64,000 bases of DNA from Myxococcota bacterium (lineage in GTDB: Bacteria; Myxococcota_A; SURF-8): contig OZ223209.1 in the NCBI GenBank assembly GCA_965140415.1, positions 4,096,001 to 4,160,000 of the forward strand, given 5' to 3'. Shown here one piece after another: positions 1-64,000 of the stretch (position 1 is its first letter; every line of letters starts with the position of its first letter). A program made the translations under genes and the position numbers. The notes below the pieces were generated by a model. That model was not told the origin of the DNA. It was given only the letters and a program-made list of their open reading frames with translations, and did not search any database.

Positions 1-2832
1 CTCCTGATATTTTTCTTTCTCTGAGACTGATGCTCTTTCCCAACCCGGAGACTTTGTTAAATCGTCGGGAAAGCTATTGTGGGGAGGTGATTCTGAAGAT
101 TCTCTTTCCAACTCAAAAGAAATATTCTGCCAAAGTTCGATGCGACCTTTTTCTTCGATGGCTTCAATGCATTTTTGGATATGATCTTGAGGATCATGCC
201 ACTGTGATCGTTGATTCTGCCATTTTTTCCTCTCTGCTTCCAATCGTTGTTTTTGCCTCTCAATTTCTTCTGGGCTAAACGAATGGAAAATTGGTTCAAG
301 AATCGAATCCCCCTTAAGGGAATTATAGAATTGATGCTTGATTGTTTCTGAGAAGCCGGAGAAGCAGTATCTAATTATTTCACCCAGATGTTTCTTGCTC
401 TCATCGTTTTCTATAGATTGCAGAATCGAGATGGCCCAATCAACATCGTCTTCAGAGATCGGAAAATCGCTAATGCCAAACAAATCATGACTGGAAAGCG
501 TAATACGTTCTGCCAATAGCAAGAATAATTTCCTTCGTATTGACTTCTCCGAAACCAGTTTTTGTTGAATTTCTCTACTTTGCCTGAGATCGTATGGATT
601 ATTTGATTGGATACGCTCCACGAGTACGTCTGACAGTTTCGTAGCAATGATATCATCATCAAGATGGTCCAGACTTCGAAGAACAATATCTTCCGGCAAA
701 TTCCAGAATGGTCCCATGTGCCATCCTTGAACTATACGTATCCAGTGGAGGGCCAGTGACAGATCGGATTTCGATAAATTATTGGGCAGTCCTTTGAGGA
801 AGCTATAATAGCTTCCGAAGAACATATACTCCTTGGGATTTGTAAGAAGCACAAATAGCTCTTCGGTAGTTATGTGAGCCGGCCAAAGGCATGCCAAGCC
901 ATGACCTTTGAGTTGATCCTTTGGATCTGAACCTGCCAACCCTTCTGCAAGGGGGTGAAGTTTTAATTGATGGGCTTCGTTACCGATCCGCTTTACCGAA
1001 GAGGCTGCCATATCGCGGACGACATCTGGCTCGCCTTGATCCAGAGCCATACGTACCAGTTCATCTTGTATTTCATTCGAGTCGCATCTGCATTGTCGGA
1101 TCATCTGCAAAGCAATGCGACGAATCATAATGTCTTCGGATTGGTTCAAAACGATTGGCAATAGGTATTCCCAAAGTGCAGGAAATGATAAATGCGAGAA
1201 ATTTACCTCGTAGTCAGGGTAAGGTATGGTCTTGTTTCTATAAGCATTTACTAAACCAAGAATGGCTTTTTCTTTTATTTGCTCAGTTAGGGAGTCTGAA
1301 CTAATTGCCAAAAAGACCTCTGGATTTCTATCCTGAATTATCTGTAGTATTTCAGAAGAATACCTGATAAGCCAGCCAGTCACCTCATGAAGCTGGGGTA
1401 ACACCTTTCCGCTTGGGTTAAATAATAAAGGAATTATCTGTTCCGCAGAGATTTTCGTTTCTTGGCAGTACTGGGCTGTAAGGTATTCTTTGATATTATG
1501 AACAGACCATTCTAAACGAGTTGCACCTAGACTTGAAAAAAACGGAGTGTCGAATATTTCTTGATAGTGATCAAATCCTGCTTGGAATTCAGCCCATTCC
1601 TCGATTTGTATAAGCTCAGTAAGAAGCATATCGGAATTAACTGATTGGCTTTTATCAGAATCAATGAAAACGGTATTCTTTCCAGAAAACAACATCAAAG
1701 CAGCTATTTTCGATAGTTCATTCTTTCGCTTTTCAGGAGAGATTCTTCCAAGTAACCTTCTGCTTTTCCTACTAGGATTTGATTCTTGGCAGTATATCAG
1801 GATCTGACTTTCAAACAATTCTTCACGCTTTTCTGGAATTGCCCCATGTTGTTTATAATACCTTAGTAGCGAATTGAGCTTAAAGGGAGTATTCGCAAAT
1901 ATTGTTGCGTTTTTATTATAGATTTCGCCAACAAACGCATCGGAATCCAAACCTTCCCTTAAGGCTGCTTCGATAACATTTTTGTGTTGAAGTGGTGCTA
2001 ATTTAAATAATTCATACTCATCTTTAGTAAATAGCGGTTTTAGTCTTGCTTCAAAGTATTGGGGCCAAGCAGCAGATCTGCAAGCAAGTCTAACTTTGAG
2101 TCTATTCCAGTCAGTATTTGTCCTTGTCAATCCTTCAACAATAACTTGCGCAGCTGTTTGTACGTCGATAAGACATTCATCTAAACTGTCAATAAACAAA
2201 CACAAGTTATGAGTGCCTGTCACCCAATTCTGAAATATCGGGTTTTTGAATAACTCTTCTCTAAGTTCTAACCCGCTACCAATTGAGTTTAAATCCTTAA
2301 ATAATACTTGGTCACCGTTAGCCTCATACTCAAGACTGAGGCGTTCAAATTCTTGTTTCAAGGTCGTTGACTTACCAATTCCTGGTTCCCCAAGCAAACC
2401 GAGGAAACGGTAAGATTCAATCTCTTTCAATAACTTAGCGGTATTGCTATACTCATTGAATTCACCCAAGTCTGGTAAGAATCCGTTGAACTTAATAATT
2501 CCGATACTAAGAGCTTCTGTCGCGATCCGACTCGGAATCCAATATCTATTCCAATTGTACTTTGGAAAAGAATTTTGGGTTGAAACACTTGATGTTACCT
2601 CAAGTGTTTGATTTTCTGAGACCTCCTCAGCACTTTCATGTATGAGTTCAGTTGAAGATATTTTCATCACGGACAAAGCACTTTTAATCAACCATCGGGA
2701 TATGGCGTAAAGAAATCCCAAAATACCAACAAGGCCAGCCATTAGACCGACCCATTCTGCAGGTTTATCTACTCCATCTGAAAGCCAAGAATATACGGGT
2801 TTGATAAAAATCAAAAACTTCTCAAGCATCAT
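1..2832 (-). CDS. Large STAND/NACHT-type P-loop NTPase (Avs/NLR-like) with N-terminal TM helix; 3' end lies outside the window (>=944 aa)
   Basis: Not in the ORF track; translated by hand from ATG at 2832 (ATGA overlap with the upstream gene). Reads MMLEKFL..WVGLMAGLVGILGFLYAISRWLI (TM)..YNWNRYWIP..FLGLLGEPGIGKSTTL (Walker A, ~2368-2391)..LCLFIDSLDEC (Walker B)..RLACRSAAWP..LAPL, then a long helical region. Frame appears open to position 1. AT-rich. Confidence 0.85.
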   Translation of the reverse strand, partial: MMLEKFLIFIKPVYSWLSDGVDKPAEWVGLMAGLVGILGFLYAISRWLIKSALSVMKISSTELIHESAEEVSENQTLEVTSSVSTQNSFPKYNWNRYWIPSRIATEALSIGIIKFNGFLPDLGEFNEYSNTAKLLKEIESYRFLGLLGEPGIGKSTTLKQEFERLSLEYEANGDQVLFKDLNSIGSGLELREELFKNPIFQNWVTGTHNLCLFIDSLDECLIDVQTAAQVIVEGLTRTNTDWNRLKVRLACRSAAWPQYFEARLKPLFTKDEYELFKLAPLQHKNVIEAALREGLDSDAFVGEIYNKNATIFANTPFKLNSLLRYYKQHGAIPEKREELFESQILIYCQESNPSRKSRRLLGRISPEKRKNELSKIAALMLFSGKNTVFIDSDKSQSVNSDMLLTELIQIEEWAEFQAGFDHYQEIFDTPFFSSLGATRLEWSVHNIKEYLTAQYCQETKISAEQIIPLLFNPSGKVLPQLHEVTGWLIRYSSEILQIIQDRNPEVFLAISSDSLTEQIKEKAILGLVNAYRNKTIPYPDYEVNFSHLSFPALWEYLLPIVLNQSEDIMIRRIALQMIRQCRCDSNEIQDELVRMALDQGEPDVVRDMAASSVKRIGNEAHQLKLHPLAEGLAGSDPKDQLKGHGLACLWPAHITTEELFVLLTNPKEYMFFGSYYSFLKGLPNNLSKSDLSLALHWIRIVQGWHMGPFWNLPEDIVLRSLDHLDDDIIATKLSDVLVERIQSNNPYDLRQSREIQQKLVSEKSIRRKLFLLLAERITLSSHDLFGISDFPISEDDVDWAISILQSIENDESKKHLGEIIRYCFSGFSETIKHQFYNSLKGDSILEPIFHSFSPEEIERQKQRLEAERKKWQNQRSQWHDPQDHIQKCIEAIEEKGRIELWQNISFELERESSESPPHNSFPDDLTKSPGWERASVSEKEKYQE

Positions 2833-5800
2833 CCCCTCCCCACCGGCATCCGGGGCGGGGCAGTCTTCCACATCAGGTCGATTTCCTCGGGGGTGAGGCC
2901 ATAGGCCTGGTTGACGAGGTCGGCCAGGCGGCGTTCGTGCTGTTGGGCTTCGGCGGCGCGGCGCTGCATGGCGGGGACGATCTCCTCGTAGGCCTCGCGC
3001 AGCTCCTTCACGCCACTCACGCTCAGCTTGCCTGCCGCTTTGGGGCGGCGCTTCTTCACTTCGGCCATGAAGGCGTCGAAGTCCAGAGCGGCGGCGTCTT
3101 GCAGCTTTAGGCCCGGTTTGTCGATGGACTGGATCTGCTTCAGCCAGTCGAGCAGATCGCGCTGGGCGCTTTGGTTGGCGCGGGTCAGTTCGATCAGCGC
3201 CGCCACGCGCTCCTCAGCCTCGGTGCGTATGGTTTCGGTGGGCGGAGCGATGGGGAGTTTCTTGACGTATGGGATGTCCATCGCCAAAGCTTCGTCTTTT
3301 TTGTGTGGGAAGTATCGGAACGAATAGTACCAGTTTGCTGGCGAGTTCATAACTGCCAATACCCAAAAATCGACTTTGGGAATCATGATCGCTGCATCAT
3401 TGATAAGAACATTGTTGTCATCAAAAGAAATGCGCGAATGGAAGGCTATCCTCTGTATCACCATTTTAGGTTTGTAAAATAGTTCCCAATAATCAACTGG
3501 ATCTTGGATTTCATTCCATTTGTACAGGCCAGGTTTTCTTCCCGGCCAAGTTCCCTGTTTCTTTGCATCCCAATCCTTTGGACGTGGTTCCAATCTCTCT
3601 TGGAACTGGAGAAGGTGTTGCTTTACTGCTTGATAGTGATCGATTTCAACTCCATGCCGCGCAAAGATCATCCAAAGTCCAGCCCATTCAGGATGCCATC
3701 TCTTAATGTCCTGACCACGCAAGTAAGGTTTCACTATTTCTTCTGACCTTGGATCTTCTTTTAGCAAATCGTTACGTGTTGGCGTATCAATGAGGAATGC
3801 TTCGTTTAAGCCTGTCTTGATTCCGTAGCATGGGTTTGTATTGATAAATTTGGCAAGTGGTACGCCATTTCCTTTAATCTTTGCCATCAAATCTACGACC
3901 GCCGGGTGCTCAAGACTCCACGCCTTTTCCGAAAACCGCGACCAGGGCACCTCGTAACCATGCTGGCGAACGAACTGCTTGAGGTTGATGTCTGCCAGTT
4001 TCTCACGAGGCACGGGACAGATGACCACCGGCGCGGTTGGCTCGGGTTGGGAAGGTGGATCGGGTAGTTGCTCGCCCCGGTCGTGTTCCGCTAGCTTTTT
4101 AATGAGACCGTGGTAGTGGTGCAATACTTTCCCCGCAGCATCACGTACAGTCGGGCGACGCACCGACACGATGCAAGGGAAGACGTCGGCGTCCTCGAAG
4201 ATGGGCGCGTGGCCGAAGTCGAGGATCTGCTCGAAGACCGTATGTTCGGCGAAAAAACGCCGCAGCGCCTCGCCGTAACCGGACTTCAACCACTTGTTCG
4301 TCACGATGAACGACAGCACGCCGCCCGGCTTCAAGGCCTGCACGCCGCGCTCGTAGAAATAGGTGTACAGATCCGCCACGCCGTCGAAGGAATGGTAATG
4401 CTCCTTCAGATACGGCTTGATCGGCGATAGCAGTTCCTGGCGAACGTAAGGCGGGTTGCCGATCACCACATCGAAACCGCCATCATCAAAGACATTCTTA
4501 AAGCGCTCTTGCCAATCGAATGGAGTCTCCGAATAGGCTGCATCGTCCACGATGGAGTCACCCTGCTGGATGTTGTCGTCCAGGAAGGTCAACGGCTTGC
4601 CGCGCTCGGCGGTCTTCAGCCACAGGCTGAGCTTGGTGATCTCCACCGACTCCTTCGAGAGATCCACGCCGTAAAGGTTGTGGTTGAGGATGGTCTTGTT
4701 CAGGTCGAACAGGCTGCGCTGCCCGCCCTCGAAGGCCGCCAGGGCGTCGTTGACGCGCTCGTACTGCGCCAGCAGGTAATCGAAGGCCGCGATCAGAAAC
4801 GCGCCGGAGCCGCAGGCCGGATCCAGCACGCGGGTGCGCTTCAGCACCTCGTCGCGGTAGGCCTCCCAGAACTCGTGCTCGGCCTTGGCCAGCTTGCGCC
4901 CGTGCGCCTCGGGGATGGCATCCAGTCCGATGCGCTGGCGAAGCTCCTCCTCCTTGCGCCGCAGATAACCGCCCAGCGCCACATCCACGATGTACTGCGT
5001 CACCATTGCGGGCGTGTAGTAAACGCCCTGGGTCTTGCGACGGCCCTTCTTCTTGTCGAAGTCCTCACCAGACGCGGCGGCTTTCAGTTCCTCCAGGTCG
5101 GTGACCGACTGCTCGAAGATGTGGCCCAGCACCTCGACCGATACGTCCGTGTCGAAATCGTAGCGCGTGATGGCGTTCAACTCGTCGCACAACTCATCCG
5201 GCAGGCTGATCTGCTCGTCGATGACCGGATCGGGCTTGAACAGCCCGCCGTTGTAACCGGGGATGGGCGGGTTGTCGTTGCCCTTGTCCACCCAGCGGAA
5301 GACCGCCTTGTAGCGCGTCCAGACGGCGGTCGGATTGTAGGGATCCTTGTAGTCGTGCGCGGTCTTGATCGTGTTCGGCGGCAAGAGCCCGCGATCCTCG
5401 CAAAAGGCGATGAACAGCACGCGGTCGAGGATCTTCTGCGCCGTCTCGATCATGGCGGCCTTGTCGCCGTCGGTCTGCTCGGTCAGGTATTGCACCAGCT
5501 TGAGGCGCGTGTCCTTGTACTCGGCGTAAAGCGCCTTGGTGATGGCCTCCTCGGCGTTGTCGGACTCGCGCAGGAGCGCATCCACGCGGGAGTCTCCATC
5601 CTGCTTGGCTTCCAGCGGCAGGAAGTTCTCGGTACAGAGCAGGAAGAAGAAACGCCGGAAGACGGCATCGTCGGCAAGATCGGCCAGCTTGAAGCGTTCA
5701 TAGAAGGCGGGTGTCTTGCTGGTGCGGTAGAGGCGGATCTCTCGATAGTTGCTAACCAGCACCCACTTGCAGCCCTCGGTGTAGTTGGCGTAGCGCCAGC

Positions 5801-6239
5801 CCTGCTCAACGGCGGATTCCGTGCGCCCGGAGGCGGGACGGTCCAGGTTGTTGACCGCGCCCTTCAGTTCGATCGGCGCGACGATGCGACCCTTCAGGCG
5901 CGTGGCCTTGCTGGCGGATTCGGTGGCGGTGAAGAAACCCAGCGCGCCATCAGCCGAGCCGCCGCCATCGGAGATATGCGCCTCGGCATGCAGCGTCCAG
6001 GCTTCGCCTTCGCCCTGGATGACGGAGCGGTAGCCCAGCACCTCGCCAAAGATGTCGCGCAGAAACTCGCCGTGCAGCGAGACTTCCTTGATGACGTCCA
6101 GCGTCCCACGCTCCAGCGAGGTGATCCAGCGCGCCACCACGGCCCGGCGGGCGTCCATATCGGACGGAAAGGCAAAGCCCGCCATCGCTTTGGCGAGCGT
6201 CTTTTCATGAAACAAGGGTTTGACGTGACCTGTGGGCAT
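2829..6239 (-). CDS. Type IIG/Eco57I-like fused restriction endonuclease / N6-adenine methyltransferase with TaqI-C-like target recognition domain
   Basis: N-terminal PD-(D/E)xK-like SADGALG..PIELKG; GVYYTP; motif I VLDPACGSGAFL; motif IV VIGNPPYVRQE; C-terminal YGIKTGLNEAF..PYLRGQDIKRW. Confidence 0.9.
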   Translation of the reverse strand: MPTGHVKPLFHEKTLAKAMAGFAFPSDMDARRAVVARWITSLERGTLDVIKEVSLHGEFLRDIFGEVLGYRSVIQGEGEAWTLHAEAHISDGGGSADGALGFFTATESASKATRLKGRIVAPIELKGAVNNLDRPASGRTESAVEQGWRYANYTEGCKWVLVSNYREIRLYRTSKTPAFYERFKLADLADDAVFRRFFFLLCTENFLPLEAKQDGDSRVDALLRESDNAEEAITKALYAEYKDTRLKLVQYLTEQTDGDKAAMIETAQKILDRVLFIAFCEDRGLLPPNTIKTAHDYKDPYNPTAVWTRYKAVFRWVDKGNDNPPIPGYNGGLFKPDPVIDEQISLPDELCDELNAITRYDFDTDVSVEVLGHIFEQSVTDLEELKAAASGEDFDKKKGRRKTQGVYYTPAMVTQYIVDVALGGYLRRKEEELRQRIGLDAIPEAHGRKLAKAEHEFWEAYRDEVLKRTRVLDPACGSGAFLIAAFDYLLAQYERVNDALAAFEGGQRSLFDLNKTILNHNLYGVDLSKESVEITKLSLWLKTAERGKPLTFLDDNIQQGDSIVDDAAYSETPFDWQERFKNVFDDGGFDVVIGNPPYVRQELLSPIKPYLKEHYHSFDGVADLYTYFYERGVQALKPGGVLSFIVTNKWLKSGYGEALRRFFAEHTVFEQILDFGHAPIFEDADVFPCIVSVRRPTVRDAAGKVLHHYHGLIKKLAEHDRGEQLPDPPSQPEPTAPVVICPVPREKLADINLKQFVRQHGYEVPWSRFSEKAWSLEHPAVVDLMAKIKGNGVPLAKFINTNPCYGIKTGLNEAFLIDTPTRNDLLKEDPRSEEIVKPYLRGQDIKRWHPEWAGLWMIFARHGVEIDHYQAVKQHLLQFQERLEPRPKDWDAKKQGTWPGRKPGLYKWNEIQDPVDYWELFYKPKMVIQRIAFHSRISFDDNNVLINDAAIMIPKVDFWVLAVMNSPANWYYSFRYFPHKKDEALAMDIPYVKKLPIAPPTETIRTEAEERVAALIELTRANQSAQRDLLDWLKQIQSIDKPGLKLQDAAALDFDAFMAEVKKRRPKAAGKLSVSGVKELREAYEEIVPAMQRRAAEAQQHERRLADLVNQAYGLTPEEIDLMWKTAPPRMPVGRG

Positions 6240-6520
6240 CCGCTACCTGCTTGAAAGAAAATATCCCAATCAAAACCAACGCTTGCAATATCGTCTACGG
6301 TGAATCGCCCCTGGCTGCTGCTTCCGAATCAGTAGGCAAGTTTATAGCATTTATGGGGCAAAGGCGGAAAGGAATTTATGTGGAGTTATCGAGGGGATAG
6401 GTGATCAACGAAGGGGTGTGACTTACTCTGGCACACAGCTTTGCTGCTATTCTTAAATAGACAATCGGCTTGTCCTGGCATAGGATACGAAACGAAAACA
6501 TTTATAATGGGAGAACGGAT

Positions 6521-6736
6521 ATGAAAGTAAACCATCCAATTTTGGGCAAAGTCAAGCAATTTGATAGAACCCCTTTGCCAGAGAAACTTTCTGGCTGTTC
6601 TTTCGACACCAAAGCGGGGTTCTGGCGTTTCGAGAGTGATGGAAGTTGCATGATGAGGTCAAATGATCCATCAAGACCGGTCTGCGGAACCAAAAAGAAA
6701 GACATTGAAACAGGTGAAGATGAAAAAGGCGAATAA
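6521..6736 (+). CDS. Putative graspetide (ATP-grasp RiPP) precursor peptide, 71 aa
   Basis: ATG 6521 after GGGAGA. C-terminal core CGTKKKDIETGEDEKGE has Thr/Lys donors and Asp/Glu acceptors. TAATG coupling to the ATP-grasp gene. Confidence 0.8.
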   Translation: MKVNHPILGKVKQFDRTPLPEKLSGCSFDTKAGFWRFESDGSCMMRSNDPSRPVCGTKKKDIETGEDEKGE

Positions 6737-7692
6737 TGGATGTTCTTTCTCCTGAGATTCTCTTAATCTCAAATACTCACGATTATTCCAGTGACTTGGT
6801 CGCAGCTGAGCTTCATACTCGAAAAGCAAAATACCTTCGCTTAAATCGCGATAAATTCAACAAAATGGAACTGATCTTATTCCCTTCTACCCCACTTATC
6901 AAGGGGCGATGGGAAGATATTGATTTCCAAGTAAGTGCGGATGTATTGAAATCCATCTATTTTCGGGCTCCGGTATTCCTGCGGGATAATTATCAGCCTG
7001 ATCTGCTTCCAGAAGAACAATTGGCGAGGGGACAATGGGCTGCTTTTCTTCGAGCTTTGACAATCTTTGAAGATGCCACTTGGGTTAATCATCCCATGTA
7101 CACGTACCAAGCTGAGGTAAAGGCTTATCAACTCAGAATCGCTCAGAAAGTGGGGTTTAGCGTTCCAGAAAGCATTGCGACCAATTTCCCCAAACCCTAT
7201 GCGAGTAACAGGGACTGGATCGTAAAAACGATGGAGCCAATAATCCTGAGATTTGATAGCAAAGAAGGATTTATATATACGAACTCTGTCGATAGCGAAG
7301 AACTTGAGAACGGTGACTACTCTTCAGCTCCTGTCATGATTCAGGAAAGAATTGAGCCGAAAGTTGATGTCAGAGTTACAATTATCGGCGAGAAACTCTT
7401 TCCTGTTTCCATCAAGAAAAATGGTTCTGGGATTGAGGGAGATTGGCGTCTGCAGAAAAACGATGTAGTCTATACTCCCATTGGCCTGCCAAAGGATGTT
7501 CGGAATATGATTCACGAATTGATGAATAGATTGAATCTCACCTTCGGTGGAATGGATCTTCTGTTGCAGGATAACAAGTATTATTTTCTGGAGGTAAACC
7601 CAACAGGTGAATGGGGATGGTTGATGGATAACACGGGAGCGCCGATAGACAAGGCAATTTGTGATTATTTGATGGGAAATTCCAATGTATAA
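6736..7692 (+). CDS. MvdC/MvdD-like ATP-grasp peptide macrocyclase (graspetide synthetase)
   Basis: ILLISNTHDYSSD, SIYFRAP, WVNHP, KAYQLRIAQKVGFSVPESIATN, QERIEPKVDVRVT, DWR, FGGMD, YFLEVNPTGEWGWL. Confidence 0.88.
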   Translation: MDVLSPEILLISNTHDYSSDLVAAELHTRKAKYLRLNRDKFNKMELILFPSTPLIKGRWEDIDFQVSADVLKSIYFRAPVFLRDNYQPDLLPEEQLARGQWAAFLRALTIFEDATWVNHPMYTYQAEVKAYQLRIAQKVGFSVPESIATNFPKPYASNRDWIVKTMEPIILRFDSKEGFIYTNSVDSEELENGDYSSAPVMIQERIEPKVDVRVTIIGEKLFPVSIKKNGSGIEGDWRLQKNDVVYTPIGLPKDVRNMIHELMNRLNLTFGGMDLLLQDNKYYFLEVNPTGEWGWLMDNTGAPIDKAICDYLMGNSNV

Positions 7693-8293
7693 CTATTTTG
7701 GAAATGCTTGGAATTGGATACTTCAGGAAATCGTGCCGATATTGTACGCATATAGAGTGGAGAAAATACTCCTTACCAAGCACGAGAATATTCACGTTTC
7801 TTCGTACTCTATCGAGGAATTGACAGATTATTCGGAGTTATCTCAATTTATACAGGGACAACTCTCATTAGAAGATGAACGACGAAAAACAATCGATGAG
7901 AAGGCTAAATCTTCATTGGTTTCCATCACAGTTGTAATCGCCGTAATGCTGGCTCTGCTTAAAGACGGGGCCAGCGTAGGCCTCCCCTTTGGGATTTTAA
8001 TAATGCTTGCCATTTTGTGCTTTTTGTTTGCAGTTATCGGAGCGGTTAAAGCAATCGAAAACTTGCCATACGCCCAAGTTACCGTTGAGGATCTGATCAA
8101 GGAAAATGGTTCTTCGCTGGAGCACAAGAAGATTTGCGAGAAGGATATGTTATTGGAATTTTACAAATACTACAAAGCCAACTCTGTATTAAACAATAAC
8201 AAAGGAAACTTTGTTGATTCGTCTTTCAAATCCATCAGGAACGGGGTCATTCTCCTGTGTGCCGCCATTGTTTTGACAATGCTTTTGCCTTAA
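7685..8293 (+). CDS. Hypothetical membrane protein (about 3 TM), overlapping the ATP-grasp gene
   Basis: 8-bp overlap. Helix EDERRKTIDEKAK precedes two hydrophobic segments, and there is a terminal hydrophobic segment (GVILLCAAIVLTMLLP). Confidence 0.75.
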   Translation: MYNYFGNAWNWILQEIVPILYAYRVEKILLTKHENIHVSSYSIEELTDYSELSQFIQGQLSLEDERRKTIDEKAKSSLVSITVVIAVMLALLKDGASVGLPFGILIMLAILCFLFAVIGAVKAIENLPYAQVTVEDLIKENGSSLEHKKICEKDMLLEFYKYYKANSVLNNNKGNFVDSSFKSIRNGVILLCAAIVLTMLLP

Positions 8294-8308
8294 AGATAAG
8301 AAGGCGGT

Positions 8309-8647
8309 CTACCCCACCTCCTCCAACACCCGTTTCACCACCTCGACAATCATTTTCTGGTGGGCTTTCTTTGCCGGGCGCAGGAGTTCCCGCATCTCGG
8401 CCATGTGGGGATAGGTTCGGGCCTTGAAGTCCTCGTCAGCAATGTCGAACAGCACAGCCATCTCGACATCGATGGCCTGCGCGATCTCGTAGAATTTCTC
8501 CACCGACGGGATCGAATGCCCACGCTCCAGGCGGCTGATGGTTTCCACCGCCACATTGACTTTCTCGGCTAACTTTTCCTGAGTAAGCCCCGCGTCCTTG
8601 CGGAATCGCCTGACACGATCTCCCAGTATTTTCTTGATATCCGGCAT
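8309..8647 (-). CDS. XRE-family HTH transcriptional regulator (controller-protein-like)
   Basis: MPDIKKILGDRVRRFRKDAGLTQEKLAEKVNVAVETISRLERG; AGGAGG RBS before ATG 8647 (the ORF-track start at 8830 is too long). Confidence 0.88.
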   Translation of the reverse strand: MPDIKKILGDRVRRFRKDAGLTQEKLAEKVNVAVETISRLERGHSIPSVEKFYEIAQAIDVEMAVLFDIADEDFKARTYPHMAEMRELLRPAKKAHQKMIVEVVKRVLEEVG

Positions 8648-8917
8648 TGCGCCTCCTGTTTCTATTGAATGTCGCCGATCGGCGAGCGAATGAACAGGAG
8701 GCGATATGATTGATATTTTCATATTATAGGCGTATAGTGTTGTCTCGTTGGATAAACTTGATGGTCTTGGTCGGATAAAAGCCGGAAAACGGACTGGAAC
8801 GCCTACCGTTGCAACGAAAAACACGGCCACATTGTCGATGAGAAAAACACCCGAGTTTCGGGGATAAGAATTCTAAGGAACTGAATTTACATAGGATACA
8901 AGAAAAGGAGGGATGCG

Positions 8918-10894
8918 ATGCGAATGTGGATAGTGCTTTGGATGGGGCTTGCCGTTTGCGTTTTGGCTGGATGTTCCGACTCGGTGGTGACCTCTATGGA
9001 ACCGTTGGATGGCGATGCCGACAGCGATCAAACCGACGCTTCGGATGGCGACCACGATGGCATGGACGAACCCTTACTGGATGGCGATGAAGTTGTCGAT
9101 GGCGATGCTGATGGTGATGGTGTTGATGACCCGGATGGGGATGGTGAACTGGATGCGGAACAAGACTTCGACCCGGCGGATGGCGATACGGATAGCGATG
9201 CCGACGAAACGGATGACCAGCCCGTGTGCGAACCCAATGCCAGCTGGTGCGAGGAGACCGTTCTCCACGTCTGCAATGAGGATGGAACGGATGAATACAT
9301 CCCGACCGACTGCGGCCCCATCGGCTGCGAGGATGGCGCGTGTGTCGAGGAAAACGCGCTGGATCTGCGCGAGTATGGATCCTACGCCATGCTGAGCGAC
9401 AAACGGCTGACGTATGGGAAAACGGAGGCAAGCATCGAGATGTGGTTCGTGTCTGAATCCTTGCATCCCAGCACCATTTTGTATGCGGAAGGCGGCGTGA
9501 TTGCAATCAGGCTGTGGCAGGATGGACACATTTCCTACCAGGAGAAGCGCTCCGATATTGGCTGGACCTATGTGGATACGGCTCCCAATCCGTTTACCTT
9601 GACCGAGTGGCATCATCTTGCGGTCGTACGCGCGGGAGATCGGCTTTCCATTTTTCTCGATGGAATCAAGATACTCGAAGGCAACGGGCCACCATCCGAT
9701 AGTGGACTCGTTAGCGGTTCGGAGAACACGGTGGCCGGAGGATTTCTGAGTACGGAACACTACTGCTTTGCCGTGGTTGATGAACTCCGCATCTCCAACA
9801 GCGTCCGCTATGCCGAAGACTTCGAGCCCGCGTATCGGCATGAACCGGACGAGCAGACCATCGGCCTCTGGCACTTCGATGAAGGCGAAGGCAGCGTCGT
9901 TCACGATGCGAGCCCAAACGGCCACGATGGTTCGTTGCATGGCGATGCAACCTGGACAACGGATGCCGTCTGGCGCAACTGGCACTGCATTCCGCAGTGG
10001 GGACAGTGTCTGCCGGATTCGACGGATCGCAAAATCTGCCGGGAAGACGGGCTGGGCTGGGGCGAACCCACTGACTGCGGCCCCATTGGCTGCGAGGATC
10101 GTCATTGCATTGAAGAACATGCGCTGAGCTTCAACAACTCAGACGATGGCATTCAGGTTGCGGACCGATTCCTGATTCGGCGCGAAACCGAGGCCACCAT
10201 CGAAATGTGGGTCTGGTTGGAGGAACGAGAGACGACTGCAGACTTCGAGGGACATAACTTGTACATGGAAGGCGATCCGAGTCGATTGGTTTTGGCGGTG
10301 AATAACAATGGCAGGATTCATTTCTCGGAACACGACCCTGATGCCGGCTGGAACAATTTTCCAACTGTCGAAGGCGTTTTCCCTTTCGAGACCTGGGCCC
10401 ATCTCGCTGTTACGAAGAACGCGGCTCAGCGAATTCTCTTTGTGAACGGCGAGCAGGTGGCGGCCAGTCCGGCAGATACGGTGCCTTTCGATTACGTGCC
10501 GGAAGAGGCCTCTATTCTGGGCCGAAAGATGTATGGCCAGATCGACGAGCTACGCCTGTCGGATACGGTGCGCTACACGGAAGACTTCACGCCGGTCTTT
10601 CGTCATCAAGGCGAACGGTTCGATACCCCGCAGGACGAACACACCATCGGCCTCTGGCATTTCGACGCCAACGGCTGGGATGTCAGCGCCAATCGGTACG
10701 ATCTTGACGAGGATGCCTGCACATTCACCGACGAGGCCGTCTGGCGCAATTGGACCTGCGTCCCCGAATGGACAACCTGCGCGACGGAACAGGCCGTGCA
10801 GCGCTGCAACGCGAACGGTCGCTGGATGGAAGAGGAGTTGTGTACCGGCGGCACTTGCGAGACAATCAACAGCAGTAAGGCTGTCTGCCAATAG
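8918..10894 (+). CDS. Lipoprotein with DGD acidic linker and two LamG-like (concanavalin) domains separated by Cys-rich modules
   Basis: Lipobox LAGC; duplicated motifs SIEMW/TIEMW, WHHLAV/WAHLAV, DELRIS/DELRLS, TIGLWHFD, AVWRNW, PTDCGPIGCED. Confidence 0.8.
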   Translation: MRMWIVLWMGLAVCVLAGCSDSVVTSMEPLDGDADSDQTDASDGDHDGMDEPLLDGDEVVDGDADGDGVDDPDGDGELDAEQDFDPADGDTDSDADETDDQPVCEPNASWCEETVLHVCNEDGTDEYIPTDCGPIGCEDGACVEENALDLREYGSYAMLSDKRLTYGKTEASIEMWFVSESLHPSTILYAEGGVIAIRLWQDGHISYQEKRSDIGWTYVDTAPNPFTLTEWHHLAVVRAGDRLSIFLDGIKILEGNGPPSDSGLVSGSENTVAGGFLSTEHYCFAVVDELRISNSVRYAEDFEPAYRHEPDEQTIGLWHFDEGEGSVVHDASPNGHDGSLHGDATWTTDAVWRNWHCIPQWGQCLPDSTDRKICREDGLGWGEPTDCGPIGCEDRHCIEEHALSFNNSDDGIQVADRFLIRRETEATIEMWVWLEERETTADFEGHNLYMEGDPSRLVLAVNNNGRIHFSEHDPDAGWNNFPTVEGVFPFETWAHLAVTKNAAQRILFVNGEQVAASPADTVPFDYVPEEASILGRKMYGQIDELRLSDTVRYTEDFTPVFRHQGERFDTPQDEHTIGLWHFDANGWDVSANRYDLDEDACTFTDEAVWRNWTCVPEWTTCATEQAVQRCNANGRWMEEELCTGGTCETINSSKAVCQ

Positions 10895-10900
10895 GGACAC

Positions 10901-10943
10901 AAGGCTTCTCGCCGTTTCGGACAATGGAGGGGCGGGAGGCCTT
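10901..10943. terminator. Stem-loop downstream of the LamG lipoprotein, possible terminator
   Basis: AAGGCTTCTCGCC..GGCGGGAGGCCTT imperfect inverted repeat 7 bp after the stop codon. Confidence 0.45.
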
Positions 10944-11245
10944 TCTCCCGAAATCATTTTCCACCGCCATCAGGTGGATCCAACAAAAATCTACCCAAAT
11001 TGATATCGGCCACTGTCCCTCACTTCCGGGTCCTCTTCGAAATCGTCATAGCCCTTCGAGCATACGAGGGCTAAAAGAAGAAGCGTGTGCTCCTTCTTCG
11101 TCGCCGCGCGCGACAGGTGGGATGGATGGTGGGATCGAACGGTAGGTTTATCGAAGCCGCTTGGATCGGATATGATTGACGATGGCGTCAAAGGCCAGAC
11201 CGGCCAGCAGAGCCGTGTTCTGAATGATGATGGCGCGCAGGAATT

Positions 11246-11506
11246 TCACGGTGCCTCCTTGTCGGTGGGTGTGATGGTAATCTCGCTGGAGCTGTGATCA
11301 TCGTCGCTGTGATGGCTGTCCAGCGTCGTACCGACTGCGCCACCCAAGGCTCCACCGATGGCCGAGCCGATCTTTCCGAAGATAGACGCGCCGATGGCAG
11401 CGGCAATGCCCGCGCCCAGCGCTGTGAACTTGTTTCGATGCACGACTTCGCCGATCCGGTTCTTGACGTGATCGATGTCGTTGGTAATACGTTGCAGGTC
11501 ACTCAT
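11246..11506 (-). CDS. Small glycine-zipper membrane protein
   Basis: GAGIAAAIGASIFGKIGSAIGGALGGAVG; AGGAG RBS; directly downstream of ThiF. Confidence 0.65.
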   Translation of the reverse strand: MSDLQRITNDIDHVKNRIGEVVHRNKFTALGAGIAAAIGASIFGKIGSAIGGALGGAVGTTLDSHHSDDDHSSSEITITPTDKEAP

Positions 11507-11543
11507 TTGTTCTCCTTTTCTTTAGTTACGATACTGTGTGGCA

Positions 11544-12266
11544 CTACTCGACAATCAAGCCGAAAGCCGAACAGTCCACCGCGATCTTGCGCGGGAGTGA
11601 CTGCCCCAGCGCGTGCTTCTTCACCAGGATGGCCACCAGCGCGCCGGTGAGCATACTGTTGTAAATCACCGCCCGCGCCGTGCAAGGCAGTTGCATCGAC
11701 TCTTCCGCCGGATGCAGGGTCTCCTCGTAGACCTGCGCGCCCATCAGGTCGCCGTGGGATTTGGCGGTGTAGATCACGATGTACTCGCCGCCCTGGCGCG
11801 GGTCGATGACTGTGATGGGCCGGGCGCGGCTACCCTGGGCTTTGGCCTGTTCCCAGATCGTCCGGCGCGCGTCCATGTTGTCCACGCAGGAGATGACCAG
11901 ACGCTTGGATTCGTCGCGGCCAAGGAGTTGATCGCTGTAGTGCTCACGGAACTGACCGGGCAGCAGGCCGGTGACGCGGTAGACCTCAACGCCCAGCGCC
12001 ACGGCCTTGGGCTGGCCCAGATACTCTGCGCCGAACAATTGATTGGGCTGGTTGTGCGGCTCGACCGTGTCGTCGTCGTAGATGTTGATGTCCGTGCAGC
12101 CCATCTTGGCAAGCGCCAGCGCTGTATAGCTGCCAGATGCTCCAGCGCCGATGATGGTGATGGGGAAGTCCAGCTTGTCGGGATGGATGATGTCGAGCTG
12201 GCGGTGGAATAGGTTGTCGAGGGTCGTGCGGTCCATGTCGTTTCGATCCATTGGAGTTCCTTTCAT
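11544..12266 (-). CDS. ThiF/E1-like adenylyltransferase
   Basis: FHRQLDII, IIGAGASGS, DDDTVEPHNQPNQLF, PKAVAL, VISCVDNMDAR, IDPR, LPC; ATGA overlap with the upstream gene. Confidence 0.88.
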   Translation of the reverse strand: MKGTPMDRNDMDRTTLDNLFHRQLDIIHPDKLDFPITIIGAGASGSYTALALAKMGCTDINIYDDDTVEPHNQPNQLFGAEYLGQPKAVALGVEVYRVTGLLPGQFREHYSDQLLGRDESKRLVISCVDNMDARRTIWEQAKAQGSRARPITVIDPRQGGEYIVIYTAKSHGDLMGAQVYEETLHPAEESMQLPCTARAVIYNSMLTGALVAILVKKHALGQSLPRKIAVDCSAFGLIVE

Positions 12267-12607
12267 TGTTGGTTGCGCGTAATCTCCTGAATCTGGGAGA
12301 GCGGCGTGGGGGTGAAATGGATGTCGCGCTCAATGGCTTGCAGACCGGGAATGCACTGGCCATTGATGCGGGCTTCCAGGGATTCGAGTTCGGAGAGGCT
12401 GAAGTATCCGAGTTCCCCGCAGCCGGGGAGGATCTCGGCCCAGCCGAAGAATGTATCTTCACCGTCGAACTCCGTGGCGATCCACGTCCCGGCACCATAT
12501 GGATGAAAGTAGCGAACGTAGGCGATGGCCTCCATGCCCTTGCCATCCTGGGCGTACAGGGGCGGGATCGTCTTTCGGATGGACTGGGGAAGTAGTTTTT
12601 GTTTCAT
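12263..12607 (-). CDS. DUF2958-family protein (mobile-element backbone)
   Basis: IPPLYAQD, VRYFHPYGAGTWIATE, ELGYFSLSELES, IERDIHF; GGAGG RBS. Confidence 0.8.
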   Translation of the reverse strand: MKQKLLPQSIRKTIPPLYAQDGKGMEAIAYVRYFHPYGAGTWIATEFDGEDTFFGWAEILPGCGELGYFSLSELESLEARINGQCIPGLQAIERDIHFTPTPLSQIQEITRNQQ

Positions 12608-12709
12608 GGGTTACCTCCTTGTTTGGTGGAAAATGGGCGCACTTGACCTGGCCATTGAGAGTAGATGGATGGTAAGTGGCTGGAATGTAAGGAAATTCAG
12701 GCTAGAATG
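12600..12709 (-). promoter_or_regulatory. Conserved leader/promoter of the DUF2958-ThiF operon; second diverged copy at 54275-54390
   Basis: Shared blocks TGTTTCATG, ACCTCCT, GGTGGAAAA(T)TGGGCGCACTTG, ATGGATG and GGAAA.TC.GGCTAGAATG occur in both copies. Confidence 0.65.
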
Positions 12710-12930
12710 GTCAGCCTGCTATTTGTCTTATGTCATTTTCCATTTGGAATTTGCCAAACAATCAATTTCCGATTTTCATTGTAAAGTCAGTCAGATAGAG
12801 TATGCTAAGAGTAGGATGTAATCGATAGTTTCGCTGTAGCTTGAGCTTTTGTTTACGGGTCGTAAATAATAGCAGTCGGCGATGTTGGCCAGGAGCGTTT
12901 AGCACCGCTCCGCAAAGGACAGGTGCGCAA

Positions 12931-15705
12931 ATGGCCAGAAAGAATAAGACGGTTCGGAAAAGCGTAAAGACGAAAAAGTCGAAAGACGCTTCCACAGCCA
13001 ATACGAAGACAGAACGATCTTCCAAAACAGCACTCCTTAAAGCCCCTAAAGACAAACCTGAAAGCTCACGCAGGAACACCTCCAAAACTTCCCGTTCAAA
13101 AGCGTCCGCCCTTCGCACCAAAGAAAACAATAACACCCACGGCGATTCCCACTCCTTCCCTATCGTCGGCATTGGCGCATCGGCCGGAGGATTGGAGGCC
13201 CTGGAGCAGTTTTTGGGCGGCGTGCCGAAAGATTGTGGGATGGCCTTCGTCATCGTGCAGCATCTGGATCCCGACCACAAGGGCATCATGCCCGAACTTT
13301 TGCAGCGCATCACGAAAATGAAGGTGCGCCAAGTCAAGGACCGCATGCCGGTGGAGCCGGATTGTGTGTACGTCATCCCGCCAAACAAGGATCTGTCCAT
13401 TCTGCACAGTACTCTATATTTGCTGGAGCCTACGGCCCGGCGCGGCCTGCGACTGCCGATCGATTTCTTTCTGCGCTCGCTGGCGGACGACCAGCATGGC
13501 AACAGCATCGGGGTGATCCTTTCCGGCATGGGCTCGGACGGCACCCTTGGTTTGCGGGCCATCAAGGAAAAGGCCGGACTGGCGCTTGCGCAGGAGCCGG
13601 GATCGGCCAAGTTCGACGGCATGCCGCACAGCGCGATCGAAGCCGGACTGGCCGATATTGTTGCTCCGGCCAACGAACTGCCGGGCAAGATCGTTGCCTA
13701 TCTGAAACACGCGCCATTGGTGAAAACCGGAGCGGCGACGGTCGTGGACGACAAGACCCGGAGCTCGCTGGACAAGGTCGTGATCCTGCTGCGGTCGCGG
13801 ACAGGCAACGATTTCTCGCTCTACAAGAAAAGTACGCTGTATCGCCGCATCGAGCGGCGCATGAGCATCCACCAGATCGGCAAAATCAACTTGTACGTCC
13901 GCTATCTCCGAGAAAACCCGAATGAACTGGATCTGCTGTTCAAGGAACTGCTGATCGGCGTGACGAATTTCTTCCGCGATGCGGATGTCTGGGAGAAGCT
14001 GAGAACGGAGATCATTCCGGCGCTCTTGAAAAACCGGCGCGCCGGACAGGCGCTTCGGGCCTGGGCGCCCGGCTGCTCGACGGGAGAGGAAGCCTACTCG
14101 CTGGCCATTGTGTTCAAGGAGGCGCTGGAAACACTCAAGGTTAAAAACGGCTTTTCCTTGCAGGTTTTCGCTACCGACCTGGACCCGGACGCCATCGACA
14201 GGGCCCGGGCGGGCGTTTTTCCCGTTAACATCACTGCCGACGTCTCGCCGGAACGGTTGGACCGCTTTTTCACGAAAGAAGAAGGTCGGTATCGGGTAAG
14301 CAAAGAGATCCGCGAAATGGTGATCTTCGCCCCGCAGAACGTGATCATGGACCCACCCTTCACCAAACTGGATATCCTCACCTGCCGCAACCTGCTGATC
14401 TATCTGAGCGCGGAGCTTCAGAAAAAGCTGTTGCCGCTGTTTCACTACAGCCTGAATCCCGGCGGCGTGCTGTTGCTTGGAAGTGCGGAGACCATCGGAA
14501 ACTTCACGGATCAGTTTGCGCCGCTGGATAGCCGGCTGAAGTTGTACCAGAGACGTGAAAGCGCACTGTCCGTCACGCCCATTGAATTCCCATCCATCTT
14601 TGCCGCTAAGCCGAAAACCGCAACGGAGAACGTCGCCATGAAGAAAACACCCTCCAATCTGGAGTCCCTGGCCGAACAGCTCATCCTGCAACGCTATTCT
14701 CCGGCCGCCGTGCTGGCGAACGCTCAGGGCGACATTCTGTACATCAGCACCCGGACGGGAAAATACCTGGAACCGGCCGTAGGCAAGGCCAACCTGAACA
14801 TCTTCGCCATGGCGCGTGAAGGTCTGCACCACGAGTTGTCCGGAGCCTTTGCCAAAGCACTCCGGCAAAAAGCAGAGGTCACGATCAGAAACCTGAAAGT
14901 GGGAACGAACGGCGGAACGCAGGCGGTGGATCTGACCATCCAGCCGCTTTCGTCGCCGGAGGCGTTGAACGGGATGGTATTGATTATTTTCTCTGACGTC
15001 GCATCGCTTCCGCAGCAGAAAAAGTCAGGGCACGCCAAATCTAAGCCGGTCGATGCCTCGCGGGTTGCGGAACTGGAGGAGGAGACGCAACGGCTGCGCG
15101 AGGAGTTGCACAGCACGCGCGAGGAGATGCAGAGCTCGCACGAAGAATTGAAATCGGCCAACGAGGAGCTGCAATCGACGAATGAGGAATTGCAGTCCAC
15201 CAACGAAGAATTGACCACCTCCAAAGAAGAGATGCAGTCGCTCAATGAAGAGTTGCAGACGGTCAACGCCGAATTGCAATCGAAGCTGGACGACCTTTCG
15301 CGGTCCAACAACGACATGACCAACCTGCTCAACAGCACGGAAATCGCCACGGTCTTTTTGGATGGCAAACTGAATGTACGGCGCTTCACCGAACCGGCGA
15401 CCAAAATCATCAAGCTGATTCCGGGCGATGTGGGGCGTCCGTTGAGCGATCTTGTCACTGACCTGAACTACACGGATTTGTCGGACGATGCTCACGAGGT
15501 GTTACGGACCCTTGTGTTTTCGGAAAAACAAGTCGCCACCAGCGACGGGCGCTGGTTTACGGTGCGCATCATGCCGTACCGCACGACGGAAAACGTCATC
15601 GACGGGCTGGTCATCACTTTCCTTGATATCAGCGCGGCGAAAGAACTTGAGACCAGACTGCGGCTGAAATCCTCACCAGGAACGGCGAAAGGGTCCAACG
15701 AATGA
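12931..15705 (+). CDS. CheB methylesterase / CheR methyltransferase fusion with coiled coil and PAS
   Basis: GIGASAGG, VQHL, GMGSDG (CheB); GVTNFFRD, GCSTGEEAYS, CRNLLIY (CheR); NEELQS repeats; C-terminal PAS. Confidence 0.93.
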   Translation: MARKNKTVRKSVKTKKSKDASTANTKTERSSKTALLKAPKDKPESSRRNTSKTSRSKASALRTKENNNTHGDSHSFPIVGIGASAGGLEALEQFLGGVPKDCGMAFVIVQHLDPDHKGIMPELLQRITKMKVRQVKDRMPVEPDCVYVIPPNKDLSILHSTLYLLEPTARRGLRLPIDFFLRSLADDQHGNSIGVILSGMGSDGTLGLRAIKEKAGLALAQEPGSAKFDGMPHSAIEAGLADIVAPANELPGKIVAYLKHAPLVKTGAATVVDDKTRSSLDKVVILLRSRTGNDFSLYKKSTLYRRIERRMSIHQIGKINLYVRYLRENPNELDLLFKELLIGVTNFFRDADVWEKLRTEIIPALLKNRRAGQALRAWAPGCSTGEEAYSLAIVFKEALETLKVKNGFSLQVFATDLDPDAIDRARAGVFPVNITADVSPERLDRFFTKEEGRYRVSKEIREMVIFAPQNVIMDPPFTKLDILTCRNLLIYLSAELQKKLLPLFHYSLNPGGVLLLGSAETIGNFTDQFAPLDSRLKLYQRRESALSVTPIEFPSIFAAKPKTATENVAMKKTPSNLESLAEQLILQRYSPAAVLANAQGDILYISTRTGKYLEPAVGKANLNIFAMAREGLHHELSGAFAKALRQKAEVTIRNLKVGTNGGTQAVDLTIQPLSSPEALNGMVLIIFSDVASLPQQKKSGHAKSKPVDASRVAELEEETQRLREELHSTREEMQSSHEELKSANEELQSTNEELQSTNEELTTSKEEMQSLNEELQTVNAELQSKLDDLSRSNNDMTNLLNSTEIATVFLDGKLNVRRFTEPATKIIKLIPGDVGRPLSDLVTDLNYTDLSDDAHEVLRTLVFSEKQVATSDGRWFTVRIMPYRTTENVIDGLVITFLDISAAKELETRLRLKSSPGTAKGSNE

Positions 15706-18700
15706 GCGACAAGAAAAAAGCTCCATCGGACCCTGCCGAACTTCGCCGCCGGGCGGTAGAGAAACTAAGCGAAAAGACAAGCGCCTCGACCCCATCGGAA
15801 GAAGCGGATGTCCGTAAGCTCCTCCATGAATTGCAGGTCCATCAGATCGAACTGGAGATGCAGAACGAGGAGCTTCATACGGCTCAACTTGAACTGGAAA
15901 CGTCCCGCGACCGCTATGCCGATCTCTACGATTTTGCGCCGGTGGGTTATTGCACGATCAATGCAGAGGGAATCATCCTGGAAGCCAATCTTACCGCCGC
16001 GACCATGCTGGGTGTGGTACGAAGCCAATTGGTCGGAAAACCGATCACTCGTTTCATCTTCAAGGACGAACAGGACATCTATTACCTTCACCGGAAAGAT
16101 CTGTTGGAAACCGGTGAACCGCATTCGAGCGAACTGCGGATGATAAAAAGCGATGGATCTGAATTCTGGGTAAACTTATCGGCCAGCGCTGAGCAGGACC
16201 CTGATGGCGTTGCCGGATGCCGCGTTGTAATGAGCGACATCACCAAACGCAAGCAGGCGGAAGAATTATTTCAAGTGCAATCGAAATTTCTGGAAACGCT
16301 GCTGGATAGCATACCCAGCCCGGTTTTTTATAAGGACATTGACGGGCGTTACCTCGGCTGCAACCGATCCTTTGAAGCCATTGTTGGAAGAAAACGGCAG
16401 GAAATCGTTGGTAAGACCGTGTACGAGGCCTGGCCGGATCGTTATGCCGATACTTACAGAGAAAAAGATCTGGAGTTGATAGAAAACCCGGGAAAGCAAC
16501 AGTACGAATCTCAGCTTCTCTCCGCCAACGGCGAGGAACGGGACACCATATTTTACAAATCCACTTTCGCCAATCTGGACGGTTCAGTGGGCGGGATCGT
16601 CGGGGTAATGCTGGATATCACCGAACGAAAACGGGCCGAGACGGAGGTGGCTAGGAGCGAGAAAAAATACAGGACATTGCTGGAGGCTGCATTTGACCTG
16701 ATCTATGTCATCGGTCGAGACGATACGGTTCTGTACGTCAACCCGGCTGGCTCTAAATTGCTGGGGAAACCGCCCGAAGAGATAATCAGCAAGCCGCGTG
16801 CGTCGTTTTTCCCGCCGGAGGTCGCCGCCAATCAGAAAATAGCGCTCGATCGGGTGTTCGCCAGTGGCGAGCCTTTTTACCGGGAACAGGAAAACCTTCA
16901 AAATGAGCATGTCCAGTGGCAGGAAACCCAGCTGATCCCTCTCAAAATTTCGGATGGGAGCGTGGAAAGCGTGCTTGGTATTTCACGGGACATCTCGGAG
17001 CGCAAGCAGGCTGAAGAACAATTCAGAACCATCTTCACTATGTCCCTGGACTTGATCTGCATCGCCAGCATCGAAACCAGTACATTCACCAAGATCAATC
17101 CTGCGTTTTCTCGATTGCTCGGCTACACGGAAGCCGAATTACTTGGAAAGCCGTTCTTGGAATTTATCCACCCGGATGATGTGGAGCCGACCCAAAGAGT
17201 TGTAGAAGAGCAACTCAGGGCCGGGAAAACCGTTTTACATTTCGAAAACCGCTATCGTACCGCCGGGGGAGATTATTGCTGGCTGGATTGGAACTCGCAC
17301 CCGAATGCAGAAAATGGCGTTACCTTCGCCATTGCTCGCAATATCACCGATAAAAAACGATCAGAGGAGCTTATCAAGCAATATCGACGCGAACTTGAAC
17401 TTACACTCGAAGCCACCACCGATGGCATCTGGAAGTGGAATTTCATCAATGACGAGTTGGAATTCAGCCCCCAGTATTACACCATGCTCGGCTATGAGCA
17501 GAATGAATTCCCGGCTGATTTCGAAAACTGGAAGGCGCTGATTCATCCGGACGATCTGAATGAAACACTAAGGGGCGCAGCGGAATATCTCAAAACTAAA
17601 GCCGATGTATATGATAATGAATTTCGAATGCGGACCAAATGTGGAGATTACCGTTGGATTCTGGCTCATGCCAAAGTTGTGGAGCGGGATAAAAACGGTG
17701 AAGCTGTCCGTATGATCGGGAATCATCAGGATGTAACCGAACGCAAACAGGCAGAGGAGGAGCTTAAAGCCGCAGAAGCACGGACAAGAAGCATTTTGAG
17801 TTCTATCGCGGATACTTTTTATTCTCTTGATAAGGAATGGCGGTTTGTTGCAGTCAACCCCGCCGCTGAAAAGGCTCCATTCGGGCGGCCGGCATCGGAA
17901 CTGCTCGGAAAAGTCATCTGGGATCTATACCCCGGTTTGGTCGACACTCCCATCCACCGGCGCTACCTTGACGCCAAAAACAATTCTTCCCTGGAGCATT
18001 ATGAGGCTCAATCTCCTTTGGACGGTCACTGGTATGAAGTATTCATGCAGGGATGGTCTGGCGGGGTTGACGTCTATATGCGCGACATCACCGAAAGGCG
18101 GCAATTTGAGGAATCATTGAGTGAAAGCCAACGGAGGCTGGACTTGGCTATCCGATCAATTGGAGCCGGAGTGTGGGATTGGGATGTGCTGAATAATCGC
18201 ATGATTTGGGATGAACGCATGCTGGAACTGTATGGCCTTCAGCCGGAAGCGTTTCCCGGAGGAGTCAAGGCATGGGAAAATGGACTCCACCCCGAAGATC
18301 GTGCTCGCGCCATCGCTGAATGTGAAAGCGCCTTGCGCGGAGAAAAGCCATTCAATACGGATTTTCGCATCAAAACCCCTGCCGGGGAGATACGGCATAT
18401 TAAAGCGGATGGAGCTGTTCTGCGTGATCAAGAAGGAACGGCTGTTCGTATGATTGGACTCAACCATGACATCACCGAGCGCAGACGAGCCGAAGAAGAG
18501 CGCAGCAGACTGGAAGACCAACTCCAGCAGGCCATGAAAATGGAAGCCGTGGGCCGCCTTGCGGGTGGCGTAGCCCATGACTTCAACAACCTGCTCACCA
18601 GCATCACTGGCAACGTTCAATTATCCCTGATGGATTTGAGTCCCGACGATCCGCTGGAAGGCGCACTGACCGAGATCGCCCAGGCGGCGGATAGCGCAGC

Positions 18701-19658
18701 GTCCTTGACGCGCCAGTTGCTGGCTTTTTCAAGAAAGCAGCTCATCGAACCGAAGGTGTTGAACCTGAATGAACTGATCGTTTCGCTGGAAAAGATGCTG
18801 CGACGGCTGATCGGAGAAGACATCGAACTGAAGACAATACCCGGAAAACGGCTCGGCTCGATAAAGGCCGATCCGGGGCAGCTTGAACAGATCCTCGTCA
18901 ATCTGGCCGTCAACGCTCGCGACGCCATGCCGGATGGGGGCAAACTGATCGTGGAGACGGCCAATGCCGAACTGGACGAAGAGTATTGTCGTCTCCACCC
19001 ACATTCCCGACCGGGCGCTTACGTCATGCTGGCAGTCAGCGACACCGGGACTGGAATGAGTGATGAGGTCAAATCCCACCTCTTCGAGCCTTTCTTCACC
19101 ACCAAACCGAAGGAGCGCGGAACCGGATTGGGGTTGGCCACCATTTACGGCGCAGTCAAGCAGGCGGGCGGCAGCGTGGAAGTCTATTCCGAGGAGGGGG
19201 AGGGCACGACCTTCAAGATATATCTGCCCCTTGTGGCGCAAAAGGCGGAGCGTCTACAAGCCGCCGCTCCCGCAATCGACATGCCGGGCGGAACGGAAAC
19301 TGTGCTGATCGTCGAAGATGAAAAGAGCGTGCGAGATATGGCGATCCGTATCTTGAAACGGCTCGGCTACAACGTCCTGCAGGCTCCAGACGGTGGGCAA
19401 GCCTTTATGCTGGCCGAGAAGTACACGGACAAGATCGACCTGTTGGTTACGGACGTGATTATGCCCGGCATGAACGGCAGGCAGCTTGCCGAACGGCTTA
19501 TTCAGATCCATCCGGAAATGAAGGTGCTGTATACCTCCGGCTATACGGAAAACGCCATCGCCCATCACGGAGTCATCGACGAAGGGCTGCAATTTATCGG
19601 CAAACCCTACACGCCACAGGCCTTGGCCAAAAAACTGCGGGATGTGTTGGAACGGTAA
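15702..19658 (+). CDS. Hybrid sensor histidine kinase with about 7 PAS domains, HisKA, HATPase and receiver
   Basis: Repeated PAS/PAC ending in DITxRK; H-box GVAHDFNNLL; NARDAM, DTGTGM, GTGLGL; receiver VEDE..TDVIMP..KP. Confidence 0.93.
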   Translation: MSDKKKAPSDPAELRRRAVEKLSEKTSASTPSEEADVRKLLHELQVHQIELEMQNEELHTAQLELETSRDRYADLYDFAPVGYCTINAEGIILEANLTAATMLGVVRSQLVGKPITRFIFKDEQDIYYLHRKDLLETGEPHSSELRMIKSDGSEFWVNLSASAEQDPDGVAGCRVVMSDITKRKQAEELFQVQSKFLETLLDSIPSPVFYKDIDGRYLGCNRSFEAIVGRKRQEIVGKTVYEAWPDRYADTYREKDLELIENPGKQQYESQLLSANGEERDTIFYKSTFANLDGSVGGIVGVMLDITERKRAETEVARSEKKYRTLLEAAFDLIYVIGRDDTVLYVNPAGSKLLGKPPEEIISKPRASFFPPEVAANQKIALDRVFASGEPFYREQENLQNEHVQWQETQLIPLKISDGSVESVLGISRDISERKQAEEQFRTIFTMSLDLICIASIETSTFTKINPAFSRLLGYTEAELLGKPFLEFIHPDDVEPTQRVVEEQLRAGKTVLHFENRYRTAGGDYCWLDWNSHPNAENGVTFAIARNITDKKRSEELIKQYRRELELTLEATTDGIWKWNFINDELEFSPQYYTMLGYEQNEFPADFENWKALIHPDDLNETLRGAAEYLKTKADVYDNEFRMRTKCGDYRWILAHAKVVERDKNGEAVRMIGNHQDVTERKQAEEELKAAEARTRSILSSIADTFYSLDKEWRFVAVNPAAEKAPFGRPASELLGKVIWDLYPGLVDTPIHRRYLDAKNNSSLEHYEAQSPLDGHWYEVFMQGWSGGVDVYMRDITERRQFEESLSESQRRLDLAIRSIGAGVWDWDVLNNRMIWDERMLELYGLQPEAFPGGVKAWENGLHPEDRARAIAECESALRGEKPFNTDFRIKTPAGEIRHIKADGAVLRDQEGTAVRMIGLNHDITERRRAEEERSRLEDQLQQAMKMEAVGRLAGGVAHDFNNLLTSITGNVQLSLMDLSPDDPLEGALTEIAQAADSAASLTRQLLAFSRKQLIEPKVLNLNELIVSLEKMLRRLIGEDIELKTIPGKRLGSIKADPGQLEQILVNLAVNARDAMPDGGKLIVETANAELDEEYCRLHPHSRPGAYVMLAVSDTGTGMSDEVKSHLFEPFFTTKPKERGTGLGLATIYGAVKQAGGSVEVYSEEGEGTTFKIYLPLVAQKAERLQAAAPAIDMPGGTETVLIVEDEKSVRDMAIRILKRLGYNVLQAPDGGQAFMLAEKYTDKIDLLVTDVIMPGMNGRQLAERLIQIHPEMKVLYTSGYTENAIAHHGVIDEGLQFIGKPYTPQALAKKLRDVLER

Positions 19659-19834
19659 GGCGAGATGGCGCGTGCCGCTTCACCGCACCCTCATTCGGGT
19701 GGCATTTCATCGAATTGAGGATTGAGTGCAAGCGTGAGAGAGTAGCGATCTAAATCGAGTATGGATCCCGATGGCGAAATAGTGCAGCGGAGTTGAAATT
19801 GATCGTATCGGCTCGTTGAAATTGGAGACAGGAA

Positions 19835-20725
19835 ATGATTGATAAGAAAGAATCGGCGACTTTGCCCGAATGGCTACCGATGGAGCTTTTCCCCTTTGAA
19901 AACCGATTCGCCGAAATCGACGGACATACGATCCATTACATTGACGAAGGTTCCGGTCCGACTCTTCTTCTGCTGCATGGCAATCCCACCTGGTCTTTTC
20001 TGTACCGTGATATCGTATTGGAACTCAGGGATCGCTTCCGTTGCATCGCTCTGGATTATCCCGGATTTGGGCTGTCCACGCCGACGGACGGATACGATTT
20101 CCTTCCCGCCAGTCATGCGCGAGTGGTGGAATCCTTCGTCAAGGAGATGAAACTGGCCGACATCAGTATCATGGTTCAAGACTGGGCCGGTCCCATCGGA
20201 CTATGGGTTGCCGGGAGGCGGCCGGAAGACATCAAAGCTCTCATTATCGGAAATACCTGGGCTTGGCCGATTGATGGCGATCCCCACTTTGAGCGGTTCT
20301 CGAAAATCATGGGAGGTCCCATCGGTGGGTTTTTCATCCGGCATTTCAATGCTTTTGTCAATTTCCTGATTCCCTCCGGAGTCAAGCGAAAGAAACTGCC
20401 GAAAGAGGTGATGAACGCCTATCGCTCCCCATTTCCCACCAAAGAATCGCGCCTGCCGACCCGCATCTTCCCGCGAGAAATTGCCGGAAGCCCTGATTTC
20501 CTGACTGAAGTTGAAGCCGGGCTTGTAAATCTGAAGGATACGCCAACCTTAATTCTGTGGGGAGACAAGGATTTCGCCTTCCGCGAACAGGAGAAAACGC
20601 GTTTTGAATCGGCGTTTCCGAAACATCACACCGTCATACTCGAAGGCGCAGGCCACTATATCCAGGAGGATGCTCCGGACGAAATATCCCGATCCATTAT
20701 GGAATGGTGGGACCGGGGCATCTAA
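19835..20725 (+). CDS. Haloalkane-dehalogenase-like alpha/beta hydrolase
   Basis: HGNPTWS, nucleophile VQDWAGPIG, GNTWAWP, GHYIQED. Confidence 0.85.
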   Translation: MIDKKESATLPEWLPMELFPFENRFAEIDGHTIHYIDEGSGPTLLLLHGNPTWSFLYRDIVLELRDRFRCIALDYPGFGLSTPTDGYDFLPASHARVVESFVKEMKLADISIMVQDWAGPIGLWVAGRRPEDIKALIIGNTWAWPIDGDPHFERFSKIMGGPIGGFFIRHFNAFVNFLIPSGVKRKKLPKEVMNAYRSPFPTKESRLPTRIFPREIAGSPDFLTEVEAGLVNLKDTPTLILWGDKDFAFREQEKTRFESAFPKHHTVILEGAGHYIQEDAPDEISRSIMEWWDRGI

Positions 20726-20815
20726 TCATTCCACCAACGGCGCATAGCAGGAAAGACGCCCTTTGGTAATGGAGATGGTGCGATCCGTATCGGGCTGATA
20801 ACGGAGCTCCGGGCA
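20726..20815 (-). pseudogene. Relic 3' end of a paralog of the 22217-23347 gene
   Basis: Translates CPELRYQPDTDRTISITKGRLSCYAPLVE* versus CPELRYRPDNERYISVTRGRFSCYAPLVD*. Confidence 0.8.
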
Positions 20816-20873
20816 GCTTTAATGGGGTCCCTGGCACCTGTTCCAGCACCTGTTAAGCAGTTAGGACGGGCGT

Positions 20874-22199
20874 TCAGGGTGCGGCTCGCCGGTTCTCCGC
20901 GATGGTTCCGGAGCAGAACCATGTCGTTCGGGGGTCGTCGGGCTGGGACCGGGCGCGTTCGAACACGAAGGCGAAACGCCCTTGATGCACGGCGAGCCTA
21001 AAGGGCCGCCCGGTCTCGGGGACCGGCGCGGAAAAAAAGGCCAGCTCGCTCCAGGTTTCGCCTGCGTCGGGTGTGACCATGGCGTACGCGCCGTCGTAAT
21101 CCCCAGTCGTCCAGACCACTGCCCCGTCGTCATCCTCTGAGGCGATGGCGGGCGAAAAGTAATAGTCTAGGGCGCCGCCCGAATCGAGGATGACCCGCTC
21201 GGTGATCGAACGACCCCCGTCCCGGCTGACCAGCACGTACAGACTCTGCACGGAGGCGTAGCCGGCCGTACCCAGCAACAGAACCTTGTCGCCAAAGCTG
21301 GCGAGGCCCGTCGCACCGGCGGAGGTCGCCGTGTCATCGCCGCCTTGGAGCTTGACGAAGCTCCCGCCATCGTCTTCGCTTCGGTAGATCCAGCCGGAGG
21401 TGATCAGGATGACGCCGTCGCGCCGGTACGCTCCGCCGGTCCAACCCAGGCCGATCATGCGGAGCGCGGGCCGTTCGCCCTCGCCGGCGTCGGCAAGATA
21501 AACCTTCGATCCGCAACCAAAAATCCCCGTGTCGTAGTCGAAGGTCAAAAAGCGCAGGTCCGGGTCGCCCGAGGCGAACAGCGCGGGCTCCCAGCCCGGG
21601 CAGATCGTCCGGCCGTCCTCGGAAACCATTCGCGCGACCTCCTGGGACCACGCCCCCTCGGTGTCGCGCAGCACCTCGAATTTATAGGTCTCACGCACCG
21701 CCAGTAGCCGCAGCGCGCCGTTTTCCTCTTCACGCAGGTCCGCCGCAGCCGCCGCGTAGACCGACGGCTCTCCCTCGTCGAACACGGGATCGTCCACGGG
21801 CGCACGATGGTGCATGAGGGCGTTGAGGTTGTCCTCACCGGTCAGCCGGAACACGTGCCACTCGCCGCCAACTCCGAAGACCGCCGGCCGGGTTCCTTCA
21901 CCCTCGCCGATTTGAAGGCATTCGGCGGTTTGTGGCGCCGGCAGGTCGACCGCGGCCGGAACGCCCTCGTTCCAGTGATCGCGCGCGGGCGCTTCGTCGT
22001 CCGTCTCGGCGGGGTCGTCGTCGCCGTCGGTGCTGTCTCCGTCCAACGACACATCTTCATTCAGATCCCCGTCCACGGGGATATCGCCATCCGTCCGGTC
22101 CCCATCGATACCGGCGGACACGCCGCCGCCATTCGAACAGGCCAGAAGAGCAACAGAAAGCAATATCGCAATGATTAGCCGATTTTTATCAATTCGCAT
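20874..22199 (-). CDS. Lipoprotein with DGD linker and Asp-box (BNR) beta-propeller, sialidase-like fold
   Basis: Lipobox LLAC; SEDDGGSF, SRDGGRSI, TPDAGETW. Confidence 0.7.
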   Translation of the reverse strand: MRIDKNRLIIAILLSVALLACSNGGGVSAGIDGDRTDGDIPVDGDLNEDVSLDGDSTDGDDDPAETDDEAPARDHWNEGVPAAVDLPAPQTAECLQIGEGEGTRPAVFGVGGEWHVFRLTGEDNLNALMHHRAPVDDPVFDEGEPSVYAAAAADLREEENGALRLLAVRETYKFEVLRDTEGAWSQEVARMVSEDGRTICPGWEPALFASGDPDLRFLTFDYDTGIFGCGSKVYLADAGEGERPALRMIGLGWTGGAYRRDGVILITSGWIYRSEDDGGSFVKLQGGDDTATSAGATGLASFGDKVLLLGTAGYASVQSLYVLVSRDGGRSITERVILDSGGALDYYFSPAIASEDDDGAVVWTTGDYDGAYAMVTPDAGETWSELAFFSAPVPETGRPFRLAVHQGRFAFVFERARSQPDDPRTTWFCSGTIAENRRAAP

Positions 22200-22216
22200 A
22201 GAAGTCCCCCTGTCGA

Positions 22217-23347
22217 CTAGTCCACCAATGGCGCATAGCAGGAAAAGCGTCCCCTGGTCACAGAGATGTAGCGTTCATTGTCGGGCCGATAGCGAAGCTC
22301 CGGACAGGTGAAGCGACCCCAGGCACGCTCGGTTTCACGATCCCAACTCAGGTCGTAGGTGCAGTCGGCGCGGACCGGGTTTTCATAGAAGGCCTGATCG
22401 TTGGCGAGTTCGAAGGCGACAACCAGGCCGCTTTCTTCGAAAGCCCCGTTGGCTCCTTCGGCCTGAAGAGCTTCCGGGCTTTCGAAATCCCAGATGCTCA
22501 GGCTGATCACGGGCAGTTGATTCTCGGGCGAATAGAGAATGAAGCTTGGAACCAGCAAGCGCTCGACGTAGCAGATGAAATCGCCTTCCGAGATGTCGTA
22601 GTGGCCGTCGCGTTCATCGCCTGTCAGGGTGAAGGAAATGAAGGATACATCGGTATTCTGCTGGATTTCACGCACACAGCGAACGTAGTTGGATCGTTGG
22701 ATTCCATCGTAGCTGATGCGGGCGAAATCAAAGCGCAGACGATAATACAGCCAGCTCGATGTTTCGACCTTTCGGGTTGAAGACCAGGTCCAATAGCAAC
22801 TGCCGGAAAGGGGCTGGTCGATGTAGCAGCCCTCATCCGACGGACCGCCGTAAATCGGTTCACAGCCGTCACAGGCCGGATCGTAACAATCCGAGAAATC
22901 GGCGCAGCTTTCGCTGATGCGGCAGACGCTGCCCGGTTCCGTGGCCGGGCAGCCTCGCACGAGGCTGCGGAGTTCGTCGATGGTGGGCAGGCGCCAGTCG
23001 GTGTGACCATCCAGCACCAGACCCGCGCAGTAGGCGTCGGCATCCGGCCAACTCATGGGATCGGCGGGCGGCGGCTCCTGCCAGACGAGCTCCACCGCTT
23101 CGAGATCATGGTCTCCGTCGGTGCTTACCTCATCCGTGTCCGCCTCGACGGCCTCTTGTTCGGAATCGCCGTCCGTATCTCCATCCGTCCGGTCGCCATC
23201 AGGATCAGGCCAAACGATCACGTCCCCGTCGGCGTCGGTGTCTTTGTCACCGTCAACGTTAGATGGCGTAGAACCATCACCCGAACACGCGCCGATCACC
23301 ACAATCGACGAAATAAGTAGAATGTACAGGAGCATCTTTGACAGCAT
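22217..23347 (-). CDS. DUF1566 (Lcl/C-type-lectin-like) domain lipoprotein with extra C-terminal domain
   Basis: Lipobox IGAC, DGD linker, LVWQ..MSWPDADAYC..DWRLPTIDELRSL..WTWSST..YVRCVR; GAGG RBS before ATG 23347. Confidence 0.8.
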   Translation of the reverse strand: MLSKMLLYILLISSIVVIGACSGDGSTPSNVDGDKDTDADGDVIVWPDPDGDRTDGDTDGDSEQEAVEADTDEVSTDGDHDLEAVELVWQEPPPADPMSWPDADAYCAGLVLDGHTDWRLPTIDELRSLVRGCPATEPGSVCRISESCADFSDCYDPACDGCEPIYGGPSDEGCYIDQPLSGSCYWTWSSTRKVETSSWLYYRLRFDFARISYDGIQRSNYVRCVREIQQNTDVSFISFTLTGDERDGHYDISEGDFICYVERLLVPSFILYSPENQLPVISLSIWDFESPEALQAEGANGAFEESGLVVAFELANDQAFYENPVRADCTYDLSWDRETERAWGRFTCPELRYRPDNERYISVTRGRFSCYAPLVD

Positions 23348-23579
23348 GGTTTCCTCGAAGAAGCTGTAACCACACAATATTGCAACGAGAATGAGCACGA
23401 AACCAAGATCATTCTACCCCAGAACCCCTGAGATTTGAATCACTTTCACATTTGGAATGTATTCGGCCAGCTAAAAGGAAGAGGTCAATCCCGTGTGGTC
23501 AAAAAACTAAAACAGGAACTTTCTGTTGAGATATCATGTCCTTAACCTCGATTTAAGCCCATTTTTACGTCCGCGCCCA

Positions 23580-24659
23580 TCACGCGGCCTCCCGGTAGTA
23601 ATATTTCAGCATCCCGCCAAGGCGCTCCCGGCATTTGATTTCGCCATCCGTTCGGGTCGGATCGTGATCGGTTGACGGGAAAAGCAGCAGGTTGTCTTTG
23701 CCCTGGTGGTTTCGTTCCTCGTGGTAATGGGCGAGATATTCGCGCATCGCCGTCCACAGGCTCTGCTCGCCGAAAAAGACGAGCTTCGAGATGCACTCGG
23801 ATTTCGCCGACAGCACAAACCGTTCCGAATAGGCGTTCAGGTCGGGGCTTCTGATCGGGAGGCGAATCGGTTTCACACCAGCGTCATTGAGAATACGCCG
23901 GAAAGCCGCGCAGAATTTCGTGTCCCGATCCATGATCAGATAGCGTTGGCCATCCAGACACCCAAAGTCTACCATTGTGGCGTTGATGGCCATCCTCTTC
24001 ATCCAGGCTTCATCCGGGTTGGGCGTGATGCCTGCCAGATGAACCTTCCGGCTGCCGATCTGGATGAAGAACAGCACGTAGTAGGTAATCAGCCCGAAGG
24101 GCGTGAAAACCTCTGCAGTGAAGAAATCGCAGGCGGAAAGAACGTCCTCGTGGAACTTGATGAAGTCGGCCCATGGCATGGTCGGCTGTCGCTTCGGAGC
24201 CGGTGGAATGCCATGTTTTTTAAGGATATTGCCAACGGTCTGGTCCGAGACGGTGAAACCGAGATTGGACAAAGCCCCCACGACACGGTCATACCCCCAG
24301 CCCGAATTTGCCTTGGCGATAAGAAGGATCAGATCCTCAACCTCTTTGTCCACAGGAGGTCTTCCTGCTTTCTTCCGCTTGTCCGAACTGTTGAACTTTT
24401 GCGCGACCAAATCCCGATACCATTTCAGCACAGTTTCCGGTTTGACGATGTGGGCGACGTCCGCAAGTGCCTTTCTGCCGATCCGGTTTCCAATAGTCGC
24501 TAATCGAATGCGTTCATCATTCGTCAGCTTGATATTACCATAGAGCTTCGCGCGCAGGATTTCGTTCTCCGCCGCCAAGTATTCGTTGCGGGCCAGCAAT
24601 TCCTCGTCCACGTATCCGCCAACCATAGCAAGAGCTTCCACTGCTTTCATATCACGCAT
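23580..24659 (-). mobile_element. IS transposase, integrase-core (rve/DDE) single-ORF type
   Basis: NEYLAAENEILR, GRPP, WGYDRVVGAL (HTH), ACDFFT, LIMDRDTKF, PDLNAYSER, YHEERNHQG, RLGGMLKYYYREAA. Element ends not firmly defined (candidate end CCCGTGTGGTCAAAAAA near 23490). Confidence 0.88.
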
Positions 24660-24803
24660 CCTTCATCTTCACTACCAGTTGAAATAACGACAATTTTCGG
24701 TGATGGTGAAACTACCAGATGACCTTGGCAAGGGCAAGGTTGGACCTGCTAATCGTCCGCGAAACTATGGATGCCAATGTGGCTATTTATTGGCCTCTTT
24801 CGA

Positions 24804-27800
24804 CTACGGAACGATGCAGGCTCCTGTGGCGGGATCACAGGAAGTGCCGTAAATCGCCGTGCAGTTACGGAATGCCGAGTTGCCCGTTCCCGCCGAGTTG
24901 CACGTGCCTTCGAACTGCTCGTCGATGCAGTATTTCTCGTTCGGCACGCAGGCCGCACACTGTCCCAGTTCTTCCAGGCAACCATAGCCATAGATGGCCG
25001 TGCAGTTGCGGAACGCCGAGTTGCCTGTCCCCGCCGAGTTGCACGTACCTTCGTACTGCTCGTCGATGCAATACTTCTGGCTCGGCATGCAGGCTGCACA
25101 CTGTCCCAGTTCTTCCAGGCAACCATAGCCATAGATGGCCGTGCAGTTGCGGAACGCCGAGTTGCCTGTCCCCGCCGAGTTGCACGTACCTTCGTACTGC
25201 TCGTCGATGCAATACTTCTGGCTCGGCATGCAGGCCGCGCACTGTCCCAGTTCCTCCAGACAACCATAGCCGTAAATCGCCGTGCAGTTACGGAATGCCG
25301 AGTTGCCTGTCCCCGTCGAGTTGCACGTTCCTTCGTACTGCTCGTCGATGCAATACTTTTCGCTCGGCATGCAGGCTGCACACTGTCCCAGTTCCTCCAG
25401 GCAACCATAGCCATAGATGGCCGTGCAGTTGCGGAACGCCGAATTGCCTGTCCCCGCCGAGTTACACGTGCCTTCGTACTGCCCGTCGATACAATACTTC
25501 TCGCTTGGCTCACAGGCCTGACAGCGTCCCAACTCCGGCATGCAGTCGTAGCCGTACAGCGCCTGGCAATCTCGGGAATTGTCGTAGCCGGTTCCCTCGG
25601 AGTTGCAGTGGCGCTCGGTCCCGCCATCTTCGGAGCAGGAGTATTCGCCTGGCTCACACTCCTGGCAACGCCCCTCGGCCGTCAGGCAATCGTAGCCGAA
25701 TAGCACCTGGCAGTCGCGCACATCGGCGACTGCCGTTCCGGACGCGTTGCAGGTGTACTCCTGCGTTAAATCTTCGGAACACCAGCTCTCGTTCGGCATA
25801 CATTCATAACAGACACCACTGGATTGGTTGCAGGTCGTCCCGTAGATGGCGGCGCAGTCGCGATAGCCCACGTAGTCGGTGCCCGTCTCGTTGCAAATGC
25901 GCTCCTCGTCACCATAGCAATAGGTCTCACCGGGCTCGCAGATGATACAACGGCCCGCCTCGACGTTGCAGGATGTGCCGTAAATCGCTGCACAGTTGCG
26001 GAACGCCGAGTTGCCTGTCCCTGCCGAGTTGCACGTGCCTTCGAACGTGTCGTCGATGCAGTACTTCTCGTTTGGCACGCAGGCTCCGCATTGGCCCGTC
26101 TCTTCCTGGCATCCGTAGCCGTATATCGCTGTACAGTTGCGGAACGCCGAGTTGCCCGTCCCCGCCGAGTTGCACGTACCTTCGAAATCTTCATTGATGC
26201 AGTATTTCTCGTTGGGCACGCAAGCCCCGCATTGGCCCGTCTCTTCCTGGCATCCGTAGCCGTAGATCGCCTCGCAGTTGCGGAACGCTGAGTTGCCTGT
26301 CCCCGCAGAATTGCACGTGCCTTCGTACTGCTCGTCGATGCAGTACTTCTCATTCGGCACACAGGCTCCGCACTGGCCAGTCTCCTTCAAGCAACCGTAG
26401 CCGTAGATCGCCTCGCAGTTGCGGAACGCCGAGTTGCCCGTCCCCGCAGAGTTGCATGTGCCTTCGAACTCGTCATCGATACAGTACTTCTCGTTCGGTT
26501 CGCAGACGTTGCAATGCCCTGTCAATTCGTTGCAGTCGTGACCGTAAAGTGCCTGGCAGTCGCGTTCGCCGACCACTTCCGTCCCGTCGGAATTGCAGAG
26601 CTGTTCAGTCGCACCGTCAGCCGAGCAGGAATACGTGTCGGGCAGACAGGTCGGGTAGCAGGTCTCGGTCTCCTGGTCGCAGAACTCGCAGCAATCGTCG
26701 CCGCAGGGCACCATCGAGCCGCTCACCTGCGGTTCGCAGTCGTCCACCCACCTGCCGCGGATGCAGGCCAGCGTTCCTGTGGACTGGCAGACTCCCACCC
26801 CGCAGACCGTTGGTGTCGTGCCGAGTTTCTCGTCGGTGAACCCATCGCAGTCGTTGTCCTCGCCGTCGCAAACTTCGATAGGCAGAATTCCAGCGCATAC
26901 ACCCCCGACTCCACAGGTATCCGTGTGCGTACAGGCGTTGCCATCGTCGCAACGACCGGAATTTTTTACTGTCCAACCGTCCCAGTCCGAGGCCGCTTCA
27001 CACACCCGACAGGTGCCATCGCCTGTCGCTGATTCCTTCGCACCCTCGGCATAGCAGGTCTCGTCGATGTAGCAGCCCGTATTCGTGCCGCTCACCACGC
27101 AATCACCGCCGCTGCATTCCGTTTCCGTACAGCGGATTTCATCCGTACAGGTATTCGTATCGTCTTTCACAGCCGTACACACACCATGATCACAAACATC
27201 GTCCGTGCAAGGGTTGCCGTCGTTCGTCACCTTGCAGACAGCGCCGTCCAGGTTCGACCAGTCACGGTCATTCGTAGACGGGTCACAGCCCACACAGCCA
27301 TCGGCATCCTGGCTCGTTCCTTTCGCCATGCAGACGCCTTCGATCAAACAGCCCGTTGTCACCCTTTCGACCATGCAAACACCATCTACGCAATAATCAT
27401 CCGTACAAGCGTAGCCCAGGTCACACGTATTGGTATTGTCATTCTCGTCTGTGCAGGTATTCGCCACGCAGGCCAAATCAGTGCAGGGGTTGTCGTCCTC
27501 TGTGTAGTCGCCGCAGCCCGCCGTGTCGGTACAATCCACGCACAGGCCGGAACCATCGCACTGGTCTGAATCGGCACCCGACCCATCAGCCTGACAGACC
27601 GTACCTTCAGAGGCATCATTGAAGGTGCAGGTATGTCCCTCAGCACACACGGCTTCGGCGCACTCATCGTCCCGCAGACCCCAGTCAAGATCGTCACAGC
27701 CAAGCGCATCATAGCAATCGAGGCAAACCCCGGAAACACACTGGTCGAGGTCATCGTCGCCGCATTCAGAGCCATCTCTTTTATTCGGATTCGAGCAAAC

Positions 27801-28628
27801 TCCTGTTGCCGTATTGCAGACTCCGGCTTCATGGCATTCATCAAGCGCCATGCAGTTAACCGGAGCGGTGGTCTGTTCGCAGGAGCCGCCAACACAGGTG
27901 CTTACTCCGTTGCAGGCGTTGGAATCATCCTCACAGAATACACCATCGTCAACAAAGTCATCTGCCGGGCAGTCATCATTTGCACCATCACACACTTCAG
28001 CCACATCGCACTCGCCGGCCGACGCCCGACATTCGTGATCGGTTCCACGCAACGACCAGTCATTCTTACTCACAGCAGAATCGCAAACCAGACAGCCATG
28101 ATCCGGATTTTCCGTCCCGTCGGCCACACAGGCAGTGTTAATGTCGCAAAAACCGGTATCGCAAACACACTGGCCCGTACCGACCTCGCAAACACGGTGA
28201 TCTGTCGCATTGCAGGGATTCGGATCGCAGGGGTCTACAGGCTCTTCTCCATCGGTAGCTTCTGCGTCAACAGAATCTGCATCCTCATCACCATCAACCG
28301 GTTCAAGATCCACGTCGGGATCGACGTCGCCATCTATATCGCCATCCACAGTGATGTCATTGTCTCCATCTGGAGCCGTATCCCCGTCGATGGGGTCGGA
28401 ATCCGTATCGCCGTCGGTATCACCATCAACCGAGATTTCGTCCAGGTCTCCATCCGCTGGTTGGTCACCATCAACAGCAACGTCCCCGTTGGTTTCGGAC
28501 GTGTCGCCGTCTTCAAGGATGGAATCCCCGTCGGAGTTCTGATCGCCGTCCGTCGTGGATGAAGCATCATCGCCATTACACGCCCAAATAAACGTAGAAA
28601 GCAGAATCACCAAAATTAACCGAAGCAT
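24804..28628 (-). CDS. Large Cys-rich repeat surface lipoprotein
   Basis: MLRLILVILLSTFIWAC after GGAGG (start 28628); DGD linker; disintegrin-like CRASAGECDVAEVCDG..CPAD; DDNPCTD repeats; EVCDGEDNDCDG; about 13 C-terminal 46-48 aa Cys units. Confidence 0.85.
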   Translation of the reverse strand: MLRLILVILLSTFIWACNGDDASSTTDGDQNSDGDSILEDGDTSETNGDVAVDGDQPADGDLDEISVDGDTDGDTDSDPIDGDTAPDGDNDITVDGDIDGDVDPDVDLEPVDGDEDADSVDAEATDGEEPVDPCDPNPCNATDHRVCEVGTGQCVCDTGFCDINTACVADGTENPDHGCLVCDSAVSKNDWSLRGTDHECRASAGECDVAEVCDGANDDCPADDFVDDGVFCEDDSNACNGVSTCVGGSCEQTTAPVNCMALDECHEAGVCNTATGVCSNPNKRDGSECGDDDLDQCVSGVCLDCYDALGCDDLDWGLRDDECAEAVCAEGHTCTFNDASEGTVCQADGSGADSDQCDGSGLCVDCTDTAGCGDYTEDDNPCTDLACVANTCTDENDNTNTCDLGYACTDDYCVDGVCMVERVTTGCLIEGVCMAKGTSQDADGCVGCDPSTNDRDWSNLDGAVCKVTNDGNPCTDDVCDHGVCTAVKDDTNTCTDEIRCTETECSGGDCVVSGTNTGCYIDETCYAEGAKESATGDGTCRVCEAASDWDGWTVKNSGRCDDGNACTHTDTCGVGGVCAGILPIEVCDGEDNDCDGFTDEKLGTTPTVCGVGVCQSTGTLACIRGRWVDDCEPQVSGSMVPCGDDCCEFCDQETETCYPTCLPDTYSCSADGATEQLCNSDGTEVVGERDCQALYGHDCNELTGHCNVCEPNEKYCIDDEFEGTCNSAGTGNSAFRNCEAIYGYGCLKETGQCGACVPNEKYCIDEQYEGTCNSAGTGNSAFRNCEAIYGYGCQEETGQCGACVPNEKYCINEDFEGTCNSAGTGNSAFRNCTAIYGYGCQEETGQCGACVPNEKYCIDDTFEGTCNSAGTGNSAFRNCAAIYGTSCNVEAGRCIICEPGETYCYGDEERICNETGTDYVGYRDCAAIYGTTCNQSSGVCYECMPNESWCSEDLTQEYTCNASGTAVADVRDCQVLFGYDCLTAEGRCQECEPGEYSCSEDGGTERHCNSEGTGYDNSRDCQALYGYDCMPELGRCQACEPSEKYCIDGQYEGTCNSAGTGNSAFRNCTAIYGYGCLEELGQCAACMPSEKYCIDEQYEGTCNSTGTGNSAFRNCTAIYGYGCLEELGQCAACMPSQKYCIDEQYEGTCNSAGTGNSAFRNCTAIYGYGCLEELGQCAACMPSQKYCIDEQYEGTCNSAGTGNSAFRNCTAIYGYGCLEELGQCAACVPNEKYCIDEQFEGTCNSAGTGNSAFRNCTAIYGTSCDPATGACIVP
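24820..26650 (-). repeat. Intragenic 141-bp (47-aa) tandem repeats
   Basis: TGTCCCAGTTCTTCCAGG occurs at 24961 and 25102 (period 141). There are 9 near-identical CxPxEKYCIDxxxEGTCNSAGTGNSAFRNCxAIYG units plus 4 diverged ones. Confidence 0.9.
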
Positions 28629-28853
28629 AGGAGGCCCTCCGCTTGTAACCACACTGTATTTGTGGAACTTAACTACATGTGGTAATTTAGCATAAGGGCT
28701 ACAGTGATTCAAAAGAAAAACGGTGGGTATTACAGAGGCGGGGTTATGTTAAGTTTTTGTTATGTCAATACAATCCAACATTCTTTTTGCTTCCCCTAAT
28801 CCGCTTCCCTGGCGATCTCCCACCAGTGGCTGGAACCAAGCTCGAAGCTCGCA

Positions 28854-29047
28854 GACAGAGAAATGAATAACGGCGAGCAGCGCTACATACGAAAAAATAC
28901 GTTCAGATCCGTTAACTTAGAGCATATCCAGCCTTCCACACATCCTGCCTGATCAGCCCCGTCCACGGCCTTCTAAAAATTCTCTCGGTTTGCAGAGATT
29001 CTCTACTTAACGCCGCATTCAATTTATCGGACGGTCTGGCAAGGGGA
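28854..29047 (+). repeat. 194-bp direct repeat, copy 1
   Basis: GACAGAGAAATGAATAACGGCGAGCAGCGC..ATTCTCTCGGTTTGCAGAGATTCTCT..ATTCAATTTATCGGACGGTCTGGCAAGGGGA; matches 31991-32184. Confidence 0.9.
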
Positions 29048-29290
29048 CATTAATAGGCGACCCTGTTAACCCTGGTTGCCTGTTTGATGGCTGCTTCCTT
29101 CTTCTTCATCAGAAACAAAATATAGATTAAAGATGCAGATAATTTTCGTTCTGGTTATTAAAATATCAAGTAATCATTACATTAATTTCTCGCTGAATCG
29201 GTATCATACGGTAACGGATTGTTACCAATATTTGAATCATACATCCTTTTTTCGCTTGCGCTCGCGGCGCACGCCGGGCATGCTAAAGCC

Positions 29291-30169
29291 ATGAAACGCA
29301 CGCAACTCGACATTTTCGAATTCACCGATTTTCGCGACCTTCTCAGGGCGCGCTTCGAGGAACTGAAGGCCGAGGACGGCAAGTACTCTTACGCTTTCAT
29401 CGCCAGGCGCGCCGGGACGGATAACAGCGGCTGGCTTAAAATGGCGATATCCGGCAAGCGGAAACTCGGCGAGCAACAGGCACGCAAGCTCGCCCACGCT
29501 CTGGGCTTCGACCGCGATCAAAGCGCCTTCTTCCTCAATCTGGTAGATTTCAATCAGGCCCGGGACGAAGCCGCCCGCGCCGAGGCGCTGCAACGGTTGC
29601 GGCGCAAGCGCGGTTTCAAGTGCATTCACCGCGTGGAACTTAACCAACTCGATTACCTGACAAACCCGCTGGCGATGCTGCTGCGTGAGATGGTGGCGCT
29701 GCGCGACTTCAAGGAAGATCCTGACTGGATCGTCGCCAAGCTGCCCGCCCCGGTAAGCAAGGCAAAGATCCGCAAAACGTTGAAGGAACTGCTGCATATC
29801 GGACTCCTGGAACGGGATGCGGACGGAGGTCTGGTTCAGAAGCATGCCATCCAGTTTACCGGGCACGGCCTGAAGAATCATGCCTTGCTGACGTGCTACG
29901 ACAATCAATTTAAACAAGCATCCGAAGCGCTGCGACTTCCGGCAGCAGTCCGCAACTACGGCTTCATCACCATGACGCTTTCACCCAAGTCCTTTGCGAC
30001 CATTAACGAGAAACTGGAAACCCTGCGGCAGGAGATTTTCGAGATTCTGGAAGAAGACGACAATTGCGACCAGGTCTATCAGTACGTGATGGGTCTGTTC
30101 CCATTGACCGGGGTTGACGAATCCTGGTCCGATAACGACGCGTCCGAAAAAAAGAGGAAAAACAAGTGA
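29291..30169 (+). CDS. TIGR02147/DUF4423-family protein (putative DNA-binding regulator)
   Basis: DIFEFTDFRDLLRARFEE..YSYAFIARRAG..ISGKRKL..FFLNLVDFNQA..LREMV..VYQYVMGLFPLT. Confidence 0.82.
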   Translation: MKRTQLDIFEFTDFRDLLRARFEELKAEDGKYSYAFIARRAGTDNSGWLKMAISGKRKLGEQQARKLAHALGFDRDQSAFFLNLVDFNQARDEAARAEALQRLRRKRGFKCIHRVELNQLDYLTNPLAMLLREMVALRDFKEDPDWIVAKLPAPVSKAKIRKTLKELLHIGLLERDADGGLVQKHAIQFTGHGLKNHALLTCYDNQFKQASEALRLPAAVRNYGFITMTLSPKSFATINEKLETLRQEIFEILEEDDNCDQVYQYVMGLFPLTGVDESWSDNDASEKKRKNK

Positions 30170-30203
30170 ACCAAACGATTCGTCATGCAAAGGAGAGACG
30201 GAC

Positions 30204-31685
30204 ATGACCCATCATAACAAACGACCGATTTGGAGGTGGCTCGGCTTTCTGCTGATTGCACTGCTGCTGACGGTTTCCTGCACGGAAGGAACGGAAGTGA
30301 GCAGCTATGTCAAGCCCCTGATATTCATGGGCAGCGGCACCGGAGGTGGCAATCCGGGTCGCGTGGTGTTTTATTTCGCGCTTGAAGAAGGCGCGGCCCA
30401 GTGGGAAGGCACCACTCTGTACATCAACAGCCTGACGCTGCACGGCGAGGGCCCGTTCTCGACCGTGACCTTTGCGACCGCCGACAACAAGCCGCTGCCG
30501 GTGACCTTCTCTGTGGAGCGGCCCGCGGGCATCGCTTTCGATCCACCTGCGGAAACCCGCTTCGAGACACTGGCCTTTGGCGGCGATGCAAGCGATGACG
30601 ACGGCCTGAACGTGACCCTGTCGTACAAGGATCCGCAAGACGGGAACGTCACAAGCCGCGACATCAGCCTGAAGGAAGCGCTGACCTTCGAACTGGCGCA
30701 GGGCACAAGCCCCTGGCCGGAGGACGCCTACGGTTACATCGTGCATCTGCCGCTGAATGCCATCGACCTCGACGCGCCCGCTACGGCCGCCGAAATCCTG
30801 GCGCACCAGGCAGTGATGTACAACGATGGCAATGGCGATGGCTTGCTCAACGCCGATGAGCAGAACGACGCAAACAGCGCGGGCAAGACGCCTGCGCCGC
30901 CGGTCGAAACCGCCGCGACGAATGAAGACGGCGTCTGTGCCGACTGGACCGCTCGCGAGTTCGACATGGGCGAGGCATGCGAGACGAACGCCGATTGCAT
31001 GGACGGACGCGAATGCCACGACGGCCATTGCTACTTCCCCGAAGGTACCACCGTCGAATGCCAGACCGACTACGGTATCTGCCACATGTTCGAAACCGAA
31101 ACGCCAGAGGGCCTGGCCGAGCAGATCCAGTGTGTCTGTCCGGGTGCGACCGCCAGCGGCGCGGGTGCATTTATCGGCAACGGCTACTCGGAACCCGAGG
31201 ATTATCTGTTCTCCGAACCACTGACGCAGGCCTATTGCGAGCAGATGACCCGCGCCTACTGCGACGCGGGAGAGGGTCTGAACCGCAGCTGTGATCTTGA
31301 CGCGCTTTGCACCGATGAGGGCGCAGCCCTGTGTGGTGCATTCTTCGACAACCTGACGTCCTGCTATGCAGGCCTGGCACAACCAAACGATTACCTGTCG
31401 GCGGTGTGCTGCGAGGCGGTCAATATTTACGGCTCGGAGGTGTTCGAAGGTTTCATCAACTGCATGCAGGACAATGCTTGTGAGAACTGGCAGGCCACCT
31501 GCTTCGATTTCGAGTTGAACTGCGAGCAGTTCGGCGGCCCGCCCGCGACCTACGAACGGACACGGCTGGTGCTGCTTTCGATCCTGGCTCCGTATGCCGA
31601 AGCAAATGACGGGGTTTACCCCAACGGCGCCAACACCCTGCGCGCCTGCGGCGTAACATCGGACACGGAGGAAGGAAGCGAGTAG
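30204..31685 (+). CDS. Hypothetical lipoprotein with Cys-rich C-terminal half
   Basis: AGGAG RBS, lipobox TVSC, EF-hand-like DGNGDGLLNADE, CETNADC..C motifs. Confidence 0.75.
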   Translation: MTHHNKRPIWRWLGFLLIALLLTVSCTEGTEVSSYVKPLIFMGSGTGGGNPGRVVFYFALEEGAAQWEGTTLYINSLTLHGEGPFSTVTFATADNKPLPVTFSVERPAGIAFDPPAETRFETLAFGGDASDDDGLNVTLSYKDPQDGNVTSRDISLKEALTFELAQGTSPWPEDAYGYIVHLPLNAIDLDAPATAAEILAHQAVMYNDGNGDGLLNADEQNDANSAGKTPAPPVETAATNEDGVCADWTAREFDMGEACETNADCMDGRECHDGHCYFPEGTTVECQTDYGICHMFETETPEGLAEQIQCVCPGATASGAGAFIGNGYSEPEDYLFSEPLTQAYCEQMTRAYCDAGEGLNRSCDLDALCTDEGAALCGAFFDNLTSCYAGLAQPNDYLSAVCCEAVNIYGSEVFEGFINCMQDNACENWQATCFDFELNCEQFGGPPATYERTRLVLLSILAPYAEANDGVYPNGANTLRACGVTSDTEEGSE

Positions 31686-31734
31686 AAGAGCCCCGGCTGG
31701 AATTAGACGGCAACCAATACCGGTCGCATGAAAT

Positions 31735-31781
31735 AGCCGAAAGCTCGTCCGCCGTTCAAACGGCGGGCGGGCAATTCGGCT
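31735..31781. terminator. Strong GC stem-loop after the lipoprotein gene
   Basis: AGCCGAA-A-GCTCGTCCGCCGT-TCAA-ACGGCGGGCGGGC-AA-TTCGGCT. Confidence 0.6.
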
Positions 31782-31990
31782 TGTGGAATCAGCCACTTCG
31801 TAATCCTTATAATTTGATTATCGAGATCCGGGTTTTCTCTACGGTAACCTTGTGGGGGGTGGTTGGAGTTGTTCCAGCCATGAATTCTCAGCCAGCTGCA
31901 CCTCATTTTTTCACGACGGTCGCTTCCGAGCGGCACGGCCAATCCTCAAATCCGGCCTTATCTTTCGCGTGGGTTGGTTCCGCCGAAACG

Positions 31991-32184
31991 GACAGAGAAA
32001 TGAATAACGGCGAGCAGCGCGAACATACAATAAAACCTATCATATCCGTTAACTTAGAACATATTCAGTCTCCCACACATCCTGCCTGATCTGCCCCATC
32101 CACGGCCTTTCCGAAATTCTCTCGGTTTGCAGAGATTCTCTGCTTAAGGCCGCATTCAATTTATCGGACGGTCCGGCAAGGGGA
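31991..32184 (+). repeat. 194-bp direct repeat, copy 2
   Basis: Roughly 85-90% identical by eye to 28854-29047; overlaps the end of the recombinase relic frame. Confidence 0.9.
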
Positions 32185-32910
32185 GCCAATACACTCTCCG
32201 GGCAAAACTTGCATAACAGCGGTTTTGCCCGGTTTGCTTTTTATGCTCAAACTTGTCAATCGACACGGAGATTTGCCTAAATATATAGGAGATTCACAAG
32301 TCGACTGACAACTTCGGTCCATACCGTTAGTATTACTTGACTTTTTCGACTTCTTCGCGGGCTTATTCTGTCCGCTTCCACCGCCAGAATGGCCGCCACC
32401 GGGGGAGTTTTTCGGTCCTTTGCTGTCAAGAACCTGCTCGATACCCTTACCTTCCAAAAGCTTCACTCTGACCTTTTTCCCATCGTAGGTGATCCCGTCT
32501 ACGAGTAACCGCACAAGTTCCTTCTGCTCTCCAGGCGTCAATACGTCCCAAACTGCATCGAATTTCTGGAGCAGTTCCTTGACGACTTCAGCATTGACGG
32601 TACGGGCTTCCTCATCACGAATCCGGTCTTCAAGTGTTTTGATTTCGATGTCGATAGCATCCAACTGTTCATCGAAATCCTGTATCTGGGCCTTGATGAC
32701 CTTTGATGCCTTCCCGGTCTGTCCGATAACCTTGAGAACCTGGCGTGCTTCTTTCTCGATGGTCGTACGGCGCTTGGCAAGCGCTGATTTCTTCTTCGAT
32801 AGCTTTGGAATAGCCTGCTGAACGGAAGCGTTCACTTCTGCGATCACCTGGTCAATGAACTCCGGCTTTCGGGCCAGTTCACGAATGCCGTGCACAACAC
32901 GGTCAATCAG
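32161..32910 (-). pseudogene. C-terminal fragment (coiled coil and tail) of a large serine recombinase
   Basis: VVHGIRELARKPEFIDQV..coiled coil..LQKFDAVWDVLTPGEQKELVRLLVDGITYD; catalytic, recombinase and Zn-ribbon parts are absent. Confidence 0.7.
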
Positions 32911-33297
32911 ATCAAGGTCGGCTTCCTGGCCAGCGTGGAACGTGATGAAACGCTGGAAAAGGAGCTGCACGACAAGGTCCACGCGCCCGCCGCTCCCTGG
33001 GGACTGATCTGGCCGGATGAGGAATTCGGTTTCGGTACCGGTCATCACTTTTCCGGACATACTGACAACGAACCAATCGACGATGACATCCTTGCTGAAC
33101 TGCAGATGGTCGGTTTGAGTACAGATCAAGCAGTTGAACTGCTCGACGCTATTGATGACTGGCTAGGCGACCTGGACGAGTCCTGGGTCATCCTGGACGG
33201 CGTCCTCGGCGGCGATGGCCGATCAGTCGATCCATGGTCCGTGCTGCAGGTGCTGGGGGAATGGGGAATTGTGGGCGGTGCACATCATGTGGTTTGA
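32910..33297 (+). pseudogene. 5'-truncated acidic hypothetical gene fragment abutting the recombinase relic
   Basis: Host-like codon usage frame (LEKELHDKVHAP..LLDAIDDWLGDL..HHVV*) with no convincing start or RBS. Confidence 0.35.
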
Positions 33298-33371
33298 TAA
33301 AGGAGCGATGCTCATGGGAAGGGGCGCGAGCCTCTTCTTTTAGTTCCGATCACAGTGCTATCCAGAAGTTG

Positions 33372-34640
33372 TCACTTAGCAAATGGCCAAACCGTCTCGA
33401 CCATCGCCCCTCCGAGGGGTGAATCGGAAATGGCCAGATGGCCTCCGTGCCGTTGCATGATTCGGCTGACGATGGCCAGGCCAAGGCCCACACCGCCTGT
33501 CCTGCGTCCGCGGTCGGCATTGAGACGGACGAAAGGAGCCAAGACCTTCTCGCGCAGTTCTTCCGGAATGCCGGGTCCATCGTCGTGAATGGCCACGCTG
33601 ACCTGTTCGTTTTCCTCCTTAAGCTCAAGCCAAACCCTGTTTCGTGCATGGCGAACGGCGTTTCTCAACAGGTTCTCGATCGCCCGCTGAAAGAGACGCT
33701 GATCGGCATGAATGCTCGCGGTGACCGGCAGCTCAAGCTTTACCTCAACGTTTCGGCCTTCCGGCGCCTCCAGTTCCGCCAACTCGGTCAAATCGGTCAG
33801 GCTTTGGGTTGGGTCAAAGGTTCGGCGATCAATTTCGATCTCATCGGACTGCACGTAGCTCAATAACTCCGCCACAAGATCGTCCAAGGCGTCGAGCTCA
33901 AGCGTCATCGCCTGGAGCCGCTCTTCGCGCTTCTCCTCCGATTGATTGGCAAGCAACTCCATTTGGAACCGAAGCCTGGAAAGCGGCGAGCCGAGTTCGT
34001 GTGATACTGCCTGCACAAGTTCATCGCGACTTCGGATCAATCGCTCCACTCGTTCGGCCATTTCGTTGAAACTGGCAGCCAACTCGTTGGATGGGCTTCC
34101 CTGGTCATCCACTCGAATGGTCAGTTCCCCTGCCGCTAAAGCTTTATTCGCGCTTTCGACCTTCCGGAGTTGGTATTCGACACGCAGAGCCACCAAACCG
34201 GCGATAAGAGGCAGACCAATGATCGCGATAATCACTCCAATAGGAAAGAATCCTTGAGGAGGAGAGAATGGATTGACCGGACCGGCGGCCAGAGCCGATT
34301 GACCATTATTGAATACCAGATAATACCACTCCTCCCGTGGAGAAACCCTGTGTGGAATCCGTTCACCTCGCTTCACATGGCGACCGACAAATCGCTCGAC
34401 CTCAGCCAGGGAGACAATTCCCAAATCGACACCGAAATGAGGTTGGAGTTCGTGCAACCGTGAGACCCGGTTCGCGTCCGGCTCCTGGTCGAGGATTTCA
34501 TGAACCAGGAACACACCTTCATGTCGAGCTCTCTGATTCGTCCAGGACAGGGTTTGAGCGTAGGCGATCAGAATAGCAAACCCGATCGCCCAACTCATAA
34601 GAACACTCACAATGACCAGGCGTATAAACGAACGTCTCAT
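33372..34640 (-). CDS. Membrane sensor histidine kinase (HAMP-HisKA-HATPase, RstB/CpxA-like)
   Basis: Two TM, ASFNEMAERVE, VSHELGSPL, NLLRNA, DDGPGIP, GVGLGLAIV. Confidence 0.92.
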   Translation of the reverse strand: MRRSFIRLVIVSVLMSWAIGFAILIAYAQTLSWTNQRARHEGVFLVHEILDQEPDANRVSRLHELQPHFGVDLGIVSLAEVERFVGRHVKRGERIPHRVSPREEWYYLVFNNGQSALAAGPVNPFSPPQGFFPIGVIIAIIGLPLIAGLVALRVEYQLRKVESANKALAAGELTIRVDDQGSPSNELAASFNEMAERVERLIRSRDELVQAVSHELGSPLSRLRFQMELLANQSEEKREERLQAMTLELDALDDLVAELLSYVQSDEIEIDRRTFDPTQSLTDLTELAELEAPEGRNVEVKLELPVTASIHADQRLFQRAIENLLRNAVRHARNRVWLELKEENEQVSVAIHDDGPGIPEELREKVLAPFVRLNADRGRRTGGVGLGLAIVSRIMQRHGGHLAISDSPLGGAMVETVWPFAK

Positions 34641-35347
34641 CGGGAAACCAATAGGTACCCTGCACTTCGCACAGACTTGAGCTGGTTCGGATCGAAACCG
34701 GCCTGTTGAAGTTTCTGCCGAATACGGCTCACGTGCACATCCATACCTCGGTTAATGCCGTCGTATTCAACTTCCATGATATCCAAATAAAGATCCTCTC
34801 GCTTTACCACACTCCCTGCGTCCCTTGCTAGCATGGAAAGTATGTCGAACTCCATTGTGGTCAGTGCCACCGGCCGCCCATTGATGCTGACTTCACGTGA
34901 TCGCATGTCGAGTCGTAGTGGTCCTATGTCGATAATGTCATTGATGGCCTCATTTTTTAACGTCCGGACATCATTGAAACGACGCAACTGAGTTCGGATT
35001 CGCGCCAGAAGAATCCTTGGTTCAATCGGCTTGTTTACGAAGTCATCAGCCCCGAGTTCTAAACCGGCCACATGGTCCGATTCACTCTGGCTTGCAGTAA
35101 GCATCAATATGGCTCCAGAATACGTGCCTCGAACCTGACGGCAGACGTCCAGACCACCGATTCCAGGTAACATCAGGTCCAGGATAACAAGGTCAGGGCT
35201 GTTTTTTAGAATCGCTGAAACCCCATCTTCCCCTGTCGCTACTCGTGTAAGCTCGTAACCTTGCAGACCGAGATATTCCATCAGCAGTTCTGCCAACTGG
35301 TCGTCATCTTCAACGATGAGAATATGCGCCATATCATTCTTCATCAT
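34637..35347 (-). CDS. OmpR-family response regulator (RstA-like)
   Basis: ILIVEDD, LDLMLPG, GADDFVNKP, MDVHVSRIRQKL, SVRSAGY. Confidence 0.93.
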   Translation of the reverse strand: MMKNDMAHILIVEDDDQLAELLMEYLGLQGYELTRVATGEDGVSAILKNSPDLVILDLMLPGIGGLDVCRQVRGTYSGAILMLTASQSESDHVAGLELGADDFVNKPIEPRILLARIRTQLRRFNDVRTLKNEAINDIIDIGPLRLDMRSREVSINGRPVALTTMEFDILSMLARDAGSVVKREDLYLDIMEVEYDGINRGMDVHVSRIRQKLQQAGFDPNQLKSVRSAGYLLVSR

Positions 35348-35513
35348 TCACAAAGTATACCTTATCCAAATGATCGCGCAAGCTACAATGCCCTTCTCTA
35401 CAAAACTCAATATTTCTCATATTGTATCAAGCAATTCGACATTCTAGAATTATCGCCAGACGGATAGATGAACCGATGAACACCGTAACGATGACACGTA
35501 ACCGCAGGAGAGA

Positions 35514-37682
35514 ATGATGAAGAAACTACTGCCCTTACTCTTTTGTGCGCTTGGCTTGTTGGCGCTCACGACCGGCTGTTCCTCCGACGCAAAAGCGGAA
35601 TCCACCCCTTCATTGGATGATGGAGACACTTCAATGGAAGACGGAGACACCCCGTCAGAAGATGGCGACACTCCTTTGGAAGACGGAGATACATCGTTGG
35701 AAGACCTTTACAGAGACCTGTATCTTGAGGGTGGCGAACCGCCGGAGATTCCTGAAGGGCAAATGTGGGAGATGCTCGGAACCCAGATGGCGACCTTGAG
35801 AGAAACAGAGGCGCTCGTTCGGCAGAGCCTCCTCAATAAGGGCATGATCACCGTTATGATATGTGGCGCTAATTCTCCCCTTCCAACGACACCGGGCGCG
35901 CAAGCCTGCACCGCCGTATTTGTCAATGGACAGTTCCTGCTGTTTGACGCCGGCGATGGCGCCCAGCGATCCATGGAAGACCTTGATTTGCCAGTGGCTG
36001 ACCTTTCCGCCGTATTTATCACCCATTACCATAACGATCACGTTGCGGACATCGGAGAGGTGATTGAGCGAAGTTGGACTCTGGGACGCCGCCATAAGGT
36101 TTCGGTATATGGCGGTGAAGGGTTGACGCAATTCATCAAAGGCATCGAGGATACATACGAGATCGACTACGGAGTCCGAGAAGCTCATCATGGCGAAACA
36201 TTTCTTCCCAGAGAATATTTAGAAGTGGACGCCAATCCCATCGACCTCGCTGAAGGAGAGAGTGTCGTCGTTTACGAACGTGACGGGGTCGTCGTCACGG
36301 CGTTTGACGTCCATCATCCGCCTGTCGAACCGGCGATGGGGTTTACCGTCACCTATGCGGGAAAGAAAATCGTGATCAGCGGAGACACGGCCTATACGGA
36401 AACCCTGGAGCAGCATAGCGAGAATGCCGATGTGCTGGTCAGCGATGTCATGAACCATGAAGCTGTGACTGCCATGGAAGCGGTCAGCGCAGCAAATGGT
36501 TGGTACCGCAACGCGATTATATTCCGTGACATCAAAGAGTACCATATCGATGTCAATGAACTCGGGAAGTTGGCTCAAGACAGCGGTGTTAAAACCTTGC
36601 TGCTGACGCATATGATTCCCTACATGGACAATGATACCGTCCGGAATCTCTGGTACAACATCCCAATTATGACAAAGTATTCGGGAAACTTCCGTATCTC
36701 TCATGATGGTGCGATGGTGAAAATGCGTCTGGCAAAGCCCGATGGACGCGAAATCATCACCGAATACTATGACAGCGGCGCCTTGCGCAGCGAGGTCTCC
36801 TACCTTGGTGACATCAAGGATGGCATTGGGCTTACCTGGTATGAAAATGGTGACCTCAAGAGCGAAATCAACTGGACAATGGGTTCCGGCCAGGCGGTGA
36901 ATTATGACAGAAATGGCGCGTTGATACAGCCGAGTATCCATCCGGATTATTCAGGGAAAACCTTCACGCTGCACGATAAAAAAGCGCTTATCATCACAAC
37001 CAGCGTTTCGACCCTGGGAGAGGACGGAGCGGCGACGGGCGTGTTTGCTTCGGAAATGACGGCGCCTTACTACGAGTTTTCAGATGCAGGCATGCAGGTG
37101 GATGTGGCCAGTATTGAAGGAGGCGAGATACCGATCGATCCACAATCCTTCCTGCCGGCCATCATATCAAAATACGACGAACGTTACCGGAATGATCCGG
37201 TCTTCAAGGACAAGACAAACAACTCGCTGAAGATCGACGACCTTGATTTCACGGATTACGACGTCGTCTATCTGGCCGGCGGCTGGGGGGCGGCCTATGA
37301 CCTGGGGTTTTCTGAGGTTCTGGGCGAGAAGATCTCCTTAGCCTACCAGGCCGGGATACCGCTCGGGGCCGTATGCCATGGTCCGCTCGGCTTCCTGAAC
37401 GCCAGGGATGAGAGCGGAATACTTTTGGTTGAAGGGCGCCGGATGACGGGTGTCACGGACAAACAGGTATCGGAGTTGGGGATTGAAATGACTCCGCAGC
37501 ATCCGGAGACCGAGCTAAGAAATGCCGGTGCGATTTTTGAGAGCATCACCTCAACCAGTGATTTCATGGCCAATTATGTCGTCTCTGACGGTCTCATCGT
37601 GACGGGGCAGAATCAGAATTCCGGAGCTGAGACGGCACATTGGTTGATGGAGTTGATTGAGGCGGCAAGCGAAAGACGCTGA
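35514..37682 (+). CDS. Lipoprotein fusion: RNase Z/AtsA-like MBL hydrolase + MORN-variant repeats + DJ-1/PfpI domain
   Basis: Lipobox TTGC; DGDTxxE x4; LFDAGDG, THYHNDH, ISGDT, LLTHMIP; YYDSGALRSE..WYENGDLKSE; GVFASEMTAPY, AGGWGAAYD, AVCHGP, TGQNQNS. Confidence 0.85.
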   Translation: MMKKLLPLLFCALGLLALTTGCSSDAKAESTPSLDDGDTSMEDGDTPSEDGDTPLEDGDTSLEDLYRDLYLEGGEPPEIPEGQMWEMLGTQMATLRETEALVRQSLLNKGMITVMICGANSPLPTTPGAQACTAVFVNGQFLLFDAGDGAQRSMEDLDLPVADLSAVFITHYHNDHVADIGEVIERSWTLGRRHKVSVYGGEGLTQFIKGIEDTYEIDYGVREAHHGETFLPREYLEVDANPIDLAEGESVVVYERDGVVVTAFDVHHPPVEPAMGFTVTYAGKKIVISGDTAYTETLEQHSENADVLVSDVMNHEAVTAMEAVSAANGWYRNAIIFRDIKEYHIDVNELGKLAQDSGVKTLLLTHMIPYMDNDTVRNLWYNIPIMTKYSGNFRISHDGAMVKMRLAKPDGREIITEYYDSGALRSEVSYLGDIKDGIGLTWYENGDLKSEINWTMGSGQAVNYDRNGALIQPSIHPDYSGKTFTLHDKKALIITTSVSTLGEDGAATGVFASEMTAPYYEFSDAGMQVDVASIEGGEIPIDPQSFLPAIISKYDERYRNDPVFKDKTNNSLKIDDLDFTDYDVVYLAGGWGAAYDLGFSEVLGEKISLAYQAGIPLGAVCHGPLGFLNARDESGILLVEGRRMTGVTDKQVSELGIEMTPQHPETELRNAGAIFESITSTSDFMANYVVSDGLIVTGQNQNSGAETAHWLMELIEAASERR

Positions 37683-37705
37683 TGGCAATGAAAGCGAGGA
37701 GAACC

Positions 37706-38476
37706 ATGAAAGCTGTGAATCTAGGATGGCTTTTGCTGATTTGCATAGCCCTGATCGCCTGCAGCGATGAGGATAAGGCCAATACACCAGACGGTGATAC
37801 CGACCAACTAGACGGCGATTCCACCGACAATGAAGCCATTGACGGAGACGGCGAAAGCGAACAGTCCGGTGGTGATGAGGACATCGCCGAGACCGACTCC
37901 GATGAAGAAGATGTCCCCAGAGTCGGCTACGAAATCCTGCAGATCCTGTCCATGAATGAAATCGTTGTTTGGATCAGCACGGAGATCACCCAGGAGGAGT
38001 TCGACGCTATTGATGCGCCGCCCATGGAATGGATCAAGAACGAACCTCGCGAGGGCGACCCGGACGGGGCTTTCTTTGCCCGCTCACCAGATTCAACAGT
38101 AAATGGCGAGTTTACCTATGAGGAGCATTTCGGCCACGAGTGGATGCACAACGCCACGGTCATCGAAGCCAACACACCACTGGATGATGACGGTCTGCTC
38201 AGGCTCAGCCGCGTTGCCAAGTTTCATACGGTGACCTTCAACGCCGGTCGGACATTGAAGGTGCTTGTCTCGCCGGATGGCGGGCAGTACGTGCGCATCT
38301 CCCGCGATGCCTTCCGCACGGTTGAAGAACCGACCCTGCCTGACGGATGGTCCATCGTGGACTACGTAACACCTGAACTACTGGAAATAGAGTTGCCCAA
38401 TCCGACGGACAACATTCGCTGCGACAATGAAGATTCGTTCCAGGGACCATTGCCCGACCTGCCGCTGGGTGAATAG
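37706..38476 (+). CDS. Hypothetical lipoprotein with DGD linker and uncharacterised domain
   Basis: GAGGAG RBS, lipobox LIAC; YEIL..KNEPR..LVSPDG..LPDGW, similar to the middle domain of the next gene. Confidence 0.75.
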   Translation: MKAVNLGWLLLICIALIACSDEDKANTPDGDTDQLDGDSTDNEAIDGDGESEQSGGDEDIAETDSDEEDVPRVGYEILQILSMNEIVVWISTEITQEEFDAIDAPPMEWIKNEPREGDPDGAFFARSPDSTVNGEFTYEEHFGHEWMHNATVIEANTPLDDDGLLRLSRVAKFHTVTFNAGRTLKVLVSPDGGQYVRISRDAFRTVEEPTLPDGWSIVDYVTPELLEIELPNPTDNIRCDNEDSFQGPLPDLPLGE

Positions 38477-38494
38477 AGGAAAGAGAGGATACCG

Positions 38495-40543
38495 ATGAAA
38501 CTTAGAAGTATGCTACTTGTACTGACCATCTTCGTCGTTTTCGCAGGTTGCAGTGATGGTGAGGGTGCTAGCTCCAATACCGGAGATGATCGCCCTTGCG
38601 ATGCCGAACCCGAGATCCTGACCACGGAGGACGGCGTCGAATTCGTGCGCACCCCGGATTCATGCTTTGACAATCTACCAGACTGGCCGTATGAACCACA
38701 CTACGTAGAGATCGATGGGCTGCGACAGGCATATGTTGATGAAGGTCCGGCGGACGGCCCGGTGGTCTTGCTGCTGCACGGTCAGCCCTCATGGGCCTAC
38801 CTGTACCGCAAGATGATTCCGGTCCTCGTGGACGGTGGGTTCCGCGTCATCGCCATGGATCACTTGGGCATGGGACGTTCGGACAAGCCCATTGACATCG
38901 ATTACTACACCTACCTGCGCCACAACGAGCGTCTGCTAAGATTCATCCAGGAACTCGACCTGCGCGACATCAACCTTTTCGTGCAGGATTGGGGTAGCCT
39001 GATCGGTCTGCGTGTGGCCGGTCTGAATCCCGATCTGTTTGCTCGGATCGCCGTCGGCGACGGCATGCTACCGGTCTTCCCGGAAGGTGTTCAGCCTTTC
39101 CCGCCGGTCGAGAATCCAAACGAGATCGTGGATATGGAGCCACTTTTCGACCAGATGCCGGAGCAGCAGGTGCCGATGTACGATGGTTGCGAACCCTTGT
39201 CAGGGCTCGATCCGAGCTACTTCGGTAATTGGATGGAATACTCCATGAAAGCCAGATCCTTCCACGCCTCTGAGGTCGTCGAGGCCATGACTTGGTTCGA
39301 CCTGTCATCCGAGGTGGAAGCGGCCTATGACGCGCCGTTTCCCAACAGGATCTACATGGCCGGTCCGCGCAAGTTCCCGTCTTGTGTAAACGAGGTTCCG
39401 GGAACGACTGAGGAAGCTTGGGAAGGGCTTAAGTCATTTGAAAAACCATTTTTAGCGATCTGGGCCTCCAACGATCCGGGCAACCTGGGATCCTGCGAGG
39501 CGCAGCAGAATCTGGTCGATTCCATTCCGGGCGCGGCGGGACAACCCCATGACCGACTTGCCGAGGCCAGCCATTTCCTTCAGGACGATCAAGGGGCGGA
39601 GATCGCGCGACGCCTGGTCCCGTTCTACTCCGACCAAAGCGACCGCACCGATCAGAGTCAACGCGGATTCCGCTACTGCGAGATCCTATTGGGATACATG
39701 GTCGATGGTGAGTTGCGCGCCGAGGCATGGGGTACGCAGGGACTAAATCTCTGTCCTGCGGAACAATGGGAAGCGCTGGATCCCGACGCCATCCAAGAGC
39801 AATACGAGGCGGACGTCATTAGGATGAATGGCCCCCGCCAATGGATACCTGACGGTGGAAACGCTGAATTCCCGGATCGCGAACACCGCATGTATGGCGA
39901 TCTGGAAATGCAACTGCTTGCCACGATCATCGTGGACCCGGCGAACGCGACCGGTGCTCCCTACACTGAAGGCCGGGTCGAGCGGAGCACGGTCTACGAA
40001 TTCTGGTCCGGCTTCGAGACTTACGAGCTCGTTTCTCCAGACGGCTCGGTTTACATCATGCAGGCCATGTCACAGATCGTGGACCCGGACTTGACCATGG
40101 ATGACCTATCGACTCTGGGATCGCGCCTTGAGCTGCCTGATGGCTGGACATATCAGGTTAAGCGACGGATCACGGATCTTGAGTTGGTGATCGAAAGCGA
40201 AGCCATCATGATCCAGGACGAACTTCAGAACTCTTATCAGCGCATGAGCGAAGGCGAACCAGCCCAACAGTTGCCGGTGCTCGAAGACGGCACCGGGACG
40301 CCGTGTGCGAGCGATGCGGACTGCGAAGGCCTCGATGCGTCGCACTGTCTGGTTGCCAGTGGTCAAGGTTATTGTACGGTTGAAGGATGCGAGAGCGGCG
40401 CTTGCGGAACGCCTTACGTTTGCTGCTATGGCTGCAACGAGATGGCCGCTCCCATGCTGCCGTTCGAAGGATCGGCTTGCATTCCCGGTGAGGACGGCAT
40501 CACCAGTCTGCTCACCGGCCAGGCCGGTTGCACCTGCGATTGA
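38495..40543 (+). CDS. Lipoprotein haloalkane dehalogenase (DhlA-like) fused to an uncharacterised domain and a Cys-rich tail
   Basis: Lipobox FAGC; FVRTPD..F, HGQPSWAYLYRKMIP, GRSDKP, FVQDWGSLIG, AYDAPFP, SHFLQDD. Confidence 0.85.
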   Translation: MKLRSMLLVLTIFVVFAGCSDGEGASSNTGDDRPCDAEPEILTTEDGVEFVRTPDSCFDNLPDWPYEPHYVEIDGLRQAYVDEGPADGPVVLLLHGQPSWAYLYRKMIPVLVDGGFRVIAMDHLGMGRSDKPIDIDYYTYLRHNERLLRFIQELDLRDINLFVQDWGSLIGLRVAGLNPDLFARIAVGDGMLPVFPEGVQPFPPVENPNEIVDMEPLFDQMPEQQVPMYDGCEPLSGLDPSYFGNWMEYSMKARSFHASEVVEAMTWFDLSSEVEAAYDAPFPNRIYMAGPRKFPSCVNEVPGTTEEAWEGLKSFEKPFLAIWASNDPGNLGSCEAQQNLVDSIPGAAGQPHDRLAEASHFLQDDQGAEIARRLVPFYSDQSDRTDQSQRGFRYCEILLGYMVDGELRAEAWGTQGLNLCPAEQWEALDPDAIQEQYEADVIRMNGPRQWIPDGGNAEFPDREHRMYGDLEMQLLATIIVDPANATGAPYTEGRVERSTVYEFWSGFETYELVSPDGSVYIMQAMSQIVDPDLTMDDLSTLGSRLELPDGWTYQVKRRITDLELVIESEAIMIQDELQNSYQRMSEGEPAQQLPVLEDGTGTPCASDADCEGLDASHCLVASGQGYCTVEGCESGACGTPYVCCYGCNEMAAPMLPFEGSACIPGEDGITSLLTGQAGCTCD

Positions 40544-40557
40544 GAATGGAGGAACCC

Positions 40558-41922
40558 ATGAAACACCTGAATATCCTGCTGCTCCTGGCTGTCTGCCTGG
40601 CCTTTGCCGCTTGCAGCACTGACAATAGTGACGCCGTGACAGACGGAGATATCGACAACGAAAATGTAATTGATGGCGACATGTCGGAAACTGACAGTGA
40701 TGTCGAAACGACACCGCCTCTGGAGCTCACAACCGACTTGTGCGACGACCCGAGCAACCTGCAGGCCGTGATGGAGGCCTTACAGAACAGTGGGGGCGGA
40801 GGCATGTTCGGCGGAGGCATGTTCGGCGGCGCCAACCAGGAGCAGTTCGAACGTATGATGGCGGCACCGACCGATGGTCCTTTCTACATGTTCAACCTGC
40901 TCCGCTATCGCGAGTGGGCCGAGTATTCCGACGGACGGGAGACCGATCTGACCGGGCGCGAGGCGAACGCTCTCTATTCTCCTGTGGAGTTTCTTGAGGC
41001 AATCGGCGCCCGGCCCGTCTACATGACCGAGATTCACGACCAGATTGATGGCAATGACATTTTCTGGGACGAAATCGCAATCGTGGAGTACCCGTGCCCA
41101 CTGGCTTTCTTCGCCATGTTGTCGCAACCTGAGTTCCAAGCCCGAGCCGTGCATAAAGAAGCGGGGGTAGAGAAAACCATCGCCATCGTCACAGATCTGG
41201 TGCCGATTCCCCCTCCCGCTGACCCGGACCAGTCCGAGGCGGCCTTCCCGCCGGCCGCCGATGACCCGGCCTTCGACCTGATCCACGTGATGGACTTCCA
41301 CGACATCGCCCATTACGAAGAAGGAGCAGACGAACCCGAGCGGACGGGGAGAGAGGCCTGGGAGATGTATCAGGCCAGCGGCCAGGGCGCTTCGTCTGAA
41401 CTCGGTCACTATCCTACCGCCATCCTGGAGATTCAGGGTGTGTTTACAGGAGACGAACGCAGCTGGGACCAGATTCAGATGATTCACATGTCGAGTATGG
41501 AGGGTTTCCAGGTCCTGCTCGACGACGACACCCGTGAGGCTGGCCGCTACCATCGCTATGCGGCCTTGCAGCATAACTATTCGATGATCACCTTCCCGAC
41601 TCTCTCACAGATACCGTACGCAGGCGACGACTCGGGCGGTGATGGTCCCATGCCGGTCACTGACGACGGTACTGGCACCCTATGCCAGACAGACGACGAC
41701 TGCCCCGGTGATGGCGTTGACAAATGCCTCACGGATGGCGGCGCAGGAGGATTCTGCACCAGGGAAGGTTGCGGTGCAGGCGAATGCGAATCCCCATACC
41801 TCTGCTGTCATGATTGCAGCGAGATGGTGGCTGACATGCTCCCGTTCGAGGGTTCCGCCTGTCTGCCCGGTGATATGACAGGTCAGCTCACCGTTGCACC
41901 GGTTTCGTGCACATGCGACTGA
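40558..41922 (+). CDS. Lipoprotein with two DUF1330-like alpha/beta-barrel domains and a Cys-rich tail
   Basis: GGAGG RBS, lipobox FAAC; GPFYMFNLLRYR..TGREA..WDEIAIVEYP, with a second copy TGREAW..WDQIQMIH; tail ends CTCD. Confidence 0.72.
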   Translation: MKHLNILLLLAVCLAFAACSTDNSDAVTDGDIDNENVIDGDMSETDSDVETTPPLELTTDLCDDPSNLQAVMEALQNSGGGGMFGGGMFGGANQEQFERMMAAPTDGPFYMFNLLRYREWAEYSDGRETDLTGREANALYSPVEFLEAIGARPVYMTEIHDQIDGNDIFWDEIAIVEYPCPLAFFAMLSQPEFQARAVHKEAGVEKTIAIVTDLVPIPPPADPDQSEAAFPPAADDPAFDLIHVMDFHDIAHYEEGADEPERTGREAWEMYQASGQGASSELGHYPTAILEIQGVFTGDERSWDQIQMIHMSSMEGFQVLLDDDTREAGRYHRYAALQHNYSMITFPTLSQIPYAGDDSGGDGPMPVTDDGTGTLCQTDDDCPGDGVDKCLTDGGAGGFCTREGCGAGECESPYLCCHDCSEMVADMLPFEGSACLPGDMTGQLTVAPVSCTCD

Positions 41923-41945
41923 TAGAGAGGAGCATATATAGAACA

Positions 41946-42545
41946 ATGAAATACACAAACCTGAAAGCGATCCTTTTCATCTGTGTATTCGTGGCGATGG
42001 TTATATTCATCTCTCCACAAACCGATGCTCAGGAACCCTTATCTGAGCGGGAAACGTTCACCGGAACATGGGTGAATGCTGAAAATGTGGAGGAGGAAGA
42101 GAAACGCCAGCGAGCGATCAAGAAACTGACCAACGATATGCCGGGCATCATGCGCCGAATAGCCAAAAAGCGTTTGGATGAGCGAACGACCCCGCCAAAA
42201 GAGATAGGAATCAAAGTCGTGGAGGATCGGGTTGAGTTCATGCTGGATAACAATACGATCTCACTCCAGTTTGGCGCGAAACCGATTACGGTCAAGAGAA
42301 ATGGGAATCAGGGAAAGGTGTCCGCCCGATTTGATGATGGGAAAATCGTGGTGACGTCTGTAGGAAATAATGGTAAGCGCACGACGACCTATACACTTTC
42401 GGAGGATATGGAAACGCTAACCAGATCGCTCCACATGAAAGGTGACCGGCTCCCACGTGCGCTTGTCTGCCAGGCAACGTATCGGCAAAAACCGGATACA
42501 GCGAAACAGGACGCGCCAAAGCAGTCAGCTAATGGAGAAGAATGA
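41946..42545 (+). CDS. Hypothetical exported protein
   Basis: Signal peptide, FTGTW motif, beta-rich; in the operon. Confidence 0.65.
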   Translation: MKYTNLKAILFICVFVAMVIFISPQTDAQEPLSERETFTGTWVNAENVEEEEKRQRAIKKLTNDMPGIMRRIAKKRLDERTTPPKEIGIKVVEDRVEFMLDNNTISLQFGAKPITVKRNGNQGKVSARFDDGKIVVTSVGNNGKRTTTYTLSEDMETLTRSLHMKGDRLPRALVCQATYRQKPDTAKQDAPKQSANGEE

Positions 42546-43804
42546 TGATCCAGTCTCGAAACCGCTCGCATGCAATCTCGATCTTGCTCGTCCTCATGCA
42601 GATAGTCGGATTCGGCGTTTTCGGATGCGACGATCCCAATAACGCTGATGCGGGTGACCATGGCCCCATCGATGGCGATACGACGATAGACGGCGACAGC
42701 GTTGAAGACGGCGATACCGATCCGGATGGGAACGAGAACGACGACTCCCTGACCACCGACTGCGCCGGGCCGCTTCCTGTCGGCGAAACACCTCCGTCTC
42801 CGGCCGCTGATTGCGACAACCTGGACGCCATCATTTATCAGGGCGTGAAACAGCAGATCGCAGCCGGCCAGGAGGCAGCCGCCGCCGTTCGAGAGCAACT
42901 GCTCGACCCCGGAACCATCACAGTCGTTCTCTGCGGCACCGGATCGCCTTTTCCCACGCCGCGTGCGGAATCCTGCACGGCGGTGTTCGTGGGCGGCAAA
43001 TTCCTGCTCTTCGACGCAGGTAACGGGGCGGTTCAGTCCATGCTCAATGAGAACCTTCCACTGGCCGACCTGGACGCGCTGTTCTTGACCCATTTCCATT
43101 CCGACCATATGGCCGAAGTGGGCAACGTCGTGAGTACAAGTTGGATCCTCGGACGCCAAGGGCCGTTGCCGGTCTACGGCGGCGAAGGGTTGTCACGCAT
43201 CGTCGGCGGCTTCAATCGGCTGTATGCGCTGGATGAGACCTATAGAAGAGCACATCACGGAGAGGGTGTCTTCCCACCCGGAACGGAAGGCGCGAGCGAA
43301 CACCTGATCGCTCCTCCTGATGTAACAGGAAGCATTGTCTACGACAAGGACGGCATCGTCGTGAAAGCCTACCCGCTGGATCATTCGCCCGTCGAACCGG
43401 CCTTTGGCTATCGCATCGAATACCAAGGGCGCGTTGTGGCCATCAGCGGCGATTCGCTGCTCGTCGATGGCTTGCGAAACCTGGCGCAGGGAGCCGATAT
43501 TCTGGTTGGGGATGCCATGAACAAGGCCGCCGTCGAAGCGATGGAATGCGCCTTCAAAGACCTCGGCGACGAACGTAACGAATCGGTCATACGGGATATC
43601 CGAACCTATCACCTCGACATATCGGAACTGGCGCAGCTGGCTGAAGAAGCGAACGTGAAGACCCTGGCGCTCACCCACATGGTGCCCGGCGCGGACAACG
43701 AGATGCTGATGGGTATGCTGTTCGAAGATCCGGTGACGGCCATCTTCAGCGGGGAATTGCTCATCGCCAATGATGGTGATCGGGTGAGTTTATCCTTGGA
43801 TTGA
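42542..43804 (+). CDS. RNase Z/AtsA-like MBL-fold hydrolase lipoprotein (paralog of the 35514 N-domain)
   Basis: Lipobox VFGC; LCGTGSP, LFDAG, THFHSDH, ISGDS, LTHMVP. Confidence 0.87.
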   Translation: MMIQSRNRSHAISILLVLMQIVGFGVFGCDDPNNADAGDHGPIDGDTTIDGDSVEDGDTDPDGNENDDSLTTDCAGPLPVGETPPSPAADCDNLDAIIYQGVKQQIAAGQEAAAAVREQLLDPGTITVVLCGTGSPFPTPRAESCTAVFVGGKFLLFDAGNGAVQSMLNENLPLADLDALFLTHFHSDHMAEVGNVVSTSWILGRQGPLPVYGGEGLSRIVGGFNRLYALDETYRRAHHGEGVFPPGTEGASEHLIAPPDVTGSIVYDKDGIVVKAYPLDHSPVEPAFGYRIEYQGRVVAISGDSLLVDGLRNLAQGADILVGDAMNKAAVEAMECAFKDLGDERNESVIRDIRTYHLDISELAQLAEEANVKTLALTHMVPGADNEMLMGMLFEDPVTAIFSGELLIANDGDRVSLSLD

Positions 43805-43862
43805 GGCGATCGACACTCGCTGGTAGAATATCTCGATTGAACTCCATTTGTTGTGCAATCGC

Positions 43863-43918
43863 TTGACATTTTCGCCTGCTAGTATACTCTTGGTTTAACA
43901 ACTAAACTTGGAGTCTAT
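43863..43918 (+). promoter_or_regulatory. Candidate sigma70 promoter and TetR operator
   Basis: TTGACA at 43863, TATACT at 43883 (short 14-bp spacer); nested inverted repeat TATACTC..GTTTA-acaac-TAAAC..GAGTCTA. Confidence 0.4.
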
Positions 43919-43919
43919 A

Positions 43920-44573
43920 ATGGGATGTCAAGAAAGACGTGGACGGGAGATTCAAGAGAGAAAACAAAGCATTATGAAATGCAGCCAGAAGCTCTTCGAA
44001 GAGAAAGGATTCACTGGAGCGACCATGGATGACATAGCCGCCGAAGCAGATTTAACGAAAGCCACGGTCTATAAATATTTCTGTTCCAAGCAAGAATTGC
44101 TTGGTTCGTTGTTACTCACGAATATGAGAACTTTGATCGAGTGGTTTGCCGAAACAGATCGAAAGCACACGGAGCCACTTGAAAAGCTCAACGCTTTCGG
44201 TGAGATTTTCATCCATTTCATGCGTAGCGAAGTTCCAAACTCCATTGGCTCCTACCTTCTGCACCTCGATTTCAATAGCGCCAACATGTCCGAAGCCTTG
44301 CGAATGGAGTTGCGCGAGCATCTGGCAATGCTCTTCGCCCAGGTCCGGAAGTTGATCGACGATGGCGTCCAGAAAAAGATTTTCAAGAAGGACTTCGATG
44401 CCACCCGGATGTCGCTGGTGATCTGGGGAGCGACGATCGGTATCCAGGTATTGAGCGCTAAGCTGACGCCGCATATCTTGCCGGACTTCGGTGAAGATGT
44501 GTTCAATGAAGTGTTGAAACTGATGCCCACGGGCCTTCTGGAGTCTGCAGGGCGATCGAACGATCTCGGTTGA
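43920..44573 (+). CDS. TetR/AcrR-family regulator
   Basis: LFEEKGFTGATMDDIAAEADLTKATVYKYFCSKQEL. Confidence 0.9.
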   Translation: MGCQERRGREIQERKQSIMKCSQKLFEEKGFTGATMDDIAAEADLTKATVYKYFCSKQELLGSLLLTNMRTLIEWFAETDRKHTEPLEKLNAFGEIFIHFMRSEVPNSIGSYLLHLDFNSANMSEALRMELREHLAMLFAQVRKLIDDGVQKKIFKKDFDATRMSLVIWGATIGIQVLSAKLTPHILPDFGEDVFNEVLKLMPTGLLESAGRSNDLG

Positions 44574-44607
44574 TGCACCGGATTACAATCGCCATAGGAG
44601 GAATAAC

Positions 44608-46170
44608 ATGAAGAATCTTTCAAGACGTTGCTTTCTAGGTATGACAGCGGCTTCACTAGGCACTGTGGCGATTGCAGGGTGCGGTTCGGCCGCCTCCAGT
44701 TTACCAAAGGGAGATGCCGATTCCGATACACCGGATGGCGACACCACGGATTCGGAAAGCGTTTGCGCGGGTCCGAATGACCTTCCCGTCCTCGCGGAGA
44801 CGGACGTGTTAGTAGTGGGCGGCGGTCCGGCAGGTATGGCTGCGGCGATTGCCGCCAGTCGTGCCGGAGCGGAAACCATGCTGGTCGAACGCTACGGATT
44901 TTACGGCGGCGTCATAACCCAGTCCATCATGGGTTCCATTACCTGGTGGCGATATGCCGAAACGGTATCCGCTGGAGGCGTCTGCTCCGAAATCGAGGCG
45001 AAAGCCAAGGAAATGGGCGGCAGCATCAATCTGCTGGAGGCCATCGACAATCCAAGCGTACAGGACATGCTCTATGAACAGGCCGAGGCGAATGGGCTGA
45101 TCGTGGATGGTGAGCCCACCTATGAAATCCTAAAGTCGGAGATGTTCAAGATCGTTGCTGATACCCTCGTTTTGGACGCGGGCGTGGAGCCGCTGCTTCA
45201 CTGTTCGGTGGTTGGCGCTCTTATGGACGGCGACAAGATTGCGGGTGTCATCACCGAGAGCAAATCCGGCCGCCAGGCGATTCGCGCCAAACGGGTGATC
45301 GACGCCTCCGGCGATGCGGATGTGGCGGCTTTTTCGGGCGCGCCGTTTACGAAAGCCGACAAGGACAAACTCATGGAGGTAACCACCAACTTCTCAGTGG
45401 CCAACGTAGATTTGATGGCCCTGATGACCTACATCGTACTTGAAAACCGCACCATGGCGGACTGGATCGACCGTGATTGCGGTAAAGAAAAGAATATGTT
45501 TAGTACGCATTTCTTCCGTGCGTTCGAGGAAGCGGCGGCGGCAGGAGAGATCCCTGGCGACGTCGAGTTGCGCGCCTTTCCGGGCGGCTTCACGTCTCCG
45601 GGCAACGTCCTTTCGCTCAATGCGGTGCATCTGCATGGCGTCGATCCGACGAACGTCATGGATCTGACACATGCGGAAATCGAAGGCCGCAGGCGCGTGC
45701 TGATGGCGATGGATGTTTTAAAAAAGCGCGTGCCGGGCTTCAAGGACGCCGAACTCACGATGATCGGCGCGTCGCTGGGTTGCCGGGAGTCGCGCAAAAT
45801 CGAGGCCGAATACCGGATCACGGAGCAGGAGGTGATGAACCAGGGGACTTTTCAAGACAGCATCGGCATCTTCCCGGAATTCATCGACGGCTACAAAGTC
45901 TTGTGTCTGCCCACCACTGGGCGTTACTTCCAGGTTCCCTATCGAATCATTGTGCCGCAAAAGATCGAAAACCTGCTCGTCGCCGGTCGCTCCGTATCCA
46001 GCGATCGCATCGCCCACGGTGCTGTCCGACAGATGGGCTGCTGCATGGTCACGGGGCAGGGAGCGGGTGTGGCGGCGGCGCTTTCGCTAAAGGAGAGCTG
46101 CACCTGCAGGGAGATGGACATCACCAAGATACAAAACGAACTGGCCCGTCAAAACGTGCGGATTGGTTAG
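44608..46170 (+). CDS. Tat-exported (lipo)protein FAD-dependent oxidoreductase
   Basis: SRRCFLG..IAGC; DVLVVGGGPAG, VIDASGDADVA, RESRKI, NLLVAGR. Confidence 0.87.
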   Translation: MKNLSRRCFLGMTAASLGTVAIAGCGSAASSLPKGDADSDTPDGDTTDSESVCAGPNDLPVLAETDVLVVGGGPAGMAAAIAASRAGAETMLVERYGFYGGVITQSIMGSITWWRYAETVSAGGVCSEIEAKAKEMGGSINLLEAIDNPSVQDMLYEQAEANGLIVDGEPTYEILKSEMFKIVADTLVLDAGVEPLLHCSVVGALMDGDKIAGVITESKSGRQAIRAKRVIDASGDADVAAFSGAPFTKADKDKLMEVTTNFSVANVDLMALMTYIVLENRTMADWIDRDCGKEKNMFSTHFFRAFEEAAAAGEIPGDVELRAFPGGFTSPGNVLSLNAVHLHGVDPTNVMDLTHAEIEGRRRVLMAMDVLKKRVPGFKDAELTMIGASLGCRESRKIEAEYRITEQEVMNQGTFQDSIGIFPEFIDGYKVLCLPTTGRYFQVPYRIIVPQKIENLLVAGRSVSSDRIAHGAVRQMGCCMVTGQGAGVAAALSLKESCTCREMDITKIQNELARQNVRIG

Positions 46171-46219
46171 AATCAGTCGCGCCATGTGCGCCAAAGCTTC
46201 TTTGTTGGAGAAACAAGAA

Positions 46220-47809
46220 ATGAACGTACATTTCAAATGGTTACCTGCCGTGATTCTGGCCATTGTGTTCACTTGCATCGCTTGTTCGGAAACCAACGAT
46301 CCGGGAGAAACGGATGGAGATATTCCTCCGGACGGCGACGAGGATGTGGATTTCGATGCGTCGGAGGGTGACGTACCCGAGGCTGAAGAAAAACCCGAGC
46401 CGGAATCCACGCTTGCTTGGCTGTATGCCCGCAGCGGCGAACACCCAGGCATCTTCGACGATGACGGACGCCAATGGCTCTTGCGCGGGGTGAACTTCAA
46501 TCACCTGGGCGACTATTGGCAGGTGCATCCCTCCCTGCCCACCGTGGCCGAACTCAGCGACGAAGACTGGGACGACGCCGCTTACTACGGCGCGAACGTC
46601 ATCCGTCTAGTGACGACCTGGTCTTTTTGGCAGCCGGAAAGAGACACCTTTAACGAAGAGTATTTGGAGCGTGTCCGGGCCGCCATCAAGGAGGCCAACG
46701 AGCGCGAGATGTACGTGGTGATCGACATGCACCAGGACGCCTGGTCCAAGTTCGTGTTCACACCGGCGGATGAAGTTTGCCCGGAAGGGACGAATCACCA
46801 GAAGGGTTGGGACGGCGCACCGGAGTGGGCGACATTCACGGACGATCAACCAACCTGCACGCCAGGACGCCGCGAGGAAAGCCCGTCCGTCATTCGCGCT
46901 TGGACGAACTTCTATGACAATCGGGAAGGCATCCGGGATGAACTGGTGCGCGTCTGGGCGCGCATCGCCAGGGAGTTCGCCCATCATTCCGGCGTAGCGG
47001 GCTTTGATCTCATCAACGAACCGGGTGAGGGCGAGGATAACACTCGTGAAGGTCTGACCACGTTCTACCGCAGCGCCATCGACGTCATCCGCGAAGCCGA
47101 GGCCGAAGTTGGTGGTCGTGGCCATATCATTATCTTTGAACCCAGCGCGCATGCGGTCTTGCCTGATTTCGACCTGCACGACGACCCGCAACTTGTCTTT
47201 GGCGCCCACAATTACTTCGGGATGATTCACTCCAGTGAAGATTTGCTGGAAGATTCCTTCGGACTCTATGCCTGGCTTGCCGAGCAGTACGGAGGCCGGA
47301 CTGTATGGATCGGTGAATACGGCGCGTTTGGCGATGAGGAGCGAAACACCGAATATATGACGAAATACGCCGCCTACGAAGACGCCATTCCCGGTTCCGG
47401 CGGGACCTGGTGGCAGTGGGCGCAGCGCTGCGGCGATCCGCACAACGTGCAGCAGCCACCGACCAAGGAGTGGCTTGAAGAGAAACAGGCGTCCTGCGAT
47501 GACGAATCCTATACGCGGCGCTACTCGGATCCACCCGCCAAATGTATGGACCGCGCCTTTCCGCGCGCCGTACCGGGACGGCTGGTGTCGATCGGGGAAG
47601 GTGCTTGCGACGGCTATCTCTCCGTGACCGGGGAAACCGACACATCGGGTGAAGCGGAATTGTGGTATCCGTCAGCAACCGAGACGGAGCCCACGGTCAG
47701 CGGAGAGAACATCGGATCGGTCACGCTGAACAAGGTCCCCGGAGGGTGGCGAGTCATCGCCACGGTTTCCAGCGCATACAGTATCAACGTGAGTATGGCA
47801 TCAAAGTAA
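46220..47809 (+). CDS. GH5 endoglycoceramidase-like lipoprotein
   Basis: Lipobox CIAC; DDDGRQWLLRGVN, DMHQDAWSK, DGAPEWA, acid/base DLINEP, nucleophile IGEYG. Confidence 0.83.
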   Translation: MNVHFKWLPAVILAIVFTCIACSETNDPGETDGDIPPDGDEDVDFDASEGDVPEAEEKPEPESTLAWLYARSGEHPGIFDDDGRQWLLRGVNFNHLGDYWQVHPSLPTVAELSDEDWDDAAYYGANVIRLVTTWSFWQPERDTFNEEYLERVRAAIKEANEREMYVVIDMHQDAWSKFVFTPADEVCPEGTNHQKGWDGAPEWATFTDDQPTCTPGRREESPSVIRAWTNFYDNREGIRDELVRVWARIAREFAHHSGVAGFDLINEPGEGEDNTREGLTTFYRSAIDVIREAEAEVGGRGHIIIFEPSAHAVLPDFDLHDDPQLVFGAHNYFGMIHSSEDLLEDSFGLYAWLAEQYGGRTVWIGEYGAFGDEERNTEYMTKYAAYEDAIPGSGGTWWQWAQRCGDPHNVQQPPTKEWLEEKQASCDDESYTRRYSDPPAKCMDRAFPRAVPGRLVSIGEGACDGYLSVTGETDTSGEAELWYPSATETEPTVSGENIGSVTLNKVPGGWRVIATVSSAYSINVSMASK

Positions 47810-47878
47810 TCGCTAACGACGATCAAACATAGGATAGGCGACAGAGATAGTTGGTCCGCTTCAAGAATTGGAGGGTAT

Positions 47879-49216
47879 ATGAGAAGCGCAAGCTTGATAT
47901 TGTTACTGGTCTCGTTTGCTTTGATTGGCTGTTCGCAGAATTCCTCGTCCAACGATTCCTACGATGGAGATCAGGACCAACCCGAACAGGAATTCGAGTT
48001 GGAAGACGAAACGGAACAAAAAGGAGAAGAAGCTGACGATACGCCTCAAGCACCTTCCGATGATCCCGCCGACTACCGGGTTGACACGAGTAAGACCTAC
48101 AAAATCCAGGTGTCCGATCCACGATGGGTGGTTCCCTCGGACGGTTTGCCTTCTCAGGCTCCGGCTGCGGTTTCCAACGCCAACGTGGACATCCAGTTCT
48201 TCGGCGAAAAGCTCTACATGGCTTGGCGGGCCGCCCCTTTCCACTTCGCAGGCAACGAAACCCTGATGCATGTCGTGTCTTCGACCGACGGCGGTCACAC
48301 CTGGGACTACGAAGCCACGGTGGACAAAGACACCGACGTGCGAGAGCCGCGATTTCTGGTCATCGACGGACAGTTGCAATTGACGTTCTTCGAGGCCGGG
48401 ACCGACATGTTCTCCTTTGAGCCTAAACGGCTGTGGCGTATGTTTTACCAGAGTCCCGGCAGTTGGACCGAACCCGAAATCATGTTGGACAGCCCGGAAG
48501 TGTTGTGGGATGTGAAGACCCGGAACGGGAAGGTCTACATGACCTCCTACCGGGGGAACCATTACGACGTTTCGGGCGAGAGCCTGCTTGAAGTGCGGTT
48601 CAAATACTCCGCCGACGGCATCAACTGGCATCCCATCGACGGCAACGAAGGCGTGGTATACACGGGCGGCGTGTCGGAAGTAGCCTTTGAATTTGACGCG
48701 GAAGGCAACCTGTGGGCAGTGACGCGCAACGAAGACGGGGATGACAGCGGCTTCGGCGCGCACGTCTGCTTCGCGCCTAAAAATGCACTTTCCGAGTGGG
48801 AATGTTCGGAACGGAGTGATCCGAATCGCTATGATTCTCCGGAAATGTTCCGTCATGGAGAGGAAATCTATCTAGTAGCACGTCGCGATGTCGGCGGTCC
48901 TTACGATGAAGGGCGCGACGATCTTTCATTCGAAGAACAGAAAAGCACGTATCTGATGAATTATTCTCTTCGTCCGAAAGGAACGGCGCTTTATCGTATC
49001 AACCGGGACGAACGAAAAGTTGAGAAACTGTTTGATCTGCCAGGTTGTGGAGACAACGCATTCCCGTCGGTGCGTCGTCTTGGTACGCATGAATTTCTGA
49101 TGGCCAATTATACGAATCCGCTCGATATGACGGACAGCAACTGGCTGAATGGCCAAACATCCAGTCGGGGTACACAGATATACTTGATGACAATCTCATT
49201 TATTCAAGATGAATAA
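47879..49216 (+). CDS. Lipoprotein with Asp-box beta-propeller
   Basis: Lipobox LIGC; SSTDGGHTW, SADGINW, DVREP, GDNAFP. Confidence 0.7.
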   Translation: MRSASLILLLVSFALIGCSQNSSSNDSYDGDQDQPEQEFELEDETEQKGEEADDTPQAPSDDPADYRVDTSKTYKIQVSDPRWVVPSDGLPSQAPAAVSNANVDIQFFGEKLYMAWRAAPFHFAGNETLMHVVSSTDGGHTWDYEATVDKDTDVREPRFLVIDGQLQLTFFEAGTDMFSFEPKRLWRMFYQSPGSWTEPEIMLDSPEVLWDVKTRNGKVYMTSYRGNHYDVSGESLLEVRFKYSADGINWHPIDGNEGVVYTGGVSEVAFEFDAEGNLWAVTRNEDGDDSGFGAHVCFAPKNALSEWECSERSDPNRYDSPEMFRHGEEIYLVARRDVGGPYDEGRDDLSFEEQKSTYLMNYSLRPKGTALYRINRDERKVEKLFDLPGCGDNAFPSVRRLGTHEFLMANYTNPLDMTDSNWLNGQTSSRGTQIYLMTISFIQDE

Positions 49217-49719
49217 TACTGGTTCGTCACCTGTAATGGTTTTAGTACGTTGAAAGCCTCACCATTTCGACGTTTCCAGCAATCTCTACAGCCGATTGGG
49301 CGATGAGTTTCTCCAGAGCGAAACGAATTTCAAAGCCCGTGTATCCCGAAAGCTCCGTCCAAGCTGAAATCACTTGCCTTTTCGTGATCGCTCCGCAAAG
49401 CTGTCTTGCATGAAAATCTTGCTCATCATCACGATATTGGCCGCTTTGAATTTTTTCCTCTTCGGTTACGTCCAACGGAAACTGATCCTGCTTGTCGCCT
49501 TGCAACGTCAGCAGTTGGCCGTTTGGATAGGCGGGTATTGTCCGTTGCCTTCGCCCTTGCGGGCGGGGCGCTCCCTATACCCACCCATTATTGGCCGGGG
49601 TTGCATATATGCAACGATTCCCCTTCAGCTCATGGTTTCAATACTTTCGATTTGCATCGATTTCAGGTTCATTCGAATATGATATACTGGATCGGTCTGA
49701 ATATTCGCAAAGAGGTTTG

Positions 49720-50640
49720 ATGAATTCATCAAAACGGACAAAGAGATGGATCATCGGGGCAATTTCAGCCCCTGGTCTACTGGTATTAGTGGTGACGGTC
49801 GCCATTTTCATCCTGACGCATCGAGTAGAAGGTCACTACTTCAACTCCAATGGGATTCGGATCCATTACACTGACGAAGGAGAAGGAACGCCGGTCGTTC
49901 TGCTTCACGGATTTGCGGTCAATGCGGATCTCAATTGGCGAATCCCCGGCGTCACAGAGAAACTCGCCGATCGATTCCGCGTCATTGCTATGGATTTACG
50001 CGGTCATGGTTTGAGTTCCAAGCCACATGACCCTGATAAATACGGAACCGAGATGGTCGAGGACGTTATTCGGCTCCTCGATCACCTCAAGATCGACAAA
50101 GCGTGGGTAGCAGGCTATTCCCTGGGTGGGTTTATCGCGCTCAAACTGGCGGTTTTACATCCCGACCGTCTATTTGGAGTCGCTCCCTGCGGAGCAGGCT
50201 GGGAGCAGCCCGAGCATGGGCGATTCCTGGCTGCCCTGGATCGCTTTGCCGATCAGCTGGAGCAAGGCGGCTCCATCGGTCCGCTGGCGGCGGAAATCGA
50301 CCCGAAACGACCCAAACCTGGTTTCATCCATCGGCTATGGGTCAATCTGATGACTGGATACTTTAACGACAAGCAGGCGCTGATCGCCATGATACGAGCG
50401 ATCCCCGAACTGGCGATTACCAGGGAAGAACTAAGTGACGTGCCGGTTCCCGTTCTGGCGGTTGTAGGCGAAATCGACCTGCTGTCGGTGGGGGCAAAAT
50501 CTATGGAAGGCGTTTTGCCTGATTTACGGCTGGTGATCGTCCCCGATGCGGATCACATGCAGGTCCCTGGCAGTGATGTACTGCTGAATGAGTTGATTCG
50601 GTTCTTCAGTGGAGATGTTCGCAACGCTCCATCAGACTGA
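49720..50640 (+). CDS. Alpha/beta hydrolase with N-terminal TM
   Basis: LLHGF, DLRGHGLS, AGYSLGG, ADH. Confidence 0.85.
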   Translation: MNSSKRTKRWIIGAISAPGLLVLVVTVAIFILTHRVEGHYFNSNGIRIHYTDEGEGTPVVLLHGFAVNADLNWRIPGVTEKLADRFRVIAMDLRGHGLSSKPHDPDKYGTEMVEDVIRLLDHLKIDKAWVAGYSLGGFIALKLAVLHPDRLFGVAPCGAGWEQPEHGRFLAALDRFADQLEQGGSIGPLAAEIDPKRPKPGFIHRLWVNLMTGYFNDKQALIAMIRAIPELAITREELSDVPVPVLAVVGEIDLLSVGAKSMEGVLPDLRLVIVPDADHMQVPGSDVLLNELIRFFSGDVRNAPSD

Positions 50641-50733
50641 TGACTGGCTCGCTACGCCCGGGTCAGTCTGTTCCCTTCGAGCGATATGGCGATCCGGAAC
50701 ACGTTTTCTTCTTACGTCGACTAAAGAAGAAGC

Positions 50734-52335
50734 TCAAAGGCTCCTTCTCCGCTGGATTACCCAAAGAGGCAACAGAATGATTATTATTACGACAACAGAC
50801 CAATTCATTTCAACCTGACTGCAATCACCTCCGGCTCCGGAAGCGCCATCGACTACATCGGAATTGTTATCTCCATCTGAAAGGGAATCGCCATCGGGGT
50901 TTATCGTATCATTATCCGCCGGCTGGACATCTCCATCGGGATGCGCCTCGTCTCCGTCGGAAGCCACCTGATCGCCATCGGTCAACACATCATCGCCATC
51001 TATTGGGCGTTCATCACCGTCCGGTTCCGAGATATCACCATCCTCCGTCGGAACACATTCGCCATCCAGGCAATGTGTTCCGGGATCACAATACATCAAA
51101 GGCTGCCATTCCCCCTGCGGGTTGCATATTTCAACGGATTCAAGTCCGGCGCAGCGAAAATCATTGAAGGTGCAATCGCCTTCAGCGTCTGCGTCGCCAT
51201 CCGGCAACGAACCGCATTGTTCCGACGCCTCACCCGGACAGGTTTCCGTCCCCGTGCCACAACCATCCAAGCGCGTATCGAAGGAACCACGACCATCCGT
51301 CGCCCAGGAGTACCATTCCTCCCACCAGCCGCGATAGCTGTTGACCAGTTCTATCTGATTCGGTGTTGGCCGTTGCCCCGGATCGTATACGATCACGAAG
51401 GCCGCTTTCCAATGACACCGTTCCAAAGGCGGATCACGATCCCCCAAAACACGAACAATATCCCCAATGCTTACATCTACCCGCTCGCCTTCCACCGTCC
51501 GTTCGCTTCCTTGCGCCACCGGGAATCCATCCGTATCGCTCAGGTACGGGGTCTTGACTACGAAAGAGGGGCTGACCTCGTTTGCCAGGCGTAACCCCAT
51601 CAGGTACTGATCCAGTTCTCCATACTTCAACGCTTCACGCGTCAGGTGAAAATGGGTATCGTCGATCGGTTCTATAGTGTTTGCGTACATCACCGAAGGT
51701 TGATTCAGGTAAATGGACCAATGGCGATTGAAATCCTCCGCCGGATGACCGTTGCAGGTCTCGCCCGTCGTCGATCCACCGCCGTTGCCGGTGTAAGCCC
51801 GCAACAGGCATTGTGTTCCATTTCCATCGTTCAGATCGAAGCTGGCGTTGGCCAGCCACTGGTGGCCGAATTCGTGGCCCATCAACTCTAAAGTGGACAG
51901 AGTAAAGCCGAAGATGCCTGAATACGTGGTGTCAGGATCGTCGGTTATGTAATTCAGACTGCCCATCTTTACGGCGTGGCGCAGCCGTGTACTACAGAAT
52001 TGCGCTCGTGAATCTCCCATCTCCAGCCCGGTACCGAGACTGGGAGAGTACACCGGAAAGCCGCTAGCGACATTGGCGAGCATGCCCAGGGAGCGTGTGG
52101 TATAGATGAAGAGAGCGTCGTAGCTGTCCGGCATTTCCCGATAGAAGGCGCAGGCGGCGCGCATCTGGAAACCGTACGTAATCATATCCGAATGAATCGA
52201 GCCGTCTGAATCCTCGATCAGGACAACGTTTCCGACAACCTCAGCGTAAATCGGGAGACTCACGATGGAGGAAAAAAGAAAAAGGAGGATGCTTGCATAC
52301 AATTTCAACACAGTTTTGCTCCCTGGAACTTGCAC
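50734..52335 (-). CDS. Secreted zinc metallopeptidase-like protein with DGD linker and C-terminal GGxC-TM-basic anchor
   Basis: HEFGHQWL..HWS..LDQYLMGL; C-terminus GAGGDCSQ..VVVIIIILLPLWVIQRRR. Start uncertain. Confidence 0.75.
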   Translation of the reverse strand: MQVPGSKTVLKLYASILLFLFSSIVSLPIYAEVVGNVVLIEDSDGSIHSDMITYGFQMRAACAFYREMPDSYDALFIYTTRSLGMLANVASGFPVYSPSLGTGLEMGDSRAQFCSTRLRHAVKMGSLNYITDDPDTTYSGIFGFTLSTLELMGHEFGHQWLANASFDLNDGNGTQCLLRAYTGNGGGSTTGETCNGHPAEDFNRHWSIYLNQPSVMYANTIEPIDDTHFHLTREALKYGELDQYLMGLRLANEVSPSFVVKTPYLSDTDGFPVAQGSERTVEGERVDVSIGDIVRVLGDRDPPLERCHWKAAFVIVYDPGQRPTPNQIELVNSYRGWWEEWYSWATDGRGSFDTRLDGCGTGTETCPGEASEQCGSLPDGDADAEGDCTFNDFRCAGLESVEICNPQGEWQPLMYCDPGTHCLDGECVPTEDGDISEPDGDERPIDGDDVLTDGDQVASDGDEAHPDGDVQPADNDTINPDGDSLSDGDNNSDVVDGASGAGGDCSQVEMNWSVVVIIIILLPLWVIQRRRSL

Positions 52336-52499
52336 TGCTTGGTTTGGTTTCGGTGTTTATCAGAACACTCAATTACCAGGAATGTACCATGAGACCACTG
52401 AACAGACAATGATTCGATCTGAGATATCCGTATCTTTCCGGCCTGGCATGTGCTAGGGTCAATTCATCGACTTACTCCTTCCGGGATCGGAGCATTTGC

Positions 52500-53375
52500 A
52501 TGGACATGATCGGAACTCCGCACGAAACCCGTGTGCAAGATACCACCATCGTGTGGGGTGAGATGGGCGACGGCCCGCCATTGGTACTGTTGCACGGGCT
52601 GTTCGATTCGCACCGCACCTGGCGGCGCGTGGCGCCGTTGCTGGCAACGAAATACTGCGTCCTGATGCCCGATCTGCCGGGCAACGGCTATTCGGGCCGC
52701 CCGGATGCCCCCTACACCCTGGACTGGAATGCGGATGTCGTGTCGGACTGGATGGCGGCTATTGGAGTGAATACGGCCCATATCTGCGGGCATTCCTACG
52801 GCGGCGGTGTCGTCCAGTGGATGTTGCTCAATCATCGGGAACGGATCGAGCGCTTGGCGCTGGTGTCCTCGGGAGGACTAGGGCGCGGAGTGGCGCTGGG
52901 GATGCGTTTGGCAGCCTTTCCCTTCTTCGGCTCCAGGATCACCCCGTTTGCGCTCCGTTATGGCCTTCCGCGCGTCCTGAAGTACATCTCCGGCACCTTC
53001 GGAAACATGGAAACAGACGAGCAGGAGCGCTTCATAGAAATGAGCCGCATTCCCGGCACGGAAATGGCCTTTCAGCGGACGCTGACAGGCGTCATCAATG
53101 TCTTCGGCCAATACATGCAGACCTCCCAGCGCTCAGAGGAAGTGGACGACATGCCGCCGGTGGCGATGTTCTGGGGCGAGAAGGATCCCATCATCCCGAT
53201 TCGCCATGGGCGGGAGGCGGTAAAGCGTTCGGAGAACATCACACTCACCACCTATAAGAAATGTGGGCACTATCCCCATCTCGATGCGACTGAAGCCTTT
53301 GCGCGTGATCTGTTGGCCTTTCTCGACGATCCAAAAGCCCGTCCGGCGCGGATGGGATCGAAGGCGACTGCATAA
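52500..53375 (+). CDS. Alpha/beta hydrolase
   Basis: LLHGL, DLPGNGYS, GHSYGG, WGEKDPII, GHYPH. Confidence 0.88.
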   Translation: MDMIGTPHETRVQDTTIVWGEMGDGPPLVLLHGLFDSHRTWRRVAPLLATKYCVLMPDLPGNGYSGRPDAPYTLDWNADVVSDWMAAIGVNTAHICGHSYGGGVVQWMLLNHRERIERLALVSSGGLGRGVALGMRLAAFPFFGSRITPFALRYGLPRVLKYISGTFGNMETDEQERFIEMSRIPGTEMAFQRTLTGVINVFGQYMQTSQRSEEVDDMPPVAMFWGEKDPIIPIRHGREAVKRSENITLTTYKKCGHYPHLDATEAFARDLLAFLDDPKARPARMGSKATA

Positions 53376-53397
53376 CAGACGGTCATTCTGTCGGCTC

Positions 53398-54168
53398 TTA
53401 CCGATACCGCTCCACCGGGTCCTGCTGGTAAAAACTTTTCAGTTGGTCGTAGAGTTCCGGGTGGCAGCGGGAGAGCTTTTCGGGCTGCTCGAAAAACACC
53501 TCCGTTACCACGGCGAAGAATTCCGGAGGGTTCTTGGTGGCGTAGGGGCGAATGAACGCCGGGCATCGCCCTTCGATTCGCTTGGTGAGATTCTGGTATT
53601 CCTCGCCCAACACTCTGGCCCATGCGATGTAATGCGAGCGCTTCTCCAGTTTCGGCGCGCCGTCGTCCGCTCCGTCTTCGCCGTCCAGCTGATGGGCGAA
53701 TTCATGGAATACGAGGTTGTGCCCGTCGTTCACATCCGCCGCACCCTTTTTGACGTCGTCCCAGGACAGCACCACCTCGCCCCTGCGCCAACTCTCGCCA
53801 AGCCGAACCTCCTGCCTCTCTTCGAGCAGGCCGCCGGGTCCGCGACTAGTCAGAGTCGCCATGTAAGCCTGAGGATAGACGATGATCGTGCTCAGCCCCG
53901 GGTAATAGTCCGTTTTGCGGTGCAGCAGCAGCATACAAGCCTGGGCGGCGATGGTCACACGGATCTCGTCCGTGATCTCCACGCCATGCACGCCTTCGAA
54001 ATGCATTTCCGCAAGGAAGACCTGAATGTGGCCCTTGAGTTCAATCTGCTCTTCGGGCCGAAGCATCTTGTAATATGGCACGTTCCGTTCGATATGCGCG
54101 CACCACTCCTGCGGGAAGGGGTTTTGGCGTATCTTTTCACGCCGTCTGTTTTTGAACCAGCTAAACAT
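53398..54168 (-). CDS. mtfA: MtfA-like peptidase M90 zinc-dependent protein
   Basis: IAAQAC, IIVYP, GESW..GEVVLSW, NLVFHEFAHQLD, YATKNPPEFFAVVTEVFFE. Confidence 0.88.
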   Translation of the reverse strand: MFSWFKNRRREKIRQNPFPQEWCAHIERNVPYYKMLRPEEQIELKGHIQVFLAEMHFEGVHGVEITDEIRVTIAAQACMLLLHRKTDYYPGLSTIIVYPQAYMATLTSRGPGGLLEERQEVRLGESWRRGEVVLSWDDVKKGAADVNDGHNLVFHEFAHQLDGEDGADDGAPKLEKRSHYIAWARVLGEEYQNLTKRIEGRCPAFIRPYATKNPPEFFAVVTEVFFEQPEKLSRCHPELYDQLKSFYQQDPVERYR

Positions 54169-54274
54169 GGAAAGGAATCATAGCATCTAATCGTAGAGAT
54201 TCCAACATTTTGAAAAAGGGGCGGTGGCAGAAGCCGATTCTTTTCACTATGAATAAGCTCTGAATAGCAGTCCC

Positions 54275-54390
54275 TGTTTCATGAGATTGACCTCCTATTG
54301 GGGTGGAAAATTGGGCGCACTTGTCTGGTCTTCAACCGGAATGGATGATTGGAGATGTGCTGAAATGGCTGGGAAAGTCCGGCTAGAATG
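54275..54390 (-). repeat. Orphan second copy of the DUF2958 leader with a stub of the gene start
   Basis: Matches 12600-12709; RBS GGAGG then ATG 54282 reads MKQGLLFRAYS* versus MKQKLLPQSIR. Confidence 0.65.
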
Positions 54391-54490
54391 CGCTGTCTTC
54401 TTCTATGCTTATAACACATAATGAGGTGAAGTTTCGGAACAGGATCGCCTTTCATGGAATATGGATCCAGGGTTTTTCATCTATGAAATA

Positions 54491-54518
54491 TTACGGTATT
54501 CGTAAACGGTATTCGTTT
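54491..54518. promoter_or_regulatory. Candidate PadR operator
   Basis: ACGGTATTCGT direct repeat at 54493 and 54506; each copy is an imperfect palindrome (TTACG-N5-CGTAA, AAACG-N5-CGTTT) 14 bp before the padR ATG. Confidence 0.65.
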
Positions 54519-54532
54519 AGAAAGTTGTCGCA

Positions 54533-54862
54533 ATGAAAGAAGTCGAACGCGAAATTCTATTGGCTTTCTGGAAAATCCACATCCTGCATCACGCAGCCAA
54601 GGAGCCGGTTTACGGCCAGTGGATGCTCACCGAATTGCGCCATCACGGCTACGACGTTAGCCCAGGGACGCTTTACCCGATGCTTAAACGCATGGAGCGC
54701 CACGACTGGCTCGTTTCAGAGCGGGACAAGTCCGCCGGACCAAAGGGTCGCATCGACTACCGCATCACCGAATATGGCCGCGAGGTTCTCACCCTTGTTC
54801 AGCGACAACTTCATGAATTGAGTGATGAATTGGATGAGCAACCGACGACGGCAACACTCTGA
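54533..54862 (+). CDS. PadR-family regulator
   Basis: HILHHA..VYG..SPGTLYPMLKRME..YRITEYG. Confidence 0.9.
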   Translation: MKEVEREILLAFWKIHILHHAAKEPVYGQWMLTELRHHGYDVSPGTLYPMLKRMERHDWLVSERDKSAGPKGRIDYRITEYGREVLTLVQRQLHELSDELDEQPTTATL

Positions 54863-54889
54863 TATGCCACATGGAGAAAGGGAATCACC

Positions 54890-55378
54890 ATGCCATCCAT
54901 ACTCGAAAAAATAAGCCGAACTCACGCCCCGACCGCTATCTGGCTGATCCGACTGGCGCTGGGCGGGGTTTTCCTGTCTGAAGGCATTCAGAAATTCCTC
55001 TACCCGGCAGCTCACGGCGCGGGGCGCTTCGAATCCATTGGGATTCCCGCGCCGGAAATCATGGGACCGTTTATCGGTTCACTAGAAATCGTCTGTGGCT
55101 TATTCGTGCTGGCGGGACTCCTGATTCGCCCGGCAACGGTGATTCTTGGCTCCATCATGGTTGTGGCGATTGTCTCAACCAAGATTCCGATGGGCATCGG
55201 TAGCGGCTACTGGCTCTTCGCCGATCTGGCCGCCAACAAGATCGGCTTCTGGTCCATGCTGCACGAGAGCCGCACGGACTTCGCCATGCTGACCGGTTCG
55301 CTGTTCCTGCTCATCGTCGGAGCCGTACCGCTTTCGTTGGATGCAAAACTCGACCGCTTCCTCAAGGGGGCGTCATGA
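54890..55378 (+). CDS. DoxX-family membrane protein
   Basis: LIRLALGGVFLSEGIQKFL, EIVCG, HESRTD, SLD. Confidence 0.88.
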   Translation: MPSILEKISRTHAPTAIWLIRLALGGVFLSEGIQKFLYPAAHGAGRFESIGIPAPEIMGPFIGSLEIVCGLFVLAGLLIRPATVILGSIMVVAIVSTKIPMGIGSGYWLFADLAANKIGFWSMLHESRTDFAMLTGSLFLLIVGAVPLSLDAKLDRFLKGAS

Positions 55379-56583
55379 ATGAACAAGATCGTAACACGCA
55401 AAACAATGAAACAACCAACACCGCCGACAGGGAAAACGGGACGACTCCACGGACATCATTGAAAGAACTGGCGCTTCTGTTCTTCCGACTGGGAGCGACG
55501 GCCTTCGGTGGCCCGGCGGCGCACATCGCCATGATGGAAGACGAGGTTGTCAAGCGCCGCAAATGGCTTTCCGAGGAGCGTTTCCTTGACCTGCTCGGCG
55601 CGACGAACCTGATTCCCGGCCCCAATTCTACCGAGATGGCCATTCACATAGGCTGGCAGCGGCGGCGCTGGACCGGGTTGCTGGTGGCTGGATCGGCCTT
55701 CATCCTGCCCGCCATGCTGATCGTCGGCATCTTCGCCTGGGTGTACGTGACCTACGGCTCGCTTCCCCAGGTGGACTGGCTGCTCTACGGCGTCAAGCCG
55801 GTCGTCATCGCGGTGGTGGTGCAGGCGCTCTGGGGGCTTGCGCCGAAGGCGGCCAAGAACTGGCCTCTGCGGATTCTCGCCGTCATCGCCGTCGCGGCGG
55901 TGTTGTTCGGTGTCAACGAGATCGCCGTGCTCTTCGGCGCGGGTGCGGTCATGCTTGTGGGGAGTAAAATCAAATCAGGCGGCGGATCGTCGCTCAACGG
56001 CTTCGCCCCGATTCTGCCCATGCTCAGCCTTTCTGCCGTTAGCCAAACGGTCACGCTTTCGGGCCTGTTTTGGGTCTTCGCCAAGATCGGCTCGGTGCTT
56101 TTCGGCAGCGGTTATGTGCTGTTGGCCTTTCTCCGGGCCGATCTCGTCGAGCGTCTGGGCTGGTTGACCGAGGCGCAGTTGATCGATGCCGTAGCCGTCG
56201 GCCAGGTAACGCCCGGCCCGGTCTTCACCACGGCCACCTTCATCGGCTATCTGCTCTCCGGCCCGACTGGCGCACTGGTCGCCACTGTGGGCATTTTTCT
56301 TCCGGCCTTCATTTTCGTGGCGCTCTCCGGTCCTCTGGTGCCGCGCCTCAGGAATTCTGACCTGGCCGGAGCCTTCCTCGACGGCGTCAACGTCGCCTCG
56401 CTGGCGCTGATGGCGGTCGTGACGGCCTACCTGACCCATGCGGCTGTCGTGGACTGGGCGACGGCGATTCTCGGCGTGTTGAGCGCGATATTACTGTTAC
56501 GCTTCAAGCTGAATTCCACTTGGCTGATCGCGGGCGGTGCGCTGACGGGACTGCTGTTGAAGGGGACGGGGATTTCGTTCTGA
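55375..56583 (+). CDS. chrA: Chromate efflux transporter (long-chain CHR)
   Basis: LGATAFGGPAAHI, IPGPNSTE, FGSGYVL, GQVTPGP. Confidence 0.93.
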   Translation: MNEQDRNTQNNETTNTADRENGTTPRTSLKELALLFFRLGATAFGGPAAHIAMMEDEVVKRRKWLSEERFLDLLGATNLIPGPNSTEMAIHIGWQRRRWTGLLVAGSAFILPAMLIVGIFAWVYVTYGSLPQVDWLLYGVKPVVIAVVVQALWGLAPKAAKNWPLRILAVIAVAAVLFGVNEIAVLFGAGAVMLVGSKIKSGGGSSLNGFAPILPMLSLSAVSQTVTLSGLFWVFAKIGSVLFGSGYVLLAFLRADLVERLGWLTEAQLIDAVAVGQVTPGPVFTTATFIGYLLSGPTGALVATVGIFLPAFIFVALSGPLVPRLRNSDLAGAFLDGVNVASLALMAVVTAYLTHAAVVDWATAILGVLSAILLLRFKLNSTWLIAGGALTGLLLKGTGISF

Positions 56584-56731
56584 GAGGTGTAGTAACAATA
56601 GCGGCGGAGATTATTTGCGCCCAGATCCGCGCGGTGCTCTGGCAGACATGGACGATGTCGGCTCCGGTCAGGCCGGGGCAGCCTGTTTCTCTCGAGCGAC
56701 ATGGCAATCCGGCAAACGCATTCCACCTAGA

Positions 56732-56905
56732 TCATCTAAAAGAAGAAGTGAAAGACTCGGATTCAGGATCAGTATGGTCATCGCCATCCGATACATCCCC
56801 ATCGGGATCGGACCCTTCGTTTTCGGACTCTTGCATGTCGCCATCATCGCAGGATGCGAGTAAGAATGTGATGGCAATCGCAATGAATAGATTTCGCAAG
56901 GGCAT
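56732..56905 (-). pseudogene. Truncated DGD lipoprotein (signal + linker only)
   Basis: MPLRNLFIAIAITFLLASC DDGD..PDGDVSDGD then stop; no passenger domain. Confidence 0.5.
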
Positions 56906-57080
56906 GGGTTTTATCTCCATGATATTATTATCAGCGGAGAGGATACCGATTGCAAGCATAAGTTATTGACCAGCAAGATCGCCTGTTGACAGCCGCCATG
57001 GGTTCCGGCAAACTCTACATAATCAAATGATCATCAGCCGTGAGAATCAACCTGCAAGCTACTTTTCCGAGGAGACGATT

Positions 57081-57947
57081 ATGCTTTTACTGCAACGCTT
57101 ATTCCCACGAGTCGCTTGTCTGCTAATCCTGCTTATAAGTTATTCAGCCTGCGAAGACGACGACCGCATCTCCTTCACCTCCGACGGCGACGACGCCGAG
57201 TCAGCCTCCGAGACGGAAATGGAAACGGACGGAGACCTCGATAACGAGCGAATGGAGGAGGTGGACAGTTCGCCTGACGGGGATATCGAAACCGAAACGG
57301 AAGAGCAATCCTTGCCATGTGAAGGACCGTGCTCCACCGATGCTTTCGAAGCGTATTGCTCGGACAGCCGCCACCTCTGCGTTTGCGGTGAAAACGGACA
57401 GATGAGCTCCCGGGAGTGCAAAGACCACAGAAGCCGTATGCCCAATGGCTGCAACACTCATTGCCTTTCCCGCGAAGGCGTCGGAGCCGACTGCGTGTGC
57501 ACCAACGGTCTTTGCTTCAACGATTTAGACTGCCGCATCATGGATAAGGGTGATTACTGCGTGTCCTTTCTGATGAACAATTATTGCGCCGCAGAGTGCC
57601 CGGTGGTCACTTGCGATGACGGCTCTCCCTGTATCGACGTTGCCCGCCCCGGCGGACGCGGGGTGTGTTTTCCGCAAGGCATCAAACCGGACGAGGAATG
57701 TCAGGCCGTCGGACTGCCCTGCACCGATGGCAAGCTTTGTTCGACCGTATGCCTGGGCCTCGTCACAGACGGTGCGCTTTTTTGCTTGGAGCCCTGCCAA
57801 GCCCTTTCTAATTCCTGCGCCGAAGACGAAATCTGCATGGGGTATGACCAAGACCGAGACGGTCGCGTGGATCACGGGGTCTGCTCGCAGCCCTTCACCA
57901 GCTATCCGGATTGCGGGTGGCCATCGGAAGATGGCGATGAAAATTAG
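57081..57947 (+). CDS. Cys-rich lipoprotein with DGD linker
   Basis: GAGGAG RBS, lipobox YSAC, Cys-rich C-terminal two-thirds. Confidence 0.75.
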   Translation: MLLLQRLFPRVACLLILLISYSACEDDDRISFTSDGDDAESASETEMETDGDLDNERMEEVDSSPDGDIETETEEQSLPCEGPCSTDAFEAYCSDSRHLCVCGENGQMSSRECKDHRSRMPNGCNTHCLSREGVGADCVCTNGLCFNDLDCRIMDKGDYCVSFLMNNYCAAECPVVTCDDGSPCIDVARPGGRGVCFPQGIKPDEECQAVGLPCTDGKLCSTVCLGLVTDGALFCLEPCQALSNSCAEDEICMGYDQDRDGRVDHGVCSQPFTSYPDCGWPSEDGDEN

Positions 57948-58284
57948 CCGCAAGAAGGTCGCTCCATTTGCTCTTTAGGATCATTTCGGACGACCTCACC
58001 GCACCGAATGCTTTTTCCAGATCCACTCCGAACCGAATCTGTGATTTCCGGCTTGGCGTCGGAAAACGTTTTCCGCCTTATCCTGCTATAAGAAGAAGCG
58101 CAAGTGCTCCTTCTCCGTCGAATTGCTCGGCTTGAGGATGGATGGCGGGATCGGGTGCTGTAGCGCTTAGGACAACTAACGCTTGATGAACTACCGGATA
58201 AGCAGTTCAGCACCGAGCTTGACGCCTTCGGTTGGAGGCATAGGAGAATCGTCAAGCTCAACGAAATTTTCTATTTTGACTTTA

Positions 58285-59561
58285 GGCAACCTCTATTAAT
58301 GCGTTTTGAGACCGGCGAATTTCACATTTCCTATATTTCAGTTTGAGTTCCAATTTGTTTTACGGATTTCGATGCGTATCCGCCATAGCTTTTCGGATAC
58401 TTTCACATAGGGCTGAAGAGATCCGCCGCGATGCACCCCGATTCATCCCACCGTAGGCGCCAAACCGGCGTAACGGTCCAGGTTGTAGGCCAGATTGCGC
58501 AGGCCGATCTTGACGCTCGCCCGCAACAGCCCCACCGCGTGGACGATCCCATCGCCTGCTCGCTTCGCCTGAATCCCGAACACATGCTCCACTCGACTGC
58601 GTATCCTGGCGCGCGTGCGGTTGCCTCTTTGCTCCCAATCCGTCAAGGGCCGATTGCGATAGCCTTTGCTTTGCAGGTGCTCACGGAAGCCTTTGGCCTT
58701 CAAGTTCTGCCTCTTCTCCTCCGAACGATAGGCGGAATCGGCACATACGTCACGGCTGGTGTTGGATTCATCCAACAACTCCTCGAACACCTGGCTGTCG
58801 TGAACCGCCGCGTCGGTCACGGCGTAGCTCCGGACGAACTTGTGTTTCACATCCACGGATATGTGATTCTTGTAACCATAGTAGGTGACACCGCGTTTCT
58901 TCGTCCAGCGCGCATCCACATCCTTCTGCCGCCGCTTCGCGTCGCTCCAGTCGTCGGGTGCATCGCCTCGCTTGATCTTCTCGTTCTCATCCCGACGGTT
59001 GCGCTGTTTGGGCACGGACACGATACTCGCGTCCACGATCTGGCCCTTCTGCGCCGCAAAGCCGTGCTCGGTCAGAAACGTATTGAACTGCACGAAAATC
59101 GTTTCGACCAGCCCGGCCTCCTTCAACCGTTCCCGAAACAGCCAGATGGTTTTGGCGTCCGGCACGGCGTCACCGAGTTCCAGCCCCACGAAACGCATGA
59201 AGGAAAGGCGGTCGAGCACCTGCTGCTCGGTCTGGTCGTCGGAGAGATTGTAGAGCGACTGCAACACCAGCATCTTGAACATCAGGATCACATCGAAAGG
59301 TTTGCGCCCGGCCGTGCTTTTGCGCTCTTTCTCGTGAATCGTCTCAAGCTCCTCGCGAAAAGATTCCCACTCAATCAGTGCATTCAGCTTGATCAACGGG
59401 TCGCCGTTGCGGTCGATCTTTTTCAGGCGGAACTGTAAATCGAAGAGACCGGGGGACGACATGGCAAAAGACCTTTCAATAGTTGGGAAGAGCGATAATA
59501 CTGAGTATATCAGACAATCATTTTCACTTCATGGAAATTCAGTTCATTTTTAGAGGTAGCC
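58285..59561 (-). mobile_element. IS5-family insertion sequence (1277 bp)
   Basis: 17-bp terminal IRs GGCAACCTCTATTAATG and (reverse complement) GGCTACCTCTAAAAATG, 14/17 match. Flanks TTTA/TTCA are not a perfect duplication. Confidence 0.9.
58443..59462 (-). CDS. IS5-family DDE transposase
   Basis: GRKPFD, YNLSD, DRLSFMRF, PDAKTIWLFRE, IVDAS, YGYKNH, ADSAY, RSRVEHVFG. Confidence 0.93.
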   Translation of the reverse strand: MSSPGLFDLQFRLKKIDRNGDPLIKLNALIEWESFREELETIHEKERKSTAGRKPFDVILMFKMLVLQSLYNLSDDQTEQQVLDRLSFMRFVGLELGDAVPDAKTIWLFRERLKEAGLVETIFVQFNTFLTEHGFAAQKGQIVDASIVSVPKQRNRRDENEKIKRGDAPDDWSDAKRRQKDVDARWTKKRGVTYYGYKNHISVDVKHKFVRSYAVTDAAVHDSQVFEELLDESNTSRDVCADSAYRSEEKRQNLKAKGFREHLQSKGYRNRPLTDWEQRGNRTRARIRSRVEHVFGIQAKRAGDGIVHAVGLLRASVKIGLRNLAYNLDRYAGLAPTVG

Positions 59562-59720
59562 TTCAGACGACTGAAACACCTCAAAAAGGCTTCATCCCAT
59601 CTGATTCCTGCTGATTCCGGGTCGTAGAGCCAAGTTACAGCACGAGGACAGCACGAGATGCTGGAAGGAGAGAATCATGATTTGTACCCGATGTGGAGCA
59701 ATTGCCGATGGTACGGTAGA

Positions 59721-60110
59721 AGGTCTACCGCGTCACCGGTCTTTTGCCTGGCCAGTTCCGCCAGCGATATACCAACCAGCCCCTCGGTCGTGACGAGCGC
59801 AAGCGCCTGGTCATCTCTTGCGTGGACAACATGGCGGCTCGCCGGACGATCTGGGAACAGGCAAAGGCGCAAGGCACACGCTCGAAACCGATCACCGTCA
59901 TTGATCCGCGTCAGGGCGGCGAGTACATCGTGATCTACACCGCCAAGTCCCACGGCGACCTGATGGGTGCGCAAGCTTACGAGGATACGCTGCACCCGGC
60001 GGAGGAGTCCATGCAGTTGCCATGCACGGCGCGGGCGGTGATCTACAACTCGATGCTTACCGGCGCGCTGGTGGCCATCCTGGTGAAGAAGCACGCTCGA
60101 GGAGAACCAC
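59721..60110 (+). pseudogene. Internal fragment of a second ThiF copy, inverted relative to 11544-12266
   Basis: VYRVTGLLPGQFR..LVISCVDN..IDPRQGGEYIVIYTAKSHGDLMGAQ..LVKKHA is near-identical to the intact gene; N-terminal and C-terminal parts are missing. Confidence 0.9.
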
Positions 60111-60116
60111 TACATG

Positions 60117-60225
60117 CTGACCTGGGTGCAGTGAACCAGCCATCAGTTTAATGGATGGTTGCCGACATCCCGTTGGAAGAACCGAATCAGCTCATTCTGA
60201 AGTTCATCACTACCGGGAACTCGCA
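60117..60225 (-). pseudogene. Relic of the 3' end and downstream flank of a paralog of the 49720-50640 hydrolase
   Basis: VPGSDELQNELIRFFQRDVGNHPLN versus VPGSDVLLNELIRFFSGDVRNAPSD; similarity continues about 26 bp past the stop (to 50666). Confidence 0.75.
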
Positions 60226-60471
60226 CGCAACTTAGGTCTTCTAAGGACAAGGACCTCTCATATATTGGGAGAGCTAAAGAATCAATAGGGGTCCCAAAAA
60301 GCGAAGGGGAAAGTCGGCTCTGTGACCCCCCTAAAGATATCCAGAATGGCAAAGTTCTCTGTTTTGTTGGCACTCAAAAACTAGCTTCACTCCCCAGTGT
60401 AAGAAAATGCTGTGTATGAAATTCCGATACTACACTGGAACACGTATGGCTTTCCGAGAGAATATCAGATT

Positions 60472-63240
60472 CTATCTAAACAGGCGGGGCTTGAAGCCTG
60501 ATCTTTCTTTTTTCCGCGACAAGTGAAGAGCCGCCAATAAAAACAATAGAAGCATTGCCCATCCGTTTTCGGAATCATTCGCCAGCCAGCAGCCACCCGA
60601 TCCTTCAGAGTCGGAAGGAGAACCGGCGGGCTCGGATTCGTCTGGCTCCGTATCGCCATTGAAAGCATCGTCCGTATCGCCGTCCGTGGTTGGCAGACTG
60701 CATTCGTACGGGGTGTCCAGCCGGGTTTCGGGCAATACGCAGAGGTGGCGGTCGAAGAGCTCCGGGTTGTAATACGCCATGGCGGTGAGGTAGGTCAGCG
60801 TCGCTGCCCAGAGATGCGGGTTGGCGACCTGTTGCTCGTAGACGCCGTTGCTATAAAGAAAGACTTCGCCGTAGTGGCGTGTTTGCGGGGTGGGAAGGTC
60901 GTGGGTTTGGATACGGAGTGCTTCGGCCAGTGTTTCACGATCTTCGCTGTCGCCGAGGGCGAGCGCTGCGGCTAGCGTGACTTTGTTCAGATACGAGCCG
61001 CCATCCGTTTCGCCTCGCAAGACAGCCAGCACGTCATCGAGGTTGATACGCATCTGTTCCTTGGATTTCGCTTCTTTGAAGTCGAAAAGTCTGCCGGGCC
61101 AGATCGCCGTGCTGGAGGCGGCGTGCAGGTTGCTTCCGGGATGGCCGGACAGATTGCGGCGTTCTAGCAGCAGGCCGCTTTCCGAGTCGACGAGATGGGT
61201 GAGGATAGCCTCGCGCAACTCTTCCGCGCGCGCTTCGTAGGCATCTGCCTCCGCGTCGTGTTCGAGCGCACGCGCGATCTTGGCGGCATTGACGAGGCCT
61301 GCGAAGATGGGGCCCGCGCCGAAAAGTGTTGAGGTGTAGGCCGGGTTGTCGTTTTCGTTGGCAGGAGCGGCCAGTCCGGTCTCGGGATCGCGCCAGCGTG
61401 TAAGGAGATCCGCGCCAAGCTTGACCGTAGGCCAGACATCTTTCAGATAAGCGGTTCGGGCGTCGTCGCCTTCGATATATCCCGCGTGATAGCCGTAGTT
61501 CCACAGCAGAAAAGCGGTGTTGTCGATCTCATAGCGAATGAAGCCACCGATCATGCCATCGGCATAGTAATTCATTTCCCAGGCTCCGGCCGGATAGGTT
61601 TCGCTTTCGGGATCGTCCGGGTCCAGCGGCGGCGGCGCGTCGATCAAGGCCTCGGGCTCGGCGGGACTTTTCCTCTGCCAGGCAGCATAGTTGAGCATGC
61701 GCCTCGTAACGAGGTCATGGAGCCCGGCCGCATCGAGCGCTGCATTGAAGAAAGCGCCGTCGCGCGGCCAGTCCTCGCCGTATGCGGGTTGGCGGCTTAG
61801 CGAGGCTACGATCGCGCCGGTGTTTCGGTCGGTCCCGACCAGCAGGTTAACCAGCGTGCGGCGGCAAAAAGCGAGTATGTCGGCATCGTCTGTGTCGGGA
61901 AGCCGAAGCGGTTCAATGCGCGCCATCCAATCGCTGAGTGTCGAATCCAGGTGGTCCTGGAAATCGCTGGCGCGGGCGTGGCTCAATAAAGCGGCCACCT
62001 CCGAAGCGGTGTCGGCGAATCCGAGGTAAAGCGTGGCCTGTTTTCCTTCCGGGCTGCTCACAAGTGTCAGTTCCATCGCGCTGTTGACCTGTCCAGCGGC
62101 GACGTGCGAGCCACCGAGACCGTCTGGTGCGTCCGAGTAAGCATCTTCGGCCTCATATACCCAGCCCTCGCTTTCCCGAACGGCTTCAAGAGCTGGTTTC
62201 ACGCACCGAAGCATGTCGAGCGCGCTCAGGTCCATCGGATCCGCTTCGGGAAAACGTTCGGGGAGCAACAGGATGTTCTCTCCCAGTTCATCGATGGCGG
62301 CGCAAAGCTCTGTGGTGTCGAATCCTATCTGGACGGAGCGGTCCGATACTTTGGCTGCTCCGGACATAGCTATGTATACACCCGGCGCATATTGGGTTTC
62401 CAGGTCGGCGGCGAGTTTGGCCACTGCGTCAGCCGGGATGCTTTCCTCCTGAAGCAGCGTGCCGATCGGGCCGTAGTCGATGGCGGGCGGGATCACGAGA
62501 TCAATCAGGCTGGCGACCTGTCCGGTATCACCAGGCCGGAAGTGGAAGAGAATATCCCGGGCAGCATCGTAAATGGCTGCGAAGTCGTTTCTGGGGTCGA
62601 GTGCCCAATCTGCTATTGGGAGCTTTGGAACGCGGGCGAGTGTGGGCGAAAGATTGGCGTAAGCGATGAGGGAAAGGGGGTCGGCCTGTGCGCCATCTTT
62701 TTGGGTGACATGGACATGACGCGCAAGTACGTCAGTATCCGAGAGAACCAGATCGGTTACGTGAACGGTGATGCCGAGGTTGTCGTTCGTAAGCGTGGTG
62801 ACCACAACAGGTGCGAACTCCGATGCGTAGGAAAGTGATGAGATCCAGCCTTCTCCGCGCAGCCACGTGAAGCGTTCCTCTTCTCCCACCCGATAGCGAA
62901 GGCCGAAAAACGCGCCCATGCCTTCCTTCGCACCGAAACGGGGCCAGGAACGGGCATCCGGGTGATTACTGGTGATGTATGCCAGCTGATCGGTGTAGCT
63001 GGGTGATGGCCAGGTAAGCACACTCAATTCGCCGAATGCGCTAAGTCCGGCAGACAGCCCACCGTTACCGGCGATGGCGTGCACGTTTGTGGCTCCCATC
63101 AAGTGTTCGTTGATGGGAAGGCTGCTCCAATTCTCTGAGGCCGATAAAGGCGCACAGAAAAGAAATAACGAGAACGCGAGCGATACGATGCGTAGTCGGT
63201 GCGGAACGATGGGAGCTGAAGACACTGTATTGATCGGCAT
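60472..63240 (-). CDS. GH15-like (alpha/alpha)6 glycoside hydrolase with DGD linker and GGC-TM-basic C-terminal anchor
   Basis: Signal peptide; GAIVASL..YGEDWPRDGAF, YEIDN, PHLWAA; C-terminus GSGGCW..MLLLFLLAALHLSRKK. Confidence 0.75.
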   Translation of the reverse strand: MPINTVSSAPIVPHRLRIVSLAFSLFLFCAPLSASENWSSLPINEHLMGATNVHAIAGNGGLSAGLSAFGELSVLTWPSPSYTDQLAYITSNHPDARSWPRFGAKEGMGAFFGLRYRVGEEERFTWLRGEGWISSLSYASEFAPVVVTTLTNDNLGITVHVTDLVLSDTDVLARHVHVTQKDGAQADPLSLIAYANLSPTLARVPKLPIADWALDPRNDFAAIYDAARDILFHFRPGDTGQVASLIDLVIPPAIDYGPIGTLLQEESIPADAVAKLAADLETQYAPGVYIAMSGAAKVSDRSVQIGFDTTELCAAIDELGENILLLPERFPEADPMDLSALDMLRCVKPALEAVRESEGWVYEAEDAYSDAPDGLGGSHVAAGQVNSAMELTLVSSPEGKQATLYLGFADTASEVAALLSHARASDFQDHLDSTLSDWMARIEPLRLPDTDDADILAFCRRTLVNLLVGTDRNTGAIVASLSRQPAYGEDWPRDGAFFNAALDAAGLHDLVTRRMLNYAAWQRKSPAEPEALIDAPPPLDPDDPESETYPAGAWEMNYYADGMIGGFIRYEIDNTAFLLWNYGYHAGYIEGDDARTAYLKDVWPTVKLGADLLTRWRDPETGLAAPANENDNPAYTSTLFGAGPIFAGLVNAAKIARALEHDAEADAYEARAEELREAILTHLVDSESGLLLERRNLSGHPGSNLHAASSTAIWPGRLFDFKEAKSKEQMRINLDDVLAVLRGETDGGSYLNKVTLAAALALGDSEDRETLAEALRIQTHDLPTPQTRHYGEVFLYSNGVYEQQVANPHLWAATLTYLTAMAYYNPELFDRHLCVLPETRLDTPYECSLPTTDGDTDDAFNGDTEPDESEPAGSPSDSEGSGGCWLANDSENGWAMLLLFLLAALHLSRKKERSGFKPRLFR

Positions 63241-63387
63241 AAGCTTCCTTCGACCTCCTGATCTTGTCCTACTATTCGTTACTATAACCGTTCATACTAC
63301 TGTAAAGCTTTGAAATCAAACGTTTTCACAAACAAAAGTCTCGTTTGGACAAACCTGTCGACCGACGATCCTGGATTCGCATAGAAA

Positions 63388-63535
63388 CTACGCAGCACGG
63401 CATCGCAATCGCCTGATCCGCGGCAGGATTTCCTTGAAGACATCCCTGGAGACGGTCACCTCCGCCATCTGGAAAGTCGTGTAACGACCGCTTCGGACGA
63501 CCTCCGCCCCAATCTTGATCAGCTTCACCAACTGG
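63388..63535 (-). pseudogene. IS1380-family transposase C-terminal relic
   Basis: KLIKIGAEVVRSGRYTTFQMAEVTVSRDVFKEILPRIRRL matches the typical IS1380 tail. Confidence 0.72.
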
Positions 63536-63559
63536 ATCCGTTGGAGCGGTATCGGTGAA

Positions 63560-64000
63560 CGAGGGGGCGCCATCATTGTCCTGATGGCAACCCTTGCGCC
63601 GATCTGCACACGTCCGACCGGATCTTCTCGGCCGGAAAGAGCGTGATGGCGACGCTCGTCGGATTCGCCGTCCAGGACGGGCGGCTGGATGTCGCCGATG
63701 TCGTTTCCGACATACTCGACGAGGACTGGTCCAGCGCGCCGGAGGAGAAGAAACGCCTCATCACCGTGGAGCATCTTCTGACCATGACCAGTGGCCTGAA
63801 TATCCTCGGCGGCTATGTGGGCGATGCGGGCACCATCTGGAATTACAACACGGCGGTTTACAAGAAGCTGCGGGACGTGCTGGAAGCTGTCACGCTGCAA
63901 GACCTTAACGACTACGCCGACTACCGCCTCTACAACCGCATCGGGATGCGCGAATCAAACTGGCGGGCCACGACCGTGATGGAGGCCAGCGTGCGCGACA
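63560..64000 (+). pseudogene. Beta-lactamase-like serine hydrolase, 5' disrupted, runs off the window
   Basis: Frame from 63601: IFSAGKSV (SxxK), ITVEHLLTMTSGL, WNYNT. In-frame TGA at 63556 with no ATG before SxxK; a hydrophobic stretch GAIIVLMATLA lies in another frame. Confidence 0.65.

Follow-up and report, generated by a model that had tools for sequence, protein, structure and literature searches.

Gene content of the locus

The window, i.e. the whole stretch of 64,000 nucleotides from a Myxococcota bacterium that was analysed, contains at positions 6521-8293 of the plus strand a cassette of three ORFs that encode, in this order, a small precursor peptide, an ATP-grasp ligase and a membrane protein (Table 1). 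The genes overlap each other: read from the sequence, the junction between precursor and ligase is TAATG (1-base overlap) and that between ligase and membrane protein is ATGTATAA (8-base overlap). The GC content is 41.8% in the cassette vs 54.8% in the window. Coordinates, both overlaps and the low GC content confirm what the initial annotation had described as three overlapping AT-rich genes for a 71-aa peptide, a ligase and a protein with about three transmembrane segments. No promoter is claimed upstream of the precursor because the sigma-70-like site at 6458-6486 stays at shuffle level (the promoter/terminator scan found 3 sites where 4.6 were expected).

The Type IIG gene is divergent from the cassette across a spacer of 281 bases. 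The reading frame of the NACHT/STAND NTPase, with a weak match to Pfam nSTAND_NTPase5, extends upstream of the window to L130:16399, and some 8 kb ahead of the window a large serine recombinase is encoded. The PADLOC Type IIG match and the EruA/HyoA-like NACHT matches agree with the view that the cassette lies divergent from a Type IIG-like restriction-modification gene and a STAND NTPase. Similarly, the supposed lack of transporter, protease and tailoring genes nearby holds as far as the ORFs were scanned (up to 28.7 kb), where none of them was found. By single-sequence tblastn, an insensitive test, none of 79 related loci showed a counterpart of the convergent XRE-type protein at up to 1.5 kb from the cassette.

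Table 1. Features of the cassette and of its neighbours in the window
Feature	Position	Strand	Basis
NACHT/STAND NTPase, C-terminal ~957 aa	1..2871	-	NCBIfam EruA 4e-43, HyoA 3.6e-37, both below cut-offs
Type IIG restriction-modification enzyme	2829..6239	-	PADLOC REase_MTase_IIG 2.8e-134; Pfam Eco57I 1.3e-47, MmeI, TaqI_C domains
RBS-like motif GGAG	6510..6513	+	7 bases 5' of precursor ATG; read directly
Precursor, 71 aa, ending CGTKKKDIETGEDEKGE	6521..6736	+	Translation; homologous peptides 5' of ligase in 80/80 loci
Predicted core, residues 57-71 (TKKKDIETGEDEKGE)	6689..6733	+	Position tallies over 80 loci
Graspetide-type ATP-grasp ligase, 318 aa	6736..7692	+	NCBIfam and PDB matches
Membrane protein, 202 aa, obligatory partner	7685..8293	+	79/80 loci; three long helices, three hydrophobic spans
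XRE-type HTH protein, convergent	8309..8830	-	Pfam HTH_3 3e-16; PADLOC HTH_VI, capH, control-protein models

Conserved features of peptide, ligase and membrane partner

The arrangement of the three genes is far beyond chance since their order is repeated in 79-80 of 80 related loci. We are nearly certain that a real graspetide cassette is present, and the operon of graspetide precursor, ATP-grasp ligase and membrane protein proposed at first is borne out. No fourth gene recurs, the largest cluster of neighbours being found in 4 of the 80 loci.

The precursor has a leader-like N-terminal part with H5 (in an HxLL motif) and G33-x-W35, and it gives no match in Pfam, NCBIfam, PADLOC or PHROGs. In an alignment of 60 sequences W35, K58, K59, D61, E63, G65, E66, D67 and K69 are invariant. 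The initial annotation had suggested that genomes be searched for peptides with this core motif next to ATP-grasp genes; such a precursor, ending with [ST]KKxDxETGEDxKG[E], lies upstream of the ligase in all 80 related loci. Successive positions of the core are occupied over these loci by [TS] 80, K 80, K 80, D 80, E 80, T 75, G 80, E 80, D 80 and K 80 times, so that each locus has, as expected for graspetides, a small adjacent precursor in which Thr/Ser/Lys are conserved as donors and Asp/Glu as acceptors. Predicted donors are T57, K58, K59 (K60), T64 and K69, predicted acceptors D61, E63, E66 and D67 (E68, E71). We infer the cross-links of the core from the enzyme family and, by analogy, from the account of group 7 graspetides in the available text of PMC9576775. 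Every precursor of the 80 loci possesses one C-terminal core, tandem core repeats being seen only in the locus L129, and at 10 of the 80 loci the precursor gene itself occurs in tandem with 2-3 copies. A text search of the literature with the core string returned no relevant paper.

The ligase is matched over its full length by TIGR04187 (7.7e-60), TIGR04185 (MvdC, 2e-47) and TIGR04184 (2.4e-33). With 202.7 bits against TIGR04187 it stays below the curated cut-off of 350 and is not placed in the GRASP_SAV_5884 subfamily, and the MvdC score is also under its curated cut-off. Its best solved relatives are AMdnB (7m4s, 2e-33), CdnC (7mgv, 1.3e-27) and 5ig8 (3.4e-25), among the structures of AMdnB, CdnC and MdnB/C. 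NCBIfam and PDB matches together locate it in the clade of MvdC/MvdD-like RiPP maturases, and the MvdC/D-like ligase recognised at the outset is well supported by them. Invariant columns in 32 homologues include K164, K209, D274, E286 and N288, of which E286 and N288 presumably represent the Mg-binding E-x-N pair. A word-based search yielded 671 homologous proteins at E<=1e-20; those borne on plasmids carry from PGAP merely the label 'RimK-like protein'.

The third gene encodes a protein whose predicted fold consists of three long helices (mean pLDDT 95.8) and which is hydrophobic around residues 77-95, 100-124 and 186-202, in line with the roughly three transmembrane segments of the initial annotation. 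A full scan detected 158 representatives of its family at E<=1e-3, and a word-based search one relative only. The family is found 3' of the ligase in 79 of the 80 loci and is frameshifted in the remaining one (L076), so this gene is conserved together with peptide and ligase and not usually absent. The profile of the family has one match per genome in 5 of 5 genomes, and in an order sample of Bacillota (401 genomes) all 4 strong matches adjoin a ligase. Residues R66, K73, N166, N175, R185, N186 and G187 are nearly invariant. Apart from these few polar residues the membrane protein evolves rapidly (mean column identity 16-18%), whereas the core of the peptide is invariant. Long members of the family possess variable tails after the last hydrophobic helix, one of them with PKD domains.

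The membrane protein could be assigned to no Pfam, PADLOC or solved-structure family. It matches no PADLOC model and nothing in PHROGs, and Foldseek against PDB and BFVD gave nothing at E<=1e-3. VIA-align against 48,161 chains returned generic long helical bundles alone (best Z 10.0, a trypanosome receptor), the tool being rated by its own note as uninformative for helical proteins. Pfam searches with 90 and 73 members produced, among the families listed, scattered weak matches and no convincing family: DUF2207_C in 10 and 16 members, respectively, and Holin-X in 3 and 4 (best 8.6e-07). Foldseek, VIA-align and hhalign reveal no similarity to the pore effectors or abortive-infection effectors known so far.

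Distribution, company of defence genes and possible function

According to the record titles of the related loci the cassette is spread over many bacterial phyla and Archaea. Carriers include Myxococcota, Methanobacteriota/Methanobrevibacter, Omnitrophota, Acidobacteriota, Chloroflexota, Bacillota and Bacteroidota, and also Desulfobacterota, Pseudomonadota, Actinomycetes, Gemmatimonadaceae, Binatia and others. In all, 369 genome loci were retrieved, and the strains in culture among the carriers include Cohnella panacarvi Gsoil 349, Brevibacillus sp. TJ4, Cytobacillus firmus NBRC 15306, Vibrio hibernica B1.19 and Heliobacterium mobile DSM 6151. Within Myxococcota it was present in only 2 of 61 related genomes searched. 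It occurs also on conjugative or mobilizable plasmids, adjoining integrase, SIR2/PIN, AbiE and UvrD genes. Viral contigs seldom carry it, the IMG/VR scan giving 5 confirmed loci. In 39 loci whose 138 flanking ORFs were compared, neither a peptidase nor a transporter family was seen repeatedly. That the cassette is a self-contained, horizontally mobile three-gene graspetide unit can be taken as demonstrated or nearly so.

Known defence genes are enriched beside the cassette across diverse genomes, which is the pattern sought in guilt-by-association analysis. Among ORFs within two genes of the cassette 82 of 284 (46/138 and 36/146; 48 of 79 loci) match PADLOC at E<=1e-10, vs 5 of 108 control ORFs taken from regions at regular intervals along the genome that contains the window, a control of one genome only; PADLOC includes generic models (methyltransferases, helicases, HTH), and near-duplicates are contained in the counted loci (L025/L028, L020/L027, L034/L046). 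This corresponds to an odds ratio of 8.4 (Fisher p 2.2e-8), PADLOC-matching neighbours being about six times commoner beside the cassette than in the control. The adjacent systems comprise ietAS, Hachiman, Gabija, Thoeris, CBASS, AbiE, AbiL and Septu PtuA, furthermore Avs4-like and PD-Lambda-1 systems and restriction-modification of types I, II, III and IIG. In 31 of the 79 loci there is no PADLOC match within two genes, and L013 and L036 adjoin housekeeping genes. The expected enrichment of homologous cassettes near defence genes is thereby found. Two genomic patterns had been named at first as speaking against a defence role, namely operons away from defence genes and operons that usually lack the membrane gene; neither of them applies, since the membrane gene is nearly always present and defence genes are enriched. 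Precursor, ligase and membrane protein themselves match 0 families of PADLOC-DB 2.0.0 at E<=0.01, and in the literature searched no report of phage protection by the cassette was found. Defence islands gather other mobile cargo too, therefore location by itself is no proof of defence.

Our functional reading as a whole, which sees in the cassette a conflict module of defence islands, is tentative and held with somewhat less than even confidence. The ATP-grasp ligase would recognise the precursor of 71 aa by its conserved leader-like part and cross-link the invariant tail [ST]KKxDxETGEDxKGE via Thr/Ser esters and Lys amides, the product being most likely tricyclic by analogy with group 7 relatives. 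The cross-linked peptide probably remains in the cytoplasm with the leader still attached, because a leader peptidase, a double-glycine site and an ATP-driven exporter are all missing from the cassette. There it may work jointly with the membrane protein, whose residues R66, K73, N166, N175, R185, N186 and G187 would adjoin the membrane on the presumed cytoplasmic side. The membrane protein might then be the executing part, causing membrane damage or growth arrest of the infected cell, and the acidic ring peptide its keeper or trigger. That the peptide gates or antagonises the membrane protein, as put forward in the initial annotation, is purely conjectural. It is a speculative proposal, advanced with low confidence, that in intracellular immunity the leader-bound tricyclic tail holds or triggers small membrane effectors of a new family, which has been paired with at least two graspetide types, the single-core marinomonasin-like and the multi-core thuringinin-like one.

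On balance unlikely, although the foremost competing explanation, is a secreted graspetide such as a protease inhibitor, whose leader is removed by a host protease and for which the membrane protein acts as exporter and/or gives self-immunity, the defence islands being hot spots of cargo. Graspetides are usually regarded as secreted natural products, mostly protease inhibitors, and the available parts of PMC8939145 (also a preprint) report all characterised ones as protease inhibitors. Export is in line with Makarova et al. 2022, who, in the text accessible to us, proposed from the lack of known transporters in thuringinin loci that the 'cluster 18' membrane proteins found there transport the peptide, and with the occurrence of the same membrane family in a multi-core thuringinin-like cassette. 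An exposed outside end would fit the variable tails after the last helix and the PKD domains of one member, and tandem precursor paralogues, as seen at 10 of the 80 loci, are frequent in natural-product clusters. But in the 79 loci there is no recurrent gene for a leader peptidase or for an ABC or MFS protein and no recurrent double-glycine site, and a three-helix protein of about 200 aa without an energy-coupling domain is unlikely to export a highly charged peptide of 70 aa. Moreover, the core stays unchanged throughout Bacteria and Archaea, in contrast to antagonistic peptides, which diversify, and the strong enrichment of defence genes also speaks against a secreted product.

It is improbable that the cassette represents a toxin-antitoxin-like module of addiction or competition, in which a toxic membrane protein is neutralised by the continuously made cross-linked peptide and which serves to stabilise the island or plasmid and not to detect phage. 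Translational coupling and fixed order of the three genes would suit such a module, as would carriage on plasmids, the adjoining recombinases, relaxases and conjugation genes, other TA/Abi pairs nearby (e.g., AbiE) and the rarity of the cassette in viral contigs; an ATP-dependent modification with three rings would, however, be a costly antitoxin. Since many toxin-antitoxin modules act in phage defence this explanation overlaps with the conflict module that we prefer.

Very improbable is finally a role of the membrane protein as biosynthetic scaffold that holds ligase and precursor at the membrane for efficient cross-linking and acts neither as effector nor in transport. For microviridin a membrane-protein scaffold is named in the title of Weiz et al. 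2011, which counts for such a role, while the work on marinomonasin reportedly used precursor and ligase, which counts against it. Partner-dependent graspetide synthesis does exist (rosaritide MirB/MirC, available text of PMC13097080), but the group 7 relative Gra-3 was, according to the accessible account in PMC9576775, given three modifications in E. coli once it had been refactored, and a scaffold leaves the defence-island setting unexplained.

If the cassette indeed is a conflict module, graspetide cassettes would be widespread and overlooked anti-phage or anti-mobile-element modules common to Bacteria and Archaea. A post-translationally cyclised peptide would then join the parts of prokaryotic immunity, and many orphan graspetide clusters would obtain a role. 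If the defence role is false the cassette stays an ordinary case of a RiPP group already catalogued. For one graspetide group the obligatory partner, a core frozen across two domains and a company of defence genes about sixfold that of the control are established.

Comparison with known membrane effectors and graspetides

The membrane protein shares several features with PycTM/2TM effectors, namely a length of about 200 aa, an N-terminal part of about 70 aa, a D-x-K-A motif directly before a helical hairpin, and a loop of about 60 aa followed by a last hydrophobic helix. A language-model lead assigned it to a cluster with 11% of members carrying PF18967 (score 0.93). The comparison of profiles with hhalign, however, resulted in probabilities of only 2.4% and 0.85% against PycTM and of 0.19% against a CBASS 2TM effector, so the loose resemblance to Pycsar-type effectors seen in the initial annotation remains a language-model lead only. 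Among the Pfam families listed for 90 and 73 members PycTM gave no match, and SLATT_5 appeared in 2 of the 73 (E 0.054). Unlike in Pycsar there is no nucleotide cyclase partner, precursor and ATP-grasp ligase being the operon partners in 80 of 80 loci. Membership in the PycTM/SLATT effectors is not adopted, with neither significant profile similarity nor a cyclase at hand. The CBASS cyclase beside the locus L048 is part of another system, adjacent but distinct, that has a 2TM effector of its own.

With the maturases of microviridin and chryseoviridin (MdnB/MdnC, AMdnB, CdnC) the ligase would have in common the formation of Thr/Ser esters and Lys amides onto Asp/Glu. Membership in the microviridin family is nevertheless rejected: there is one ligase instead of two, the leader is different and has no PFFARFL motif, neither an acetyltransferase nor an ABC transporter gene is present, and the core is another one.

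Multi-core cassettes of the thuringinin type (groups 3/5/6) show the same order of precursor, ligase and membrane protein and the same family of membrane proteins. This is seen in the multi-core cassette L116/L129 (E 1.1e-16), where the precursor of L129 has 110 aa and three KT.VERERDDE-like repeats and is accompanied by a ligase and by a partner of 252 aa that matches the profile at this value; the start of the leader resembles that of the precursor in the window. In contrast to the thuringinin type (group 3), with its several tandem core repeats, the precursor of the window contains one core, and the ligases share no more than 28% identity. We infer that the shared membrane partner corresponds to 'cluster 18' of Makarova et al. 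2022; graspetide genome-mining surveys have left this small partner unexplained.

A close correspondence is also seen with group 7, which is represented by marinomonasin (Marinomonas fungiae) and Gra-3 (Bacillus sp. S66). In the available text of PMC9576775 relatives of Gra-3 are described with four acceptors, four contiguous donors and one more conserved C-terminal Lys, and three dehydrations are given for both Gra-3 and marinomonasin, for Gra-3 with the co-expressed ligase after refactoring in E. coli. The window sequence GTKKKDIETGEDEKGE fits this core, as do Bacillus-type tails among the related loci (…STKKHDVERGEDxK), the match being one to a verbal description and not to a sequence. As in group 7 the cassette of the window has a single ATP-grasp ligase and a single C-terminal core; an obligatory membrane partner and a defence-island setting are not discussed in the accessible part of that account. 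Because the core fits this marinomonasin-type group, which is catalogued and, as far as the same text goes, partly characterised, the dehydration chemistry has probably already been shown for relatives of the peptide.

The three-gene unit and its conservation

All three members of the graspetide operon proposed in the initial annotation, namely precursor, graspetide-type ligase and helical membrane protein, are present (see the table). Their genes are joined by stop/start overlaps, TAATG at the first junction and ATGTATAA at the second. A GGAG stands 7 bases 5' of the precursor ATG. GC content is 41.8% in the cassette, 54.8% in the window as a whole and 55.8% over 9001-64000. Judged by sequence, the second gene encodes an ATP-grasp ligase of graspetide type. 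Full-length matches link this protein to NCBIfam TIGR04187 (7.7e-60), MvdC (2e-47) and MvdD (2.4e-33), all under the curated cut-offs, its nearest solved structures are AMdnB, CdnC and MdnB/MdnC (2e-33 to 2e-22), and a word-based protein search found 671 relatives at E<=1e-20.

A pattern scan with one genome per species yielded 369 confirmed loci, the best 80 of which were kept for counts. In all 80 a small ORF with the tail motif lies immediately 5' of the ligase and, after profile iteration, a single membrane-protein family was found 3' of it in 79; the sole locus without an intact partner (L076) has frameshifts in both flanking genes. Tandem precursor paralogues occur in 10/80 loci (three in L037; two in L019, L023, L042, L048, L056, L060, L061, L067 and L077) and share the invariant tail, their leaders having diverged. 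No further gene recurs beside the cassette, the biggest neighbour cluster covering 4/80 loci.

Over these best 80 loci the tail consensus is [TS]-K-K-x-D-x-E-T-G-E-D-x-K-G-E, with K, K, D, E, G, E, D, K and the first T/S each present in 80/80 and the inner T in 75/80. Elsewhere in the ~68-aa peptide, the HxLLxKA..Y start and a G-x-W motif (H5, G33, W35) are conserved; neither a double-glycine site nor a signal-like segment is seen in the precursor alignment. An antagonistic peptide under diversification would not usually be so invariant across two domains of life; the membrane partner, by contrast, has a mean column identity of 16-18%. The cassette itself most probably belongs to an already catalogued graspetide group. 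In their passages on Gra-3 from Bacillus sp. S66, Ayikpoe et al. (PMC9576775) assign this peptide to group 7, credit its relatives with four acceptors, a row of four donors and another Lys that is conserved C-terminally, and report three dehydrations in its tryptic C-terminal fragment. From this core description, and therefore matched to a verbal account of the group, the cassette is most probably of group 7 (marinomonasin type), and by analogy with these presumed relatives its peptide probably carries three cross-links.

Carriers include Methanobacteriota, Methanobrevibacter, Omnitrophota, Acidobacteriota, Dehalococcoidia, Anaerolineales, many Bacillota, Bacteroidota, Desulfobacterota, Alpha-, Beta- and Gammaproteobacteria, Actinomycetes, Gemmatimonadaceae and Binatia. 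The ligase turned up in two of the 61 Myxococcota genomes examined, the window's own and one other. An identical ligase is encoded in a genome labelled as another genus of the same family, which points either to a very recent transfer of the island or to two MAGs more closely related than the labels imply. Rhizobium and Martelella plasmids that are conjugative or mobilizable also carry the cassette, and there PGAP names its genes 'hypothetical protein', 'RimK-like protein' and 'hypothetical protein'; the annotation of the Martelella sp. AD-3 copy suggests a broken partner gene. On viral contigs it is rare (5 confirmed loci).

Features of the cassette, its surroundings and related loci (window positions unless otherwise marked; L130 is the region extending upstream of the window)
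Feature	Position	Strand	Remarks
Precursor peptide, 71 aa	6521-6736	+	ORF; ends CGTKKKDIETGEDEKGE
ATP-grasp ligase, 318 aa	6736-7692	+	ORF
Membrane protein, 202 aa	7685-8293	+	ORF
Type IIG restriction-modification gene			divergent from cassette; PADLOC 2.8e-134
NACHT/STAND protein			EruA/HyoA-like; continues upstream beyond window
XRE-type HTH gene			convergent, downstream of cassette
Large serine recombinase	L130:8090-9838 (G000:C1:4086090-4087838)		Resolvase + Recombinase + Zn_ribbon_recom; ~8 kb upstream of window
Pentapeptide-repeat protein, 519 aa	L130:10187-11746	-	low-GC stretch, near NACHT gene
ORF, 1216 aa	L130:12703-16353	-	no Pfam family; low-GC stretch, near NACHT gene
ThiF/E1-like protein, 240 aa	11544-12266	-	Pfam ThiF 2e-15; stands alone
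CheB-CheR fusion with C-terminal PAS_10, then 1318-aa multi-PAS hybrid histidine kinase	12841-19658	+	
IS-type transposase (HTH_32, rve_3)	23580-24659	-	adjoins 1302-aa ORF
ORF, 1302 aa	24804-28712	-	no Pfam or PADLOC family
Twin ligase (L136 = L002)	G030:C1:911107-912051		100% identical to window's
Membrane-gene position, Martelella sp. AD-3 plasmid	L108:7927-8611		annotated as two short ORFs, 420 + 240 bases
Multi-core cassette	L129:5157-7180 (G421:C12)		110-aa precursor, 322-aa ligase, 252-aa partner of window's family

Island and defence neighbourhood

The divergent Type IIG gene and the NACHT/STAND protein claimed as neighbours are indeed there. From the serine recombinase to about window position 9000 the GC content is mostly 40-50%, which suggests an island of ~17-20 kb with approximate ends, comprising the graspetide cassette together with the NACHT gene and the Type IIG enzyme; the 1216-aa ORF and the pentapeptide-repeat protein may be further cargo. 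The ThiF/E1-like protein shows partial matches to PADLOC E1-E2 (Cap2-like) models and to NCBIfam '6A-MBL cap2_3' (9e-12, far under the cut-off); it could be a remnant or else an adenylyltransferase that works alone. The signalling genes that follow it are ordinary and mark the return to core-genome composition.

For the related loci, omitting the window's twin, PADLOC models (E<=1e-10; single-HMM matches rather than system calls) were compared with the ORFs of >=100 aa closest to the cassette, two per side. Matches were found for 46/138 ORFs in 27/39 loci of the set L003-L041 and for 36/146 ORFs in 21/40 loci of the set L042-L081, i.e. for 82 of 284 ORFs (29%) in 48 of 79 loci; 31 loci have no PADLOC match within two genes. 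The control, 108 identically called ORFs from 12-kb regions placed at even intervals along the window's genome only, gave 5 (4.6%), all to generic models (cysteine desulfurase, radical-SAM protein, kinase, ABC-like ATPase and PDC-M21C). Against this one-genome control the odds ratio is 8.4 (Fisher p 2.2e-8), some loci being near-duplicates. The co-occurrence with the membrane family and with defence genes, which the initial annotation had suggested scoring, is thus found on both counts. Whole or near-whole systems adjoining the cassette are ietAS (L008), Hachiman (L024), Gabija (L034, L046), Thoeris (L035), CBASS with its own 2TM effector (L048), AbiE (L045), AbiL with Type IIG (L077), Avs4-like (L025, L028), PD-Lambda-1 (L061), Septu PtuA (L043, L073) and, at several loci, restriction-modification types I, II and III. 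Mobile-element genes are common nearby, including serine recombinases, tyrosine integrases, MobL relaxase, conjugation genes and TniQ. It is well grounded that ligase and precursor are strictly paired, that the partner is obligatory and that the cassette is mobile and resides in a defence-island neighbourhood.

The membrane partner and its possible role

The window's partner protein matches no family in Pfam, NCBIfam, PADLOC or PHROGs. Scanning all 1.84 billion representatives with a profile built from two sequences revealed 158 relatives at E<=1e-3, versus one by word-based search. The conserved core comprises ~200 aa, as in the window's protein, and longer members carry variable tails beyond the last hydrophobic helix (PKD domains in one member). 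The predicted fold (90-row alignment, mean pLDDT 95.8) has three long helices and a short hairpin. R66 and K73, which immediately precede the first membrane helix, are nearly invariant, as are N166, N175, R185, N186 and G187, which immediately precede the last one; given an N-terminus inside, they would lie on the cytoplasmic face.

This family is tied to ATP-grasp cassettes: there is one match per genome in 5/5 carrier genomes, and in 401 genomes of a Bacillota order sample 4/4 strong matches adjoin a ligase. One of the four (L116/L129) is the multi-core cassette, whose precursor contains three KT.VERERDDE-like repeats and whose ligase is 28% identical to the window's. Since this is a different graspetide type with the same partner family, the partner is common to the multi-core thuringinin-like cassette too. 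The family extends to phage genomes, as the L129 partner matches phrog_21292 (unknown function, 1.2e-22). For thuringinin loci the relevant passage of Makarova et al. (PMC8939145) mentions an 'uncharacterized membrane protein' with a guessed transporter role, and the partner is probably this protein.

In the related loci the cassette is accompanied by neither a peptidase nor a cleavage motif nor an energised exporter, so the modified peptide is probably intracellular, with its leader retained. We tentatively favour a reading, itself short of an even chance, in which the acidic ring of this retained peptide would engage the partner at its basic/polar patch next to the membrane, both together forming a conflict module. 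The main rival, in which the graspetide is exported and the partner serves for its export or for immunity, would agree with the guessed transporter role and sits poorly with the missing export functions; we regard it as somewhat less likely. A toxin-antitoxin-like stabilising module appears improbable, and a partner that is a mere biosynthetic scaffold more improbable still.

In the literature on graspetides/ATP-grasp RiPPs and phage defence no paper linking this cassette type to phage defence was found; the nearest topics were grasp-with-SPASM clusters on Porphyromonas ICEs and ocean RiPP co-expression. What deserves experiment is the unexplained membrane partner and the defence association.

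The initial annotation had seen in the partner a loose resemblance to Pycsar-type effectors, for which homology is unsupported: hhalign gave 2.4% over 36 columns and 0.85% against PycTM (0.19% against a CBASS 2TM effector), PycTM is not among the Pfam families listed for the partner family, and structure searches returned nothing specific. The single lead comes from the protein atlas, where the third-ranked cluster (score 0.93) has PF18967 in 11% of its members. PycTM proteins from Myxococcota genomes resemble the partner in size and layout and likewise have a D-x-K-A motif ahead of the helical hairpin. After the profile and structure comparisons the likeness is taken to be one of layout only.
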